Positions 1-63,559 of a DNA stretch of 63,559 nucleotides are shown in pieces. The position numbers and the translations under genes are program-made. The notes under the pieces were generated by a model. It was not told the origin of the DNA, did not search any database, and saw nothing but the letters and a program-made list of their open reading frames with translations. The stretch is taken from the sequence record SRR20825006_717; one strand, written 5' to 3'. How positions within the stretch are numbered: position 1 is the stretch's first letter; each line of letters opens with the position of its first letter.

Positions 1-525
1 CGAGAACGAAGCATCACCAATTAACCTCAATGTATCTCCACTCGCTTTATTCAGAACGAAAGCATACCAATACTCATAGCAGAATGCGTTAATTTGATAC
101 CAATTAGAATTCTGCACTTCTCCATTAAAAATATACTCGACGGACTCAATGATTGGATCGTAATTCGTTTGCTCTTCGTTATAAGGATAGTCTTTGAACA
201 CCTTTCGAATCCCAGTCTTTGACTGAAAAATGAGATTTAAACCCTCTCTTCTTAAATCTGGAAACTTTTTGAGCATCTTCTTTTCATAATCCACATGGTG
301 ATATGTGGTATCATAGCCATAATAAATCGGCACAGGCAAAGAAGTAAATCCCACTTTAACAGACCCAATAAACATGGTTGAATCATACACCACAGGCGCG
401 ACTTCTTCATCGACAAGTTGGATTTCATTCTGTTCTGTAATTTGAGTCTTATTCTCAGAGTTACATCCAACGAGAACTGTGGAGACGATAAACCCCAATA
501 AAGTTACTTTCAAGAAATTATTCAT
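1..525 (-). CDS. Hypothetical lipoprotein, 3' end runs off the window (missing from the ORF track)
   Basis: Manual translation from ATG at 525 gives MNNFLKVTLLGFIVSTVLVGCNSENK..., open to position 1; LVGC lipobox; begins 10 bp after the upstream gene's stop. Confidence 0.75.
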   Translation of the reverse strand, partial: MNNFLKVTLLGFIVSTVLVGCNSENKTQITEQNEIQLVDEEVAPVVYDSTMFIGSVKVGFTSLPVPIYYGYDTTYHHVDYEKKMLKKFPDLRREGLNLIFQSKTGIRKVFKDYPYNEEQTNYDPIIESVEYIFNGEVQNSNWYQINAFCYEYWYAFVLNKASGDTLRLIGDASFS

Positions 526-535
526 AATTTGCGAC

Positions 536-1357
536 TTAGCGATACGGGCACTTATCTGGCTGTCCTAAACGAAATGTTAGGGAAATCCCAGAAAACACAT
601 ACCAATCTTTTGTTCCCGAATCACCACGTCTGCCGAAGCGTGATCCTGAACGATTGGAAAGATCAGCCGCTATTGGGCCGCTTTCAGCTAGAAGACGATC
701 GTAATCGGCGTAATAATCCGAACCTACGTCATCTAAATAATCTGTGAATGTTTTGCGAATTCCAATTTCACCACCAAATGAAGCTCTTTTTCCGATGCTT
801 ACGCGTGCTCCAATTCCCAAAGGAATCGCTAGTTGATACTGTCCGTATTTGCGCTTTGATGTGATAGAAGTACCTTGTCCTTCCGTTCCCAAATCTCTCA
901 ACTCAACCTCGTCACCGTTAAAATCGGTTTTCGGATTCATTCTGAACAAAGCAAGTTGCGTGAAAATATAGGCTGTTCCTTTATATCGTTTGTGCCCGAT
1001 TTGAAAAGGCGAATAATTAAACTCTGTCCCCGAAGCCAATTCCCAAATAGTAGAAGTGAAATTCAGATTTCGTTGCTTATTTTGACTCAATTGAGCGTCA
1101 GCATCATCGCCTTCAACCACTCCGTAATTGAACGTTGTACGAATAGCCAAACGCGAATGAACATTGTACCGATAGATCAATCCACCAGCCAAATGCGTAT
1201 TTCGGAACTGCATGTATTGATTTAAGTCACCCAAATAATAAGAGCCACCCACCATAAACCCGAGCTCAGAGCGTGATCTATTCGTCTGCCTCTGAGAAAA
1301 TCCGAACTGGGGCAAAGCAATAATAACAAGTAATAAAAAAATGCGCATGGTCTTCAT
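536..1357 (-). CDS. DUF6089-family outer-membrane beta-barrel protein
   Basis: Signal peptide; GGSYYLGDL, LGTEGQG, RKTFTDYLDDV and DWYVFSGISLTF motifs. Confidence 0.75.
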   Translation of the reverse strand: MKTMRIFLLLVIIALPQFGFSQRQTNRSRSELGFMVGGSYYLGDLNQYMQFRNTHLAGGLIYRYNVHSRLAIRTTFNYGVVEGDDADAQLSQNKQRNLNFTSTIWELASGTEFNYSPFQIGHKRYKGTAYIFTQLALFRMNPKTDFNGDEVELRDLGTEGQGTSITSKRKYGQYQLAIPLGIGARVSIGKRASFGGEIGIRKTFTDYLDDVGSDYYADYDRLLAESGPIAADLSNRSGSRFGRRGDSGTKDWYVFSGISLTFRLGQPDKCPYR

Positions 1358-1532
1358 TCTGCCTGATAGAACGTAAAGATATTAAGAAAATTGCCATTTC
1401 ATAGAAATGATGGTTTTGAGAGGACAATCGTGGTCTGAATTAAGCTGATTGTTATTTATTTCACATATTATTTATTAATAAACATTTTGTGTTTTAATAA
1501 ACTAACCCGACCTTTGTCCAAAACTTTTTAAG

Positions 1533-2786
1533 ATGACGCCCCAACAGCTGATAACAATTGCCGAGAATCATTCAACACCAACTTACGTTTACAATGCGGA
1601 AACGATTGTAAGCCAATATAGAAAACTCCACAAAGCATTTTCTCCGTTGGATGTTAAACTGCATTACGCGTTAAAGGCGCTGAATAACATTAACGTTCTG
1701 CGATTGTTAAAAAACGAAGGCGCTGGTCTCGATGCTGTTTCACTAGAAGAAATCCACCTAGGATTGCGCGCCGGTTTCACTCCTGATAAAATCATGTACA
1801 CTCCTAACTGTGTTGCTTTTGACGAGATTCAGGCAGCCATAGAACTAGGTGTTCACATTAACATTGATAACTTGACAATGCTCGAAAAGTTAGGAAATCA
1901 ATACGGTGATTCAGTTCCGTGCTGCGTTCGAATCAACCCACACATTATGGCGGGCGGAAATTCGAACATTTCAGTTGGGCACATCGATTCAAAATTTGGG
2001 ATCTCGATTCATCAATTGCGTCATGTTTGCAGAATTGCGGAAAACTATGGGATGCATATTATTGGGCTTCACATGCACACGGGAAGCGATATTATTGATG
2101 CTGACGTATTTTTAAGAGGTGCAGAACTACTTTATCAGGCAGCAGAACATTTTAAAGAACTGAAATTTCTCGACTTCGGAAGTGGATTTAAAATTGCGTA
2201 CAAGGACGGTGACATGTTTACCGACATTAACAGAATTGGAAAGAAAATCACTGCTTCATTCCAAGATTTCTGTACCACTTACGGTCGTGACCTAGAACTT
2301 TGGTTCGAACCAGGAAAATACATTGTTAGCGAAGCTGGAAAATTGATCGTTTCGGTGAATGTTGTGAAGCAGACCACTTCAACGGTATTTGTAGGAGTGA
2401 ATAGCGGACAGAATCATTTACTTCGCCCAATGTTTTACAACGCCTATCATGAAATCACAAATATTTCAAATCCCGACGGTGAGAAAAAGCTGTATTCAAT
2501 TGTCGGAAACATTTGCGAAAGCGACACATTTGGCTACGATAGAATGCTGAGTGAAGTGAGAGAAGGAGATTTACTCGCGATTTCAAATGCAGGTGCTTAC
2601 GGCTTCTCGATGAGTAATCAATACAACGCACGACTCAGACCTGCCGAAGTCCTCATTCAAGGAGGAAAAGACTATTTGATCAGAAAGAGAGAAAAAATCG
2701 AAGATCTCTACATGAATGAAGTTGAGTTAGAACACCTGATGATTCAAGAAGAAGAGCTTGCAGAAGTTGAGCAGTCAGTAAAATAA
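1533..2786 (+). CDS. lysA: Diaminopimelate decarboxylase
   Basis: YALKAL PLP lysine, SKFG, HMHTGS, EPGKY, GNICESD, GAYG motifs. Confidence 0.95.
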   Translation: MTPQQLITIAENHSTPTYVYNAETIVSQYRKLHKAFSPLDVKLHYALKALNNINVLRLLKNEGAGLDAVSLEEIHLGLRAGFTPDKIMYTPNCVAFDEIQAAIELGVHINIDNLTMLEKLGNQYGDSVPCCVRINPHIMAGGNSNISVGHIDSKFGISIHQLRHVCRIAENYGMHIIGLHMHTGSDIIDADVFLRGAELLYQAAEHFKELKFLDFGSGFKIAYKDGDMFTDINRIGKKITASFQDFCTTYGRDLELWFEPGKYIVSEAGKLIVSVNVVKQTTSTVFVGVNSGQNHLLRPMFYNAYHEITNISNPDGEKKLYSIVGNICESDTFGYDRMLSEVREGDLLAISNAGAYGFSMSNQYNARLRPAEVLIQGGKDYLIRKREKIEDLYMNEVELEHLMIQEEELAEVEQSVK

Positions 2787-2816
2787 AATAGTATCTTGCC
2801 TCAAAAAAAACGAACA

Positions 2817-3233
2817 ATGGCAGGAATAATTGGACTAGGCGGTGTTTTCTTAAAGTTTAACGATCCAACAGCCATGCGCGATTGGTACTCGAGCGTTCTT
2901 GGAATGCAAACCAATGATTATGGCGTGTTATTTGAGTTTAATGGCGACACATCTTCCACCAAAGGATACTTACAACTTGGAACATTTGAATCAACAACGG
3001 ATTACTTCGGGAGTGATTCCCAAAGCGCAATGCTCAATTTTCGCGTAGAAAATCTTGTGGAGTTTAAAGTCGCACTAGAAAACAATTCCGTTAAAATCGT
3101 AGACGAAATCGAAGAGTATAGTTACGGAAAGTTTCTTCACATTGAAGATCCCGAAGGAAATAGAATAGAACTTTGGGAACCCGTTGACAAAGAATTCGAA
3201 ACCAGTGAGGATTCTAAAATGCCGATGAGATAG
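2817..3233 (+). CDS. VOC/glyoxalase family protein
   Basis: GLGGVFLK...WY, NFRVENL, YGKF...DPEGNRIELWEP; ATG at 2817 preferred. Confidence 0.85.
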   Translation: MAGIIGLGGVFLKFNDPTAMRDWYSSVLGMQTNDYGVLFEFNGDTSSTKGYLQLGTFESTTDYFGSDSQSAMLNFRVENLVEFKVALENNSVKIVDEIEEYSYGKFLHIEDPEGNRIELWEPVDKEFETSEDSKMPMR

Positions 3234-3606
3234 AAGGTCCAGCTACGCTCGACAAAAACTTTGGTAAGTTATCGTTCTTGATAACATCGTCAGAACCGAG
3301 AAACAAAATTCGCGTACACTTATTGGCGTTTGACCACATCTTGAAGCTATTTATTGCTACTTGAAGCGTTCCATTAACGTCAATTTTTTGCGTTGGGATA
3401 TGTTTCTTATCAAAATACGAATGAATTTCATCAATATCTCTTCTAATATCTTGATTTTCGTTAATCAAGAGCAAACCGTCTGGTGCTTGGTCTTCACCTG
3501 GCTTAAAATCATAAGAAAGCGTCTCAATACCCGCTTGAGAAGCCCATTCCTTTATATAATTAGAGAAGGGAGATTCAGTTCTTAAATAAATGGATTGCAA
3601 TTTCAT
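3214..3606 (-). CDS. Hypothetical alpha/beta protein
   Basis: Open frame from ATG 3606 (MKLQSIYL); no confident family. Confidence 0.6.
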   Translation of the reverse strand: MKLQSIYLRTESPFSNYIKEWASQAGIETLSYDFKPGEDQAPDGLLLINENQDIRRDIDEIHSYFDKKHIPTQKIDVNGTLQVAINSFKMWSNANKCTRILFLGSDDVIKNDNLPKFLSSVAGPSISSAF

Positions 3607-3783
3607 TCTTTTGTTGTGTTTTCGCCTATAAAACGCAATCAAAATGCGTAAAAGCGGGTGCAAATATAACCAAATCCCGCTAATCGGAGATATGTAAGAT
3701 CATTTTCAATGAAAAACTAGTATTTTCCGCACCGAATTCAGCCAAATAAATCCACTGTTCCCTGATAACGTTACATCTATAGT

Positions 3784-4869
3784 TTAGTTACCATAGGTCA
3801 TTAAATACGCTTTCAAAAACTCATTCAGCCCACCATCCATCACAGCATCCACGTTTCCAGTTTCGTGCCCCGTTCGAACATCCTTGATCAATTTATATGG
3901 ATGCATTACATAGTTACGAATTTGAGATCCCCATTCGATCTTTTTCTTATCCGCTTCTATTTCTGCTCTTTTTTCCATTTTAGCACGATATTCTAACTCA
4001 TAAAGCTGTGATCGCAGTAACTGAAGCGCCTTTTCCTTGTTTCCCAATTGAGATCTTCCTTCGGAGTTTTCAATAATGATGCCAGAAGGCTCGTGTCTCA
4101 AACGAACAGCCGTTTCAACCTTGTTGACGTTCTGTCCACCTTTCCCTCCAGCCCGGAATGTTTCCCAAGAGATGTCAGCAGGATTAATATTTATTTCAAT
4201 TGAGTCGTCAACCAACGGATAAACATATACTGAAGCAAAAGACGTATGACGCTTCGCATTTGAATCAAATGGAGAAATTCTCACCAATCGATGCACTCCG
4301 TTCTCCCCTTTCAGGTAACCAAATGCAAAATCACCTTCAAATTCTATGGTAACCGTTTTCACACCGGCAACATCACCATCTTGATAATTCAGCTCTCGAA
4401 TTTTGTAACCGCTTTTTTGTCCCCACATGGTATACATCCTCATGAGCATTGCGGCCCAATCACAACTTTCCGTTCCTCCTGCACCTGCCGTAATTTGAAG
4501 AACTGCAGAAAGACCGTCTTCCTCACCAGAAAGCATGTTTTTCAATTCTAACTCTTCCACCTTTTGTGCAAGTTCAGTAGCTTGTTCATCTAGTTCGGCT
4601 TCATCAGCTTCGCCTTCCTTTACAAATTCAAGCATTACTTCTACATCACCAAAAAGCGTATTCAACTGTTCGTATGAATCAATCCAAAACTTTAACCCTC
4701 TGATTTCCTTCATCTGAGCCTCCGCTTTCTTCGAATCGTTCCAAAAATCTGGATCTTGTGTTTTCAACTCTTCTTCGTTGAGTTCCATTCTTTTTTCATC
4801 AATCTTTAGGTAAAGACTGATTTTATCAATTCGTTCTCGAAGTTCCTTAAGCTGATCTTGATTTATCAT
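3784..4869 (-). CDS. prfB: Peptide chain release factor 2, no programmed frameshift
   Basis: SPF tripeptide (RISPFD), GGQ motif, WGSQIRNYV; one continuous frame. Confidence 0.97.
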
Positions 4870-4978
4870 ACCACACAAAATTAGTTAAAAAGATAAGAGA
4901 ATTGTTTACAATTATTATTGCCGATCAGGTCGTACAACCCACGGAAATATTTTAAATTTGCCCAAAACTAAACAAGAA

Positions 4979-5356
4979 ATGAATATTCCTGAAAATTTAA
5001 AATACACGAAAGATCACGAATGGGTAAGCGTTGAAGGTGACGTTGCTACGGTAGGAATCACTGAATTTGCTCAAAGTGAGTTGGGAGACATCGTTTATGT
5101 AGAAATTGAAACTGAAGGTGAAACATTAAATAATGAAGAAGTTTTCGGTTCTGTTGAAGCGGTAAAAACTGTTTCTGACTTATTTATGCCGCTTTCTGGG
5201 GAGATCATTTCTTTCAATAGTGCATTAGAAACTTCTCCTGAAACTGTGAATTCTGATCCATTTGGTGAAGGTTGGATGATCAAAATCAAAATGAGTGATG
5301 TAAGTGAATTAGACGCATTACTTGACTCTGCGGCATACGCCGAATTAATCGGGTAA
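4979..5356 (+). CDS. gcvH: Glycine cleavage system H protein
   Basis: [23 protein letters not shown], lipoyl-Lys motif VEAVKTVS. Confidence 0.97.
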
Positions 5357-5364
5357 TTCTTCAA

Positions 5365-5742
5365 GTGCGGTTTCGACACTTTATTCCCGGGATCATCTGG
5401 ACAGCCATGATGTGCTTAATATTCACTTCTCGTAGACATGAGTTTGAGTTATTAATTCTGGACACAATCCCTTTAAGGTCATTGATCAATGTATTTCTCT
5501 TTTGGGGATTTACTCACATCTGGTTAGGAGCTTGCAAAAAGGAAATAAAGCGTGACTTTGTAAAACGTAACGCATTTACCATAATAGTTGCAAGTACTAC
5601 GCTTTTGGCAGTTTTTGCAGAATTAGGATTATATTATGCTGGATTCCAACGAACAATTTGCTTTTGGAGCATCTTTTTCAACTTAATTGGCATGGGATTT
5701 GGTATTCTAACATTCAAACTAGTATACCGTAGTTGTTATTGA
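5365..5742 (+). CDS. Small membrane protein, possibly VanZ-like
   Basis: Four hydrophobic segments; GTG start; lies between gcvH and tonB. Confidence 0.5.
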   Translation: MRFRHFIPGIIWTAMMCLIFTSRRHEFELLILDTIPLRSLINVFLFWGFTHIWLGACKKEIKRDFVKRNAFTIIVASTTLLAVFAELGLYYAGFQRTICFWSIFFNLIGMGFGILTFKLVYRSCY

Positions 5743-5803
5743 CTCTTTGGTATAATTGTTTTGACATTTTTTTTAATATATTTACATCTTAAATGCATAC
5801 GAC

Positions 5804-6469
5804 ATGGAATTGAAGAAAAGCAACGACGCAAACATTGAAAAGCTGCGTATTCCAATTACGCTAATGGGTCTCCTTTTTGTAGGTGGTCTTGTACTTGCAT
5901 CCTTTTCGTACACCACAACTGAAGGGGATAACGAAACGGAAGATAAGACGAAAGTAACTTCTCAAATTAAATTTGAGGAAGAAGTAGTTGCTCCGCCTCC
6001 TGCAGACACTCCTCCTCCAGCTGTAGATGCAGAGCCGCCTATCGATGATGAAATCATTGAAAAGAAGAATGAGGAAAAAGAGCCAATTGTAGAAATTCCA
6101 GCTCCACCACCACCATTACCTCCGTCTAAGAAAGAAAACGTAATTGTCCCAGTTGAATTCGTTGAGTTCCCTGATAAAGATGCACTTTTCCCAGGAGGAG
6201 CAGCAGCAATGCAATTATGGATTTCCAAAAATGTAGAATATCCTCAAGTAGCTCGTGAAATGGGTGATCAAGGATTGGTTTATGTTTCCTTTATTGTTGA
6301 AGGAGATGGATCAATTAGCGACATTAAAATTTCTCGTGGAGTAAGTGAAGACTTGGATAAAGAAGCAAAACGAGTAATTCGTAAAATGCCTAACTGGACT
6401 CCAGCGGAGAACCAAGGGAAAGCTGTAAAAACGAGATGTAGTTTACCTATTCGATTCGTATTAGATTAA
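5804..6469 (+). CDS. tonB: Energy transducer TonB
   Basis: N-terminal TM, Pro-rich linker, C-terminal FPGG...YP...QGLVYVSFIV...MPNWTPA domain. Confidence 0.9.
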   Translation: MELKKSNDANIEKLRIPITLMGLLFVGGLVLASFSYTTTEGDNETEDKTKVTSQIKFEEEVVAPPPADTPPPAVDAEPPIDDEIIEKKNEEKEPIVEIPAPPPPLPPSKKENVIVPVEFVEFPDKDALFPGGAAAMQLWISKNVEYPQVAREMGDQGLVYVSFIVEGDGSISDIKISRGVSEDLDKEAKRVIRKMPNWTPAENQGKAVKTRCSLPIRFVLD

Positions 6470-6490
6470 TCTGAATCCATACAATATTTG

Positions 6491-6522
6491 AAAGCCTGAT
6501 TATTTAATCAGGCTTTTTTTTT
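6491..6522 (+). terminator. Intrinsic terminator after tonB
   Basis: AAAGCCTGATT-loop-AATCAGGCTTT followed by a T tract. Confidence 0.85.
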
Positions 6523-6591
6523 GTCCTTGATTACTGATCATTTGGCACGATTTTTAGTTCAATACACTTTGTAATCTCAAACCCATTTAAT

Positions 6592-7203
6592 ATGAAAAAA
6601 ATCATTACCCTTTTTGTCTTTCTTTGCAGCCTGTCTGCGCTAAACGCTCAACGTAGTCAAGCACGCGTTGAAAATTTCCAAGGACTCGATGTCTATGTAA
6701 TGAACACACCTATGGCGAAATACGAAATCGTTGTTCGAATGAATACATTTAGTTTGGCAAACATTAATGTCTCCACCATTGCAACTGGCGGAGTCATTCG
6801 TGAAACAGCCGCAGATAAAGTAAACAAGTATGTAAACCAGATTTTGCGTCAAGCAGAAAAGGACAGCGTTCATGTAGACGCCATTATATACTCTGGAGGT
6901 AAAGGTGCTGTTGGAATTGCCTATACGGGAGAAGAAAACCGTGGAATGGCCGAAGTAAAGCAAATGTATGGAATGGACCTCTATGCTTTCTGTGAGCCTG
7001 TTAATTCATACGACATGGTAAATAGTAAAAGAGCTCGCTCTGGCTCTGTAGTCGCTGGGTCAACTTATGGTGTAATTGATTCTTCTATTGATGAGGACAT
7101 TGAAAAGCTTGCAAGACGATTGAAACGAAAAAAGAAAAAATATGGAACCAAAGGAATTCTCTACAATGTGGGAAACCGAGGTTCAGGAATCATTTATCAA
7201 TAA
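6592..7203 (+). CDS. Secreted hypothetical protein with an internally duplicated domain
   Basis: Signal peptide; two similar ~90-aa halves. Confidence 0.75.
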   Translation: MKKIITLFVFLCSLSALNAQRSQARVENFQGLDVYVMNTPMAKYEIVVRMNTFSLANINVSTIATGGVIRETAADKVNKYVNQILRQAEKDSVHVDAIIYSGGKGAVGIAYTGEENRGMAEVKQMYGMDLYAFCEPVNSYDMVNSKRARSGSVVAGSTYGVIDSSIDEDIEKLARRLKRKKKKYGTKGILYNVGNRGSGIIYQ

Positions 7204-7204
7204 C

Positions 7205-7233
7205 AAAAAAGGCTGCGAATTGCAGCCTTTTTT
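7205..7233. terminator. Bidirectional terminator between convergent genes
   Basis: AAAAAAGGCTGC-GAATT-GCAGCCTTTTTT. Confidence 0.85.
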
Positions 7234-7248
7234 GTTTAATGTCTTTTT

Positions 7249-8130
7249 CTAATAAGAAGATGTCGCTCCGCCAATATTCTCTATCGGATGCCAAGTCGTT
7301 TTTAGTTCCTGACTATCGGAAATCAAGTATAAATCTTGCGCGTCTTCCTTCATCCAATCACGATCATAAATCCTGATTCGCTTCATGTTTAGCGCTGTAC
7401 TTTCTTTAAGCTGCGTAATTCGTCCTAAATCAGTTCCTGCGTAGAAAATCGCGTTTACATCCATGTGCTCGCAAAGCGGTTTCGCCATTTCTTCCTGCGA
7501 ACCAGTCAGAATATTCACAACGCCACCTGGAACGTCCGATGAATGAATTACTTCAGCTAAGGTTACTGCGCATAAAGGCAATGCTTCTGACGCGATAACA
7601 ATCACTGTATTTCCGCCAGCAATTATCGGAGCGATCAATGAAACCAATCCAATCAATGAACTCTCCTGATCAGCAAGAACACCAACAACTCCTGTTGGCT
7701 CGTGAACTGAGAAATTAAAATGACTTGAAGCAACAGGATTTACTGAGCTCAATACTTGTGTGTACTTGTCGCACCAACCCGCATAATAAATCAATCGATC
7801 GATCGAGAGCTCAACTTCCTTCTGTGCTTGCGCTTTTGTAGATCCCTGTAAAATTAACTCCTCAATAAACTGAGATTTTCTTCCTTCAAGCATTTCTGCA
7901 ATTCGATACAGAATCTGTGCTCTATTAAAAGCTGGTCGTTCAGACCATCCTCCAAACGCCTTTCTTGCCGCGACCACTGCGTTTCTAATATCCTTTCGCG
8001 ACGACAAACAGATATTTCCGAGCTGCTGACCTTTTGAATTCATCGGAATGTAATATCTTCCAGATTCTGTGCGTGGAAATTGACCTCCAATGTAAATTTT
8101 ATATGTCTTCAAGACTTCCAAACGTTCCAT
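7249..8130 (-). CDS. Aldehyde dehydrogenase-like protein, NAD-binding-like domain only
   Basis: ALDH N-terminal fold (YYAGWCDK, EPTGVVG, PGGVVNILTG); lacks ELGGK and the catalytic Cys domain. Confidence 0.85.
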   Translation of the reverse strand: MERLEVLKTYKIYIGGQFPRTESGRYYIPMNSKGQQLGNICLSSRKDIRNAVVAARKAFGGWSERPAFNRAQILYRIAEMLEGRKSQFIEELILQGSTKAQAQKEVELSIDRLIYYAGWCDKYTQVLSSVNPVASSHFNFSVHEPTGVVGVLADQESSLIGLVSLIAPIIAGGNTVIVIASEALPLCAVTLAEVIHSSDVPGGVVNILTGSQEEMAKPLCEHMDVNAIFYAGTDLGRITQLKESTALNMKRIRIYDRDWMKEDAQDLYLISDSQELKTTWHPIENIGGATSSY

Positions 8131-8133
8131 AAC

Positions 8134-9570
8134 TTATTTCAATTTAACATACGCCTCCAAACCATGAAGTCCACCTTCACGTCCGAAACCACTTTCTTTA
8201 TATCCTCCAAATGGAGAAGTTGGATCAAACTTATTATAGCTATTTGCCCAAACAACGCCCGCTCTTAACTTGGTTGTAAGATTAAAAATGCGCGATCCTT
8301 TATCTGTCCAAACACCCGCAGCTAATCCATAAGGTGTATTGTTTGCTTTTTGAATTACTTCATCCACCGTCCTGAACGTTTGAATCGTCAACACAGGTCC
8401 GAAAATTTCCTCTTGTACAATTCTGTTTGATTGTGCTACATTGATGAAAAGTGTTGGCGCGCAGTAGAATCCACCTTTGGGTATTGAGCACTTCGGTTGA
8501 TACATTTCAGCACCTTCATCCTTCCCTATCTTTATGTACTTATTAATGGTGTCTAATTGTTCTTTAGAATTAATTGCACCAATATCCGTGTTCTTATCCA
8601 TTGGATCTCCAACAATAAGTGAATTCATACGGTGTTTTAGTTTCGCAATTACGGTATCGGCAACACCTTCCTGAACAAAGAGCCTAGATCCCGCACAGCA
8701 AACATGACCTTGATTGAAAAAGATCCCATTAATGATTCCTTCCACCGCTTGATCCAACGGAGCGTCATCCATTATAATGTTCGCAGACTTTCCTCCTAGT
8801 TCTAGCGTTACCCTTTTGTTTGTCCCGGAAATTGCTTTTTGAATGATCTTTCCAACATTCGTTGATCCTGTAAACGCAATTTTATCCACGTCAGCATGAT
8901 TTACAATTGCTGCACCCGTATCTCCATATCCAGTTACAATATTCACCACCCCTGGAGGTAATCCTGAATCGTGAATGATTTCAGCTAATTTAAGCGCCGT
9001 AAGCGGTGTTGTTTCCGCAGGTTTTAGCACTACTGTGTTTCCTGTCGCTAACGCTGGAGCAATTTTCCATGCGGCCATCAACAACGGGAAGTTCCAAGGA
9101 ATAATCTGTCCAGCAACTCCCAACGATTCTACTTTTCTATTTGGAAATGCGTACTCCAATTTATCCGCCCAACCGGCGTAATAAAAGAAATGATTGCATG
9201 CCAAAGGCACATCCACATCTCGAGACTCACGAATGGTTTTACCAGAGTCTAAAGATTCAATGACAGCGAATTCACGCGCGCGTTCCTGCATCAATCGGGC
9301 AATGCGATAAATATATTTCGCTCGTTCGCTTGGCTTCATTTTTGACCAAACTTCCGTGTATGCTTTCCTTGCCGCCTTAACAGCTTTGTCGACATCGGCT
9401 TCGTTTGCGTGCGCCACCTTTGCCAATACTTTTTGATTGGCTGGGTTTACAGTTTCGAAATACTTCTTCGAGCCGGGTTTCGTCCATTTTCCGTCAATGT
9501 ATAAATCATAACTCTCTTTTAAAGCGATATGACCTGTGCTTTCTGGTGACGGTGAATAATTCCATTCCAT
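8134..9570 (-). CDS. Aldehyde dehydrogenase (probably acetaldehyde from DeoC)
   Basis: IIPWNFP, KPAE, FTGST, LELGGKS, NQGHVCCAGSR, EEIFGPV. Confidence 0.95.
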   Translation of the reverse strand: MEWNYSPSPESTGHIALKESYDLYIDGKWTKPGSKKYFETVNPANQKVLAKVAHANEADVDKAVKAARKAYTEVWSKMKPSERAKYIYRIARLMQERAREFAVIESLDSGKTIRESRDVDVPLACNHFFYYAGWADKLEYAFPNRKVESLGVAGQIIPWNFPLLMAAWKIAPALATGNTVVLKPAETTPLTALKLAEIIHDSGLPPGVVNIVTGYGDTGAAIVNHADVDKIAFTGSTNVGKIIQKAISGTNKRVTLELGGKSANIIMDDAPLDQAVEGIINGIFFNQGHVCCAGSRLFVQEGVADTVIAKLKHRMNSLIVGDPMDKNTDIGAINSKEQLDTINKYIKIGKDEGAEMYQPKCSIPKGGFYCAPTLFINVAQSNRIVQEEIFGPVLTIQTFRTVDEVIQKANNTPYGLAAGVWTDKGSRIFNLTTKLRAGVVWANSYNKFDPTSPFGGYKESGFGREGGLHGLEAYVKLK

Positions 9571-9596
9571 AATATTGTTCTTACGTTAGTCGTAGA

Positions 9597-10523
9597 TTAA
9601 TCAATTGCAAAATAGTCCGAAGACTGATAAACGCCTGTTTCTGCTTTCATAATTTGCATGAGCACGTCATTCGCTAGACTACTCGCTCCAAATCGAAACC
9701 AATGATTGTCAAGCCAGTCATTCCCCAATGTTTCTTTTACCATTACCAAGTTGTGCAACGCCAGTTTTGAGGTTGAAATTCCACCAGCAGGTTTCATTCC
9801 AATCATTATTCCTGTATTCGTATAAAAATCACGAATGGCTTCCAACATGGTGTATGTAACTTGCATTGTTGCTGCGGGTTGTATTTTCCCCGTTGATGTC
9901 TTAATAAAATCTGCACCTGCATACATCGCAATATCACTTGCTCTTCGAACATTGTCAAGTGTTACGAGTTCTCCTGTTTCCAAAATCACTTTTAAACGTG
10001 CTTTTCCACACGCCTCTTTGATTGCAGCAATTTCATCAAAAACAAAATTGTATTCTCCAGAAAGAAACTTCCCACGAGAAATCACCATATCTATTTCATC
10101 TGCGCCTTGATCTACTGCAAACTTGGTATCTTCCAACTTAATACTCATTGGAGCTTGTCCGCTTGGGAATGCCGTAGAAACAGATGCTACTTTGACTCCA
10201 CTTCCCATCACTTCTTTTGCTGCAATTCCAGCCATTGAAGGATAAACGCACACTGCAGCAACTGTTGGCAGGCCAGGATGATAATCATGCAAATGTCTTG
10301 CTTTGTAACACATCTGTTTCACCTTGCCTGGTGTATCTTTTCCTTCCAGAGTTGTGAGATCAATCATGCTGAGCACCATTTTTAGTCCTTGCAACTTCGC
10401 TTCGTTTTTGATGCTTCTTGTTTGAAATCGTGCAACGCGTTCTTCCACGCCAACTTTGTCCACAGATGGACTCTGTTTAAAGTCGGGAATAACAAGCGTG
10501 CTTTTTGAATTCGCTTTCGCCAT
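9597..10523 (-). CDS. deoC: Deoxyribose-phosphate aldolase
   Basis: IDLTTL, GADEIDMV, LKVILETGEL, FIKTSTGK, KPAGGI, RFGASSL. Confidence 0.95.
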   Translation of the reverse strand: MAKANSKSTLVIPDFKQSPSVDKVGVEERVARFQTRSIKNEAKLQGLKMVLSMIDLTTLEGKDTPGKVKQMCYKARHLHDYHPGLPTVAAVCVYPSMAGIAAKEVMGSGVKVASVSTAFPSGQAPMSIKLEDTKFAVDQGADEIDMVISRGKFLSGEYNFVFDEIAAIKEACGKARLKVILETGELVTLDNVRRASDIAMYAGADFIKTSTGKIQPAATMQVTYTMLEAIRDFYTNTGIMIGMKPAGGISTSKLALHNLVMVKETLGNDWLDNHWFRFGASSLANDVLMQIMKAETGVYQSSDYFAID

Positions 10524-10579
10524 AGGTTGATCGTTTGTTGAATACAAATATAAAAAGATAGTGGGGAGAAGCCAATAAC

Positions 10580-10605
10580 AAAAAAGGACTCACAAGTGAG
10601 CCCTT
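10580..10605 (-). terminator. Intrinsic terminator after the MORN-variant gene
   Basis: Minus strand AAGGGCTCAC-TT-GTGAGTCCTTTTTT. Confidence 0.7.
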
Positions 10606-10627
10606 AGAAATCATGTTCTAGCTTGAT

Positions 10628-11494
10628 TTAAAGTTGTCCGTCAGAGTGGTAATTACCTTTCTTGTAAACTTTCACTTTCAAGAGAATTCCATCCGAATCG
10701 TACTCGTATACTTTTCCATCCCACAGACGACTGTTTCTAAACTCACCGTCTTGCCAAATTTCATCATTTTCGTTGTACAATTTATTATATCCATTTGGTT
10801 GGAAACGCACTCCTTTTGTTCTAGGCGTACCAACACTTGGTGCTAATTCTTTTGGAGTAAGGTCCGGAACCGTATTTGTTGGAGGGTTTACTCTTTCAAC
10901 AGGTTCAGACTTGGTAATCATACCATCTGCACCGTAATAAATCACTTCTTTCACGTCACCATTCTCGTAATATCTTGTTGCTTTCCCTGTTGGAATTCCA
11001 TCTTGAGCTTGATAAACAAATTCTTCTTGACCGTTAGCGTAGAAGTACTTAACAACACCTTGTTCTTTACCTTCTTCGTTGTAATTGCTTTCGTATTCTA
11101 GGATTCCATTCGGATGAAATCTCTTTAATGAATCAACGTATTTGTTTCTTGTAAACGTACCAGTTTCTTGAACTGTTCCATCTGGATAAAGCTTCGTATA
11201 AGAACCACTTGGACGATTATTTTTATACTCCCCTTTTAACTTTGGAGTAACACCGTCATTGTGATATTTAATCCAAACACCTTCTTTTCGATTATCGATG
11301 TAAGACCCTTCTTCGATTTTACCATTTTCAGGATATCCCAATGTTGGTCGATCTTTACCAAGAAAGACCCACTTACCTTGTTTCCTTCCCTGAGGATCTG
11401 TCTCATTTAAACCACCCTGATCTGCAGACGCCAGCAACACAGGCACATTCAGAACCAACGATAGGAACAACAAGAAAAAAGCTTTTAATGCCAT
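10628..11494 (-). CDS. Exported MORN-variant (YwqK-like) repeat protein
   Basis: Signal peptide; repeated G-W/Y-x-Y-x-NG units. Confidence 0.8.
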   Translation of the reverse strand: MALKAFFLLFLSLVLNVPVLLASADQGGLNETDPQGRKQGKWVFLGKDRPTLGYPENGKIEEGSYIDNRKEGVWIKYHNDGVTPKLKGEYKNNRPSGSYTKLYPDGTVQETGTFTRNKYVDSLKRFHPNGILEYESNYNEEGKEQGVVKYFYANGQEEFVYQAQDGIPTGKATRYYENGDVKEVIYYGADGMITKSEPVERVNPPTNTVPDLTPKELAPSVGTPRTKGVRFQPNGYNKLYNENDEIWQDGEFRNSRLWDGKVYEYDSDGILLKVKVYKKGNYHSDGQL

Positions 11495-11666
11495 GCTTAT
11501 TTGTAGTTTTCGTTATGGAGATTTAATGCTCTAGTTTAGTCTAGCGAAAATACGAAGAGCAAATGCATTTACAAAGAAAACTGACCTGTTTTCGCCCAAC
11601 CTAATATTTTCATCGATTAACCGTTTAACGCAAGTAACAAAATCTCCATTCAATTTATTTCACTTT

Positions 11667-12617
11667 TTAAGACACTAATGTTACGTCTACATTGTTCAGC
11701 ATTACCTCTACAAGCCCCTTTAAATCATACTTTTCTTTCCATCCCCAATCACTTCTGGCATTAGAATCATCTATAGACCCAGGCCATGAATCAGCAATTT
11801 TCTGGCGGAAATCCGGCTCGTAATTAATTTGGAAATCAGGAACATGCTTTTGAATTTCTTCAGCTATTTCTTCGGGAGTAAAGCTACACCCTGATAAATT
11901 ATATGACGATCGAATTTTGACATTCTCATTTGCGCTTTCCATCAATTCAATTGTCGCTCGAATCGCGTCTTCCATGAACATCATTGGCAATCTACTATCC
12001 GCCTTTAAAAAACACGTGTATGGATTTTCCATTTTTGCTTGATAAAAAATATCTACCGCATAATCTGTTGTTCCACCACCTGGAAGACTTGTATAGGAAA
12101 TTAAACCTGGGTAACGAATACTTCGAACATCTACACCATAGTTTTTTGCGTAATATTCGCACCAACGTTCACCAGCTTGTTTGGAAATTCCGTAAACCGT
12201 ACTTGGCTCCATAATAGTTGTTTGTGGAGTATTCTCTCGCGGAGTTGTTGGTCCAAATACAGCAATTGAACTCGGCCAAAACACCTTAGTTAAATGTCCT
12301 TCTTTGGCAAGATCTAGGATCGTAAAAAGCCCTTCCATATTTAACTCCCATGCGAACATCGGGTTCTTCTCTGCCGTTGCAGACAATAAAGCAGCCAATA
12401 AATAGACCTCAGTAACTTTGTTCGAAATGATGTAGTTACGCACTTCCTCTCTTTTCAGAATGTCCATTTGTGCATAAGGTCCACCTGAGAGCGCCTTAGG
12501 GCAAGAATCTTTTAAATCTGCAGCGATTACGTTTTCATCACCCAACTTTCTTCTTAATTCAATTACGAGTTCCGTGCCTATCTGACCACCCGCTCCAATG
12601 ACTAAAACCTTTCTCAT
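11667..12617 (-). CDS. SDR-type L-threonine 3-dehydrogenase (NAD-dependent epimerase family)
   Basis: GAGGQIG, LAALLSA, PSSIAVFG, YGISK, PGGGTTDYAV. Confidence 0.88.
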   Translation of the reverse strand: MRKVLVIGAGGQIGTELVIELRRKLGDENVIAADLKDSCPKALSGGPYAQMDILKREEVRNYIISNKVTEVYLLAALLSATAEKNPMFAWELNMEGLFTILDLAKEGHLTKVFWPSSIAVFGPTTPRENTPQTTIMEPSTVYGISKQAGERWCEYYAKNYGVDVRSIRYPGLISYTSLPGGGTTDYAVDIFYQAKMENPYTCFLKADSRLPMMFMEDAIRATIELMESANENVKIRSSYNLSGCSFTPEEIAEEIQKHVPDFQINYEPDFRQKIADSWPGSIDDSNARSDWGWKEKYDLKGLVEVMLNNVDVTLVS

Positions 12618-12739
12618 TTCGACGTATTTGTATGCGCAAATAGAGGTATTTTTTAACGATTTTCCTAGCTTAGGAGGGACTTTTTTGCTTCAAAGAGAAA
12701 TAGTGACCAAAGTCATTTTTCTTTAGCAAAGGCTTTCAC

Positions 12740-12747
12740 TATATTTG
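12740..12747 (+). promoter_or_regulatory. Bacteroidota -7 promoter box for hmgA-hppD
   Basis: TATATTTG matches TAnnTTTG. Confidence 0.6.
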
Positions 12748-12892
12748 TAACTTACCATTCTATTATGTGGATTGCACTTAAATTATTGCTTCTTTTTCTG
12801 ATCAAGAGGAATCCGGAATGATCCTCCTCTCAACTGTTTGACTCTGTTGGGGTCTGACTTGGCAAGAATTTACTCATTAAAACATTTACATA

Positions 12893-14050
12893 ATGCCATT
12901 TTATCATAAACTTGGAAAAATTCCGCAGAAGCGACATACCGTTTTTCGAAAAGAGAATGGGGAATTGCACCATGAACAACTTTTTGGAACAATCGGATTT
13001 GACGGGATGTCATCATTGCTTTATCATCTGCATCCACCAACAATCGTTACAGATTTTAAAGGACAGGTTGATTTAAACCCTGAAGTTGCTTTTGACAAAC
13101 AAATGCAAATGCGCAGTTTGATCGGATATAACGTTGCTCCCAAGGACGATTACCTTGAAAGTCGTGTTCCAATGCTCATTAATAGTGATTGTCACATTGT
13201 TTTAGCTGCTCCGAAAAAATCGCTGACCGAATATTTCTACAAGAACGCAGATTGCGACGAAGTGATTTTTATTCATGAAGGTTCTGGAACGCTCAGAACG
13301 CAATTGGGAAATATTCCGTTTGAATATGGTGATTACCTCGTTGTACCAAGAGGAATTATTTACCAGATTGAATTTAACACAGAAGACAATCGTTTGTTTA
13401 TCGTTGAATCATTTCATCCTATTTACACACCAAAACGCTACCGCAACTGGTTTGGGCAATTATTAGAGCATTCTCCATTTTGCGAGCGCGATATAAAAAC
13501 ACCTCAAGTTCTCGAAACACACGATGAGCAAGGAGAGTTTTTAGTAAAAATAAAAAAGGAAGGGATCCTCTATTCATATACTTACGCTTCACATCCTTTT
13601 GATGTCGCAGGTTGGGACGGATACAATTTTCCTTACGCGTTTTCAATTCATAACTTTGAGCCAATTACTGGACGAGTGCATCAACCACCTCCAGTACATC
13701 AAACGTTTGAAACACCAGCGTTTGTGATCTGCTCGTTTGTTCCACGCTTGTACGATTATCATCCGGATTCGATTCCTTCTCCATACAATCATAGCAATAT
13801 TGATTCGGACGAAGTGTTGTATTACGTAGATGGTGACTTCATGAGTCGAAATAATATTGAACGCGGTCAAATAACGCTGCATCCTGGAGGAATTCCACAC
13901 GGACCTCATCCTGGGGCGTATGAGCGCAGCATCGGAAAAAAAGAAACACACGAATTGGCGGTAATGGTAGACACATTTAAGCCACTAAAATTAACCAAGC
14001 AAGCCTTGGAAGTTGAATTTAAAGGTTATTACAAATCATGGTTGCATTAA
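12893..14050 (+). CDS. hmgA: Homogentisate 1,2-dioxygenase
   Basis: HQPPPVH, PYNHSNIDSDEVLYY, LHPGGIPHGP. Confidence 0.93.
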   Translation: MPFYHKLGKIPQKRHTVFRKENGELHHEQLFGTIGFDGMSSLLYHLHPPTIVTDFKGQVDLNPEVAFDKQMQMRSLIGYNVAPKDDYLESRVPMLINSDCHIVLAAPKKSLTEYFYKNADCDEVIFIHEGSGTLRTQLGNIPFEYGDYLVVPRGIIYQIEFNTEDNRLFIVESFHPIYTPKRYRNWFGQLLEHSPFCERDIKTPQVLETHDEQGEFLVKIKKEGILYSYTYASHPFDVAGWDGYNFPYAFSIHNFEPITGRVHQPPPVHQTFETPAFVICSFVPRLYDYHPDSIPSPYNHSNIDSDEVLYYVDGDFMSRNNIERGQITLHPGGIPHGPHPGAYERSIGKKETHELAVMVDTFKPLKLTKQALEVEFKGYYKSWLH

Positions 14051-14075
14051 TCGCAATCAATAAAAAAGACAAAAC

Positions 14076-15239
14076 ATGGGAGCAGAAATAAAAAGTCTCA
14101 AGAATTTACAAAATACAGAATACGAATTGCGAAAATTGTTCGCTGAAGCGGAGGACTTTCTTCCACTTTTAGGAACGGACTACGTAGAATTGTATGTAGG
14201 AAATGCGAAGCAATCGGCTCATTTCTACAAAACGGCATTCGGTTTTCAATCTGAAGCTTATGCAGGATTAGAAACAGGAATGAAAGACCGTGTTTCTTAT
14301 GTATTGAAGCAAGACAAAATTCGTTTGGTTCTTACCACTTCTTTAGAGCAAGATGGTGTAATCAATGAGCACATCAACAAACACGGAGATGGTGTTAAAG
14401 TTGTTGCTTTGTGGGTTGAGGACGCGACATCTGCTTATGAAGAAACGGTAAAACGCGGAGCAAGACCATTTATGGAGCCTACTCGCGAAGAAGACGAAAA
14501 TGGATACGTAGTTCGATCTGGGATTTACACGTATGGTGAAACTGTTCACATATTTGTGGAGCGCAGCAACTACAACGGAGTTTTCCTTCCAGGATACAAA
14601 AAATGGGAATCTCACTACAATCCTGAGCCAGTTGGATTGAAATTTATCGACCACATGGTTGGAAATGTTGGCTGGGACGAAATGAACCAATGGTGTGAAT
14701 TCTACGCGAAGGTGATGGGATTTGCTCAAATCATTTCTTTCGACGACAAAGATATTTCAACGGACTTTACTGCTTTGATGAGTAAAGTAATGTCGAACGG
14801 AAACGGGCGAATTAAGTTCCCTATCAACGAACCGGCAGAAGGAAAGAAAAAATCGCAAATTGAAGAATATCTAGATTTCTACAACGGAGCTGGTGTTCAA
14901 CACATCGCTGTAGCTACGAATGATATCGTTGCAACGGTTGACGAAATGCGCAAACGTGGTGTTGAATTTTTATATGTTCCAGAAACATATTATGAAGATT
15001 TGCTTGAGCGCGTTGGTGAAATCGATGAAGACGTTGAAGTTTTGAAACAACATGGAATTTTGATTGACCGTGATGAAGAAGGATACTTACTTCAATTGTT
15101 TACAAAACCAGTTGTTGATCGCCCAACAATGTTCTTCGAAGTTATTCAACGAAAAGGAGCACAATCCTTTGGAAAAGGAAACTTTAAAGCACTTTTCGAA
15201 GCGATTGAGCGCGAACAAGAACACAGAGGAACACTATAA
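14076..15239 (+). CDS. hppD: 4-hydroxyphenylpyruvate dioxygenase
   Basis: HGDGVK, IDHMVGNV, QHIA, LLQLFTKP, FFEVIQR, FGKGNFKALFE. Confidence 0.97.
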   Translation: MGAEIKSLKNLQNTEYELRKLFAEAEDFLPLLGTDYVELYVGNAKQSAHFYKTAFGFQSEAYAGLETGMKDRVSYVLKQDKIRLVLTTSLEQDGVINEHINKHGDGVKVVALWVEDATSAYEETVKRGARPFMEPTREEDENGYVVRSGIYTYGETVHIFVERSNYNGVFLPGYKKWESHYNPEPVGLKFIDHMVGNVGWDEMNQWCEFYAKVMGFAQIISFDDKDISTDFTALMSKVMSNGNGRIKFPINEPAEGKKKSQIEEYLDFYNGAGVQHIAVATNDIVATVDEMRKRGVEFLYVPETYYEDLLERVGEIDEDVEVLKQHGILIDRDEEGYLLQLFTKPVVDRPTMFFEVIQRKGAQSFGKGNFKALFEAIEREQEHRGTL

Positions 15240-15260
15240 TTCCTTTTAAATAGTTTTATG

Positions 15261-15296
15261 AAAGCACTTTCGAAGAAATTCGGGAGTGCTTTTTTC
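15261..15296 (+). terminator. Intrinsic terminator after hppD
   Basis: AAAGCACTTTCGAA-loop-TTCGGGAGTGCTTTTTT. Confidence 0.8.
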
Positions 15297-15351
15297 TTGC
15301 GCGTATACTCCCGTCTTTCGAAAAGAAACACTCAATTAATTTTCGAGATTC

Positions 15352-15423
15352 CACCATTCACCGACACTCAACCACAGTTCATCTTTTTCTCCTTTTGGAA
15401 GGCACCCTTGTTCCATACATTTG
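15352..15423 (+). promoter_or_regulatory. Putative LytTR direct repeats plus -7 box
   Basis: CACCATTCACC (15352) and CACAGTTCATC (15373), 21-bp period; TACATTTG at 15416-15423. Confidence 0.6.
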
Positions 15424-15446
15424 CTTAAACTTAAAAAAACAACGAC

Positions 15447-16187
15447 ATGGAAATTAACAACGACTCGGCAGTAAGAAGTAGAAAAGCAAAATTGATCAGT
15501 GGAATTCTCATCCTCTCCTTTGGTATATTGTTCTTATTTGATCGCATTGGGATGAACATTCCGAACTGGATTTTTTCATGGAAAGTAGTCATCATCGCCA
15601 TTGGACTTATCTCTTTATACAAAAACCATTTTAGACATTTACCGGGCTACATAATGATTGGCGTTGGAACAGTTTTCTTAATAAACGACTTTTGGGATAA
15701 CGCGATTGACGGAAAATTAATCTTTCCTTGTATAATTATCATTGTGGGGATTTCCATTCTTTCAAAATCACTCAATATTTTTGGACGAAAACAAGATCCT
15801 TTTAGCACAAGTACTTTCACATCTTCAACAGAAGTAGATCCAGATGATTACGTAGATGCGACTGCCATTTTTGGAGGAATCAATAAAACCATCGTGAGCA
15901 AAAACTTTCGAGGAGCAAAAGTAACGTCTGTTTTTGGTGGTGTAGATTTGAATCTGACAAAATCCGACATTCAAGAACCTGCCGTGATTCAAACAAATAC
16001 TGTTTTTGGCGGAACAACATTAATCGTTCCATCCGATTGGACGGTAAAATCGGAAGTCATGGCCGTATTCGGAGGCATTGATGATAATCGAAAAGTCGTT
16101 CACTCCGGAGAACCTGATCCAAAAAAAACACTCATCTTGAAAGGAAACTGTTTCTTTGGAGGTATTGAAATTCAAAGCTATATTTAA
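15447..16187 (+). CDS. LiaF-like membrane protein (N-terminal TMs, C-terminal DUF2154-like domain)
   Basis: Four TMs followed by repeated (A/V)xFGG motifs; first gene of a two-component operon. Confidence 0.8.
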   Translation: MEINNDSAVRSRKAKLISGILILSFGILFLFDRIGMNIPNWIFSWKVVIIAIGLISLYKNHFRHLPGYIMIGVGTVFLINDFWDNAIDGKLIFPCIIIIVGISILSKSLNIFGRKQDPFSTSTFTSSTEVDPDDYVDATAIFGGINKTIVSKNFRGAKVTSVFGGVDLNLTKSDIQEPAVIQTNTVFGGTTLIVPSDWTVKSEVMAVFGGIDDNRKVVHSGEPDPKKTLILKGNCFFGGIEIQSYI

Positions 16188-16190
16188 GGA

Positions 16191-17237
16191 ATGACCAATA
16201 ATTTAGGTTTTTTATCCTCTTTGTCCATGAGAGCTGCCCGACGCGGCGCTCTTTTGGCATTTGTACATGTTCTTTTCTTTGTTTTTATTTTTTCTCACGA
16301 GATCTCGTTTACCGCGTCTTTTTACACCACACTCATTTTACTCGTTCTTAACGTGATAGCGCTTTTCCTGATTTCGATCTCGCAACGGCACTATCATTCC
16401 AAAGCACCCTTCTCAGCTCCCAATATCTCTTCCATCCTCCTTTTTTCATTCCTCACTGCTGTTACTTTTTACAACCTCACAAAATGGTTGTTCTATAAAG
16501 AAGAAAATGGACTAGAACTGCTCTATCATTCCATTTGGGTGCTCTCTTTCATTCTTGTTCTGCTAAATAGTTTGATGCTTTTATCCTTCTGGGGAGATCG
16601 ACAAACTGCGCGAGAAGAAAAAATTCGTGAATTCGCCATTGAAAAAGAACGATTTGCGAATCAAATAGAACTCAAAAGTATTCAAGAACAATTCAAACCT
16701 CATTTCCTCTTCAACAGTCTAAACTCAATTAGTGCCTTGTGCCTCACGAGCCCAGACGAAGCAAGAGAAATGATTCTTCTTCTCTCTGAATACCTTCGGA
16801 AAACGGTCAATATTTCAAACAACGAACTCGTTCCTTTACGAGACGAAATTGAATACATCACCAAGTATACAGCGATCGAAAAAATTCGCTTCGGAAATAG
16901 ACTCAATGTTGAATACACCATTGCTCCAGAAGAAGAAATTGCCCTTGTGCCGTCGTTGATTCTTCAGCCCATTATCGAAAATGCCATTAAATACGGCTTG
17001 TACGGAACAATTGGTGAAGTAAAAATCGAATTGGTCGCTCGCACAGAAAACAAACAATTAATCATTCGTGTAACAAATCCGTTTGATTCAGAAAGTCAAT
17101 CGTCTTCCCGCGGAACTGGTTATGGATTGGCTTCTGTAGAAAAAAAGCTACAACTCATTTACGGTCGCTCCTATTTGTTAGAGAAATCGATCAATGAAGA
17201 TCAATTTACCATCACGCTCAAAATCCCTCAAGTATGA
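16191..17237 (+). CDS. LytS-type sensor histidine kinase
   Basis: N-terminal TMs; QFKPHFLFNSLN, LQPIIENAIKYG, GTGYGL. Confidence 0.92.
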   Translation: MTNNLGFLSSLSMRAARRGALLAFVHVLFFVFIFSHEISFTASFYTTLILLVLNVIALFLISISQRHYHSKAPFSAPNISSILLFSFLTAVTFYNLTKWLFYKEENGLELLYHSIWVLSFILVLLNSLMLLSFWGDRQTAREEKIREFAIEKERFANQIELKSIQEQFKPHFLFNSLNSISALCLTSPDEAREMILLLSEYLRKTVNISNNELVPLRDEIEYITKYTAIEKIRFGNRLNVEYTIAPEEEIALVPSLILQPIIENAIKYGLYGTIGEVKIELVARTENKQLIIRVTNPFDSESQSSSRGTGYGLASVEKKLQLIYGRSYLLEKSINEDQFTITLKIPQV

Positions 17238-17965
17238 AAAAAGTAATCATTATTGATGATGAACCACTCGCGCGCTCTGTCGTTGAGAATTATTTGAAAG
17301 ATTATCCTGAGTTCGAAATTGTCGCTCAATGTGAAAACGGTTTCGAAGGTGTAAAATCGATCGAACAGCACGCACCAGATTTGATCTTTTTGGATATTCA
17401 AATGCCGAAAATAAATGGCTTTGAAATGCTTGAATTGTTGGAGATTCCACCGTCTGTGATATTTACCACAGCTTTTGACGAATACGCATTAAAAGCGTTT
17501 GAAACTGCTGCTGTCGACTATTTACTTAAACCATTTTCAAAAGATCGATTTCGTCAAGCAATTGAACGCTGGACCCCTAAAGAAAAACAAGAAAAGGGAA
17601 CTTTGCTGAATGAGACAATCAACAAGCAACCCGATGAACATCAGCGCATTGTAATTAAAGACGGGGCAACGATAAAAATTGTTCCCACTTCAGGAATTAC
17701 CTGTATTGAAGCGTATGGAGACTACGTAAAAATTTATGCGGACGGTCATAAATATTTAAAGAAGAAAACCCTTTCCTACTTTGAAAAATCGCTGAATCCC
17801 TCCGAATTCATTCGCGTTCATCGCTCTTACATCTTAAATATCAACGCACTAACTGGAATTGAACCTTTCGAGAAAAATTCCTACCGAGCGGTGCTTACTG
17901 ATAAACAACGCATTCCGATTAGTAGATCAGCATATACACCGCTTAAAAACTTGCTTGGAGTATAA
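17234..17965 (+). CDS. LytTR-family response regulator
   Basis: DDE, FLDIQMP, DYLLKP, FIRVHRSYI; overlaps the kinase stop. Confidence 0.95.
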   Translation: MKKVIIIDDEPLARSVVENYLKDYPEFEIVAQCENGFEGVKSIEQHAPDLIFLDIQMPKINGFEMLELLEIPPSVIFTTAFDEYALKAFETAAVDYLLKPFSKDRFRQAIERWTPKEKQEKGTLLNETINKQPDEHQRIVIKDGATIKIVPTSGITCIEAYGDYVKIYADGHKYLKKKTLSYFEKSLNPSEFIRVHRSYILNINALTGIEPFEKNSYRAVLTDKQRIPISRSAYTPLKNLLGV

Positions 17966-18031
17966 AACTGACATTTCTCATTTTCGATCCTTGCTGAAAT
18001 CATTACATTTGGCTTAATTAAACGAGGACTA

Positions 18032-18997
18032 ATGACACGAGAGGAACTAATTAACGCTATTGTTGAGAAATATGAAAACATGGGACAAAACCCAGACACG
18101 CATCTCTCAGGGCTTTTATATGCAGAGCCAACCAAATATTGGGACTACATTCAGGTAGAAGCACTTCTCGGGTTACAAGCCCAAAAAACTACGTTGAAAG
18201 ATGAAATGGTGTTTATCATGTATCATCAAATCAATGAACTTTTGTTTAAAATGATTTTGTGGGAAATGGAACAAATTTCAGAAGATGAAACCATTTCCAC
18301 TCAAAAATTTGCAAAGCATTTATATAGAATTAGTCGTTACTTCGATATGCTTTCCAATTCATTCACCATTATGGGAGATGGAATGGATGTGGATCAATAC
18401 ATGAAATTTAGAGATACATTAACTCCTGCAAGCGGTTTTCAAAGTGCTCAATACCGCAAAATTGAATTCGCATCTACGGAGCTAATCAACCTCATCGATT
18501 TTAGATTTAGAAAAACGATCGATAGAAACACACCGTATTCGCACGCATTTGACAATCTCTATTGGCAAGTTGCAGGAATCGATCATGCTACGGGAAAGAA
18601 AACAAAATTGATGTCCAACTTCGAAGATAAATACAAAGAAGAGTTTATTGGATTCATGCAGAAATACAATACCACGAACTTGTGGACCAAATTCAAAACA
18701 CTTCCAGAAGCTGAACGTAATGACATTCCTTTGGTAAATGCCATGCGTCACTACGACCACACAGTAAATGTTTCTTGGGTTATGCATCATCTTAACGCTG
18801 CCCGTAAATATTTGAACAGTGGAGAAACTAGCGTTGAAGCAACTGGAGGAAGTGAGTGGCAAAAATACATGCACCCAAAATATCAACGACGTATTTTCTT
18901 CCCAGAATTATGGTCTGAAGATGAATTAGAAAACTGGGGAGACGAAACCATCCTATCCGAAGCCGTTTTAACGGAATTAAGCGGGATTAGAATCTAA
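18032..18997 (+). CDS. kynA: Tryptophan 2,3-dioxygenase
   Basis: YWDYI, DEMVFIMYHQ, PASGFQSAQYR, ATGGS. Confidence 0.9.
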   Translation: MTREELINAIVEKYENMGQNPDTHLSGLLYAEPTKYWDYIQVEALLGLQAQKTTLKDEMVFIMYHQINELLFKMILWEMEQISEDETISTQKFAKHLYRISRYFDMLSNSFTIMGDGMDVDQYMKFRDTLTPASGFQSAQYRKIEFASTELINLIDFRFRKTIDRNTPYSHAFDNLYWQVAGIDHATGKKTKLMSNFEDKYKEEFIGFMQKYNTTNLWTKFKTLPEAERNDIPLVNAMRHYDHTVNVSWVMHHLNAARKYLNSGETSVEATGGSEWQKYMHPKYQRRIFFPELWSEDELENWGDETILSEAVLTELSGIRI

Positions 18998-19031
18998 TCG
19001 CATTCGTTATCTTTGCAGAAATTAGTTGATA

Positions 19032-19529
19032 ATGGCGAATAAAATGGCAGAAGTTGGAATAATCATGGGCAGCACATCGGATTTACCGATCATGCAAGAA
19101 GCAGCAGATATTTTAGATTATCTTGGAATTTCTTATGAGTTAGACATTGTTTCTGCTCATCGTACTCCTGAGAAAATGTTTGATTATGCTCAAAACGCGC
19201 ATAAAAGAGGATTGAAAGTAATCATTGCGGGTGCTGGAGGCGCAGCTCACCTTCCTGGAATGACAGCTTCTCTCACTCCACTTCCTGTGATTGGTGTTCC
19301 TGTTAAATCAAGTAATTCAATTGATGGTTGGGACAGTATTCTTTCCATTTTACAAATGCCTGGCGGAATTCCTGTAGCGACTGTTGCTTTAAACGGAGCG
19401 AAAAACGCCGGAATCCTTGCTGCTAAAATCATTGGAGCTTCTAACCCAGAAGTGCTTGATCGCTTGATTGATTATATGGCTGAATTGAAAGAAAAGGTGA
19501 TTGAAGGAGCGAAAACCGTTGCTAAATAA
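19032..19529 (+). CDS. purE: N5-CAIR mutase
   Basis: [35 protein letters not shown]; start may be 19044. Confidence 0.96.
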
Positions 19530-19552
19530 TCACATCGTTTCGTTCAACGCTC

Positions 19553-20155
19553 ATGGAAAAATTTCATTTTGATCAGGATTACACCTTGGAAAACGACGTT
19601 GTGGCGCTCTATCCATTGAAAAAAGAACACATTGCTGAACTCAGTGAATTTTCTTTGAACGAGCCCGAGATTTGGAAATACTCTTTGTTGCAAGGTGGTG
19701 GAATCGAAAATCTCACGAAATACATAGACCTCGCTCTCGAAGACCGAAAGAAAGGCAACTCATACCCATTTATTGTTTGGGACAAGCGTTCTCAAAGATA
19801 TGCTGGAAGTACGCGTTTCTATGATTTCCAATCGACACACGAAACAACACAGTTGGGTTATACTTGGTACGGAAAGGACTTTCAAGGAACTGGATTGAAT
19901 AAAAACTGCAAATTCTTACTTCTTGAATTTGCGTTTGAACAATTGAACCTAGAACGGGTCGAGTTTCGCGCAGATGCCAACAATGCGAGAAGTATTGCGG
20001 CAATGAAAGGAATTGGTTGCATTGAAGAAGGAATCCTACGCAGTAACTGTCAAGGCATATCCGAAAGAAGAAACAGCATTGTTTTGAGTATCTTGAAGTC
20101 CGAATGGTTCGGAGGTGTAAAATCCAATCTTCAAGAAAAAATCCAACAACACTAA
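19553..20155 (+). CDS. GNAT N-acetyltransferase (RimJ/RimL-like)
   Basis: GSTRF, LGYTW, QGTGLN, NARS, EEGILR. Confidence 0.88.
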   Translation: MEKFHFDQDYTLENDVVALYPLKKEHIAELSEFSLNEPEIWKYSLLQGGGIENLTKYIDLALEDRKKGNSYPFIVWDKRSQRYAGSTRFYDFQSTHETTQLGYTWYGKDFQGTGLNKNCKFLLLEFAFEQLNLERVEFRADANNARSIAAMKGIGCIEEGILRSNCQGISERRNSIVLSILKSEWFGGVKSNLQEKIQQH

Positions 20156-20159
20156 ATTA

Positions 20160-21143
20160 ATGTCGAAAAAACATAAGAACGATTCAAAGTCAGCGCCGAA
20201 ACTTCATCCTCGAAACAAACATCAGGGAAGATATGACTTCGGTTTACTGGTAAAAACACTTCCAGAACTCGCTGAATTCGTTCAAAAAAATGTACGCGAC
20301 GAAGACACGATTGATTTCGCTAATGCTGTCGCGGTTCGTGCATTAAACAAAGCGTTGTTATTGAGTCATTACGATTTAACCTACTGGGAGATTCCTGAGA
20401 ATTACCTTTGTCCACCTATTCCAGGCCGCGCAGATTACATTCATCATGTTGCCGACCTTCTTAAAAATAACAACTTCGGAAAAACGCCAATGGGCAAAGA
20501 TATTCGTTGTCTAGATATTGGAACTGGAGCAAATTGTATTTATCCAATCATTGGTGCAAGTGAATATGGCTGGTCTTTTGTTGGTAGCGAGATCGATTCA
20601 ACAGCAATTGCTTCTGCGAAAAGAATCGTAGCAGAGAATCCGTCATTGTCTGAATTGATTAGTATTCGAGAGCAATCAGCCAAGCAACACATTCTGAAGG
20701 GAGTAATTCAACCGAGCGAACGTTTCGACCTCACTATTTGTAATCCTCCGTTTCATGCTTCATTAGAAGAAGCAAGGGAAGGAACCATGCGAAAAATCAG
20801 CAATCTGGAAGGAAAAAAAGCCCAAAAAGCGGTGCTTAATTTTGGTGGACAAGGAAATGAACTTTGGTGTGAAGGTGGTGAACGAGGTTTTATTGACAGT
20901 TTAATTCGCGAAAGTCAACGCTTTGCAAAACATTGTTTTTGGTTTACGACGCTTGTTTCTAAACAATCGAATTTAAAATACATTGAAGAGACGCTAAAAC
21001 GACTTCGATCTAATCAAGTGGTGATAATCCCAATGGGACAAGGAAATAAAACCAGTCGTGTTGTTGCATGGACTTTTCTTTCGGATGAAGAACAAAAAGC
21101 GTGGAAGTTGAATGAATGGAACAAACCCGCAGAAAAGGCTTAA
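20160..21143 (+). CDS. rlmF: 23S rRNA m6A1618 methyltransferase
   Basis: LHPRNKH, LCPPIPGRADYIH, LDIGTGANCIYP, CNPPFH, QGNKTSR. Confidence 0.95.
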   Translation: MSKKHKNDSKSAPKLHPRNKHQGRYDFGLLVKTLPELAEFVQKNVRDEDTIDFANAVAVRALNKALLLSHYDLTYWEIPENYLCPPIPGRADYIHHVADLLKNNNFGKTPMGKDIRCLDIGTGANCIYPIIGASEYGWSFVGSEIDSTAIASAKRIVAENPSLSELISIREQSAKQHILKGVIQPSERFDLTICNPPFHASLEEAREGTMRKISNLEGKKAQKAVLNFGGQGNELWCEGGERGFIDSLIRESQRFAKHCFWFTTLVSKQSNLKYIEETLKRLRSNQVVIIPMGQGNKTSRVVAWTFLSDEEQKAWKLNEWNKPAEKA

Positions 21144-21150
21144 TTCAACT

Positions 21151-21765
21151 TTACTTTTCGTCAAAAGATCTGAATTTTCCGGAAATGATACAATCTTCCA
21201 TTTCAGTTCCGTTCAACGTATAGGTCATTTTTCCTGAAAAAGTCCCTTCAATACTTGAATAACCATCACCCGTTTGTCCAATCAAGGATTTTGCTCCTTC
21301 CACATCTCGATTCTTTATTGTTTCAATTTCCACCTTCAAATCTTTGGCGCGAAATTCCTTTACTTCCGATTTGCCATTGGAAGTACCAAAATGTTGAATC
21401 ACCAGTTCGGATTTACAGATTTCATTTTTTGGTAAGTCATACGTTCCAGGTTTGGAAGCCGTTAATGAAAGTGTGAAATTGTTCTGAGCATAAGGAAACC
21501 CCACAAGAATGCATGGATCTTTATCATCGTTCAAACGATTGAAACAGGCCACAGAGCGATCGCTTTCAAACTCTTTCACTTTGGTCAGTACTGTTCCATC
21601 AGGAAGTTCAATATCGAAGGAAAAATAATCCTTTTGATTTGGATTCATTACCGCAGAACTAAATGCGGTATCGGTCTCCGTCCCTTCAGAATTCATCGTG
21701 GTAGACTCAGAATTTCCGCAAGACAACAAAAAAGAGATTGGTATTAAGTAGAAGTATTTTTTCAT
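21151..21765 (-). CDS. Hypothetical lipoprotein
   Basis: MKKYFYLIPISFLLSC lipobox. Confidence 0.75.
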   Translation of the reverse strand: MKKYFYLIPISFLLSCGNSESTTMNSEGTETDTAFSSAVMNPNQKDYFSFDIELPDGTVLTKVKEFESDRSVACFNRLNDDKDPCILVGFPYAQNNFTLSLTASKPGTYDLPKNEICKSELVIQHFGTSNGKSEVKEFRAKDLKVEIETIKNRDVEGAKSLIGQTGDGYSSIEGTFSGKMTYTLNGTEMEDCIISGKFRSFDEK

Positions 21766-21852
21766 GATCGTTTGTTTTCTCAAAACTACTTATGATCATT
21801 TCTCACAATAACAGGGAAATCCCTGAAAAATAAATTAGTGGAATCTCTGAAA

Positions 21853-23103
21853 TTACCTGTAGAGCAGGTATTTTTCTCTCACGATTTTAAATTGATCCAA
21901 CTCGTTCTTCCACGACAATCTAATTTCTTCTTCACTTTTTTTGGACGACAATTGCTCAATTAAAACATCATTTCCTGCTAACAAGTTGAAAAACTTAGCT
22001 CTGTCAACAAACGCTTTGCCGTTCAATAATTCATTCGCCGTAATTAGAAAACTTAGATCCAATTGATAAAGTCGAGCGTGTGCCGAGTCATTCAAATTGA
22101 ATCCATAACACACTTTTCCTTCGTGCTTTGGGTCTTTCGATCCATAGCCAGGCGTTGGTGTAAAAGAAAATGTTGTCTTCTCTTTCGGAAAATCAGGATG
22201 CCCGTATAGTTCAAACGGTCCATCTGTTCCTCTACCTACGGTAACCGTGGTACCTTCCAACAGGCATAAACTGGGATACAACTGAATGGAAACATCCGAT
22301 CGTAAATTCGGTGAAGGTGCGACTGGTAAAGAATACGGACGATTGTGAAAATAATTCTCACATGGAACCACGCTCAATTCACATTCCAAGCCTTTTTCCA
22401 ACCACTTCTCGCCATTGATCATTTTGCCATACTCTCCGATGGTCATTCCATATACAATCGGCACTGGATGCATTCCTACGAAAGACGTGAACTTCATATC
22501 CAAGACTGGACCATCAACGTAATGTCCATTCGGATTAGGTCTATCGAGAATAATAACAGGAATTTTTGCTTCAGCGCACGCCTCCATAACATAATGAAGC
22601 GTGGAGATATAAGTGTAAAATCGAACTCCAACATCCTGAATATCAAAAACAACAATATCGATTCCTTTCAGCTGATCTTGCGTTGGTTTTTTATTGCTTC
22701 CGTAGAGCGAAACAACTGTCAATCCTGTTTTAGAATCGATTCCGCTTTTCACATGTTCTCCAGCGTCAGCATCTCCCCTGAAACCATGCTCCGGCGAGAA
22801 CACTTTTTTCACATTTATTCCCGCTGAAATGAGCGAATCCACTAAATGCGTTGTTCCAATAAGCGACGATTGATTTCCAATGACAGCAACTCGTTTACCT
22901 TTCAATGTAGAGAAATAAGCCTCTGTTTGTTCAGCTCCCACTTTTATCTGAGCCAAGCCAATTTTCTCCTCACCAGGTGTCAGTAATTCTTGAACATCCG
23001 TATCGCTATAATGCTGAATTGGATTTCCATAGCTACAACTCGAAATCAAAAGCACGAAAATGCTTTTTAGGCACAAAACCTTTGTGTAATTTAGCCGAAA
23101 CAT
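21853..23103 (-). CDS. DUF1343 exo-beta-N-acetylmuramidase (NamZ family)
   Basis: FSPEHGFRG, DIQDVGVRFYTY, LDRPNP, PSPNL, GRGT; start chosen at ATG 23103. Confidence 0.9.
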   Translation of the reverse strand: MFRLNYTKVLCLKSIFVLLISSCSYGNPIQHYSDTDVQELLTPGEEKIGLAQIKVGAEQTEAYFSTLKGKRVAVIGNQSSLIGTTHLVDSLISAGINVKKVFSPEHGFRGDADAGEHVKSGIDSKTGLTVVSLYGSNKKPTQDQLKGIDIVVFDIQDVGVRFYTYISTLHYVMEACAEAKIPVIILDRPNPNGHYVDGPVLDMKFTSFVGMHPVPIVYGMTIGEYGKMINGEKWLEKGLECELSVVPCENYFHNRPYSLPVAPSPNLRSDVSIQLYPSLCLLEGTTVTVGRGTDGPFELYGHPDFPKEKTTFSFTPTPGYGSKDPKHEGKVCYGFNLNDSAHARLYQLDLSFLITANELLNGKAFVDRAKFFNLLAGNDVLIEQLSSKKSEEEIRLSWKNELDQFKIVREKYLLYR

Positions 23104-23113
23104 TTCGCGCAAG

Positions 23114-24811
23114 TTGGCATTTGAATATTTCATATCTCGAAAAACGCTTAAAAGTGTCGTGCAAGGTAAGAAAGTTTCGAAACCTATTGTACGCATTTCG
23201 GTGATCAGTATTGCTCTTGCAATTATTGTCAACCTCATTACGCTTGCCGTTGTTACTGGCTTTCAACAAGAAGTGCGCCAAAAAGTAACGGGATTCGGCT
23301 CTCACATTTTAATTCTTTCCGCAGGCGATAACAGTGTTTATGAAAGCGAAGCGATTCGTACGCAACAGCTTTTTCTAGACGACTTAAAAAATGATCCACG
23401 AATCCAATCTATAAATCCAATTGCCTACAAACCTGTTTTGTTTCAATCTGGAAAACAAGAATTGACCTACAAACTCTCGAACGGGAAAGATACCACCGAA
23501 GTTCAATACCAAGTTCACGGAGCAGTTATCAAGGGAATTTCAGGCGATTACGATTGGTCTTTTTTTAAGAAGCATTTGATTCAAGGTATTATTCCTGATT
23601 TCAGTAAAGATTCTACTTCGCACCATTTGTTGATTTCAAAGAAGCTTGCGAATGATTTGAAGTTTACCGTTGGACAAGAAGTTGGGGCATTTTTCGTAAA
23701 GAACCAATCCGTCAAACTAAACTTTTTCATCGCGGGAATTTACGAGACTGGATTAGAGGAGTTCGACAAACAAATTGCACTTGGAAAACTCAGCACAGTT
23801 CAAGAATTGAACGATTGGGGAATTCATACTTCTATTGAAATCATGGACTCCGTTCCGAACGGAAATATTATCGTGAGCGCAGATGTTTCTGGAGGAAATG
23901 GGAATTATCGCTACGACTGGGGAGATGGATTTGACGGTTACGTTGGAAAAATTCTTTGTCCACTTCGCGACACAACATTTCGACTTATTGCTACCGATTA
24001 TTGGGCAAATATGCGCGCGCCAGTTGAGGAATCCACGATTCCAGACACAGCATACATTTCGATCAAAGTTAAAAAAGATCTGGGTGGATACTGCGATTTT
24101 CAACTCAACGAAGTAAGTGAATTAGATCGTCACTATATTGGTAACGACCCAAACCACTTTGAACTTCGTTCACCAACCAAGACGCTCGAAATAAAGATCA
24201 CACCAGGGAAAGGAAGTTCGGAGAATTACGTTGGAGGCTTCGAATTAATGGTGAAAAACTGGGAGGAATTAGAACCAGCTCTCGCACACGTTAGCTCGCT
24301 AGTGGATTTAAAACCAACACCATTTGATGAAATTCTCATGACTTCAAGCATCATTCAAAATCAACGCGATATTTTCGTTTGGCTCGGATTTCTCGATATA
24401 AATGTGGTCATCATTCTCGTGTTAATGGTACTCATCGGAATCATTAATATGGGATCTGCGCTGCTCGTCCTTATTTTGATTCGTTCCAATTTTATCGGAA
24501 TGATGAAAGCGATGGGGGCAAATAACTGGAGTATTCGCAAGATTTTCTTGATCCAAGCAGGGTTTTTAATTGGTCGCGGAATGCTTTTCGGTAACGTAAT
24601 CGGATTGGGACTGTGCTTGCTTCAAAAATACACGGGTTTCATTTCGTTAAATCCAGAGGTGTATTACCTCACCGAGGTTCCAATTGAATTGAATGTTTGG
24701 CATTGGTTGTTGCTGAATCTCGGAACATTGGTCGTTTGTATTTCAGCGTTGATTATTCCAAGTGTGGTCATCACCCGAATTTCCCCCGTAAAAGCAATTA
24801 AGTTTCAGTAG
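23114..24811 (+). CDS. LolC/E-like (FtsX/MacB family) ABC permease with a periplasmic insertion
   Basis: N-terminal TM, long periplasmic loop, three C-terminal TMs, IGMMKAMGA, YYLTEVP, ISPVKAIKF. Confidence 0.88.
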   Translation: MAFEYFISRKTLKSVVQGKKVSKPIVRISVISIALAIIVNLITLAVVTGFQQEVRQKVTGFGSHILILSAGDNSVYESEAIRTQQLFLDDLKNDPRIQSINPIAYKPVLFQSGKQELTYKLSNGKDTTEVQYQVHGAVIKGISGDYDWSFFKKHLIQGIIPDFSKDSTSHHLLISKKLANDLKFTVGQEVGAFFVKNQSVKLNFFIAGIYETGLEEFDKQIALGKLSTVQELNDWGIHTSIEIMDSVPNGNIIVSADVSGGNGNYRYDWGDGFDGYVGKILCPLRDTTFRLIATDYWANMRAPVEESTIPDTAYISIKVKKDLGGYCDFQLNEVSELDRHYIGNDPNHFELRSPTKTLEIKITPGKGSSENYVGGFELMVKNWEELEPALAHVSSLVDLKPTPFDEILMTSSIIQNQRDIFVWLGFLDINVVIILVLMVLIGIINMGSALLVLILIRSNFIGMMKAMGANNWSIRKIFLIQAGFLIGRGMLFGNVIGLGLCLLQKYTGFISLNPEVYYLTEVPIELNVWHWLLLNLGTLVVCISALIIPSVVITRISPVKAIKFQ

Positions 24812-24846
24812 GAGGTTGATAGATTATCTTCCATTTAAAGTTAATC

Positions 24847-25477
24847 CTACGTATCACAGGTAATATCATCCCACGAAGTTCCGACTTGAGTTAACCATCT
24901 CAAAGTGAAATCACGTTCATAAATTACGCTATACTCATAATCTTTTGGAACGAAACATTCTTCCCTCCTGTGACTTCTTGAACACCAATGAAGCCTATAT
25001 ATAAAATCTGCTTCGTCATAAATTTCCGGACTTCTTCTTAACCTAGCTCCTTCTATAAATGACTCGATGGTAGGATATTTTATCAGAACTGATTCATTTA
25101 CCTTCAAAAGGTTCTTCTCTTCAGTAGGTTTATCTAACAGATCTATCTCACCAATACTCCAGTATAAAACTTTCAATGCTTCACTTCGCCAAGTAAGATC
25201 GATGACACTTTGCTTATCTAAGGATTTATTTTCAAAAAATCGCTTTTCACTCTAAAGCTACCGATTCCGCTTTTGTTTCTGAGCTGCCATTTACCGCATT
25301 ATTTACAACTTCCCATAAAGCGATTATTCGTTTAGCTATCTCTTTTGAAGTTCTTGATGTATTTCTATCTCTTTTATCTAAGAAAGGAAGGTTTTTATTG
25401 AACACAATCCCCAATTCTGAGAGGATTTTTTCTGAACGCTTCTTACTTTTTGGTGTTTTACTAAATAGCTTAAACAT
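24847..25477 (-). pseudogene. DUF4272-like protein, frameshifted
   Basis: 5' ORF stops at 25247; the +1 frame continues SEKRFFE...WRSEALKVLYW...YRLHW...ERDFTLRWL...WDDITCDT. Confidence 0.7.
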
Positions 25478-25486
25478 CTATGTCCG

Positions 25487-26476
25487 TTATCTTCCAAGCA
25501 TAAATCCGAGAACGAGTTCATGCCCTCCTGCGCTATAAGAGTTAAAGCGATTAATATTGAAATCAAACGAATAGCCACATTTAAATCTGTCGGAGATCGT
25601 AGCTCCAAGCATTCCAATCACTGCATCCTGATGACGGTAAGAAAGTCCAAACCAGAATCGTTCTTGGTAATCAAAAACTCCCGAAACTTCGAATGAAACA
25701 GGAGCAGGCTTCACGTACTTCACTAAAAATGACGGAGTAATTGTCCATTCGCGATTTGCTTGGAATTTATATCCTGCCGTAATATAAAAATGTCTCCGTG
25801 GATCAAAATTGAAATTCTGATTCCCAAAAGCGACTAAATCGTTGGTAAGTTGATTTGCCGAAACGCCCACGAAGAGCTCTTTTCCGTAGAAGTAAATTCC
25901 AGACTCCAAATCCATCGTATTCTGGCTTCCTTGATTTGCGGCATAGGCATTATACGTCCCGTCGACAACGCCCGTATTCGTTAAAGCACTCAATACTTGT
26001 GCCTTCCCAGGAATAAACGAACGGTTTGAGATTCCAGCACTCAAACCAAATGATAGGTTATATTTTCTATTCATTCGTAAATGATAGGCGTAACTTCCCA
26101 TTCCTTTAAACTGTTGAAATGGTCCGTATTGATCCACCATCAGATAGCCTCCAACGGCGTGTCCACCTTTACCCAATTTCAATTCAGGATGTTTTACTGA
26201 TTTATTTCCTCTTCGAATAACACCGTATGTGCGCTTCATTTTTGCGCTCTTTAATACTGATACTGGAGCGGCAAAATAGAGATATGAAGTCTTAGGGGCA
26301 TTATCAAAACCAAGCCATTGCATTCTTCCTCCTAAGGTGACATCTACAAAATCGTAGACTCCCGTAGCGCCTGGATTCATCATGATTTGATTCCTTGTAT
26401 ACTGGCTATACTGAGGGTTTTGCTGACCAAAGCATTGATTACAGAGGAGGACAAGGATTAAGAGGTGTTTGACCAT
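25487..26476 (-). CDS. PorP/SprF family T9SS membrane protein
   Basis: QQNPQYSQY...NPGATG, RMQWLGF.NAPKT, GYSFD, GGHELVLGF. Confidence 0.92.
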   Translation of the reverse strand: MVKHLLILVLLCNQCFGQQNPQYSQYTRNQIMMNPGATGVYDFVDVTLGGRMQWLGFDNAPKTSYLYFAAPVSVLKSAKMKRTYGVIRRGNKSVKHPELKLGKGGHAVGGYLMVDQYGPFQQFKGMGSYAYHLRMNRKYNLSFGLSAGISNRSFIPGKAQVLSALTNTGVVDGTYNAYAANQGSQNTMDLESGIYFYGKELFVGVSANQLTNDLVAFGNQNFNFDPRRHFYITAGYKFQANREWTITPSFLVKYVKPAPVSFEVSGVFDYQERFWFGLSYRHQDAVIGMLGATISDRFKCGYSFDFNINRFNSYSAGGHELVLGFMLGR

Positions 26477-26674
26477 ATCGTCTGTAAATTTAATCAAGAT
26501 TTGAACATAACGTCCAATCTTTAGCATGCCTATTACAAACGATTTTTTTAAACGAAACGTTGGGTTGACTTAGAATTTTGATCGTAAAATAAGTTGAACT
26601 AAATCCAACTAGGTCAAACTCTCACAGAACACTCTCTGTGTCAACACATTCCAATAAAAAGTCGAAACTTTGGT

Positions 26675-28180
26675 TTACTCCGTGACCATTTCCACAAACT
26701 GGAAGGGCTCATATTTCCCTTTTTCCTTCGCGTCATCGGCGTATTCAGGACCTTGAACTTGCGCCTCTTTAACAACTACTGTAATTCTATCTACGAGTTT
26801 CTTTCTCGTGAAATATTGGATCAAATCGTACTTTAAGTTGTTCGCACGTGCCTCTGCCAATTTCTGGTTTGTCTCAAAAGAATTCGTTGGTACATTAGAA
26901 GCCGAAGCTACAATTACCATGGTCATTTTTTCTCGACCTTCTTTCAGTTGCTTTTCAGCATCTTTTACGAAATCACGCAAATCTCCGCGATCTACTTTTA
27001 ATTTGTTTTGATTGTATCCAAAATAATGAACAAAAACCAATCTGTTGTAATCGATCGCTACAACTGGAGGTAGGATTAAATCGGGTTGAACAATTTCCGC
27101 AGAAGTTGTCGCAATTTGTCCCACAGCATCTTTAATCTGAACGGTATAAGTTCCGGGAGAAAGTTGACTAAGATCTTCTTTCGTTTGCCCATTAGACCAT
27201 GCATAGGTAAACGGTGCTACTCCTCCTTCAATCTTTAAGTCAATGGCTCCATCTTTTTTCCCATACTCCGTAACATCCATTTTTTGACAAATCGCCTTAA
27301 TTGGTGGTGGAGGTAAGATGGCAGTTGAATAAATATCACTTTTTTCACTTGCGCGGTTACTTGACCAATAAATTCTGTCTGCTCTTTTAATAAAGTAAGC
27401 ATCGAACTTTGGAGAGTTAATTTTGGAACCAAGGTTGGTTGGCGTCGACCAATTTGTCCAAGAACCATTTCGTACACTGTAAAAAATATCAGCGTCACCT
27501 TGTCCACCATGTCCATTGCTTGAAAAGAACAATGTGTCTTTTGATGGTGATAAAAATGGTGAAATTTCAAATCCTGCAGAGTTCACCTTTGAACCTAGGT
27601 GTTGCGGTTTTGACCACGATCCTCCTTCATTCAGACTCACGTATAAATCCTCTTCACCGAGAGAATTTGGTCCAGCATAAGAAATAATCATCGCAGATTC
27701 ATCTTCCGAGACGAAAAACCCGTAAAAATCACCTTCGATATCCAAGGTTGGAATTTCAATTTTTTCTGGCTTCGACCAAGACGTTCCATTTAATGTTGAC
27801 TTAGAGATCCCTTTTTCTAAATCTGTTTTTCCATCATAGGTATTCAAAAGATAGACAGCATCTCCAGATTTATTAAATCCAACAACCGAGTTATTGAATT
27901 TATTATTGAATTCTTTTACCAATTGTGCCTCTGAGTAGTTCGAACCAGTTATATCGCTGTACCAAACATCTTGATCGCTTGCGCCTCCTTTGTTCTGATC
28001 ATTGAATGAACGAACGAAGTAGAGCCTTTTTCCATCTGCGGAAAAAATTGGAGAGCTTTCTTCCGAACTAAGTTGATTTACCGTTTCAGGTAACTTTTCC
28101 ACTTCATCAATTAGCCATACTTGTGAATTCCCAACAAATCCAAGTGAAAGCCACGCACTCAATACAATCCAATTCTTCAT
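26675..28180 (-). CDS. PD40/WD40-like propeller + SprB-type repeat + degenerate OmpA-like C-terminus (PorE-like)
   Basis: Repeated W-S-x-P-x-x-LG-x-x-INS units, GGVAPFTYAWSNG, NQKLAEARA. Confidence 0.7.
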   Translation of the reverse strand: MKNWIVLSAWLSLGFVGNSQVWLIDEVEKLPETVNQLSSEESSPIFSADGKRLYFVRSFNDQNKGGASDQDVWYSDITGSNYSEAQLVKEFNNKFNNSVVGFNKSGDAVYLLNTYDGKTDLEKGISKSTLNGTSWSKPEKIEIPTLDIEGDFYGFFVSEDESAMIISYAGPNSLGEEDLYVSLNEGGSWSKPQHLGSKVNSAGFEISPFLSPSKDTLFFSSNGHGGQGDADIFYSVRNGSWTNWSTPTNLGSKINSPKFDAYFIKRADRIYWSSNRASEKSDIYSTAILPPPPIKAICQKMDVTEYGKKDGAIDLKIEGGVAPFTYAWSNGQTKEDLSQLSPGTYTVQIKDAVGQIATTSAEIVQPDLILPPVVAIDYNRLVFVHYFGYNQNKLKVDRGDLRDFVKDAEKQLKEGREKMTMVIVASASNVPTNSFETNQKLAEARANNLKYDLIQYFTRKKLVDRITVVVKEAQVQGPEYADDAKEKGKYEPFQFVEMVTE

Positions 28181-28186
28181 TTATTT

Positions 28187-29170
28187 TTATCTTCCTAGCA
28201 TTAAACCCAAAACCAACTCATGTCCTCCACTGCTGTAATTATTCAGTCGAGACACGTTGAAATCATAAGAATATCCTAATTTAAAACGATCACTAATATT
28301 TAGTCCCGCCATTCCAACAAGGGCATCTGTATTTCTGTATGAAACGCCAAACCAAAGCCATTCTTTGTACTCCAACTGAAGCGTTCCGTCAATAGAAAAA
28401 GGTGCTGGATTTAAGTATTTAACTAACACCGAAGGCATTAATGTTAAGTTATCCGAAATAGCGAATTTGTACCCTGCTGTTCCTTGAAAATGGATCAACG
28501 GATCAAAATTTGTTTGTACGTTTCCAAATTGAACTAAATCTCTTGTTAATTGATTTGAAGAAACTCCAATAAAAAGGTTGTTTGAATAAAAGTACAATCC
28601 AGCTCCAATGTCCAATGTATTCTGTGCTCCTTGGTTTGAAACAAAATTGTTATACGTTTGATCTACAACACCCGATCCATTCATTGCAGACAAAACTTGA
28701 GCGTTTTCACTTAAAAAAGCTCTATTTGATAAACCAGCATTGATTCCAAAAGAAAGATTGTAATTTTTTGCAACTGGAAGATGAAGAGCATACGTTGCTT
28801 GAGCACTTAGTGTTCTAAATGCGCCATATTGATCTGCAATTACTGCACCACCAATGGCATGTTTCAATTTTCCTGTTTTAATTTCTGGATTTCTAACTGG
28901 ACCTGCGCTTGTTCTAATACCAGGATTGTATCTAACTTTCGGTCGACCAATCGGCGTTGTAACATACAGATATGATGTTTTTGGTGCATTCTCGAAACCG
29001 AGCCATTGCATCCTTCCACCAATGGTTATATCTACAAAATCGTAAACTCCGGCAGCAGCAGGATTTACCATATATTGATTTCTATTGTATTGACTATACT
29101 GGGGAACTTGCTGCCCATAGGCAACAGAACACAACAATAAAGCCGTAAAAAAGACTAGCTTTTGCATCAT
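28187..29170 (-). CDS. PorP/SprF family T9SS membrane protein
   Basis: QQVPQYSQY...NPAAAG, RMQWLGFENAPKT, GYSYD, GGHELVLGL. Confidence 0.92.
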   Translation of the reverse strand: MMQKLVFFTALLLCSVAYGQQVPQYSQYNRNQYMVNPAAAGVYDFVDITIGGRMQWLGFENAPKTSYLYVTTPIGRPKVRYNPGIRTSAGPVRNPEIKTGKLKHAIGGAVIADQYGAFRTLSAQATYALHLPVAKNYNLSFGINAGLSNRAFLSENAQVLSAMNGSGVVDQTYNNFVSNQGAQNTLDIGAGLYFYSNNLFIGVSSNQLTRDLVQFGNVQTNFDPLIHFQGTAGYKFAISDNLTLMPSVLVKYLNPAPFSIDGTLQLEYKEWLWFGVSYRNTDALVGMAGLNISDRFKLGYSYDFNVSRLNNYSSGGHELVLGLMLGR

Positions 29171-29327
29171 TTTTCAAGTTTTCACAATTAAGCAAAGTGT
29201 TCATCAACACCACGTTTAGGTCCTGGGTTGAACTGTAAATTTAATGAACTTTTCCGATGTTTGGACTGTCAAACCAATCTAAGCACCAATTGTTTAGACG
29301 AGAATAATATAGAAATGGTTGAAAAAC

Positions 29328-29897
29328 CTACATACAATCGCACGGTGGATCAAAATCGAAGTCCACATCTGGCATTAAATTTCTCCACTTCTCTTGGAAA
29401 GCTGGTTTGAATCGAATCCCTGATAAATCGACCTCTTTGAGGCGCTCCAAACGAACAAGAGACTCGGGTAGAGACGCTAAGGGATTGTCGTACAAACTGA
29501 GAACTTCCAATTCCGTGAGTGAACCCACGCAACTGGACATTCCAGCGAGCTCGTTTCTATTCAGAATTAAAATTCGAAGCGATTTTAGTTTACAGATTTG
29601 AATAGGGAAAATACTAAAGTCGTTTTTCTCCAAGTTTAACTCTTCCAATTTGACAAAAGCTGTAATAAATTCGGGTAAGGTTGTAAGTTTATTTTTTCCA
29701 GCATGCAAAACACGTAACTCCGTAAATTGAGCCAAGTCTTCGGGTAATTTCTCAAGTTTCATTTTTTCGAATGAAATTCCGTAAATAGTATCTGGTGAGG
29801 CATTCTTTACTTCCTCCCATTTATAAATAGGAAAATCGTAGTTAGCATACGTTGTGCTAGACCAAAGAAGTAAAATAATTGCGAATAGTCTTTTCAT
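29328..29897 (-). CDS. Leucine-rich repeat protein
   Basis: LxxLxLxxNxL repeats; signal peptide. Confidence 0.85.
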   Translation of the reverse strand: MKRLFAIILLLWSSTTYANYDFPIYKWEEVKNASPDTIYGISFEKMKLEKLPEDLAQFTELRVLHAGKNKLTTLPEFITAFVKLEELNLEKNDFSIFPIQICKLKSLRILILNRNELAGMSSCVGSLTELEVLSLYDNPLASLPESLVRLERLKEVDLSGIRFKPAFQEKWRNLMPDVDFDFDPPCDCM

Positions 29898-30798
29898 CTT
29901 CTCCTAATTGTGCCGTTAGTTCATTCACTGAGTTGAACTTCATTTCATCACGAAAGCGCGACAATAATTGTACCGTTATATATTGTCCGTATAAATCTTC
30001 ATTAAAATCAAACAAGTTGACTTCAATCGAAATGGCGTCCTGTGTGTCTACTGTAGGTCGACGTCCAATATTCATCATTCCGAGTTCAACATCACCATTA
30101 GCCAAGATAACATTTACAGCGTAGACACCGAGTTGAGGAATCAATTTAGTATCACTTTCAAGATCCAAATTTGCTGTTGGAAAACCAATTGATCTTCCCA
30201 AAGCTTTTCCCTTCACCACTTTGCCGTTTAAAACATAAGGCTCCCCCAAAAAAGCACTCGCTCGATCCATATCGCCGTTTAGAATTGCTTTTCGAATCTT
30301 CGTTGAACTAACATTTACTTCGTCAATTTCTTGCGCACTAATTTCCTGCACTTCATAACCATATAAGTCACTCACTTCTCGAAGAAAATCAATAGAGCCC
30401 TCTCGATTCTTTCCAAACTGATGATCGTATCCTATCACTAGTTTTTTGACATGCAAACGATTCACGAGATAATCACGGACAAACTCAACAGCTGTTAATC
30501 GCGAAAAATCCATTGTAAACGGGTGAACAATAATGTTCTTGAGTCCCATTCGACGCAATTTATCGATTTTTTCGGCCTGTGTTTGAATTAATTTGAGTCC
30601 GTGACTGTTTGGATAAAGCACCATTCTCGGATGCGGATAAAATGTGAAAAGAACAGATTCTCCTCCAATTTTCTCGGCTTCTTCGTTTAATTTCTGAATA
30701 ATCTTTTGATGCCCAACGTGCACACCATCAAACGTTCCGATTGTTAAAACTGGATTAGGAATATTCCCGAGTTGATCAAATCCCTGAAAAATGTTCAT
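29857..30798 (-). CDS. ribF: Riboflavin kinase/FAD synthetase
   Basis: GTFDGVHVGH, VSSTKIR, GFPTANL, GRRPT. Confidence 0.96.
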   Translation of the reverse strand: MNIFQGFDQLGNIPNPVLTIGTFDGVHVGHQKIIQKLNEEAEKIGGESVLFTFYPHPRMVLYPNSHGLKLIQTQAEKIDKLRRMGLKNIIVHPFTMDFSRLTAVEFVRDYLVNRLHVKKLVIGYDHQFGKNREGSIDFLREVSDLYGYEVQEISAQEIDEVNVSSTKIRKAILNGDMDRASAFLGEPYVLNGKVVKGKALGRSIGFPTANLDLESDTKLIPQLGVYAVNVILANGDVELGMMNIGRRPTVDTQDAISIEVNLFDFNEDLYGQYITVQLLSRFRDEMKFNSVNELTAQLGEDEKTIRNYFTSLV

Positions 30799-30834
30799 TC
30801 ATGCACCTTTCCTGCAAATGTAATAAAACTGCGT

Positions 30835-31068
30835 TCATCGACTCACTGGGCAACTCTTAATTCGTGAAGAAATATATTCTATCGCCTCTGGGTCATACTC
30901 ATAATGCTGTGTGAGTGAATCAAGTTTTTCAATGCAACCATTAAGTCCATCGGTGGTTTCAACCGTCTCCATGCACTCACAATAGGCGTCCATCTCTCCT
31001 TCTAAATTCGACTTTGAACAACTGCTCAACGCGGTGAAAAGCAGAATAATAACTACAATATTTTTCAT
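30835..31068 (-). CDS. Small Cys-rich lipoprotein
   Basis: LSSC lipobox; YCEC motif. Confidence 0.65.
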   Translation of the reverse strand: MKNIVVIILLFTALSSCSKSNLEGEMDAYCECMETVETTDGLNGCIEKLDSLTQHYEYDPEAIEYISSRIKSCPVSR

Positions 31069-31171
31069 GAGTGCTAAATACATCTTTCTATTCCTTGCAA
31101 CAATACCACAAATTAGGTATTTTTGCGGAAAGATATTAGTCTATTTAAAATAAGTCTAAATAAAGACGATT

Positions 31172-31495
31172 ATGATAACTATCACAGATTCAGCAAAAAA
31201 CCAGGCCATTCGTTTAATGGCAGACGATGGGAAAGATGGCTTTTTTATCCGCGTAGGTGTAGAAGGAGGAGGATGTTCAGGGTTGATGTACCAACTTGAC
31301 TTTGATAATTCCGAGAAAGAAGGCGATAAAACATTTGAAGACAACGGAATGAAGGTAGTCGTTGATAAAAAGAGTTACTTGTACCTCATTGGTACTACTC
31401 TTGATTTTTCAGGCGGACTCAACGGAAAGGGCTTTGTTTTCAAAAACCCAAATGCAGACAGAACGTGCGGTTGTGGTGAATCATTCTCAATTTAA
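31172..31495 (+). CDS. HesB/IscA/SufA A-type Fe-S carrier
   Basis: GGGCSG and CGCGESF. Confidence 0.95.
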   Translation: MITITDSAKNQAIRLMADDGKDGFFIRVGVEGGGCSGLMYQLDFDNSEKEGDKTFEDNGMKVVVDKKSYLYLIGTTLDFSGGLNGKGFVFKNPNADRTCGCGESFSI

Positions 31496-31504
31496 TACAG
31501 GTAG

Positions 31505-32953
31505 ATGTCAAATTACACAGAAAACGAATTAGCAGAAGACCTCAAGAATCAGGAATACAAATTTGGTTTTACAACCAATATTGATTCAGATAAAGCTCCA
31601 AAAGGGCTTTCAGAAGATATTATCCGTTTTATTTCAGCGAAAAAAAACGAACCAGAGTGGATGTTGGAAAACCGTTTATCTGCGTTTAAAGCGTGGAAAG
31701 AAATGACGGAACCAGAATGGGCGCATGTACATTATACAAAACCTGATTTTCAGGACATCACTTATTATTCCGCTCCAAAGCAAAGTAAGAAATACGAGAG
31801 TTGGGATGATGTTGACCCAGAGATGAAGGAAACAATGAAAAAACTCGGGATTTCCATGGAAGAACAAAAACGCCTAACGGGTGTAGCTGTTGACTTCGTT
31901 ATGGATTCCGTTTCAGTTGCGACTTCTTTTAAGGCAAAATTGAAAGAATTAGGAATCATCTTCTGTTCATTTTCAGAGGCCGTTCAAGACTATCCAGACT
32001 TGGTTCGTGAGCACATGGGAACAGTTGTTCCGATGCAAGATAATTTTTACGCAGCGTTGAACTCTGCTGTATTTACAGATGGTTCTTTCTGCTACATTCC
32101 AAAAGGCGTTCGTTGCCCAATGGAACTTTCAACATATTTCAGAATTAACGAATCTGGAACTGGACAATTCGAAAGAACACTTGTGGTTGCAGACGAAGGA
32201 GCTTACGTTTCTTATCTTGAAGGATGTACAGCACCGCAAAGAGATGAAAATCAATTGCATGCTGCGGTTGTAGAATTAGTTGCAAAAAAAGACGCCGAGA
32301 TTAAATACTCAACTGTTCAGAACTGGTATCCAGGAGATAAGAACGGTAAAGGTGGAATTTTCAACTTCGTTACAAAACGTGGAATCTGCGACACGAACGC
32401 AAAAATTTCATGGACACAAGTTGAAACTGGTTCAGCAGTCACTTGGAAATATCCTTCATGCATTTTGAAAGGAGACAACTCTATCGGAGAATTTTACTCG
32501 GTGGCAGTGACCAATAACTTCCAACAAGCAGATACCGGAACTAAAATGGTTCACATCGGAAAAAATACAAAAAGCACGATTATTTCGAAAGGAATTTCGG
32601 CAGGAAAAAGTCAGAACTCTTACCGTGGATTGGTTCAGATTCATAAAAATGCCGATAATGCCCGCAATTTCTCTCAGTGTGATTCATTATTGATGACTGA
32701 TGAGTGTGGCGCGCATACGTTCCCATACATCGAATGTAAAAATAGCTCTGCAAAAATTGAGCACGAAGCAACGACTTCAAAAATTGGAGAAGATCAAATT
32801 TTCTATTGCCTTCAACGCGGAATTAGTGAGGAAAAAGCAATTGGATTAATCGTAAACGGTTACTGTAAAGAAGTATTGAACCAATTACCGATGGAATTTG
32901 CAGTTGAAGCTCAAAAATTATTGACGATTAGTTTAGAGGGAAGCGTCGGGTAA
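31505..32953 (+). CDS. sufB: Fe-S cluster assembly protein SufB
   Basis: [33 protein letters not shown]. Confidence 0.97.
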
Positions 32954-32980
32954 CTTTGACTTGGCGGTCATTTAGAGGGG

Positions 32981-33103
32981 CATTTCGACTCCGCTTGATG
33001 TCCCGAATTCTGGTCGAGATTATTAAAAAGAACGTTGAGCAAAACAAAAACGAGACAGCGAACTCGATAAAGTAAGTTTAAAGGCCATCGAGGTGAGCCG
33101 AAA
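32981..33103. repeat. Degenerate REP-like inverted pair between sufB and sufC
   Basis: CATTTCGACTCCGCTTGATG (32981) and imperfect complement CATCGAGGTGAGCCGAAA (33086); same TTCGACTCCGCT core as the repeat at 35155. Confidence 0.5.
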
Positions 33104-33124
33104 AAAAGACATAAAGAACAAAAA

Positions 33125-33877
33125 ATGATTACAATTAAGAATCTACACGCCAACATCGACGGCAAAGAAATTTTAAAAGGATTAAATCTTACGGTTAACG
33201 CTGGTGAGATCCACGCAATAATGGGACCAAATGGTGCTGGAAAAAGTACCTTAGCTTCTGTTTTAGCTGGACGTGAGGAATATGAAATCACTGAAGGTTC
33301 TGTAGATTTCGATGGTGAAGATTTATTAGAAATGGACACTGAAGATCGTGCAAGAGAAGGATTGTTCCTAGCATTTCAATATCCTGTTGAGATTCCTGGA
33401 GTATCGAATATCAACTTCTTAAGAACTGCGCTGAATGAAATTCGTGAGTACAGAAAAGAAGATCCTATTTCTGCGAAAGAATTCATGGCGATGGTACGTG
33501 AAAAATCTGCCTTGGTTGAATTAGATGCTAAGTTAGCTTCTCGAAGTGTGAATGAAGGTTTTTCTGGAGGTGAAAAGAAGCGAAACGAAATTTTCCAAAT
33601 GGCGATGCTTGAACCAAAGCTTTCTATTTTGGATGAAACGGATTCTGGATTAGACATCGACGCATTGAGAATTGTAGCAAACGGAGTGAACACGTTAAAA
33701 AGCGACAAAAACGCAACGATCGTGATTACTCACTATCAACGTTTACTCGATTATATCATTCCTGATTTTGTTCACGTATTGTACGATGGAAAAATTGTGA
33801 AGACAGGTCCAAAGGAACTTGCTTTAGAATTGGAAGAAAAAGGATACGATTGGATTAAAGAAGAATTGGCACACTAA
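33125..33877 (+). CDS. sufC: Fe-S assembly ATPase SufC
   Basis: [35 protein letters not shown]. Confidence 0.97.
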
Positions 33878-33891
33878 AATCTCAGAAAATT

Positions 33892-35151
33892 ATGAGCATT
33901 GTTGCAGAAAACAACATCACTTTCGCTTCGGGATTAACGCCAACAACGCTTCCCGTTGAACGAACAATTATCGAACAAGCACAGGAAACATTGGCGACAG
34001 CCACGCTTCCAACCACACGCGTAGAAGCTTGGAAATACACACGTGTAGCAAAAATTGGTAAAATCAACTTTCAGAATAATCCCGAGAAAATTGCGGATTT
34101 AGGAAAGTACAAAATTGACTCAACTGCACCTATTTTGGTGTTTGTAAACGGTCATTTTGACGTTGAACAATCATCTACTGCCTTTCCTGAAGGAATGACT
34201 GTGAAACAACTTTCTGATTGTTCTGTTGAAGAACTTCCAAAAAGCAATTTAGCTGTAGAAAATGAAGTCTTCACTTCTGTAAATAGCGCTTATTTGACGG
34301 GTGGACTATTGATTTCTATTTCGGCAAAAGCGACGATTGAACAGCCGATTCAGATCATCCACATTCTGAAAGGAACACAGATAATTTCGAACTTTAAGAC
34401 AATTATCCAAGCGGATTCTTTTTCCAAAGCTTCGATTATTCAAGGTTTTTTCGCGGAAGATGCGGCTCAATCATTTGCTAATAATATTACCGAGATTCAT
34501 GTTGCAGAAAATGCATTTTTGAGTCTTGAAAAAGTACAATACGAAGCCGAAGACACGTTTCACATCTCAACTGAGAAAGTGAATCAGGCGAAGAATTCAA
34601 CGTTTACGATTAACACAATTACCTTAAACGGAGGTTTGGTTCGAAATAACCTAAACATCGATGTCAACGGAGAGAATTGCACTACGTATCTGAACAGCGC
34701 TTATTTGCTCAAAGGAAAGCAGCACGTGGATAATCACACAATCGTTGACCATTTAGCTGCGCACTGTGATTCGCATGAGTTATACAAGGGAGTGATGGAT
34801 GAGCAGTCTACTGCGGTCTTCAATGGAAAAGTGTTTGTTCGTAAGGATTCTCAGAAAATCAATGCATTTCAATCGAATGGAAATGTACTTCTTTCTGATT
34901 CCGCAACGATCAACTCTAAGCCAGAATTGGAAATTTATGCCGACGACGTGAAGTGTTCTCACGGATCTACAACAGGACAATTAGATGAACAAGCGGTGTT
35001 TTATCTGCGCGCACGTGGATTGTCTGAAAAATCAGCTAGACAATTAATGACTTCTGCATTTATTGGTGAAGTATTGGAAAAAATCGAGAACGAATCCGTT
35101 TTAGAGTTTTCTAAGAAATTGCTTTCGGAGAGGTTTGATTGGAGTATGTAG
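33892..35151 (+). CDS. sufD: Fe-S assembly protein SufD
   Basis: EAWKYT, KPELEIYADDVKCSHG, FYLRARG. Confidence 0.95.
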   Translation: MSIVAENNITFASGLTPTTLPVERTIIEQAQETLATATLPTTRVEAWKYTRVAKIGKINFQNNPEKIADLGKYKIDSTAPILVFVNGHFDVEQSSTAFPEGMTVKQLSDCSVEELPKSNLAVENEVFTSVNSAYLTGGLLISISAKATIEQPIQIIHILKGTQIISNFKTIIQADSFSKASIIQGFFAEDAAQSFANNITEIHVAENAFLSLEKVQYEAEDTFHISTEKVNQAKNSTFTINTITLNGGLVRNNLNIDVNGENCTTYLNSAYLLKGKQHVDNHTIVDHLAAHCDSHELYKGVMDEQSTAVFNGKVFVRKDSQKINAFQSNGNVLLSDSATINSKPELEIYADDVKCSHGSTTGQLDEQAVFYLRARGLSEKSARQLMTSAFIGEVLEKIENESVLEFSKKLLSERFDWSM

Positions 35152-35154
35152 TAA

Positions 35155-35280
35155 GTGGGCTTCGACTCCGCTCAGCCCACACGACTCCGCTCAGCCCACA
35201 ATATGCTTCGTTGAAAAACGCTTCAAAAAAAATGTTTGTAAAAGTATAGTTCCGTGGGCTGAGCGAAGTCGAAGCCCACA
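35155..35280. repeat. REP-like inverted repeat pair with a partial tandem duplication
   Basis: GTGGGCTTCGACTCCGCTCAGCCCAC (35155-35180), duplicated CGACTCCGCTCAGCCCACA (35182-35200), inverted copy GTGGGCTGAGCGAAGTCGAAGCCCAC (35254-35279, 1 mismatch). Confidence 0.85.
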
Positions 35281-35284
35281 AGGA

Positions 35285-35830
35285 TCAATCCGTCAATTCC
35301 GTATCAATATCTTTCAATTTCAACGCGATTTCCGATAAAAGATGTGCTTTTTGGTCGTCCGCTGGAGGATTCGATTCCATGTAATTCTTCAGATGTAACT
35401 GTGATTCAAGGATATTCTCTTCCATGAATGGTCCTTCGAGGTTTTCAATAATCGTTAAGCAATCAAGTGCTTCCATGAAATCACCTGTTGTTGCAATTAA
35501 GACAAAATCATCTATATAATCACTGAAATCCACTTTAGTATTCCAAACAACTGAGAGCATCAACTGTCGGATCGGTAAAAACTTTTCAGCCTCAATAACT
35601 TCCATCACCTCAGCAGTTACAGACGTGTCTTTCAAACTACATAGCAACTCCAAAATCTCCGCTTGATGCGAATGAGTTCCTTCCAACAACAGCTCCGCCA
35701 AAGGAAGAATCACGGAAGAATTTCCATTACTTTCCAATGATTTAATCGCTTTCACCACCTTCTTACTATCCGAAGAATGAAGGTCATCCATAATTTTCGC
35801 TAACTTCTGTTGTTCTTGTTTATTCGCCAT
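35285..35830 (-). CDS. HEAT-repeat-like helical protein
   Basis: Acidic helical ORF from ATG 35830; VVKAIKSL...ILPLAELL pattern. Confidence 0.65.
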   Translation of the reverse strand: MANKQEQQKLAKIMDDLHSSDSKKVVKAIKSLESNGNSSVILPLAELLLEGTHSHQAEILELLCSLKDTSVTAEVMEVIEAEKFLPIRQLMLSVVWNTKVDFSDYIDDFVLIATTGDFMEALDCLTIIENLEGPFMEENILESQLHLKNYMESNPPADDQKAHLLSEIALKLKDIDTELTD

Positions 35831-35926
35831 TTTTAACTCTTTTCCGCAAAGATAGCCCATATTTTCTTTCTCCAATAAAAGATCGTACTACATGCATCTT
35901 CTAGCTAGTTTGAATATCTTTGTAAC

Positions 35927-36895
35927 ATGAATTCTATGCAGTCTCCTATTCGATTTGTTTCTACGGTCATTCTTTTGCTGTTGACGTTGTCGAGCTGTTT
36001 CGTGGAAACCGCTGAATCTGTTGACGATAAAGAGCTTGCCATAGTCTCGGATTACTTAGTAGCGAAGGACACAACCCTATTCAAGCGTTTCAAAGAAAAA
36101 TATAACTGTCGGGTGTACATTCGCACAATGACGACTGACGAGCTTGTTGGCTACATCGGAAATGCAGACCACAATTCAGGGTTGGACATTGTAATGATGA
36201 AATCTGTTCATAGCGTCCTGGTTTTAAATAAAAATGGTGTTCTGCATTCTCTCGGGAAAAATGAACATTCTTTTCATGTGGACAGTTCTTACATTTCGAC
36301 AAAGTTTAATTATATCGGAATTGGTTTTGATCCGTTTATTTTGAGTTACGCAACGGACACTCTTCCGCTTATTTCCACCTATAAAGATTTATCAAGAACG
36401 AAGCATTTCAATGCCCTTTCTAAGGAAGACCTTCTTGTTTTTTTGAGTCCAATGCGCAAGGAACAAACCCGTGTGAATTTTTACGCATGGACAAAAAAAT
36501 GGCTGGAACAAACAACGGATTTATCTAAGCGCGATACCATTTCTTCTAATTATCCTATTCTATCGTTGTATAGCGATTATAAAGTATTTCCAAATTCATT
36601 GAAGAAATATAAGGTCATAAATTATCCAAAAGGGAAACAGGATGGAAGTTATTTCAACCTGCGTACCATTGCTCTTGTTAAGCAAGCCGAACACTTTTCT
36701 TTAGCCAAAAATTTCATTTCTTTTTACCGAAATGCTGGATACAATGAGGATTTAAATGTCAAACTGAAAACTGTTCCTCTGTTTCATTCTCTGATAAATT
36801 CTAATGAAGAATTCGTTGCATATCCTTTAAATCCAGAGAAAGCACTTGAATATCAACTCACAATTGAGCGAATGTTAGACAAGATGAAGGATTAA
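35927..36895 (+). CDS. Solute-binding protein-like lipoprotein (degenerate)
   Basis: LSSC lipobox; D..LFKRF.EKY..V, DIVMM, LAKNFISF resemble ABC Fe(III)/polyamine-binding proteins; no permease nearby. Confidence 0.6.
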   Translation: MNSMQSPIRFVSTVILLLLTLSSCFVETAESVDDKELAIVSDYLVAKDTTLFKRFKEKYNCRVYIRTMTTDELVGYIGNADHNSGLDIVMMKSVHSVLVLNKNGVLHSLGKNEHSFHVDSSYISTKFNYIGIGFDPFILSYATDTLPLISTYKDLSRTKHFNALSKEDLLVFLSPMRKEQTRVNFYAWTKKWLEQTTDLSKRDTISSNYPILSLYSDYKVFPNSLKKYKVINYPKGKQDGSYFNLRTIALVKQAEHFSLAKNFISFYRNAGYNEDLNVKLKTVPLFHSLINSNEEFVAYPLNPEKALEYQLTIERMLDKMKD

Positions 36896-36985
36896 ATCGA
36901 TGGCATGAACGGATTGCTAAACGAGTAGAGATACATTTGGATTACTAAAAGTGATTTGCCAAATTAGTAATCTAAACCAAATACT

Positions 36986-37516
36986 TTGAACCTATCAAAC
37001 ATAAACTTCCAAGAAGCTTTTCTCTGCAACCTAAACAATGGTAAAAGATTATGCCTCACAAGCGCGAGTCAGGTGAAGCTATTTAAACTCACCATTCTTT
37101 TAATTCCACTTGGATTAATTTCGATTGCTTTTCTGTTTACGATTGGAATAAAGTTTGAATTTTCAAACGTCGTACTTTTTCTCTCTGCCAGTTTCGTAGC
37201 AATTGTTCCAAGCCTGATCGCTTGTAAAACGCTTTACAAAGCTTCCATAAAGGGAGAGACTTTAATTCTAAAGAATTGCTTTTCTAGAAAATCGTGTGTC
37301 ACCTCAGTAAATAGCGTTAAAAGATTCAAGGAGCGCCATTTATTCATTTTCAACATCACGATTATCCGTTTTTATTTGGATGGCGTTCAACGTAAAACGA
37401 TTGTAATAGGTCGCAAACGGGGCTATTTATCGATTGGACAACTCATTGATCAGGCCAAGCATTGGAGCAAAGAGAAAAAAAAGGCAAACCATAAGCCGGG
37501 TTCTGTAGTTGCATAA
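36986..37516 (+). CDS. Hypothetical membrane protein
   Basis: TTG start, two TM segments; TACATTTG box upstream; 3' end overlaps rnpB antisense. Confidence 0.55.
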   Translation: MNLSNINFQEAFLCNLNNGKRLCLTSASQVKLFKLTILLIPLGLISIAFLFTIGIKFEFSNVVLFLSASFVAIVPSLIACKTLYKASIKGETLILKNCFSRKSCVTSVNSVKRFKERHLFIFNITIIRFYLDGVQRKTIVIGRKRGYLSIGQLIDQAKHWSKEKKKANHKPGSVVA

Positions 37517-37868
37517 AATGCAATGTCTATCATTTATCTAGCACTAACGTCGCCATTAGCGTCCATCGACCTACCCTCCTAGATCAGGCGAGTAACCCTC
37601 AAGCCTAGGTTTACATGGTCTTTCAGCCCGTAAGGTTTACCTTGCGTTTCTTGTCACCAACAAACCGGTGAGCTCTTACCTCACCTTTTCACCTTTTCCC
37701 AGACGAAGCGAACTTGTCTAGGTAGTCTTCCTTTCTGCGGCACTTTCTGTTACCTGTTACACGCAAGCGTGTTTCAAGCACCTTCCCGTTAGGAAGTACG
37801 GTACTCTTTGCTGCCCGGACTTTCCTCTCTCCATCAATTGACGAACAGCGATAGACTGGTTTGCCTTT
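37480..37868 (-). ncRNA. rnpB: RNase P RNA (type A)
   Basis: Minus strand GAGGAAAGTCCGGGC near the 5' end, ACAGAACCCGGCTTAT near the 3' end; P1 helix AAAGGCAAACCA/TGGTTTGCCTTT. Confidence 0.96.
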
Positions 37869-37873
37869 AAGAA

Positions 37874-37881
37874 CAAAGGTA
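37874..37881 (-). promoter_or_regulatory. -7 promoter box of rnpB
   Basis: TACCTTTG on the minus strand, 5 nt upstream of the P1 start. Confidence 0.75.
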
Positions 37882-37885
37882 GTCT

Positions 37886-38974
37886 TTACTTTTTTACGAA
37901 TGGAACTAATCCAAAATGATTTATCGATCGCACTACAAGCTGGTAATTCCCATTACTTAGCTGCGAAACATCGAGTTGATTAGAAAGTGAGTTAAATGTC
38001 CCACTCATCACAACAGTTCCTTTTAGGTCGATTATTGAATAATTTGTCCCCAACTGATCTAATTTAACGGTTAGATACTCTGTTGTTGGATTAGGATAAA
38101 CACCTACTTCAAGTTCATTCTTATTCACGGAAGCAAGCGCTGGATTGTAATTATCTCTGTATTCGATTTTTGTTACGGTTGGGTTTCCGAGAATATCAGA
38201 CGACTCTACACGAAGCACAGGCTCCAACTGGTTATCAGCCCACCACTCATATACAATTTGATCTGGCACTGGGATTGGAATCCAAGTTACCGTTCCACCT
38301 AGGTCAAATTGAATAGAATCAAATTCAGTAATCAAATGTGTAATTCTAAGCGCATCGAACGTTCCGTAAGGCGTAGTAATTGTTCCCCAGCCATCAACAT
38401 TACTTTCTCTGGTTCTGTATTGTCTCCAAATTGCATTCGTAAATGGATTTAAGTCCAAATTAGAATATCCACGTGAACTGTACACATTCCCGTAATTCAT
38501 TGGGAACTTGTATCTCGTTTCTATGGTGTCTGACTTAAACGGAACTTCTGTTCCCTGTACAACGAAGGAGTAACCAACTGAAGTTATCGAGTCGTTAGAA
38601 TTTTTAGAAAAAAGATTTATATCTGTAATAGAAATCGGAAGAAAAGACGTAATCTGTGCCAAAGGAAGATCAGTAGACGATCCGAAATTTGTTGCTTGAT
38701 ACTTTGGTGGTGCAAATACCCCAAAAGTAAAAGATGCGAGTGTGGAAGCCTGAGACATTCCTTTAAACTGAACTAACTCTTGGCTGTTAGGAGTGAGGTT
38801 AGCAAAGTTCCATGTATAATTTGCTCCAGTAAGTGAGAAATCAACTCCTGTGTTATCCGCAGTGCTCATTCGAACAGTATCTCCCCCATCGGCAAAATCG
38901 GCTCTTGTAATTGTAATTTGCCCAAACGAGATCGGTGCCAAGCCAATCGCCAATAGTAGTAGATGTAATTTCAT
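37886..38974 (-). CDS. T9SS type-A sorting domain protein
   Basis: Signal peptide from ATG 38974; C-terminal VYPNP...IIDLKG...LSNGNY...FVKK CTD. Confidence 0.9.
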   Translation of the reverse strand: MKLHLLLLAIGLAPISFGQITITRADFADGGDTVRMSTADNTGVDFSLTGANYTWNFANLTPNSQELVQFKGMSQASTLASFTFGVFAPPKYQATNFGSSTDLPLAQITSFLPISITDINLFSKNSNDSITSVGYSFVVQGTEVPFKSDTIETRYKFPMNYGNVYSSRGYSNLDLNPFTNAIWRQYRTRESNVDGWGTITTPYGTFDALRITHLITEFDSIQFDLGGTVTWIPIPVPDQIVYEWWADNQLEPVLRVESSDILGNPTVTKIEYRDNYNPALASVNKNELEVGVYPNPTTEYLTVKLDQLGTNYSIIDLKGTVVMSGTFNSLSNQLDVSQLSNGNYQLVVRSINHFGLVPFVKK

Positions 38975-39002
38975 TTTTTTTAGTGTAAATGTAAGGAGAA
39001 TA

Positions 39003-40082
39003 TTACTTTGGGATTGCAATCCCAAAGGTCGTGATAAAATCAATTGATTTCGCTGGAGTTCCAGCATCATCTCTGATTTTGGCAGTAACTTTCGCAGTTG
39101 CTTTGTAAACCTCAAGTCCCTCTGAATTCTTCCCAAAGTATTGCAGATTAATAATTTCCGCTGTTGCATCACTGTTTAAAACATTCTCCGAATTATAGAC
39201 TACTCCATTTTGTGTCATTTTCAAACGAACTGAAAAATCTCTGTATAAAGGAGTTGAAATACTCGTTTCAAACTGTGTGAAATCACTAATGTATTTCCCA
39301 TTCAATGTTCCGTCAATCACCATGTTTTTGGATCTTATGACTCCGTTAGAAAACAATACTTGTGCACGTAAGCGATAACTAGAATCGCCAAGGGTACGAG
39401 AATAATTCAAACCAGTTTGAACGAATTCGTCGTTTAAGAACCAATGTACTTTTTCGATAGGATAGCCCAAATCATCCAACCACGCCTTAAATTGTCCTTC
39501 TTGATTCAAGAAATGTTTTATTGCACAATTTGCATTTTTTTGGTAGCCAAGTATGAGTTCACTACACATTTCACTCGTAGTATTGTCTATAAACGAAACA
39601 ATTCCGCAAACTTCGTATTTCCCAGGTTCCATGATGTCGTAATCATTCACGCCTACAAAAGTTCCATTCACATACCATTGAACGCTGCTAATCAACTGAG
39701 CATTTGGAAGTAAATCTTTAGAAAGTGTTGCTAACGGATACAATGATTTTTGCGAAAAATGCAATTCCTGAGGAAGCATCGTTAGCGCATTGTGATTCGG
39801 AATATCAATGGCCCCATCGTAAATACTGATTTCTAGTCCGAAAGAACCATTGTCAAGACGACCAGAAAAAACGTTGACACCATTCTCAACAGTTTGTCCA
39901 GTATACATGTACGCATTATCGTCTCCGGCAACAATTGAAAACGGTTGTCCGTCAATTGTTCCATCCGCTCTAAACACTGGGTCATTGGAGTCCGAAAGAT
40001 CAATGGTCGTTTTCTTGCATGAAGAAAGAACTAACATTACTCCCATCGCCACAAGCGCACTATATTTCGCACTATTTCTCAT
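39003..40082 (-). CDS. Lipoprotein with PKD/Ig-like segments
   Basis: LSSCKK lipobox; VQWYVNG...PGKYEVC and VHWFLND segments. Confidence 0.75.
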   Translation of the reverse strand: MRNSAKYSALVAMGVMLVLSSCKKTTIDLSDSNDPVFRADGTIDGQPFSIVAGDDNAYMYTGQTVENGVNVFSGRLDNGSFGLEISIYDGAIDIPNHNALTMLPQELHFSQKSLYPLATLSKDLLPNAQLISSVQWYVNGTFVGVNDYDIMEPGKYEVCGIVSFIDNTTSEMCSELILGYQKNANCAIKHFLNQEGQFKAWLDDLGYPIEKVHWFLNDEFVQTGLNYSRTLGDSSYRLRAQVLFSNGVIRSKNMVIDGTLNGKYISDFTQFETSISTPLYRDFSVRLKMTQNGVVYNSENVLNSDATAEIINLQYFGKNSEGLEVYKATAKVTAKIRDDAGTPAKSIDFITTFGIAIPK

Positions 40083-41305
40083 TTTCTTAGTTGGATATTT
40101 CTTCTAATGTAGATTTGACCGTCAATCGGGAATCTATTATTGTCTTTTGTGATATAATCCGTTTTAAACGTTTCCATCATTTGCACGCCAAGCGTTAGTC
40201 CTGCGTTCCACTTTTCGTTTAACGCAAATTTATACCCAAGCGTTGGTTTCAATCCGAATCGGTTAATTCCATCTGTGAATCCGAGTAATTCTTTTCTCTG
40301 AGAAACTTGCTCTTGATCATCTACACGCGAATAGTCCACTTTTGTCGTTGTCAAATACGATGGGCGAATTCCCACAGTAACTCCGTGTCTTCCAAAGTTT
40401 CGCGTTACTGCAAATACTCCTTCCAAGGCATACAATGACTTATAGTTGATGTTGTGCGTTACCATTTGTGAACCGTAAGAGTAATACTTCGCGACTCTAC
40501 TCAACGCAATATCGTTGTGATTAGAAACGGAACCATTAATTCCAATCGTTGTTGTCCATTTATTCGAGTGGATATTTATCCCCACTCCACCACCGTAGCG
40601 CATGAACAACTCATTTGACGGAGAAATTAACGATTGTGACAAACCTGCATTTGCCTCTAAATACAAACTCACACGTGCGGGGAATTTCCCTGCTCCTTTA
40701 GTTCCAAAGGTCGCTAATGAATTGTCAAGTTCTGAAAGGAGCGGTTTTGTTCCTAAGACAATCGCTTGGTTGCTCTCGCTTCCATCATTCGTTGTCCCTG
40801 AACTAATCACACCTTCAAACATCGGCATTTGATAAATTTGATGACAGTAAGGACCATTCATTTGCCAATTGTAATCCGAAAAATCCCAATTTCCAATATA
40901 GATTGGTAATCCCGTTAAATCAAATCTATTCCTTGCTCCTTTGAGTGATGTCACCCTATTTTCATCTGAGAAAACAGTAGATAACTCACCTTTTTGGCCA
41001 GTTTTAGCAACAGATTGACGGTTTTTCTTTGATAGATTTACATTCATCTGCGCGACTAATAAGTCAGCTTCCTCCGCTTGCCGTTCACTAATTTGCGTAT
41101 GTTGAAATTGCGTCGTAGAATAAAAGAATCCTAGCAACAGCACTCCCATGCTCCCAAATGCGGTAATGAACCACAAGAAATCTCTTTTCTTCTGCTGCGG
41201 AAGCATCGCTTCTACTTCGTTCCAGTATTCTTGTTTATACTCAAACGAAGTGGCGTTTCCGGCATCTTGGAATAATCGATCTATATCTTCATCCGTCCAG
41301 CTCAT
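40079..41305 (-). CDS. Putative dual-membrane-spanning anti-sigma factor
   Basis: IDRLF...YWNEVEAML N-terminus, one TM, polar linker, C-terminal amphipathic beta-strands; ATGA overlap with the sigma gene. Confidence 0.65.
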   Translation of the reverse strand: MSWTDEDIDRLFQDAGNATSFEYKQEYWNEVEAMLPQQKKRDFLWFITAFGSMGVLLLGFFYSTTQFQHTQISERQAEEADLLVAQMNVNLSKKNRQSVAKTGQKGELSTVFSDENRVTSLKGARNRFDLTGLPIYIGNWDFSDYNWQMNGPYCHQIYQMPMFEGVISSGTTNDGSESNQAIVLGTKPLLSELDNSLATFGTKGAGKFPARVSLYLEANAGLSQSLISPSNELFMRYGGGVGINIHSNKWTTTIGINGSVSNHNDIALSRVAKYYSYGSQMVTHNINYKSLYALEGVFAVTRNFGRHGVTVGIRPSYLTTTKVDYSRVDDQEQVSQRKELLGFTDGINRFGLKPTLGYKFALNEKWNAGLTLGVQMMETFKTDYITKDNNRFPIDGQIYIRRNIQLRK

Positions 41306-41871
41306 ATTACCATTCGTTGATTTTGATTTTCTAAATGTTCTAATTTTTCTCTCAATAGCTTTCTTGCTGTAGATAAATGCCATTTGGAAGTTCCTTCTGA
41401 CATTTCCAATTGTTCTCCAATTTCTCTGTGTGAATATCCTTCAATGACGTAAAGCTTAAATACGTATCCCGTTGTAACAGGCAATTCAGCTACAAGCATC
41501 ATTATATTGTCGTAGCCCAAATTACTCACAGCATCGTTGTCATAACCAGTTGAATAATAGTCCAACTCGCGTTCATCATTGCTTTTCGTAATTTTTGACC
41601 GGTATTTCTTTTCTTTTCTATATTCGTCGATGAGTGCATTTACCATAATTCTCTTCGACCAGGCATTAAAATTAAAGTTTAAGTCTACTTTGTCCAGTGA
41701 GCCCAAAATCTTAACGAATCCCATGTTGCAAGCGGCGCGTGCGTCTTCTTCATTATTATGGTAACGGAAACAAACGGGCATTAGAAGGTGGAAGCAAAAT
41801 TCATAAAGCTCATTAATTGCTTTACGATCTCCTTTTGCGCACGCTTTGAGTATGTCTGGAGTGACAATCAT
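41302..41871 (-). CDS. ECF sigma factor
   Basis: Region 2 (LYE...VCFRY...EDA...WSKRIMVN) and region 4 (LP...VFKLYVIEGYSHREIG...EGTSKWHLS). Confidence 0.93.
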   Translation of the reverse strand: MIVTPDILKACAKGDRKAINELYEFCFHLLMPVCFRYHNNEEDARAACNMGFVKILGSLDKVDLNFNFNAWSKRIMVNALIDEYRKEKKYRSKITKSNDERELDYYSTGYDNDAVSNLGYDNIMMLVAELPVTTGYVFKLYVIEGYSHREIGEQLEMSEGTSKWHLSTARKLLREKLEHLENQNQRMVI

Positions 41872-42062
41872 CGATTTTTTTAAATGCCTTATTTTCGTGT
41901 CCTTATGCAATGTACGCAATTTTACTTTTCATCATACACAAAGAAAGCCTCCATCCTTCACGCTATTTAATAACGATTCTCAGTTATTAATGGTTGGTGA
42001 AGTAGTGAATTTTCTTCAAAAATGTCTATTGTTGCATACTATTTCATTCTAAAAGAGAACGT

Positions 42063-42536
42063 ATGAAGCTACACTTGTTACGACACGCAAAAACAAACCA
42101 ATCCTCTTCAACAGGAAATGATTTCGATCGAAAGCTCCTAGAACGAGGGATTAATCAGTGCGCCGATTTAAGGAACACGCTTCCTACAGAAATTGCAGAC
42201 GCCGATGTATGGTGCAGTGGAGCAGCGAGAACGAGGGAAACTTACGAACTTGTAGCAAAGGGAGGAAAGCTAAAGAATGCTCACTTTCGAGATGATCTTT
42301 ATTTGGCTTCTCGATCTGAGATTTTTCAGGCAATTGTGGCTCACACTGGCGATCAAGATTTATTGATTATTGGACACAATTTTGGAATTTCCGATCTCGC
42401 GAAGTACTTATTGGATGAATATATCGAACTTCAAACGGCAGGATATATTTGCATTTCCTTCGAGATTCAAGCATGGAAAGAAATTTCTGCTGGAATTGGA
42501 ACTAAGTTTCTGGAGTATCGTCCTGAGGTTCGTTAA
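42063..42536 (+). CDS. sixA: SixA phosphohistidine phosphatase
   Basis: LRHAK, DFDRKL..RG, RTRET, IGHN. Confidence 0.85.
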   Translation: MKLHLLRHAKTNQSSSTGNDFDRKLLERGINQCADLRNTLPTEIADADVWCSGAARTRETYELVAKGGKLKNAHFRDDLYLASRSEIFQAIVAHTGDQDLLIIGHNFGISDLAKYLLDEYIELQTAGYICISFEIQAWKEISAGIGTKFLEYRPEVR

Positions 42537-43299
42537 GCGACTCTTTCTTCTCATTTTCTGGACGATAGTGGTAGATAATTTGATATCCATTCGCATTTCG
42601 TTGCGCTTCCTCTTGTCGCAATTGTGCCTGCCGCACTCGTTCCATCCATTGTCCTTCTAGATCGGGTGGTTCAATTCCCATTTCCTTTTCAATCTCATAA
42701 AGGTATTTCGGTGCTTGTGGACCTTGCTTTCGATATACAAATGCCAACAAGACTCCTGTGAGAAGTCCTGACAAATGCCCTTCCCATGAAACGTGTGTCT
42801 CCATAGGGAAAATACCCCAAATCATCGATCCATAAACAAAGGCGACGAACAAGGAAATTGCTTGAAGCGGAAGGTATTTTCTCAAAACACCTGAAGTGAA
42901 TAAAAATCCCGCAAGCGCATAAATCACACCACTCATTCCGATGTGGTAACTATTGTTGTTTTCTGCAAAAACCCATAATCCAATTCCTGTGAGAAGCCAC
43001 GAAATAACAAAAACCCGAAATGCTATCGCGCGGTAGTAATAAATAACCGCTCCTAAAAGCACAGCGGTTGGCATCGAATTGTTTATAATGTGTTCTATAT
43101 CTTGTTTTGAATGAATCAATGGCATAAATAGGATTCCGGGAAGGGAACTAACCGATTTTGGCAAAACGCCCGCTTTATAAAAAGGAACTTCAAGAAAAAG
43201 ATGATCTGCCCAAAAGACTAACCACATAATCAACAATAGGATTAATGGGTATAGAATCGCTTCTGTTGTGGATCCAAAATGATGTTGTCGCTGATTCAT
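42502..43299 (-). CDS. Rhomboid intramembrane serine protease
   Basis: HIINN, catalytic GMSG, VSWEGHLSG. Confidence 0.92.
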   Translation of the reverse strand: MNQRQHHFGSTTEAILYPLILLLIMWLVFWADHLFLEVPFYKAGVLPKSVSSLPGILFMPLIHSKQDIEHIINNSMPTAVLLGAVIYYYRAIAFRVFVISWLLTGIGLWVFAENNNSYHIGMSGVIYALAGFLFTSGVLRKYLPLQAISLFVAFVYGSMIWGIFPMETHVSWEGHLSGLLTGVLLAFVYRKQGPQAPKYLYEIEKEMGIEPPDLEGQWMERVRQAQLRQEEAQRNANGYQIIYHYRPENEKKESLNEPQDDTPET

Positions 43300-43361
43300 G
43301 GTTCGGTGTGGTCAACTATTGTGCCTGAGAGGGAATTGTGACAAGATGACAGTTGAGGGGG

Positions 43362-43483
43362 GATGATAAGACGATAGGACGAAAGATTTAAAGACATAAG
43401 ATAATAAGACAAAGGATGAAAGACGATAAGACGAAAGATTTAAAGACGATAGGACAAAAGACAGGAGATGACAGATAAAGGAC
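43362..43483. repeat. Degenerate 7-8-nt purine-rich tandem repeat (~16 units)
   Basis: GATGATAA GACGATAG GACGAAA GATTTAAA GACATAA...; a 26-nt block recurs at 43370 and 43422. Confidence 0.8.
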
Positions 43484-43554
43484 TTGAGGTTTGTGGCAAT
43501 ATTTTGGTGGTTGGTTGGGTAGTTTATGTGCGGGTGGTTTTATATCTTTGAGGG

Positions 43555-44058
43555 ATGGAGGAAATTGTGAATCGAGTTAAGGAAAGTGGGTTGATCTCAA
43601 TGGATTTGGCGGATTTCAAGCCACGGATTGTTCTTTGTGAAATAGATATTAGCGATCAATTGTGGCAAGGTTTGGTGTTGAAAGAAAAAGATTTTCGTGC
43701 TTGGGTGAAATCGCATGATTGGTCGACGTATGTTGACAAAGCGGTTTATGTTCATTGTTCTGCTGACGCGATTGTTCCTACGTGGGCGTACATGCTGGTT
43801 TCGGCTCAACTTGGAACGTTTGAGGTGACGCATTTGATTGGTTCGAAGTCTGATCTTGAAAAAATGTTGATTGTTGAGCGCATCAAACAAGAACCGTTGG
43901 ATAAATACATCGATGGTAGAATGATTATCAAAGGATGCTCCGATATCTCTTCTCCTGAATACGCTATGGTGGAACTGATAAAACACCTTCAGCCGGTTGC
44001 GAAAAGCATTATGTACGGAGAACCTTGCTCTACTGTTCCCGTTTTTAAGCGGAAATAG
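43555..44058 (+). CDS. DUF2480 family protein
   Basis: EIVNRV, LKEKDFR, ADAIVPTWAYML, SIMYGEPCSTVP. Confidence 0.88.
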   Translation: MEEIVNRVKESGLISMDLADFKPRIVLCEIDISDQLWQGLVLKEKDFRAWVKSHDWSTYVDKAVYVHCSADAIVPTWAYMLVSAQLGTFEVTHLIGSKSDLEKMLIVERIKQEPLDKYIDGRMIIKGCSDISSPEYAMVELIKHLQPVAKSIMYGEPCSTVPVFKRK

Positions 44059-44656
44059 TTTTAAACTGAAATCCTTCTTCTTTCAGTTGACAAATTAACT
44101 TCGGGAGTAATTCTTGAATTCTTCCAAGCATTTTTTTGTTGTCGTGAAGCACCAAAATGTCTCCTTTTTTGATTCGCTTTGCTTGATTAAGAATCAAACT
44201 AATGGCAACGGAATCGTCATAATCGTAAGAGAGCCACGACCACATAATGATTTTGTATTTCTTAGCAATGCTTCGCGTATAAGACATCGGTAATCTTCCG
44301 TAAGGCGGTCGAAACAACGTTGAAGGAACAAACGCGCTTGCTTTCTCAATTGAATTCAAATACTCCTGTTTAGAAACCTTTGTTCCTTTCTCGTGCTTCA
44401 TGGTGTGATTTCCAATGGCGTGACCTCGATCTATGATTTTCTGAATGAGTTGCGGATGTTTTTGTGCATTTGCTCCAACGCAGAAAAAGGTTGCCCGCAC
44501 GTCGTGGTCTTCCAAAACGCCCAAAATCCAATCCGTTAATTCTTCTGTGGGACCATCATCGAAAGTTAGGTAAACGCACTTTTCACTCATAGAAAAACCC
44601 CAACGTCTTCTAGGAAAAATCCATCGAAAAACAGTTGGGGTTCTAAAGAGTTTCAC
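44045..44656 (-). CDS. Polysaccharide deacetylase (CE4/NodB)
   Basis: LTFDDGP, GNHTMKH, FRPPYG, IVLHD-like motif. Confidence 0.92.
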   Translation of the reverse strand: MKLFRTPTVFRWIFPRRRWGFSMSEKCVYLTFDDGPTEELTDWILGVLEDHDVRATFFCVGANAQKHPQLIQKIIDRGHAIGNHTMKHEKGTKVSKQEYLNSIEKASAFVPSTLFRPPYGRLPMSYTRSIAKKYKIIMWSWLSYDYDDSVAISLILNQAKRIKKGDILVLHDNKKMLGRIQELLPKLICQLKEEGFQFKTISA

Positions 44657-44686
44657 GCCTTTTAGTTGTTATCTATAGCGCTAAAA

Positions 44687-47600
44687 TTACATTCCAGGTT
44701 GACCTGGCAACTGAGGCGCTGGAGCCGACGGTTGCATTGGTTGCTGCTGAACTGGTTTCATTAATCCAAAGTGGATTCCAATAGCATCAAAATAGTCTTG
44801 AAGTTCAAACATGTAGTTCGCATATCGACCAGCATTTGATCCTCTACGCATGCTTTCTCCGTTTTCATTCGCTAAATCTTTCAATCGATTAATCATTGAA
44901 GGACGAATGTTATTAAACAAATCGTTAATCTTTCCAGACATACGACTTGCTAACTTGCTATTCGGAACGCCTGTTTCTTCGTCCATTACGGCCGCATGAA
45001 TTCTGAAATAAATATCCATTGCAGCGTAGAAATCTTTCGTGTTTGACGGCGATGCAGCAATGCTCACGTCACTCATTTCAAAATAATTGAAGATTGATTC
45101 CATTTGATCAGCAAGAGTTGTTGCCAACTTCTCAGCCGCTTTTTTGTCTCCCGCTTGGAAAAGAACCGCAACATAATCTTGCAACACTCCGTCCGTATAA
45201 GCTGGAACAGTAACACCATTCAACTCATAATTATCACTTGGAATTCGAACTCTTGAAGGATCTGACCAGTCAATTACAACATCTGCTGGCATTACTTTAA
45301 GTGAATGATTCAATAAATCGATTGCTTTCTTCTTGTACGATTTGATTTCTGCTTCAGTTGCACTTGGTTTAAACCCAGCCATTGCAGGATTTGCATTTTC
45401 ACCAAGACCTTCCAACATTTTCATTCGCTCTAGGTCGTTTTCACCTTGCATTGCTTTCGCAAGAAGATCTTCAGCCAACGATAAGAAATGACCACGGTAC
45501 TGAGAAGTATGTCGACGTGTGTAATAGTCAGTCAATACATTCGGGTTACTCATTTCACCATAACTGTAGTTCATCAAGTTATCGTACATACTCTCACTGA
45601 ATCGATCACGTGGCATATCCAACGGACTCACTTCAAAGACAAGTCCATTTTGCTTGATAAATCCACTTCTGTACAATGCCATAGAAACATCAGAGCCACC
45701 AGGAGAAGAGAAATACAATCCTCGTTTCCAGTTATTGTTAGCCATAATGTCGAGCATCATTACTTGCTCACGTGTTATTCCACGAGCATCGAAAGAGAAA
45801 CGCAATTCTTTCAAGCATTTTGTTTTTTGATCTTTCGTAATCACACCTGATTTCACTGCATTGTTCACGTTTACAGGGAAAATAAATCCTGAACTTGGGA
45901 AAATTCGCAATGAACGTTGACCTTGGTACTTAATTAAGTGTGCATCGTTTCTAACGAAATCCATCGCATCTGCAAGGTTCGTGAAATCCCATGGTTTTTG
46001 GAACTCCATCATTTCTTTTTGGAATGCTTGAATTGTCGCGTTATCTCCAGTAATGGCCCCTCGTTTGAATGCACCAAAGATTTCCATCGTCATTTGATAT
46101 TTATCGAAAATATCATTTGTTATTTGATCTATAGTCGCTTTAGAATCTGGGGCAGTTGCAAATTTACCACGAATCGTATTTAAACGTCCTTGTGTTTTTG
46201 CGTTTGCTCCTGAGAAACTTGCCATTATTGACGCACTTTTCGATGCTAAATTCCCTAACTGCGCACGAACAATTGGTAAGTTCGTTTTTGCACGCATTCT
46301 GATAATGTCTTTCAACACTTCAGGACTAATTTTTATCGTAGCATTTGGATCAATTCCGCTGTTTCCGTAGAACAATTCGAATAAATCTGAGAATAACACT
46401 TGATCTGTGCTTCCTGCGTACATCAAAATTTGATCTTCCGTAAACTTAATTGGTAACGGTTCAGATTTATACGCTTTCAATTTCATTTGATCTGTGTACC
46501 AATCTGTTTGCATTAGCGAAAGGTTACAAACACGAACGTCTGTTCTTTTTCCTTCAACTTCTTGCATGTACCAAAGTGGGAAGGTGTCATTATCTCCATT
46601 TGTGAAGATGATTCCATTTTGTCCACAAGAAGTCAAGTAGTTCATCGCTAAATCGTGTGCAGACGTTTTGAGACTTCTATCGTGATCGTCCCATCCTTGC
46701 ACTCCCATGATCATTGGAACAACGAAACACAGCGCTGTTGCTACTGACGCTCCTTGACTATCACTCTTGAGTACTTTCCGCAATCCTGTCATCGAGCCGA
46801 TCGCAATTGCACCAATTATGAAGATAAACAACCAACCTAACGTGGAAGTCAATTCCATTCCTCCTAACGCGTTCAAAAACAAGAAAAAGAGAGTACTTGC
46901 TCCACCGAGAATTGCGATTCCAACAAATTCTTTTTTGGCAAACGACCTGAATGCTTCATAGAGTGCATAAACTCCGATCCCAATCCAAAAGGCAAAGAAA
47001 TAGAATGATCCTGCATACGCATAATCACGCTCTCTTGGCTCGAATGTTTTTTGATTCAGGTAAACTACAATTGCCAATCCTGTAAACAAGAAGGCTAATA
47101 AAAGTACAAATGCGTCTTTTGGAGCTCTGTAAAAGTGGAACACCAAGCCTATCAATCCTAAAATAATTGGAAAGAAAAAGAATGTATTGTGAGACGGATT
47201 GTCCTTTGTAAAGTACGGAGCCGCTTCTCCTTGGTCTCCCAAACGCGTATCGTCAATTGCACTAAAACCAGAGATCCAGTTTCCACGCATCGCATCTCCA
47301 TGTCCTTGAATATCGTTCTGTCTTCCAGAGAAATTCCACATGAAGTAACGCCAATACATCCAGTTTACCTGATAGTTAAAGAAGTATGTTAAATTCTCTC
47401 CGAATGTTGGCAGACGCTGACCGTCAGAACCTATTGGTGTTCCTTTATCTACAGAAGCATCGTATCCTGACCAATTTTTATAGCCATCTACTTTTGGAGC
47501 TTCTTGACTCCAATACATCCGTGGGAAGAAGGTTGTTTGACTATAGGTTGCTACGGTATTTTCTCGAACGCTTTCATTTGACATGAAATATTTTTCGGTA

Positions 47601-48826
47601 ACCTCGGAACCTGGAACATCCTTTGCATAAGACTTCGCTCTTGCTTCATCTTTATATGCTTTCACATCCAAACCGCCTTTGGAAACAACGAATCTTCTTA
47701 AATAAAATGGTGATTGATCTTTAAATTCACGTCCGTTATTCAACTCAGAATTCCAGTATTGTCCAAAGAAAACAGGTGCTGAACCGTATTGCTCACGTTT
47801 AAGGTAAGCGTGCAATGTTACTAAGTTCTCCGGATCATTCTCATCCAACGGAGTATTTGCGTTCGATCGAATAACAATAACTGCGAATGATCCATATCCT
47901 ATTAGCAATAGTACGAACCCCATCATTGCGGAGTACAAAATCTTTTTCCCTTTCTTTCTTGAGTAACGAAGAAGCCAAACGCATAGTACTGCAATAAACA
48001 CGAAGAAGAAAATCGTTCCTGAGTAGAATGGAAGTCCCAAAGAATTCACAAACGACACCTCGAAAGAGGAAGCTAATGAAACAATTCCTGGAATTACGCC
48101 TTCTTGAATAAATCCAAGAATAATAATTGAAAGCACTCCTACTCCAAAAATTCCGAGCACGTTTACTTTGGATGAATATCTGAAGTAAATTACATACGTA
48201 ATTGCCGGCACTACAAGGATTCCCAATAAGTGGACTCCAATTGCTAGTCCAAGAAGGAACATAATTAATAACAACCAACGATCAGGTGAAAGTCCTTTCA
48301 TTTGCAAGCGGCCGTATTGTACTTCCATCATTTCTTCGTCCCAACGCAAAATCGCCCAAAAGATGACTGCTGTAAACAACGATGACATCGCATATACCTC
48401 ACCTTCTACGGCTGAGAACCAGAAAGATTCAGAGAATGCATAAGACAGCGAGCCTATAACAGCACTTCCGAAAATGGCAATTTGATCACCTTTACTTAGT
48501 TCTGCTCTTGTTTTGAGGATCATTTTCTTAACTAGAATGCTAATCGACCAGAACATAAACAGAATGGTGGTGGAACTGGACAGCGCTGAAAGTCTGTTAA
48601 TCCACACGGCCACATTTTCAGGATCGGCAAAGAAAGAGAACAAACGTCCGAGTACCATAAACAGCGGCGCACCTGGTGGGTGACCCACTTCGAGCTTGTA
48701 AGCTGCAGTAATATACTCGCCACAATCCCAAAGACTGACAGTATCTTCTATGGTTAAGAAGTAAATAATGGTGGCTACCAAAAACACGAATAACCCTAGG
48801 TAGAGGTTTATTTTTCTATAATTCAT
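44687..48826 (-). CDS. DUF2723 GT-C glycosyltransferase (TMEM260-like)
   Basis: WDCGEY, HPPGAP, AVEGEVY, REQYG, PRERDY, GDNDTFPLWY; many TMs. Confidence 0.88.
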   Translation of the reverse strand: MNYRKINLYLGLFVFLVATIIYFLTIEDTVSLWDCGEYITAAYKLEVGHPPGAPLFMVLGRLFSFFADPENVAVWINRLSALSSSTTILFMFWSISILVKKMILKTRAELSKGDQIAIFGSAVIGSLSYAFSESFWFSAVEGEVYAMSSLFTAVIFWAILRWDEEMMEVQYGRLQMKGLSPDRWLLLIMFLLGLAIGVHLLGILVVPAITYVIYFRYSSKVNVLGIFGVGVLSIIILGFIQEGVIPGIVSLASSFEVSFVNSLGLPFYSGTIFFFVFIAVLCVWLLRYSRKKGKKILYSAMMGFVLLLIGYGSFAVIVIRSNANTPLDENDPENLVTLHAYLKREQYGSAPVFFGQYWNSELNNGREFKDQSPFYLRRFVVSKGGLDVKAYKDEARAKSYAKDVPGSEVTEKYFMSNESVRENTVATYSQTTFFPRMYWSQEAPKVDGYKNWSGYDASVDKGTPIGSDGQRLPTFGENLTYFFNYQVNWMYWRYFMWNFSGRQNDIQGHGDAMRGNWISGFSAIDDTRLGDQGEAAPYFTKDNPSHNTFFFFPIILGLIGLVFHFYRAPKDAFVLLLAFLFTGLAIVVYLNQKTFEPRERDYAYAGSFYFFAFWIGIGVYALYEAFRSFAKKEFVGIAILGGASTLFFLFLNALGGMELTSTLGWLFIFIIGAIAIGSMTGLRKVLKSDSQGASVATALCFVVPMIMGVQGWDDHDRSLKTSAHDLAMNYLTSCGQNGIIFTNGDNDTFPLWYMQEVEGKRTDVRVCNLSLMQTDWYTDQMKLKAYKSEPLPIKFTEDQILMYAGSTDQVLFSDLFELFYGNSGIDPNATIKISPEVLKDIIRMRAKTNLPIVRAQLGNLASKSASIMASFSGANAKTQGRLNTIRGKFATAPDSKATIDQITNDIFDKYQMTMEIFGAFKRGAITGDNATIQAFQKEMMEFQKPWDFTNLADAMDFVRNDAHLIKYQGQRSLRIFPSSGFIFPVNVNNAVKSGVITKDQKTKCLKELRFSFDARGITREQVMMLDIMANNNWKRGLYFSSPGGSDVSMALYRSGFIKQNGLVFEVSPLDMPRDRFSESMYDNLMNYSYGEMSNPNVLTDYYTRRHTSQYRGHFLSLAEDLLAKAMQGENDLERMKMLEGLGENANPAMAGFKPSATEAEIKSYKKKAIDLLNHSLKVMPADVVIDWSDPSRVRIPSDNYELNGVTVPAYTDGVLQDYVAVLFQAGDKKAAEKLATTLADQMESIFNYFEMSDVSIAASPSNTKDFYAAMDIYFRIHAAVMDEETGVPNSKLASRMSGKINDLFNNIRPSMINRLKDLANENGESMRRGSNAGRYANYMFELQDYFDAIGIHFGLMKPVQQQPMQPSAPAPQLPGQPGM

Positions 48827-49006
48827 ACGCAGTATTTATGCATGCCATTTTGGAAAGATCCAGCTTTGGCTTGTGCGAATTTAAAAATAATCAACCAGCA
48901 TGTGCAGAACAGGAAGTGAAAAAATGTCAAATTTAACGCCTTTTATTTTTTTTTGCCAGAAGTGCATTTTTTTTGCTGTTGTTTTTGGCGTTTTCAATAT
49001 TGTTGC

Positions 49007-49014
49007 TACATTTG
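49007..49014 (+). promoter_or_regulatory. -7 promoter box of tRNA-Gln
   Basis: TACATTTG, with a TTTG -33-like element at 48984-48987. Confidence 0.75.
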
Positions 49015-49057
49015 CACCCGCAACTGATTTTAGAAGTTGTTAAGACAGTTGTGAAAC

Positions 49058-49130
49058 TGTCCTATGGTGTAACTGGCAACACGTCGGTTTTTGGTACCGA
49101 AGAGTCTAGGTTCGAGCCCTAGTGGGACAA
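49058..49130 (+). tRNA. tRNA-Gln(TTG), CCA not encoded
   Basis: Acceptor stem TGTCCTA/TGGGACA, anticodon arm TCGGT-TTTTGGT-ACCGA, T arm CTAGG-TTCGAGC-CCTAG. Confidence 0.96.
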
Positions 49131-49141
49131 CATTTCGTTGT

Positions 49142-49176
49142 AAAAACCCCTGAGAAATCAGGGGTTTTTGTTTTTA
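49142..49176 (+). terminator. Intrinsic terminator after tRNA-Gln
   Basis: AAAAACCCCTGA-GAAA-TCAGGGGTTTTT followed by Ts. Confidence 0.88.
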
Positions 49177-49406
49177 TAGTGCTTAATTTGGTGCTGAAAA
49201 TGTAAGTTGTTTCTCAATTATCATCAACGAGTTTCGTTTGGGATCATGTTGGATAGGTTTGAGAAAAGGGATTGTATTAAAAAATGCACTTCTCAGAAAG
49301 TTATTAGAGGAAGAGTAGGTCATCATTATTGTTTCGTTTAAAATATAAGGTAAAAATCTACACTTCAGTATTCCGTAAATTCGTCTAGTACAAAATAAAC
49401 TAAGGG

Positions 49407-52400
49407 CTATTGCACTCCCACAATACAACACGCTATTTTACTATCCACATCTTCTGTAATTCTCGTATTATTGAGAATTCTGATTAAATCATTCATTTGA
49501 AATACAATTTTACGATCATCCTTTAAGTTAGATAGGTTCATGATTTTCTTTTTCCTGCCCTGATTTGCTCTTTTATTATTTAATAATGGTTGAAGTAGTA
49601 AAATCCAGTCATCAGCAAAATGTTCGTAATCGATAATAAAATCCGGCGCTTTGGCAAATAGACCCAATAAGCGCTGTATTGACTCTTTCTCCTCATAAGA
49701 AATTTCTTTACGTTTTTTTTGCCGAAGTAAAATAGCATGGGCAACCTCGAGAGCTCTTTTCTTTTTCGGAGGTAACAAGTCACGTTCCATTCTTTTAAAA
49801 TGGTTTATGTATGCTTGCAACGATTGCTGCTGCCATTTCAGTTGTTCCGATTTCCTGGTGATGTGATGTCGTAATTGTTGACATATATCGGGTAAATCTG
49901 TGTGAATGTTATTTTCATGATCGATAAAATACCAACGAGGGCTACGTTTCTGATCTCCTTTTAAGGCAATGAAGCACCAATTTGTTTCACTTCCTACAAA
50001 AGAAACCCTCGTTCTAATGGAGGATCGAACTTCTTTAAATTGATTGTAGAAATCTGTTGTAATGAGTGGTTTTTTTCCTTCTTTCAACTCTACAACAGCC
50101 TGAAAACTATCACTAAAACCGCTCCACGACTCATCCTTATCCTCAAATTGTTTGTACTCATCGATAATGTTTTCAATCGAATCTATTTTTTCGAAATGCT
50201 TATCTTTTAGTTCTTCGGGAATATTAATGTTAGCACCGTAAATTTTATCTACAATAGCATTCGTGTCCACAATTCGTTTATCTGCCTTGAGTGAATATTC
50301 TTCAGAGTCATTCGGCCAGTAAATTTCAATTTCTTTATGAAGACTGTCCATTCTATCAGCTCTACCGATGCGTTGTTCCACGATGCGAAGTACACTTGGA
50401 AGATCTAACAGAACAACAGCTGAGGCTTTTTGTAAGTCAACACTTTCCGACATTTTATCTGAGCATAGTGCAATCATTCCGTCTTTAGATTCAGAAGTAA
50501 GACTGAATACCTCCATGACGCGTACACTTTCTTTGTCTTTTTCACTTCCCGTTGCGATCAAAAGTTTGCGGTCTGGATATAATTCAGAGAAAAGCTTCCT
50601 CAAATAATAGAGTGTGATGACCGTACTGTCGAAGGCTAAAACGAATGAATGTTTTTTGTGAATTCTTACTAGTTCATCTAACTTCCCTTTCTCTCTTTCT
50701 CCAGATAATTGCTTGGCAAGTGCAGCTATTTCCTTATAAATCCTTAAGTCATTTTTAGCTGCTTCTGCATATTGGTCCAAATTCGTTAACCAATCGGGGA
50801 AGAATTCAGATTTAAAAATAGAACTTTTGTATGGTAATTGATTTCTACTAATGATCTTTTGAATAGCAGCAATTTTATCTCCTGAAGTATTTGATTTACC
50901 TGAAAATTTGAAATATTCTTGCGCACTTTTTGTTCCTTCAATGTGCTCAACAAGTGCTACATGAGACGAACGCAATGCCGCACGGATTTGATAAACACAC
51001 AAAGCTTTCCCAGCATTGATTCTATTGTCGATATAAGATTTTTTGCTTTCTTCTTTCGAAATGTCAAAATCAGGTTTATTAAATTTAGTAAGATGTGTCA
51101 CTCCTTTAATCTCTGATGCCAAATCATTTATTTGGTCAACAATTATTTTGTCCTTATCAGTTTCTTTTGTCTTATATGTTTTTTCTAGTTGTTTCGGAAA
51201 TTTACAAACCTTATCCAAGCGATTTCGGTATCTCTCAGGTTCCTTCTCTATTTCAATATTTAATGCTCGCTTGGTTCTTCTGACTGTAAATTTGCTGATG
51301 AAATTGCGTAACTGATCAATGTGTTGATCGCTTCGTTTATTTCGCTTTTGAACCAAATTGCAATAATCAATAAAATGATCATCACTCAAATTGTCTACAT
51401 CCAATAATTCGATTAATTGTAACAGGTCTTCTAAACGTTTACTAATCGGAGTTGCCGTGACCAAAATTTTAAAATCTGCATGATTCTTTTTAATTGTTTC
51501 GGTACGATTAGAATGTGGAGATAAGTAATTGTGCGCTTCATCAATTGTCAGGATTTTAGCAATCTCCAGGTTTCCAATAATTTCTTTTCGTCTGGCTTCC
51601 CCGGAATTACTTAGAATACCCATAGATTCCACTTCACAAATTCGCTTTTGAGATCGAAACTCCTCTTTCCATTTTCCCACTACTAGCGGAGGACAAATTG
51701 CTAAAGCGTTGGTATGATGGTTTCTTCCTGATTCAAACAACCAGTGTTGCAAGGATAAAACGAGTGAAGTACACATTTTGGTTTTACCAGCACCTGTTGG
51801 GTCTGCTATCAAAACATTAGACTGACTTTGCAAAATAGTCATGGCCTGAGCCAAACCTTTCCATTGTGTCGGCCATAATTTGGCATTTTGTAGCTTTTCC
51901 AAAATCTCTCGGTAGGATTCTAACCATTCTCCTTCTAAAATTTCTGAAATGGCTCTAGCTAAAGCTTCTTCCCAAGTAACTTGCTGAATCAAGTTTTGAA
52001 GTAGTTCAATGATTTTTTGATTATAATCTACCGAATCTTCCCAATAACTTTCGCCAATCAGCTTAATATCATTGTACTGTTTTTGCTCGTGTTCGTCATT
52101 CTTACAAACCCGAATATTTGCTTCATCTTGCTCATTCAGACCATTCTTGCTGAAATTGGACGAGCCAAGGACTGCATAGTTGTCTCCAACAAATAGTTTA
52201 GCGTGTAATCGATCCTTGAATTTAAACTGCACATCTTGCCGATTAATCTTTTCAATAAGGTTCATTACAGCCCCACCTAACATGACGGAAAGCCCTTTCT
52301 TGATCCAGTATTCTTTGATTTCTTTATCCAATTTAACCATCGGATATTTTTTTCGACCACGCATATTTGGTTCAAAACCAATCAGAATACGCACCTTTTT

Positions 52401-52613
52401 CAATTTCTCAAATTCCTGCGAACCAAAAAAATCAATTAAGTTAGACAAAGAAGTAAATCCAGTCAAAATCAAGTATTCTTCGCTTTCCTTGATGTCATTA
52501 TAGACAATAGTTTGAACCCTCCGTTTGTAAGCAGACAGGTTGAGCGGAAAATTTTCTTGTTCTGGCCAACGGTGGGCATCGAAGCTTATTTCTATTTGAT
52601 TTAAGTCCGTCAA
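49407..52613 (-). CDS. PLD-like nuclease fused to an SNF2-related SF2 helicase
   Basis: LHAKLFV...GSSNFS...EAN (single HxK PLD motif); ADPTGAGKT, DEAH, TATP, EQRIGRADR; TTG start. Confidence 0.88.
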   Translation of the reverse strand: MTDLNQIEISFDAHRWPEQENFPLNLSAYKRRVQTIVYNDIKESEEYLILTGFTSLSNLIDFFGSQEFEKLKKVRILIGFEPNMRGRKKYPMVKLDKEIKEYWIKKGLSVMLGGAVMNLIEKINRQDVQFKFKDRLHAKLFVGDNYAVLGSSNFSKNGLNEQDEANIRVCKNDEHEQKQYNDIKLIGESYWEDSVDYNQKIIELLQNLIQQVTWEEALARAISEILEGEWLESYREILEKLQNAKLWPTQWKGLAQAMTILQSQSNVLIADPTGAGKTKMCTSLVLSLQHWLFESGRNHHTNALAICPPLVVGKWKEEFRSQKRICEVESMGILSNSGEARRKEIIGNLEIAKILTIDEAHNYLSPHSNRTETIKKNHADFKILVTATPISKRLEDLLQLIELLDVDNLSDDHFIDYCNLVQKRNKRSDQHIDQLRNFISKFTVRRTKRALNIEIEKEPERYRNRLDKVCKFPKQLEKTYKTKETDKDKIIVDQINDLASEIKGVTHLTKFNKPDFDISKEESKKSYIDNRINAGKALCVYQIRAALRSSHVALVEHIEGTKSAQEYFKFSGKSNTSGDKIAAIQKIISRNQLPYKSSIFKSEFFPDWLTNLDQYAEAAKNDLRIYKEIAALAKQLSGEREKGKLDELVRIHKKHSFVLAFDSTVITLYYLRKLFSELYPDRKLLIATGSEKDKESVRVMEVFSLTSESKDGMIALCSDKMSESVDLQKASAVVLLDLPSVLRIVEQRIGRADRMDSLHKEIEIYWPNDSEEYSLKADKRIVDTNAIVDKIYGANINIPEELKDKHFEKIDSIENIIDEYKQFEDKDESWSGFSDSFQAVVELKEGKKPLITTDFYNQFKEVRSSIRTRVSFVGSETNWCFIALKGDQKRSPRWYFIDHENNIHTDLPDICQQLRHHITRKSEQLKWQQQSLQAYINHFKRMERDLLPPKKKRALEVAHAILLRQKKRKEISYEEKESIQRLLGLFAKAPDFIIDYEHFADDWILLLQPLLNNKRANQGRKKKIMNLSNLKDDRKIVFQMNDLIRILNNTRITEDVDSKIACCIVGVQ

Positions 52614-52624
52614 CTTATTTTATG

Positions 52625-54928
52625 TTAATTATTCTGGATCACATTTTTGAGGTTTATACCTCTCTCCGTTAAATCATAGTTTTTGAACTTATATCGCATA
52701 AATGCTGACATCATATCTTCATGAGTTGACATTATTATCTGATTATCTCGAAATTCATTTCTAAGAAGATCTATAAATCCATACATGTTAAGTTCATCCA
52801 TAGTCTGAACTGGGTCATCAATAAGTACCAACTTGTTTTGTGAGTACTTTTTATGAAGTGCTAGAGTGAAAGAAATGATAAGAGCAGAAAGTTGTCCCGA
52901 ACTCATCGTGAAAATGGCATCATAAGTTTTGTTCGAATCTGTTTGGAATCTTATTCCGTCCTTTTCAGAAAAAATAAACAATCCAATTCCCCCTTGAAAA
53001 AACTGCATAATCCGTCCAGAGTAAATATGGAATATTGTTTCTATATCCTTTATTATCTTATTCTGATATGATTTTAACGAGCTAGCATATCGATTTTTCA
53101 GTTCTTTCAGTTGCCTACCAATAACTTTAGCATCATCTCGTTTTTTTGCAGTCTCAACTAATTTTATTGTGTTATCTCTAAGTAGCAAATTTTGATTTAG
53201 GTACCATTTGTGCTTTATATATGACTTCTTCTGATCAAGATTCTCAACTGAAAATGAATCCAGTGTCCCAAATACATTATTGAAATAATCTTGAAAATAG
53301 TCTTGAAAAAATGTCTCTATTAAATCTTCTCCTGACTCATCCTTAAAGGCTTTAATATCAAGTTTAAATTTTTCAACTAATTCGGAATGGTCGAGGTTTT
53401 GGTCAATGCCTGAATATTCTGTGTAGTCAATTTTAAGAAATTCAAGATTTTTTATAATATCATTGAAATGGTGTTGCTCCAAAATAAGTAGCCGAGACAC
53501 AAAGTCACTATCGTAGTTATAAGATGATATTTTTTCCTTTAAAAGGCGAATTACTTCAACCACTATTTCAGCCTTGAATTTATCCAGTAATTCCTGAAGT
53601 GTATTGCTTTTATCCGAATTGATTTTCGCAATTTGTTCGGTCTTATTTTCAATTTGACGAATTAATTCTTCTATACTCCCCCAATTGTATCCACAAAAAA
53701 GACAATCACTTTGATTTACTCCTTCTTCTCTTAATTGTGTAAGTTCGGTCGAAAGTTCACCTCTGGATCTAGAAATATCGGAGTAAATTTTATCCAACCC
53801 CTTGAGTTCCCTATAGCCGCTGATTAGTTCTAACTTAGTCCGTTCAAATAATTCTCTAAGTTCAATGGAGATAAATTCGTATGGTTGAAGATCAATAGCC
53901 TGTTCCAGGTTGCTACTGTTAAATGATTCTAGAACTTTAATTATTTCCTGAATAGTTGATACACTATTGCGCATTTCCCTAAATTCCTCCTTTCTAGGTA
54001 AAAAAGTATAATGCTTTATTAAATCAAATATCGTCTGGTCCTTTTCAAGGATTGCATCTACCGCTTTATTTTTTTGATATTGCTTGAAAAGCTCTTTCCT
54101 TTCAACCAAAATTTTTACACGTTGAAAAAAACCGTCTTGACCAATCAGTTCAGCATAATTAAATTGACTAAAATCAAGTTCCTCGTTATCCCATAAATAG
54201 TCATTTTGAGCAAATAATCGAACATAACTAGTGGGAGTCGCTTCATTCGTCTCACTCTCTCTAAGCAATTTTATGATTTTTTCTAACTCATCGGCTTCTG
54301 CATTGGCAGAGTCGTGAATAGAATCTACTTTCTTGCGTAAATCATCAATTCGTTTAACCTTGATTTCAAACTCCTTAAGATCAAACAAATGGCTAATGTG
54401 ACCTTTTCGCTCTTTGTCCGAATGTTTTAAAAGAAAGAGACTATCCTCCTGTTCCACATAGTTCAAGAATTGAAAATTTGAACTATACTTTTCACCTAAT
54501 AAATCAGCTAAAAATGTTTTTTCATCTTCAACCAAAGTTCTTTCCTCGGAATCAAACTCGGATTTTACAAAGAGTTTGTATATAGAAAAATCAATGGATG
54601 AATCAATACTCTCTGCTTTCACAAATCGTTCAAGTACGTGAACCTTATCAGCTTTTTGAAGTTCTATTGTTATCACAATATCACTGTTTTGAGCTTCAAC
54701 ATTATAAAAGGGATTCTCCGAGAAGGATTGTCTACCATCAACAATTTTCGATTTGAGAGCATTATATCTACGGATCTTCCCAGTTAATCCAAGTTCAATG
54801 GAGTCATAAACAGTTGTCTTACCGAAGCCATTAGGACCATCAAGAATAACTATATCTGAAGACTTGAAGTCTATTATAATATCCTTAAAAACCTTAAAAT
54901 TCTTTATTCTAATTTTCTGGATTTTCAT
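52625..54928 (-). CDS. lmuB: Rad50/SbcC-like ABC ATPase, Lamassu/ABC-3C LmuB
   Basis: Walker A GPNGFGKT, Q-loop YVEQ, coiled coil with CLFC hook, MSSGQ signature, IDDPVQTMD, STH. Confidence 0.8.
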   Translation of the reverse strand: MKIQKIRIKNFKVFKDIIIDFKSSDIVILDGPNGFGKTTVYDSIELGLTGKIRRYNALKSKIVDGRQSFSENPFYNVEAQNSDIVITIELQKADKVHVLERFVKAESIDSSIDFSIYKLFVKSEFDSEERTLVEDEKTFLADLLGEKYSSNFQFLNYVEQEDSLFLLKHSDKERKGHISHLFDLKEFEIKVKRIDDLRKKVDSIHDSANAEADELEKIIKLLRESETNEATPTSYVRLFAQNDYLWDNEELDFSQFNYAELIGQDGFFQRVKILVERKELFKQYQKNKAVDAILEKDQTIFDLIKHYTFLPRKEEFREMRNSVSTIQEIIKVLESFNSSNLEQAIDLQPYEFISIELRELFERTKLELISGYRELKGLDKIYSDISRSRGELSTELTQLREEGVNQSDCLFCGYNWGSIEELIRQIENKTEQIAKINSDKSNTLQELLDKFKAEIVVEVIRLLKEKISSYNYDSDFVSRLLILEQHHFNDIIKNLEFLKIDYTEYSGIDQNLDHSELVEKFKLDIKAFKDESGEDLIETFFQDYFQDYFNNVFGTLDSFSVENLDQKKSYIKHKWYLNQNLLLRDNTIKLVETAKKRDDAKVIGRQLKELKNRYASSLKSYQNKIIKDIETIFHIYSGRIMQFFQGGIGLFIFSEKDGIRFQTDSNKTYDAIFTMSSGQLSALIISFTLALHKKYSQNKLVLIDDPVQTMDELNMYGFIDLLRNEFRDNQIIMSTHEDMMSAFMRYKFKNYDLTERGINLKNVIQNN

Positions 54929-55598
54929 CTGATAGTATTGATTTTAATTTTTCAAAAACTTCTTCCTCAGTTATGCTGTTGAAATTTTCATCTGAAAGGA
55001 CGAAGAAATCATTTATTAGTAATTCGTTTAATTGATTGTTTTGAAGTGATCGGTTATTGATTTCCTCTAGCGAATTAAGATTATTCGTCTCTTTAGCATT
55101 GATTTTAATAAATGGAATTTTTATCGCCATTCTATAGATCAGTGATTCAAAATCGTTCTGATCAAACTGTTGTTTGTGAACTTCAAATATTTTTTCATCC
55201 AGAATCATAGACTCTATTGTAGCCAGTGCTGTAGAATCACCAATAACTTGAATCAAATTTGTCTTTTCTTCATTTGTGTAATAAAGAATGTTCTTTTTAA
55301 AATGATAAGGATTTTCTTCAATTTTTAGCAAAAGATCCGCATTCATATTCTCTAAGGAATCAACCTCAATCAGTATTAATAAATTTGCATTCTTGTCAAA
55401 AGTTGGGTCTTGAACAATCTTCTTTGAATCGATAAAGATTTCGGCTTGTTGATCTGGGATTTTCGCAATTTCATCTACATCTGATTGAATAATTATCCAA
55501 TAGTTTTTGTGATTTCCGTGACCAAAAATTTTAAACTCTGAATTCTCTATTTCTTGAAGATTTGCTTCCTGAAATATCTTTGCTATTAAATCAATCAT
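54909..55598 (-). CDS. lmuC: ABC-three-component middle component (LmuC-like)
   Basis: FDKNANLLIL...IEENPYHFKKNILYYT and KIPF motifs; sits between effector and ATPase with overlapping ends. Confidence 0.72.
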   Translation of the reverse strand: MIDLIAKIFQEANLQEIENSEFKIFGHGNHKNYWIIIQSDVDEIAKIPDQQAEIFIDSKKIVQDPTFDKNANLLILIEVDSLENMNADLLLKIEENPYHFKKNILYYTNEEKTNLIQVIGDSTALATIESMILDEKIFEVHKQQFDQNDFESLIYRMAIKIPFIKINAKETNNLNSLEEINNRSLQNNQLNELLINDFFVLSDENFNSITEEEVFEKLKSILSDENPEN

Positions 55599-56892
55599 TT
55601 AATTTGTCTTTTGCTTTTTCAATATCAATGAGGCTTACCTTTTTCCATTTCGTTATGTTATTGCGTCTTTCTTCATTCCCTATTTGGATATCAGAGTCAT
55701 CGAGCTGAGTTATGTTGTTCGCGTAAGCTTCCATGTCTGTAACATTGCACTCTGAAGTAACCAGAAAGTCGGAGTTAAATGGTACTGAAACATTCGTAGT
55801 TAAAGCACTATTTAGAATCTTCTCACACAATCTTTTTTTACTCTTATCCGAATCAGAATTATTAATTGATGTCGGATAATAATGTTTTCCATCTGAACAA
55901 ATCCATCCCCACGTATTTCCATTATTTGACTCTTTGATTTCTGACAAAATCAGAAAAAATGCGTCTTTAATTTCTACTTGATCTAAACTAGTATCCTTAT
56001 AACCAACTAAGTCTGAATAATTGATAACCTTGTGTGGGGTGATGTTTTGTAAAAAGGATTTAAAGTTGTCCAGTTTTAGCGCATTGAATTGAAACAAATA
56101 GGTGTTCATACGCAGTTTTGTTTCGTCTGACCAATCTTGACCATCAAATTCCACATAAAACTCTTGATAGTATCTGTTGAGATCAATTTTTAGTCGATCC
56201 TGAAAGTAAATTTCATTTTGAATAGTAACCGTTTCGTCTTTTATTGCTTCAAGAAATTCAGTGAATGGGATCACTGTTCTGAAAGCAGCTTCACGAATTG
56301 GAGTTCCTTGATGATTTAGAGAATGTATTTCAACGACTATATCAGATATTTTCTTCTCAAGAATCTGATATTTATTTTTTTTCAGGTCGTCATTTGTTGC
56401 TCCTGCAAAACCTTCGTTTTGAAGAATTGTGCCAATATTTTGGAAGATGTAATTATCAATCTTTGATAAAGCGCAGAACTCCTCTTTATTTTCATACGTG
56501 TATATCTTCAAATCGGGGTGTCTTATTTCAATGCTGGATTTCGACTCTACGTTTTTTGAAGCTAAATGAAAGTAAGCCGTCACTTCACTATTTTGTTTTG
56601 CTGCTTCTTTTTTTTTCTTTTCCAACTGCTCAAAATCATCCTTGTAGGTTGAATAAGCAGTGCTTTTAACAGCCTTAACTTGATGCATAGTGAGTGGTAC
56701 AATATTTTTATTCTCATCATACTTTACAATTGAAAAATCATCTATTGAATCAATTTGTAAGAACCATTGATCACAATCAGCTTCGTCTTCTTCATTAAGA
56801 AGTTTTAACGTGTGATAGAGCGCAATACGACCTTGATAAATAAACCCACTCCATGTTGGGATCGCAGTATGTGGAAATTTTTCTTCTGACAT
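55591..56892 (-). CDS. lmuA: Cap4-like PD-(D/E)xK nuclease effector with C-terminal domain (LmuA)
   Basis: AIPTWSGFIYQG, DSIDDF, HQVKA motifs in the N-terminal domain. Confidence 0.75.
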   Translation of the reverse strand: MSEEKFPHTAIPTWSGFIYQGRIALYHTLKLLNEEDEADCDQWFLQIDSIDDFSIVKYDENKNIVPLTMHQVKAVKSTAYSTYKDDFEQLEKKKKEAAKQNSEVTAYFHLASKNVESKSSIEIRHPDLKIYTYENKEEFCALSKIDNYIFQNIGTILQNEGFAGATNDDLKKNKYQILEKKISDIVVEIHSLNHQGTPIREAAFRTVIPFTEFLEAIKDETVTIQNEIYFQDRLKIDLNRYYQEFYVEFDGQDWSDETKLRMNTYLFQFNALKLDNFKSFLQNITPHKVINYSDLVGYKDTSLDQVEIKDAFFLILSEIKESNNGNTWGWICSDGKHYYPTSINNSDSDKSKKRLCEKILNSALTTNVSVPFNSDFLVTSECNVTDMEAYANNITQLDDSDIQIGNEERRNNITKWKKVSLIDIEKAKDKLND

Positions 56893-56902
56893 AATCTAGT
56901 TT

Positions 56903-59900
56903 TTATTCCCAACTCCCCATCACCAAACTACCCTTCTCCGGATCATTGGCAATAGTCAAATAGGCATCTATTTCTTGTTGTAATTCTTCTACATGCGAGA
57001 TCACGCCCACAATCCGATTTTCTTGACGCAATGCTTTTAAAGATTCAAAGACTATTCGCAAAGATTCTTTGTCCTGTGAGCCGAAACCTTCATCAAGGAA
57101 AAAGAAATTTTGGTTGGATTTACTTTGTTGTGGAATGCTTTCAGCCAATGCCAGTGCCAAACACAAAGAAGCTTGGAACGTTTGTCCACCTGAAAGCGTT
57201 TTCACACTTCGCAATCTTCCTTCATTCAGATAATCCCGAATTTGAAAGTTATTTCCTCCAGTGAGTTCCAATCGCAATTGTTGTTTCGTGAGTTTATAAA
57301 ATCGCTCATTTGCCGCTTCACATAATTGTTGGAGGTAAACGGACGAAATGTAATTCACAAACCCACTTGCCGAAAACAAACGCTTTAAGGTTTGAATATT
57401 GGTTTTGCGGTGTTCACGTTTTTCGGCATCGGAAATAACTTGTTTTTTAACAATCCATTCCTCTTTTAACTTATTCAGCAAAGTCTCAGCTTCAATACGA
57501 GCTGTATTTTGTCCATCTAAATCCAATTTCAATTGTTGGACACTGCTTAACAGATTAACATATTTTTCCGGATCAACTGTTTTTCCAACCAATGCCTTGT
57601 TGAGGGTTTCTAACGTTGCATTAACACTAAATAGCTGTTGTTGAAAATCAGTGATTTGCTGTTTGACAATTGGAAGGTCTATATCCAAAGCGAGCGTTTT
57701 TTCCACTTCAATTCGTTGCGAAAACAGATTACTATCTGATAAGCTTGTTTCAATTCGTTCGCCAAGCCCTGTGAGTTCCTTATTTAGTCGGGTTATTCCC
57801 TCCTTTGCTGCATTGTAAGTAGCTGTTGAACTGGCTTTGTCTATTTTGTTTTGCTGAATCCGGTTGGTAAGCAACAGATGTTTCTTTTCAGTTTCTGATA
57901 TAAAGAGATTCAGAGCATCTATTTTTTCTTGGATAGTTACCTCATCCAATACAAAGGCCGTTTCATCTAATGTCTGAATTTGTCCTTTCAGCATGGATTG
58001 GTTACTCGTTTCTATCTTGATTTGCGTATTTAACTCGTTCAATTCGTCTTTTATCGTTTCGTAAGAACCTGTTGCCAATCGCAGGTTTTCTTCTAGAGTC
58101 CCCAAATCCGTTTCCAGACGTTTTAATTCCTGTTGATTGGTAACCGATTCATGCTGAAGTTTGAGAAAATGATCTCTTTCATCCGGTGAAAATTGAGTCC
58201 AAACGAATGTTGATCGATGCTGACGAATTTGTTCTTCTATCTCCGTAACCTTTGTTTTGAATCCTTGCAATTGATCCATATTATCCTTGAGCCTAGAAGC
58301 TGCAATTTCTAATTGACGACTAGCTTCTGTTATCTTTTGGTATTCTTCGTCAAGCAAAATCAAGTCTCTTTCCGCCTTCTCAATATCTGAAGTAACATTT
58401 TCAATGTGCAACACCTGTGGATGGTCATGAGAACCACACAAAGGACAAGGTTCATTTTCTGCTATTTGTTCAGTAAATACAGCTAATTCAGATTGAAGTC
58501 TTAATTTGTCCAAGGCTTGTTTTAATTCCTTTTCCTTGTTTCGATTACTACGTTCTTCATTTTGAAAGGTTAAAAGGTGGTTTTCAATGATACTATCTGC
58601 TGAAAAAGGGAATCGTTCCGATAGAATTGGAGGAATCAATGAAGGAATTTGTTGCTTTTGCGTTTCAATCTGCTCCTCACAACTTGATAACGATTTTTTT
58701 GCATCCACTAGGTTATTAGTCAAGGCATCAAGTTGAACAAACCAACTTTGTACATTTCCTAATTCCACCGAATCTGGCATTTTCGCTTTCAATTCAGTAA
58801 TCAACCTTTTCTGATTCGTCAATAATTGTTCTGCATTCGTTTTCTTTTCAAGGTTTTTAGCAACTATCTCGGTTTTATCGATTAATCCAAGATTCAGTTG
58901 TTGAATTGTTACTTCTGCCTTTTTAACCAGCAATAGGGTCGTATGATCCTGTTGTTCTTTTCTACGCACGTCCAATTGAGCATATTCTTTCGCTACCACT
59001 TCCAACTGAGGTTCATCTACCTCCAATTGTGCGTTGATTCGTTCCAACTCTGCATTAGCATTTTCAGCATCTTTCTGATTTGATTGAAGTGCCTGTTTTG
59101 CATTTACTTCCTGTTCAAAAAGCCCTTTGAAATGCTGCAAACAATATTCAACTTGATTGACTTGTCTGCTTAATTCATCAATGGATAGTTTTTGAAGATT
59201 TAATTGGTTTAATTCGAGCTGTTTTTGCTTTTGCTCATCCAATTGTTTTTTCAAGTCGGTTAATTCTGATTCTTCTTTTTCAAGACCCGTTAAAGTTATT
59301 TGAGTTTCCCTGTGCTTTTCAACCAAAAGATTTACTTCTTCGGTCTTAGTAGCTATAATTTCCTCTGAAACATGCTCCAATTGAAGCAAACTACCAGACA
59401 ACTGTTGTAGTTCTGCCTCATTTTTCCGTTCCAGCGAAACTGTTTGTTGGTAAAACTCATATTTTTCCAATTGAAAAATTTCTTTGAGCATGTTGGTTCG
59501 CGCAGCATCGCCTAATTGCAAAAACTCCTGAAACTTCCCTTGCGGAATAATAATTGTTCTTCTGAAATTCTCGTAAGACAGACCAATAATTGCCTCTGCC
59601 GTTGTCTCGGGAAAAGGTTCAGGGACTGCTCCGATTAGTTTGTATGCACTCCGTTTAAATGTTCCAACATCTTCAAAATTTTTCCCATTGCGACGACCTT
59701 TTACCACAAATCGATACAATTGTTCATCGTGGTTCAGAAAAGTAAAATCAATCAATAGCTCACTTGATTTCAGATTGAGCATGTTGTAATTTCGATTGTC
59801 ACGGGAATTCATCCTTTCAGTTTCTCCATAGAGAGAAAAAGAGATGGCTTCCAAAATCGAGGATTTCCCTGAACCAACCGTTCCAAAAATACCGAACAAT

Positions 59901-59986
59901 TGTGCTTTCGTTAGTTTTGTGAAGTCAATAACTTGTTCTTCCTGATAAGAATAAAGACCTTTTATGGTAAGTGAGACTGGAATCAT
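56903..59986 (-). CDS. sbcC: SbcC (Rad50-like) ATPase
   Basis: GTVGSGKS, IPQGKF, CPLCGS zinc hook, TLSGGQ, FLDEGFG, VISHV. Confidence 0.93.
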   Translation of the reverse strand: MIPVSLTIKGLYSYQEEQVIDFTKLTKAQLFGIFGTVGSGKSSILEAISFSLYGETERMNSRDNRNYNMLNLKSSELLIDFTFLNHDEQLYRFVVKGRRNGKNFEDVGTFKRSAYKLIGAVPEPFPETTAEAIIGLSYENFRRTIIIPQGKFQEFLQLGDAARTNMLKEIFQLEKYEFYQQTVSLERKNEAELQQLSGSLLQLEHVSEEIIATKTEEVNLLVEKHRETQITLTGLEKEESELTDLKKQLDEQKQKQLELNQLNLQKLSIDELSRQVNQVEYCLQHFKGLFEQEVNAKQALQSNQKDAENANAELERINAQLEVDEPQLEVVAKEYAQLDVRRKEQQDHTTLLLVKKAEVTIQQLNLGLIDKTEIVAKNLEKKTNAEQLLTNQKRLITELKAKMPDSVELGNVQSWFVQLDALTNNLVDAKKSLSSCEEQIETQKQQIPSLIPPILSERFPFSADSIIENHLLTFQNEERSNRNKEKELKQALDKLRLQSELAVFTEQIAENEPCPLCGSHDHPQVLHIENVTSDIEKAERDLILLDEEYQKITEASRQLEIAASRLKDNMDQLQGFKTKVTEIEEQIRQHRSTFVWTQFSPDERDHFLKLQHESVTNQQELKRLETDLGTLEENLRLATGSYETIKDELNELNTQIKIETSNQSMLKGQIQTLDETAFVLDEVTIQEKIDALNLFISETEKKHLLLTNRIQQNKIDKASSTATYNAAKEGITRLNKELTGLGERIETSLSDSNLFSQRIEVEKTLALDIDLPIVKQQITDFQQQLFSVNATLETLNKALVGKTVDPEKYVNLLSSVQQLKLDLDGQNTARIEAETLLNKLKEEWIVKKQVISDAEKREHRKTNIQTLKRLFSASGFVNYISSVYLQQLCEAANERFYKLTKQQLRLELTGGNNFQIRDYLNEGRLRSVKTLSGGQTFQASLCLALALAESIPQQSKSNQNFFFLDEGFGSQDKESLRIVFESLKALRQENRIVGVISHVEELQQEIDAYLTIANDPEKGSLVMGSWE

Positions 59987-61200
59987 AATCTTTCCGCTTT
60001 AATTTCTTGAAACAATGTCAGCAATTCTTCATTCAATGGCTGACCAGTTTTGGTTTGGAAGTAATCTTTAAACAAATCATCCATCTCCTGATTCAGGTTT
60101 ATCGTTTTCCGTTCCGTTGGTTCGCTGCCGACAGTTCGTATTTCGGGAATAATAGCTACAATACCATCGTGTGCTGTCAAAATAGCTTTTCTTTCTGTTG
60201 CCGTCAGATAGCTTTCTGTAACAAGTGTTAGCTCCACTAGTGTATCAGGATGTTGAACGAGCCATTGCAATGCATTCTCTGATCCTTCTGCCCGATAGCG
60301 AATCAATCGCTTTCCGTTATTCAAAGGAATCTGCTCATACTGAATTGGCTTTCCTGGTTCTGCATGAAGAATATTCACAAATTTCTGCTGCTCTGCTTCA
60401 CTAAAACTGTAAGAAAGCGGACTACCTGAATAAACCACAGGACAAGGTAAATCATCCATCTGAAAAGGTCGGTGTAAGTGACCTAATGCAACATACTGAA
60501 TCTGCTCGGGTACATTGGATGTATAAATAGCTTGTGCCCCTCCAACATGATTAATCGGCTTTTCCTCTTCTGGTTCTTCAGGAATCGGCCCACCATTTTT
60601 CACCATAAATAAATGAGTGACTAGAAGGTTTACTCCCTGATTGTCACAAAAGGAATCGGCAAGGTTTTTCCAATGCTCTTCTAAGATTTGTCGTAATTCA
60701 CTTTCCGAATCTTCAATTCCGAGGAATGTCTTCATTCGATACTCATTCGCGTAAGGAGTCAGAATTAACCGAAGAGGAACACCCACATTGGGAAGTTTCA
60801 CTTCAATAAATCCGGGAACAGACTTTGTAACTTCAAGACCAGATTCCAATTGAAACAAAGGAACTGTTGTTGTAGGAAAGCCAGAGAAGACAATTCCACA
60901 CTCTCGTGCTAACGGATCGGGTGCTTCAATGCGCTCAGGTGAGTCATGGTTTCCAGCTATTGCAACAACCAAACGTTTCCCATTATTGGTCAAACACTTG
61001 AGTGTCCTATAAAACAATTCAATTGCCTCTATAGATGGATTGAAGGTATCGAATAAATCACCAGCTACAATAACGGCGTCAACCTCCTGTTTATCTGCAA
61101 TATCACAAATTTCAGCCAAGACGGCCGTTTGCTCTTCCAAACGAGAAAACTGTTCGAGTCGCTTGCCTAAATGCCAATCGGCAGTATGTAAGATTTTCAT
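59983..61200 (-). CDS. sbcD: SbcD (Mre11-like) nuclease
   Basis: HTADWHLG, AGDLFD, GNHDS, LGHLH, YSGSP; ATGA overlap with sbcC. Confidence 0.95.
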   Translation of the reverse strand: MKILHTADWHLGKRLEQFSRLEEQTAVLAEICDIADKQEVDAVIVAGDLFDTFNPSIEAIELFYRTLKCLTNNGKRLVVAIAGNHDSPERIEAPDPLARECGIVFSGFPTTTVPLFQLESGLEVTKSVPGFIEVKLPNVGVPLRLILTPYANEYRMKTFLGIEDSESELRQILEEHWKNLADSFCDNQGVNLLVTHLFMVKNGGPIPEEPEEEKPINHVGGAQAIYTSNVPEQIQYVALGHLHRPFQMDDLPCPVVYSGSPLSYSFSEAEQQKFVNILHAEPGKPIQYEQIPLNNGKRLIRYRAEGSENALQWLVQHPDTLVELTLVTESYLTATERKAILTAHDGIVAIIPEIRTVGSEPTERKTINLNQEMDDLFKDYFQTKTGQPLNEELLTLFQEIKAERL

Positions 61201-61683
61201 TTAAAAAATTATAGAAAGGAATAATAAGTTATTTTGGATTACCTCGAATAAGATATGATAATTTGATAGGGTTTTATTTGGTTCAATTTATTAGGTTAAG
61301 CCACTCATCTCAGGATTCCTGATCTATTCTTATCAAATACCGTCTCATCATCAATTTGAGCCCGCAAGAATAAAGCTTATTCTCGGCTCAATAAACTCAA
61401 AGTATACTCATGTAGTAGTTAACTATTCAAGGGTTTTGCATTGGTTGAAGTTTTTGTTGCAAACAATGACGCAATTAAATCTCAATCCATCAATAGTATT
61501 TTCCGCAAAAATGACTGCGGGAAACCATAATTCTTTCTAAAGAGGAGGTGAGTCGAAAAAGCAACTGTAAACTCGAGAATTCAATTCAGAATAAATTCTG
61601 TAGAAAATAACTCATCCAAGATCACCCTAGCAAGAGACTATTGCAATCTCCAAAAAAAAGCAATCTATTTTCAAGCTTTCTTT

Positions 61684-62028
61684 CTACCCAAAAAAACAAC
61701 CATACTCATCCTCTTCGATAGTTTCTATTATTTTTTAAATATTCATCGAAATTGAAAGCGGTTCGTACAATTCCCATTTTCCACTTGCTCGCATCCAATA
61801 CAATTTCCAGACATTCTGCGATTTTACGAATGTGATTTTCGCAAATGGGTTTTGCATTATTTCATCTAGATTATCCCAAACAGGTCGAATTTCGTGTAAT
61901 TCAAAATTCTTACCATCGTACGCATAGCCAAGGTCTACTTGCTTTCTAACTTCAACGTCAACGGGGCGAATACGTTCGATAAATGATTTTATATACGATT
62001 CATTGATGTCCAACACTCTGTCTTCCAT
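61684..62028 (-). pseudogene. DUF3024 protein with a premature in-frame TAA
   Basis: AKITF...WKLYWMRASGKWELYEP; TAA at 61735-61737 is followed in frame by KIIETIEEDEYGCFFG-TAG. Confidence 0.8.
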
Positions 62029-62156
62029 GATCTATTTTTACTCCTTTACGTCATTTCTCATCAAGTCCGATTCTTTCCAAAGCTGCAATGGATTTTCACT
62101 TTGAAACATCAATAATTCATCTATACCTAGACCTTACATCTGACTCGTAGTATCAA

Positions 62157-62639
62157 CTATTTAAGTAGCTCTTTTAGCTTTGAAACTTCATCCTCATTCA
62201 GAAACTCAAACACCCTAATATTGAAGTCCTCTATTTCCACATTAGAGTTGGTTAAATGATAAGTAGTCGGTGAAAAGAATTTTTTATCATTCTCGACATC
62301 TTCTATTAATCTAACTCTCGTATAGACATTTTTCAAGTTATTATCTGGTTCGGTAATCCCCAAAGGAGGATTGTCGTTTGCAGGCAGCTTCCGAAATTCA
62401 TCGGATGTGAGGAATTCAAGTAACTTATTATTAAAGTCATCAATATTCACGGAAAAATCCGTTCTCTTTTGATTCAAAAAAACATCTCCTTCTTGATCAA
62501 TGGTAATGCTGTTCCAAGTGGTTTGATCAGAAATCTTTGACCACGAAATTATGTGCATTTTGTAGAGCCTTGAACTACTATCTTGAGCTATTAACTGACT
62601 GTAAAACGCGAATGCTAAAACTGTAAGAATTGTCTTCAT
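62157..62639 (-). CDS. Secreted hypothetical protein
   Basis: MKTILTVLAFAFYSQLIAQ signal peptide. Confidence 0.7.
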   Translation of the reverse strand: MKTILTVLAFAFYSQLIAQDSSSRLYKMHIISWSKISDQTTWNSITIDQEGDVFLNQKRTDFSVNIDDFNNKLLEFLTSDEFRKLPANDNPPLGITEPDNNLKNVYTRVRLIEDVENDKKFFSPTTYHLTNSNVEIEDFNIRVFEFLNEDEVSKLKELLK

Positions 62640-62692
62640 TATTATGGTTAAATAAAATAAATTGTCACTTAGCTTTTGTTTGGGATACTTTA

Positions 62693-63361
62693 TTACAACT
62701 GTGATCGTATTATGGATGAAAGCTTCTTTTCACTCAAATTAGCTTTCAATTGTTCCATAAATGATTCACGGTCATTCGATATGTCTTCCAATTTCCCTAA
62801 CCAATCATTCAAACTTCCATACCACATTTCGAACATTCGTAAATCCCAATTTTTAGAGTTGCTTTTTATCAGGTTCAAAACATCTTTAACTTGGGTTTGA
62901 TTACCAATGAATAATGTAAGATAAAGTTTCAACTCAGATAGCTTCGCCAATTGATTCGAATTTGATCTTATCAAAATATCCAACGAATAATTATCAATGA
63001 TTTGAAAAACTTGATCAACAGTTATTTTTTCATCAAAAATGATTTGAAATTGTTGATTTAAGCAATGTATAGCTTCCATGAAATAATCATTATGATTGAG
63101 ATATGGAATTGAAAACTGTACTCCCTTTTTATTGTGTAATTCAATTAAAACAATTGGACTCTCAAAGCAACTCTTCACATCCTTTTTCCAAAGTGGATAA
63201 ATTACAAAATGAGGTCTATAATGATCAAACCCTTTTACTTTAATCAGTTCAACTCCAATAACACAGCATCCAGTTGTCTTGTAGAATTTGTTAGATGAAA
63301 ACATTGATAGTAGAGGAAGTGCCAAATTCCAATCCTCTGCTATTTTTTTTATTTGACTCAT
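62693..63361 (-). CDS. Hypothetical protein
   Basis: 222-aa ORF with ATG start, no recognisable catalytic motif. Confidence 0.7.
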   Translation of the reverse strand: MSQIKKIAEDWNLALPLLSMFSSNKFYKTTGCCVIGVELIKVKGFDHYRPHFVIYPLWKKDVKSCFESPIVLIELHNKKGVQFSIPYLNHNDYFMEAIHCLNQQFQIIFDEKITVDQVFQIIDNYSLDILIRSNSNQLAKLSELKLYLTLFIGNQTQVKDVLNLIKSNSKNWDLRMFEMWYGSLNDWLGKLEDISNDRESFMEQLKANLSEKKLSSIIRSQL

Positions 63362-63559
63362 GTTGTGCTTCTTTCTACTAAGATCTAATTATTTGAATTG
63401 GTAAGCCAAAAATTCGCGAATGTTTTGCAAACTGAGTAGCGCTCATCAGAAATTCACCGTTTCGATTTGTAGTATATGACCGTTGGTAGAAAGTTAACAG
63501 ACATTACACGAAGCATAAAACCTGCTGAGTTTTTCAAAAAACTACTTTCTAATCAAGCA

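Follow-up and report, generated by a model that had tools for sequence, protein, structure and literature searches.

Six co-oriented, intact genes, in the order sbcD, sbcC, lmuA, lmuC, lmuB and a PLD-SNF2 helicase gene, lie within the 63,559-nucleotide stretch of DNA analysed here (the window), and we lean towards the view that they represent three separable modules in one probable transcription unit, situated in a low-GC defence island adjacent to a tRNA-Gln gene and containing a slot for exchangeable cassettes. Enzymes of the SbcCD family cut hairpins and blocked DNA ends, and the accessory SbcCD of the window, the first module, would do likewise. If the second module works like those Lamassu systems whose structures are solved, its LmuB and LmuC would keep LmuA inactive until LmuB meets the ends or hairpins of replicating foreign DNA, whereupon the released LmuA would oligomerise and degrade DNA through its predicted Cap4-like domain. 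The third module, the PLD-SNF2 helicase, would act alone and is probably a translocating nuclease in its own right. We propose that defence cassettes repeatedly dock, and are swapped, in the slot directly 3' of sbcC, with sbcDC as the conserved anchor and, in the lineage of the window, the helicase gene as the far border. The modules would be able to work without each other, and any interplay would pass through DNA structures recognised by both SbcCD and the sensors.

Gene content and layout of the unit

The features of the region are as follows.

59983..61200, minus strand: sbcD, Mre11-type phosphoesterase nuclease, 405 aa (Metallophos, TIGR00619, motifs)
56903..59986, minus strand: sbcC, Rad50-type ABC ATPase with zinc hook, 1027 aa (AAA_23, SbcC_Walker_B, motifs)
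55591..56892, minus strand: lmuA, Lamassu effector with a predicted Cap4-like N-terminal nuclease domain and ABC-3C CTD1, 433 aa (PF20276, PADLOC)
54909..55598, minus strand: lmuC, ABC-3C middle component 1, 229 aa (PF20289 MComp1)
52625..54928, minus strand: lmuB, long-type Lamassu Rad50-like ATPase, 767 aa (PADLOC LmuB PDLC03859, motifs)
49407..52613, minus strand: PLD (single HKD)-SNF2 helicase fusion, separable single-gene module, 1068 aa (PLDc_2, SNF2-rel_dom, Helicase_C)
52584..56906, no strand: exchangeable cassette slot, filled here by lmuACB (run X3 contig comparison, GC)
49140..49171, no strand: terminator-like hairpin of 14 pairs with a loop of 4, A and T tracts on either side
49058..49131, plus strand: tRNA-Gln, anticodon UUG, bordering the low-GC stretch (tRNA call)

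A first-pass annotation of this DNA had described a tightly packed, operon-like arrangement, and the ORF coordinates give identical values for orientation and junctions: from sbcD to the helicase gene these are a 4-bp overlap, a 10-bp gap, an 8-bp overlap, a 20-bp overlap and an 11-bp gap, so that overlaps and gaps are 4–20 bp at every junction. It is this spacing that makes co-transcription probable. The hairpin lies between the end of the operon and tRNA-Gln; a direct repeat of the tRNA-Gln 3' end was not found within the window. The GC content of lmuACB is 29–33.5%, compared with 37.5–41% for sbcDC and 39% for the remaining window, and the slot is lower in GC than either flank.

The gene identities proposed in that annotation agree with family profiles and PADLOC, and the core motifs that it had called apparently intact are all found in SbcD, SbcC, LmuB, LmuA and the helicase. 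SbcD scores 179.2 bits against TIGR00619 (cut-off 77.65), matches Metallophos, carries the motifs D8xH10, GD47, GNH85D and GH241LH, and shares 51–56% identity with SbcD from chromosomal sbcDC pairs in a sample of the order. SbcC matches AAA_23 and SbcC_Walker_B but reaches only 209.8 bits against TIGR00618, under the curated cut-off of 478.5; its architecture is complete despite this score, with Walker A at 35, a CPLC hook at 514, LSGG at 931 and Walker B (FFFLDE) at 961. In full-length comparison it shares 34–37% identity with chromosomal SbcC proteins of the order, and in the tree it clusters with SbcC of canonical length.

The three genes behind sbcC are predicted to constitute a complete long-type Lamassu, the system that had been named from the letters alone and that a PADLOC run now supports through matches to LmuA and to LmuB (PDLC03859, E 7e-65). 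LmuB has Walker A (GPNGFGKT) at 31, a CLFC hook at 409 and Walker B (LVLIDD) at 700, its closest solved sequences being Rad50 heads; a Walker B of the hhhhDD form is the criterion for long-type LmuB given by Haudiquet et al. (PNAS 2025, PMC12663957). LmuC, encoded between lmuA and lmuB, matches PF20289 MComp1 (E 6.2e-13) and is 55–59% identical in related loci. LmuA contains the ABC-3C CTD1 domain (PF20276, E 1.6e-44, residues 129–382), and D52 and HQVK at 70–73 (QxK at 71–73) are invariant across the homologues compared. A Cap4-like nuclease domain at its N-terminus is suggested by a structural model (mean pLDDT 74) whose top Foldseek matches, weak and none at E <= 0.001, are Cap4 6vm5 (E 5.7e-3), HamA, LmuA 9nxx and HerA-DUF4297; PF14130 is not reported for the window LmuA at E <= 0.001 and is a precomputed annotation in three homologues.

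Profile searches of the helicase return PLDc_2, SNF2-rel_dom and Helicase_C, with HAKLFVGD at 137, GAGKT at 274 and DEAH at 358. We rejected membership of DISARM or Dpd: the scores for DrmD (NF038317, 63 bits against a cut-off of 610) and DpdE (NF041062, 62 bits against 500) and the match to DpdK are far under their cut-offs, and neither DrmA, DrmB, a methylase nor dpd genes were found among the ORFs scanned around the unit (43.6–63.4 kb).

Cassette replacement and recurrence

A 22,485-nt metagenome contig from run X3 matches the window at 49422–52583 and 56907–61197. The identity is about 93% over the helicase, where 3,162 letters contain 207 differing ones and 2 gaps, and about 91% over sbcDC, where 4,291 letters contain 398 differing ones and 4 gaps. 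Between them the 4,323-nt lmuACB stretch is replaced by 2,243 other letters, known by length only, and the joints of this replacement are the sbcC stop and the helicase start. The outer flanks of the whole sbcDC-slot-helicase block are unlike those of the window.

Taking SbcC as the starting point, we found its long type in 37 of 401 genomes of one order, and a recognised, co-oriented defence system stood directly behind sbcC in 10 of the 18 loci examined. These ten cargoes are Lamassu-CTD1 (two loci), Lamassu-CTD2, Gabija, PDC-S06 (three loci), PDC-S06 with Gabija, an Old-like with an MkoC-like gene, and DUF4297-HerA with Hachiman (L134). Nine of them include an ABC-type ATPase (LmuB three times, Old-like once, GajA twice, PDC-S06 four times) and none is a restriction-modification system; Old-like genes occur directly behind sbcC in loci L006 and L135. 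In the SbcC tree the Lamassu-bearing and other-cargo proteins are interleaved, which points to turnover of the cargo.

The same question asked from Lamassu shows that the arrangement is not unique to this genome, a possibility left open by the first-pass annotation. The sbcDC pair lies directly upstream of lmuACB in 13 of 17 loci of the close clade, and is missing or deleted in the other four (L002 and L053 have Lamassu without sbcDC, and L044 has an intact lmuACB next to a deletion relic of sbcDC); in distant Lamassu clades it is upstream in only 1 of 36 loci, both partners being absent in 35. All six genes recur in locus L009, where the overlaps within lmuACB are again 8 and 20 nt and lmuACB is again lower in GC than its flanks. 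L006, L001 and L003 have the composition with one extra gene each, and in L006 an Old-like gene lies between sbcC and lmuA. Contigs of 8953, 11427, 38099, 32772 and 66597 nt appear, from equal sizes, to carry window-type SbcC together with a close LmuA or helicase. The sbcDC pairs of the related Lamassu loci are of a different lineage from that of the window, so the association is seen in two SbcCD lineages, the window type and a 1244-aa type whose SbcD is only 25–28% identical. The identities of SbcC and LmuB co-vary (Pearson 0.73 over 10 loci, the pairs being non-independent), which indicates that the block has been inherited together over long distances, and the Lamassu-linked sbcC is the sole SbcC match in four of five genomes searched. 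Upstream of sbcD there are serine recombinases (L003, L009), a relaxase (L006), a type I restriction subunit (L001), a tyrosine integrase (L045) or Gabija (L041). We found no published description of the sbcDC-Lamassu adjacency in the literature covered, one key classification paper lying outside that coverage, and the available part of PMC12663957 contains no mention of co-occurrence, co-localisation or adjacency of the two.

Four of the 401 genomes of the order have the helicase: in L103 it follows Gabija, in L102 its neighbours are an HNH gene, a methylase and a DndB-like gene, in L101 it stands alone, and the fourth copy, in G001, is that of the Lamassu locus L001. It is present in 4 of 10 close-clade Lamassu loci with enough flank, and absent from all 16 sbcDC loci with other or no cargo.

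Alternative readings

The six genes had been read in the first-pass annotation as a dedicated composite system. In its strictest form SbcCD, Lamassu and the PLD-SNF2 helicase would be subunits or steps of one obligate machine, none of them functioning properly alone, as might be suggested by the tight junctions with no intergenic room and by the repeated set in L009, with its identical overlaps inside lmuACB, and in L006, L001 and L003 with their one extra gene. The comparative data largely refute this reading, and we regard it as very improbable. A near relative keeps sbcDC and the helicase but not lmuACB, and many other defence systems fill the slot behind sbcC elsewhere; Lamassu exists without sbcDC (L002, L053) or beside a deleted sbcDC (L044), and both partners are absent from 35 of 36 distant-clade loci; of the 10 close-clade loci with enough flank 6 lack the helicase, which stands among unrelated neighbours in L101, L102 and L103; and the SbcCD lineage of the window is unlike that of the other loci. 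Across the close clade the six are not conserved as a unit, with the helicase in 4 of 10 loci and sbcDC absent or deleted in 4 of 17. Nor does the opposite extreme fit well, namely a chance neighbourhood in which the site of integration happens to be next to a housekeeping sbcDC and their adjacency is biologically meaningless. The window sbcDC is of the canonical lineage, whose surroundings elsewhere in the order are stable and of housekeeping type (9 of the 21 loci scanned have a convergent gene for a luciferase-like monooxygenase), tRNA-Gln is adjacent, and the GC content of lmuACB is unlike its flanks; chance is nevertheless unlikely given the frequency of the adjacency (13 of 17 loci, compared with 1 of 36), its occurrence in two SbcCD lineages, the five contigs that, from equal sizes, seem to pair window-type SbcC with a close LmuA or helicase, the X3 block set within other flanks, and the rarity of SbcC itself (detected by our queries in 31 of 401 and 37 of 401 genomes of the sampled orders).

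Some observations count against the modular slot as we describe it. The link between Lamassu and sbcDC (13 of 17 loci plus a relic, against 1 of 36) is far above the expectation for a random hotspot, the helicase is enriched near the Lamassu clade of the window (4 of 10 loci against 4 of 401 genomes), and the cargo is non-random, a hint that selection favours a certain type of partner. A possible but doubtful explanation is that selection has paired accessory SbcCD with ABC-ATPase sensors (Lamassu, Old-like, Gabija, PDC-S06), to which it would be coupled without obligate dependence. By clearing hairpins and ends SbcCD would silence abortive sensors on host DNA and form a first, non-lethal barrier; a phage that inhibits or overloads it would cause structures to build up, and LmuB would fire. 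The sensor cassette would be swappable while selection retains the architecture of SbcCD plus sensor. As 9 of 10 cargoes behind sbcC are ABC-ATPase sensors of DNA structure, with no restriction-modification system among the ten, SbcCD may set their trigger threshold. The Old-like gene between sbcC and lmuA in L006, the association in two SbcCD lineages, the prolonged co-inheritance (Pearson 0.73, non-independent pairs) and the sole SbcC match in four of five genomes are consistent with such coupling. [quoted passage not shown] This work adds plausibility to the idea that the DNA structures to which LmuA responds may be produced or cleared by SbcCD. Against coupling, the loci are few and related to one another and the ABC-ATPase enrichment is unproven, the L134 cargo is non-ABC, Lamassu persists in L044 after deletion of sbcDC, the neighbours of most sbcDC pairs from other lineages are housekeeping genes (0 of 20 control loci with such a system), and only 1 of 21 canonical sbcDC loci has a defence-related neighbour.

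Were coupling to hold, and we suggest this tentatively, accessory SbcCD in Bacteroidota would be the fixed front end of a two-tier immunity with a swappable ABC-ATPase sensor behind sbcC. SbcCD would clear hairpins and ends, or be the nuclease that phages must inhibit, and the docked sensor would watch the same structures and kill abortively once SbcCD is overwhelmed or blocked. The cassettes would comprise Lamassu of at least two types (three counting the partial locus L062), Old-like, Gabija and PDC-S06. Lamassu, which derives from SbcCD according to Haudiquet et al. (PNAS 2025, PMC12663957), would still stand beside the kin of its proposed ancestor because they share substrates.

Comparison with known systems

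Returning to the modular island that we favour, its helicase resembles DISARM DrmD with DrmC and Dpd DpdE with DpdK in pairing an SF2/SNF2 motor with a PLD nuclease, but differs in being a single polypeptide with the PLD domain N-terminal. Mokosh type II has a helicase-PLD fusion; the partner genes of all three systems are absent here.

The lmuACB genes share with long-type Lamassu (ABC-3C with MComp1 and CTD1 and a Cap4-nuclease LmuA), as set out in PMC12663957, the order lmuA-lmuC-lmuB, an LmuB of about 770 aa with Walker A, hhhhDD Walker B and CxxC hook, an LmuC of the MComp1 type, and an LmuA combining a CTD with a predicted Cap4-like N-terminal domain. The difference is that in the window and 13 of 17 related loci the operon stands head-to-tail behind sbcDC. 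P2 OLD, in the part of the preprint available (10.64898/2026.07.10.737580), is a hairpin- and end-sensing ABC-ATPase counteracted by SbcCD, and thus comparable to the Old-like genes behind sbcC in L006 and L135; there the SbcCD is that of the E. coli chromosome acting in trans, and we found no genetic linkage described in that part.

As in SbcCD and Mre11-Rad50 generally, the window SbcD has every phosphoesterase motif, SbcC has Walker A and B, signature motif and zinc hook, and sbcD and sbcC overlap by 4 bp. Unlike these, the accessory pair is not universal (our queries detected it in 31 of 401 and 37 of 401 genomes of the sampled orders), sits in defence or mobile contexts, and has an SbcC below the curated TIGR00618 cut-off.

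In defence islands and hotspots cassettes are exchanged between conserved flanking genes, and the region described here agrees with them in its variable cargo between conserved flanks, replacement at gene boundaries, deviant cargo GC, and integrases or recombinases near some loci. It differs in that the cargo is skewed to ABC-ATPase sensors and that the anchor, a nuclease of DNA ends, is a relative of the sensor in its cargo.

Gene content and surroundings of the unit

The six open reading frames described in the first-pass annotation are present at the same positions in the ORF listing, all on the minus strand, with the same junctions: overlaps of 4, 8 and 20 bp at the first, third and fourth, and gaps of 10 and 11 bp at the second and fifth. 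Its description of the core motifs as intact also holds, as every catalytic or nucleotide-binding motif sought was found, and PADLOC bears out its Lamassu call, matching both LmuA and LmuB.

Features in and around the unit (window coordinates)
44687-48826, minus strand: gene just past tRNA-Gln; product of 1379 aa, TMEM260-like O-mannosyltransferase domain at the N-terminus (E 6e-70)
49183-49431, minus strand: 82-aa ORF overlapping the helicase stop
49407-61200, minus strand: sbcD, sbcC, lmuA, lmuC, lmuB (lmuACB being the Lamassu genes) and the PLD-SNF2 helicase gene
52584-56906, within the unit: slot directly 3' of sbcC, filled here by lmuACB
61735-62028, minus strand: DUF3024 gene (97 aa), ~530 nt upstream of sbcD; PADLOC candidate PDC-S43 (E 3.6e-33)
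62157-62639 and 62693-63361: two ORFs without assignment, past the DUF3024 gene

Matches of the six proteins
SbcD: Metallophos; TIGR00619 above cut-off (profile search)
SbcC: AAA_23 and SbcC_Walker_B; TIGR00618 below cut-off (profile search)
LmuA: ABC-3C CTD1; PADLOC LmuA
LmuC: MComp1 (profile search)
LmuB: PADLOC LmuB, E 7e-65
Helicase: PLD-SNF2 fusion (profile search)

ABC-3C systems were reportedly defined by Krishnan and co-workers in 2020. For the AlphaFold model of LmuA (mean pLDDT 74) the best Foldseek matches are Cap4, HamA, LmuA and HerA-DUF4297, and because all of them are weak (best E 5.7e-3) the assignment of a Cap4 domain is likely but short of proof. The LmuA profile found no match among the sequences of solved structures, and an exact-sequence cluster search with ten window proteins found none of them in the collection. 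The Walker B motif of LmuB reads LVLIDD, which is the hhhhDD form given for long Lamassu by Haudiquet et al. (PMC12663957).

On the 3' side of the helicase gene there is a terminator-like hairpin, followed by tRNA-Gln. The GC content is 29-33.5% in lmuACB, 37.5-41% in sbcDC, 36% in the helicase gene and 39% over the window's first 44 kb. The stretch 49058-63559, which starts at tRNA-Gln and reaches the window end, averages below the 39% of the remainder, at ~0.31-0.38 in most 1-kb bins, and this low-GC island may extend further than the window. Within 48.9-63.6 kb, a search for an att-like direct repeat of the 3' end of tRNA-Gln found none. A sigma-70 promoter scan gave 56 sites, no better than the 50.4 in shuffled sequence, with a model that does not cover Bacteroidota promoters. 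The 82-aa ORF is probably no gene: it lacks a family assignment, is not related to the small ORFs 3' of the helicase gene in two other loci (L006 and L009), and falls beyond the part that is conserved in public sequencing run X3.

Cassette exchange and the linkage of sbcDC to Lamassu

Comparison of public contigs with window 44000-63559 shows cassette exchange directly. One contig of run X3, 22,485 nt long, matches the helicase gene (49422-52583; 207 differing letters and 2 gaps over 3,162) and sbcC plus sbcD (56907-61197; 398 differing letters and 4 gaps over 4,291), but between the two it carries 2,243 letters that are different from the 4,323-nt lmuACB stretch of the window. One joint is at the stop codon of sbcC, the other ~30 nt past the start of the helicase gene. 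Among the pieces listed, none matches the window flanks to the outer 8.4 kb and 4.3 kb of this contig. The longest contig listed for P0121, an SbcC 92% identical to that of the window, has the same length of 22,485 nt. Runs X1 and X4 gave only short or diverged pieces and were left out of account. Protein searches returned further pairs of window homologues, and we infer from equal contig sizes that each pair shares one contig.

Paired homologues on public contigs (identity to the window proteins)
8,953 nt: SbcC 88%, LmuA 65%
11,427 nt: SbcC 56%, LmuA 72%
38,099 nt: SbcC 54%, LmuA 86%
22,906 nt: LmuA 69%, helicase 88%
8,967 nt: LmuA 79%, helicase 93%
32,772 nt: SbcC 54%, helicase 71%
66,597 nt: SbcC 53%, helicase 69%

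The arrangement is not unique to the window, as a neighbourhood search of the kind proposed in the first-pass annotation makes clear. LmuA homologues were aligned, loci were retrieved from species genomes (30 loci) and metagenomes (26 loci), and a close clade was defined by LmuA at least 46% identical to that of the window, giving 18 loci, or 17 once L043 was removed as a duplicate of L001. An sbcD-sbcC pair lies directly upstream of lmuA and co-oriented with it in 13 of the 17. It is missing in three (L002, L053 and L042, the last with an upstream flank of only 1.4 kb), while L044, on a contig of 982,823 nt, retains a deletion relic (8739-9206) in which SbcD residues 1-121, with a frame break, run into the final 40 residues of SbcC; the lmuACB ~0.8 kb downstream of this relic is intact. 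Across the distant LmuA clades SbcC is upstream in 1 of 36 loci with an LmuA match (L062 only), several of the flanks being short. The helicase gene lies 3' of lmuB in four of the ten close-clade loci having at least 3.3 kb of downstream flank. It adjoins lmuB directly in L006 and L009; in L001 and L003 an nSTAND3 gene stands between the two. Because it stands directly behind lmuB in L009 (Pedobacter aquatilis), the six-gene composition is repeated there, together with the overlaps of 8 and 20 nt within lmuACB. Over 10 loci the identities of SbcC and LmuB are correlated (Pearson 0.73, the pairs not being independent), and the two proteins may have been inherited together over long spans, which fits this pattern. 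In the plasmid collection all LmuA relatives are less than 30% identical and the helicase has no match.

Some related loci show signs of decay, with SbcC split into two ORFs in L005 (2297-6026) and LmuA broken by a frame break in L007 (10001-11294). In L008, labelled as a Legionellaceae MAG, sbcD is 80% identical to that of the Pedobacter locus L009 and lmuACB falls among Bacteroidota loci in trees, owing to recent transfer or else to faulty binning.

The upstream pairs of the close-clade loci are not orthologous to the window pair: their SbcC is ~1244 aa long and their SbcD only 25-28% identical to that of the window. A tree of 84 ATPase heads (a quick search, with long branches) places the window SbcC among canonical SbcC of ~1020 aa and that of the other loci in a separate long-SbcC clade. 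Canonical sbcDC pairs are present in 31 of 401 genomes sampled in one order, with housekeeping neighbours; neither LmuA nor the helicase is found within 1.5 kb in any of 30 such loci, and 9 of the 21 ORFs scanned downstream are convergent luciferase-like monooxygenases, with a single defence-related one (HsdM in L096). Evolution of Lamassu from SbcCD has recently been proposed (PMC12663957). LmuB forms one long-branch clade in the same tree with no SbcC subgroup specially near it, and the idea that the sbcDC-Lamassu locus is a relic of the duplication that created Lamassu is thus unsupported.

Genes behind long SbcC and contexts of the helicase

The long SbcC of L009, used as the query in a survey of a second order, has a match in 37 of 401 genomes. 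Nineteen matches are at least 41% identical to it, and 18 loci were examined, one having been dropped since its contig ends too soon. Directly behind sbcC we find CTD1 Lamassu in two loci, other recognised co-oriented systems in eight, housekeeping or unassigned neighbours in seven, and two small unassigned ORFs in L140.

Other systems directly behind sbcC and co-oriented with it
L134: DUF4297-HerA, then Hachiman
L135: Old-like and MkoC-like gene
L136: Gabija and NACHT protein
L137: PDC-S06 and DUF4011 helicase-nuclease
L138: PDC-S06
L139: second Lamassu type (CTD2, LmuB 986 aa)
L141: PDC-S06
L144: PDC-S06 and Gabija

An ABC-type ATPase is among the cargo in nine of the ten cargo-bearing loci, and a restriction-modification system occupies the position behind sbcC in none of the ten. 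Lamassu-bearing and other-cargo SbcC are interleaved in the ATPase-head tree, so that almost identical sbcDC pairs change their cargo. Twenty control loci with more distantly related long SbcC, drawn from two orders, have no such system behind sbcC; three of them have some PADLOC match in the vicinity (Cas6b, Fic protein and PIF1-like helicase). The neighbourhoods upstream of sbcD are mobile and defence-rich, with serine recombinases (L003, L009), a relaxase (L006), a type I restriction subunit (L001), a tyrosine integrase (L045), Gabija plus an AAA_21/RloB pair (L041), and a HigB-like gene with an M78 peptidase (L046).

In L180 (229-5977) a long sbcC is directly followed by two large ORFs in the same orientation, of 1211 and 710 aa, which match nothing in Pfam or PADLOC and are candidate new defence cargo. 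Small unassigned ORFs between sbcC and the ATPase gene in L135 (9301-9747, 148 aa, Old-like) and L141 (9307-9825, 172 aa, PDC-S06) may be unrecognised partners of the adjoining ATPases.

The helicase is rare: four of the 401 genomes of the order have it, including G001, the genome of Lamassu locus L001. In L101 it is on its own, surrounded by lectin-like genes and an AraC regulator gene; in L102 its neighbours are HNH, DNA methylase and DndB-like genes; and in L103 it directly follows GajA-GajB. It scores far under the family cut-offs for DrmD, DpdE and DpdK. We read the helicase as a putative self-contained module travelling in defence islands, enriched near the Lamassu close clade and not tied to it. 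A role as the universal far border of the slot is ruled out, as none of the 16 loci L134-L149 carries it. In L102 and L103 the helicase gene is on the same side of a conserved TPR-protein gene, ~4.4 kb off and directly adjoining respectively, with different companions (methylase, DndB-like and HNH genes versus Gabija), and this site looks like a second variable hotspot.

Interpretation and relation to known systems

The first-pass annotation had proposed that the six genes form one composite defence system. As an obligate six-part machine this is rejected, notwithstanding the tight packing of the genes, since lmuACB is replaced in the run X3 contig, an sbcDC relic lies beside an intact lmuACB in L044, Lamassu loci lacking sbcDC exist, and the helicase is found in other contexts. 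The opposite explanation, that sbcDC and Lamassu cluster by chance, is likewise rejected: the linkage is frequent in the close clade and nearly absent from the distant clades (13/17 versus 1/36 loci), and two SbcCD lineages are used. The best-supported picture, which we consider somewhat probable, is that of a modular island: accessory sbcDC would be its conserved anchor, and defence cassettes would be exchanged at the slot that directly follows sbcC.

A further proposal, possible but rather unlikely in our judgement, is that SbcCD would set the trigger threshold of the sensor docked behind it, or would be a nuclease that the sensor backs up. It draws on the cargoes, mostly ABC-ATPase sensors of aberrant DNA, on the fact that the structures they sense are exactly those that SbcCD removes, and on findings in a 2026 preprint (10.64898/2026.07.10.737580), where SbcCD counteracts activation of OLD, another ABC-ATPase sensor, a delta-sbcD host potentiates OLD, Gam inhibits SbcCD and Lamassu is activated by origin hairpins. 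The surveyed loci are related, and any enrichment of ABC-ATPase cargo (9/10 loci) is putative. With a Lamassu clade in probable operons behind sbcDC, and a slot that takes other end or hairpin sensors, the question of their interplay is directly testable. If the modules are independent, the locus is still a documented cassette-exchange hotspot, and it cautions against taking tight gene packing as proof of a single machine. As a practical handle, the stretch immediately 3' of accessory sbcDC in Bacteroidota is a promising hunting ground for new defence genes, the two large ORFs of L180 being candidates.

In the accessible literature on Lamassu, ABC-3C, SbcCD, Gabija and defence islands, covered at the level of titles, opening lines of abstracts and selected passages, we found no description of sbcDC adjacent to Lamassu or to other defence genes. 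The Lamassu of the window is of a known type, and the sbcDC-anchored slot is a new twist on the known theme of defence hotspots.
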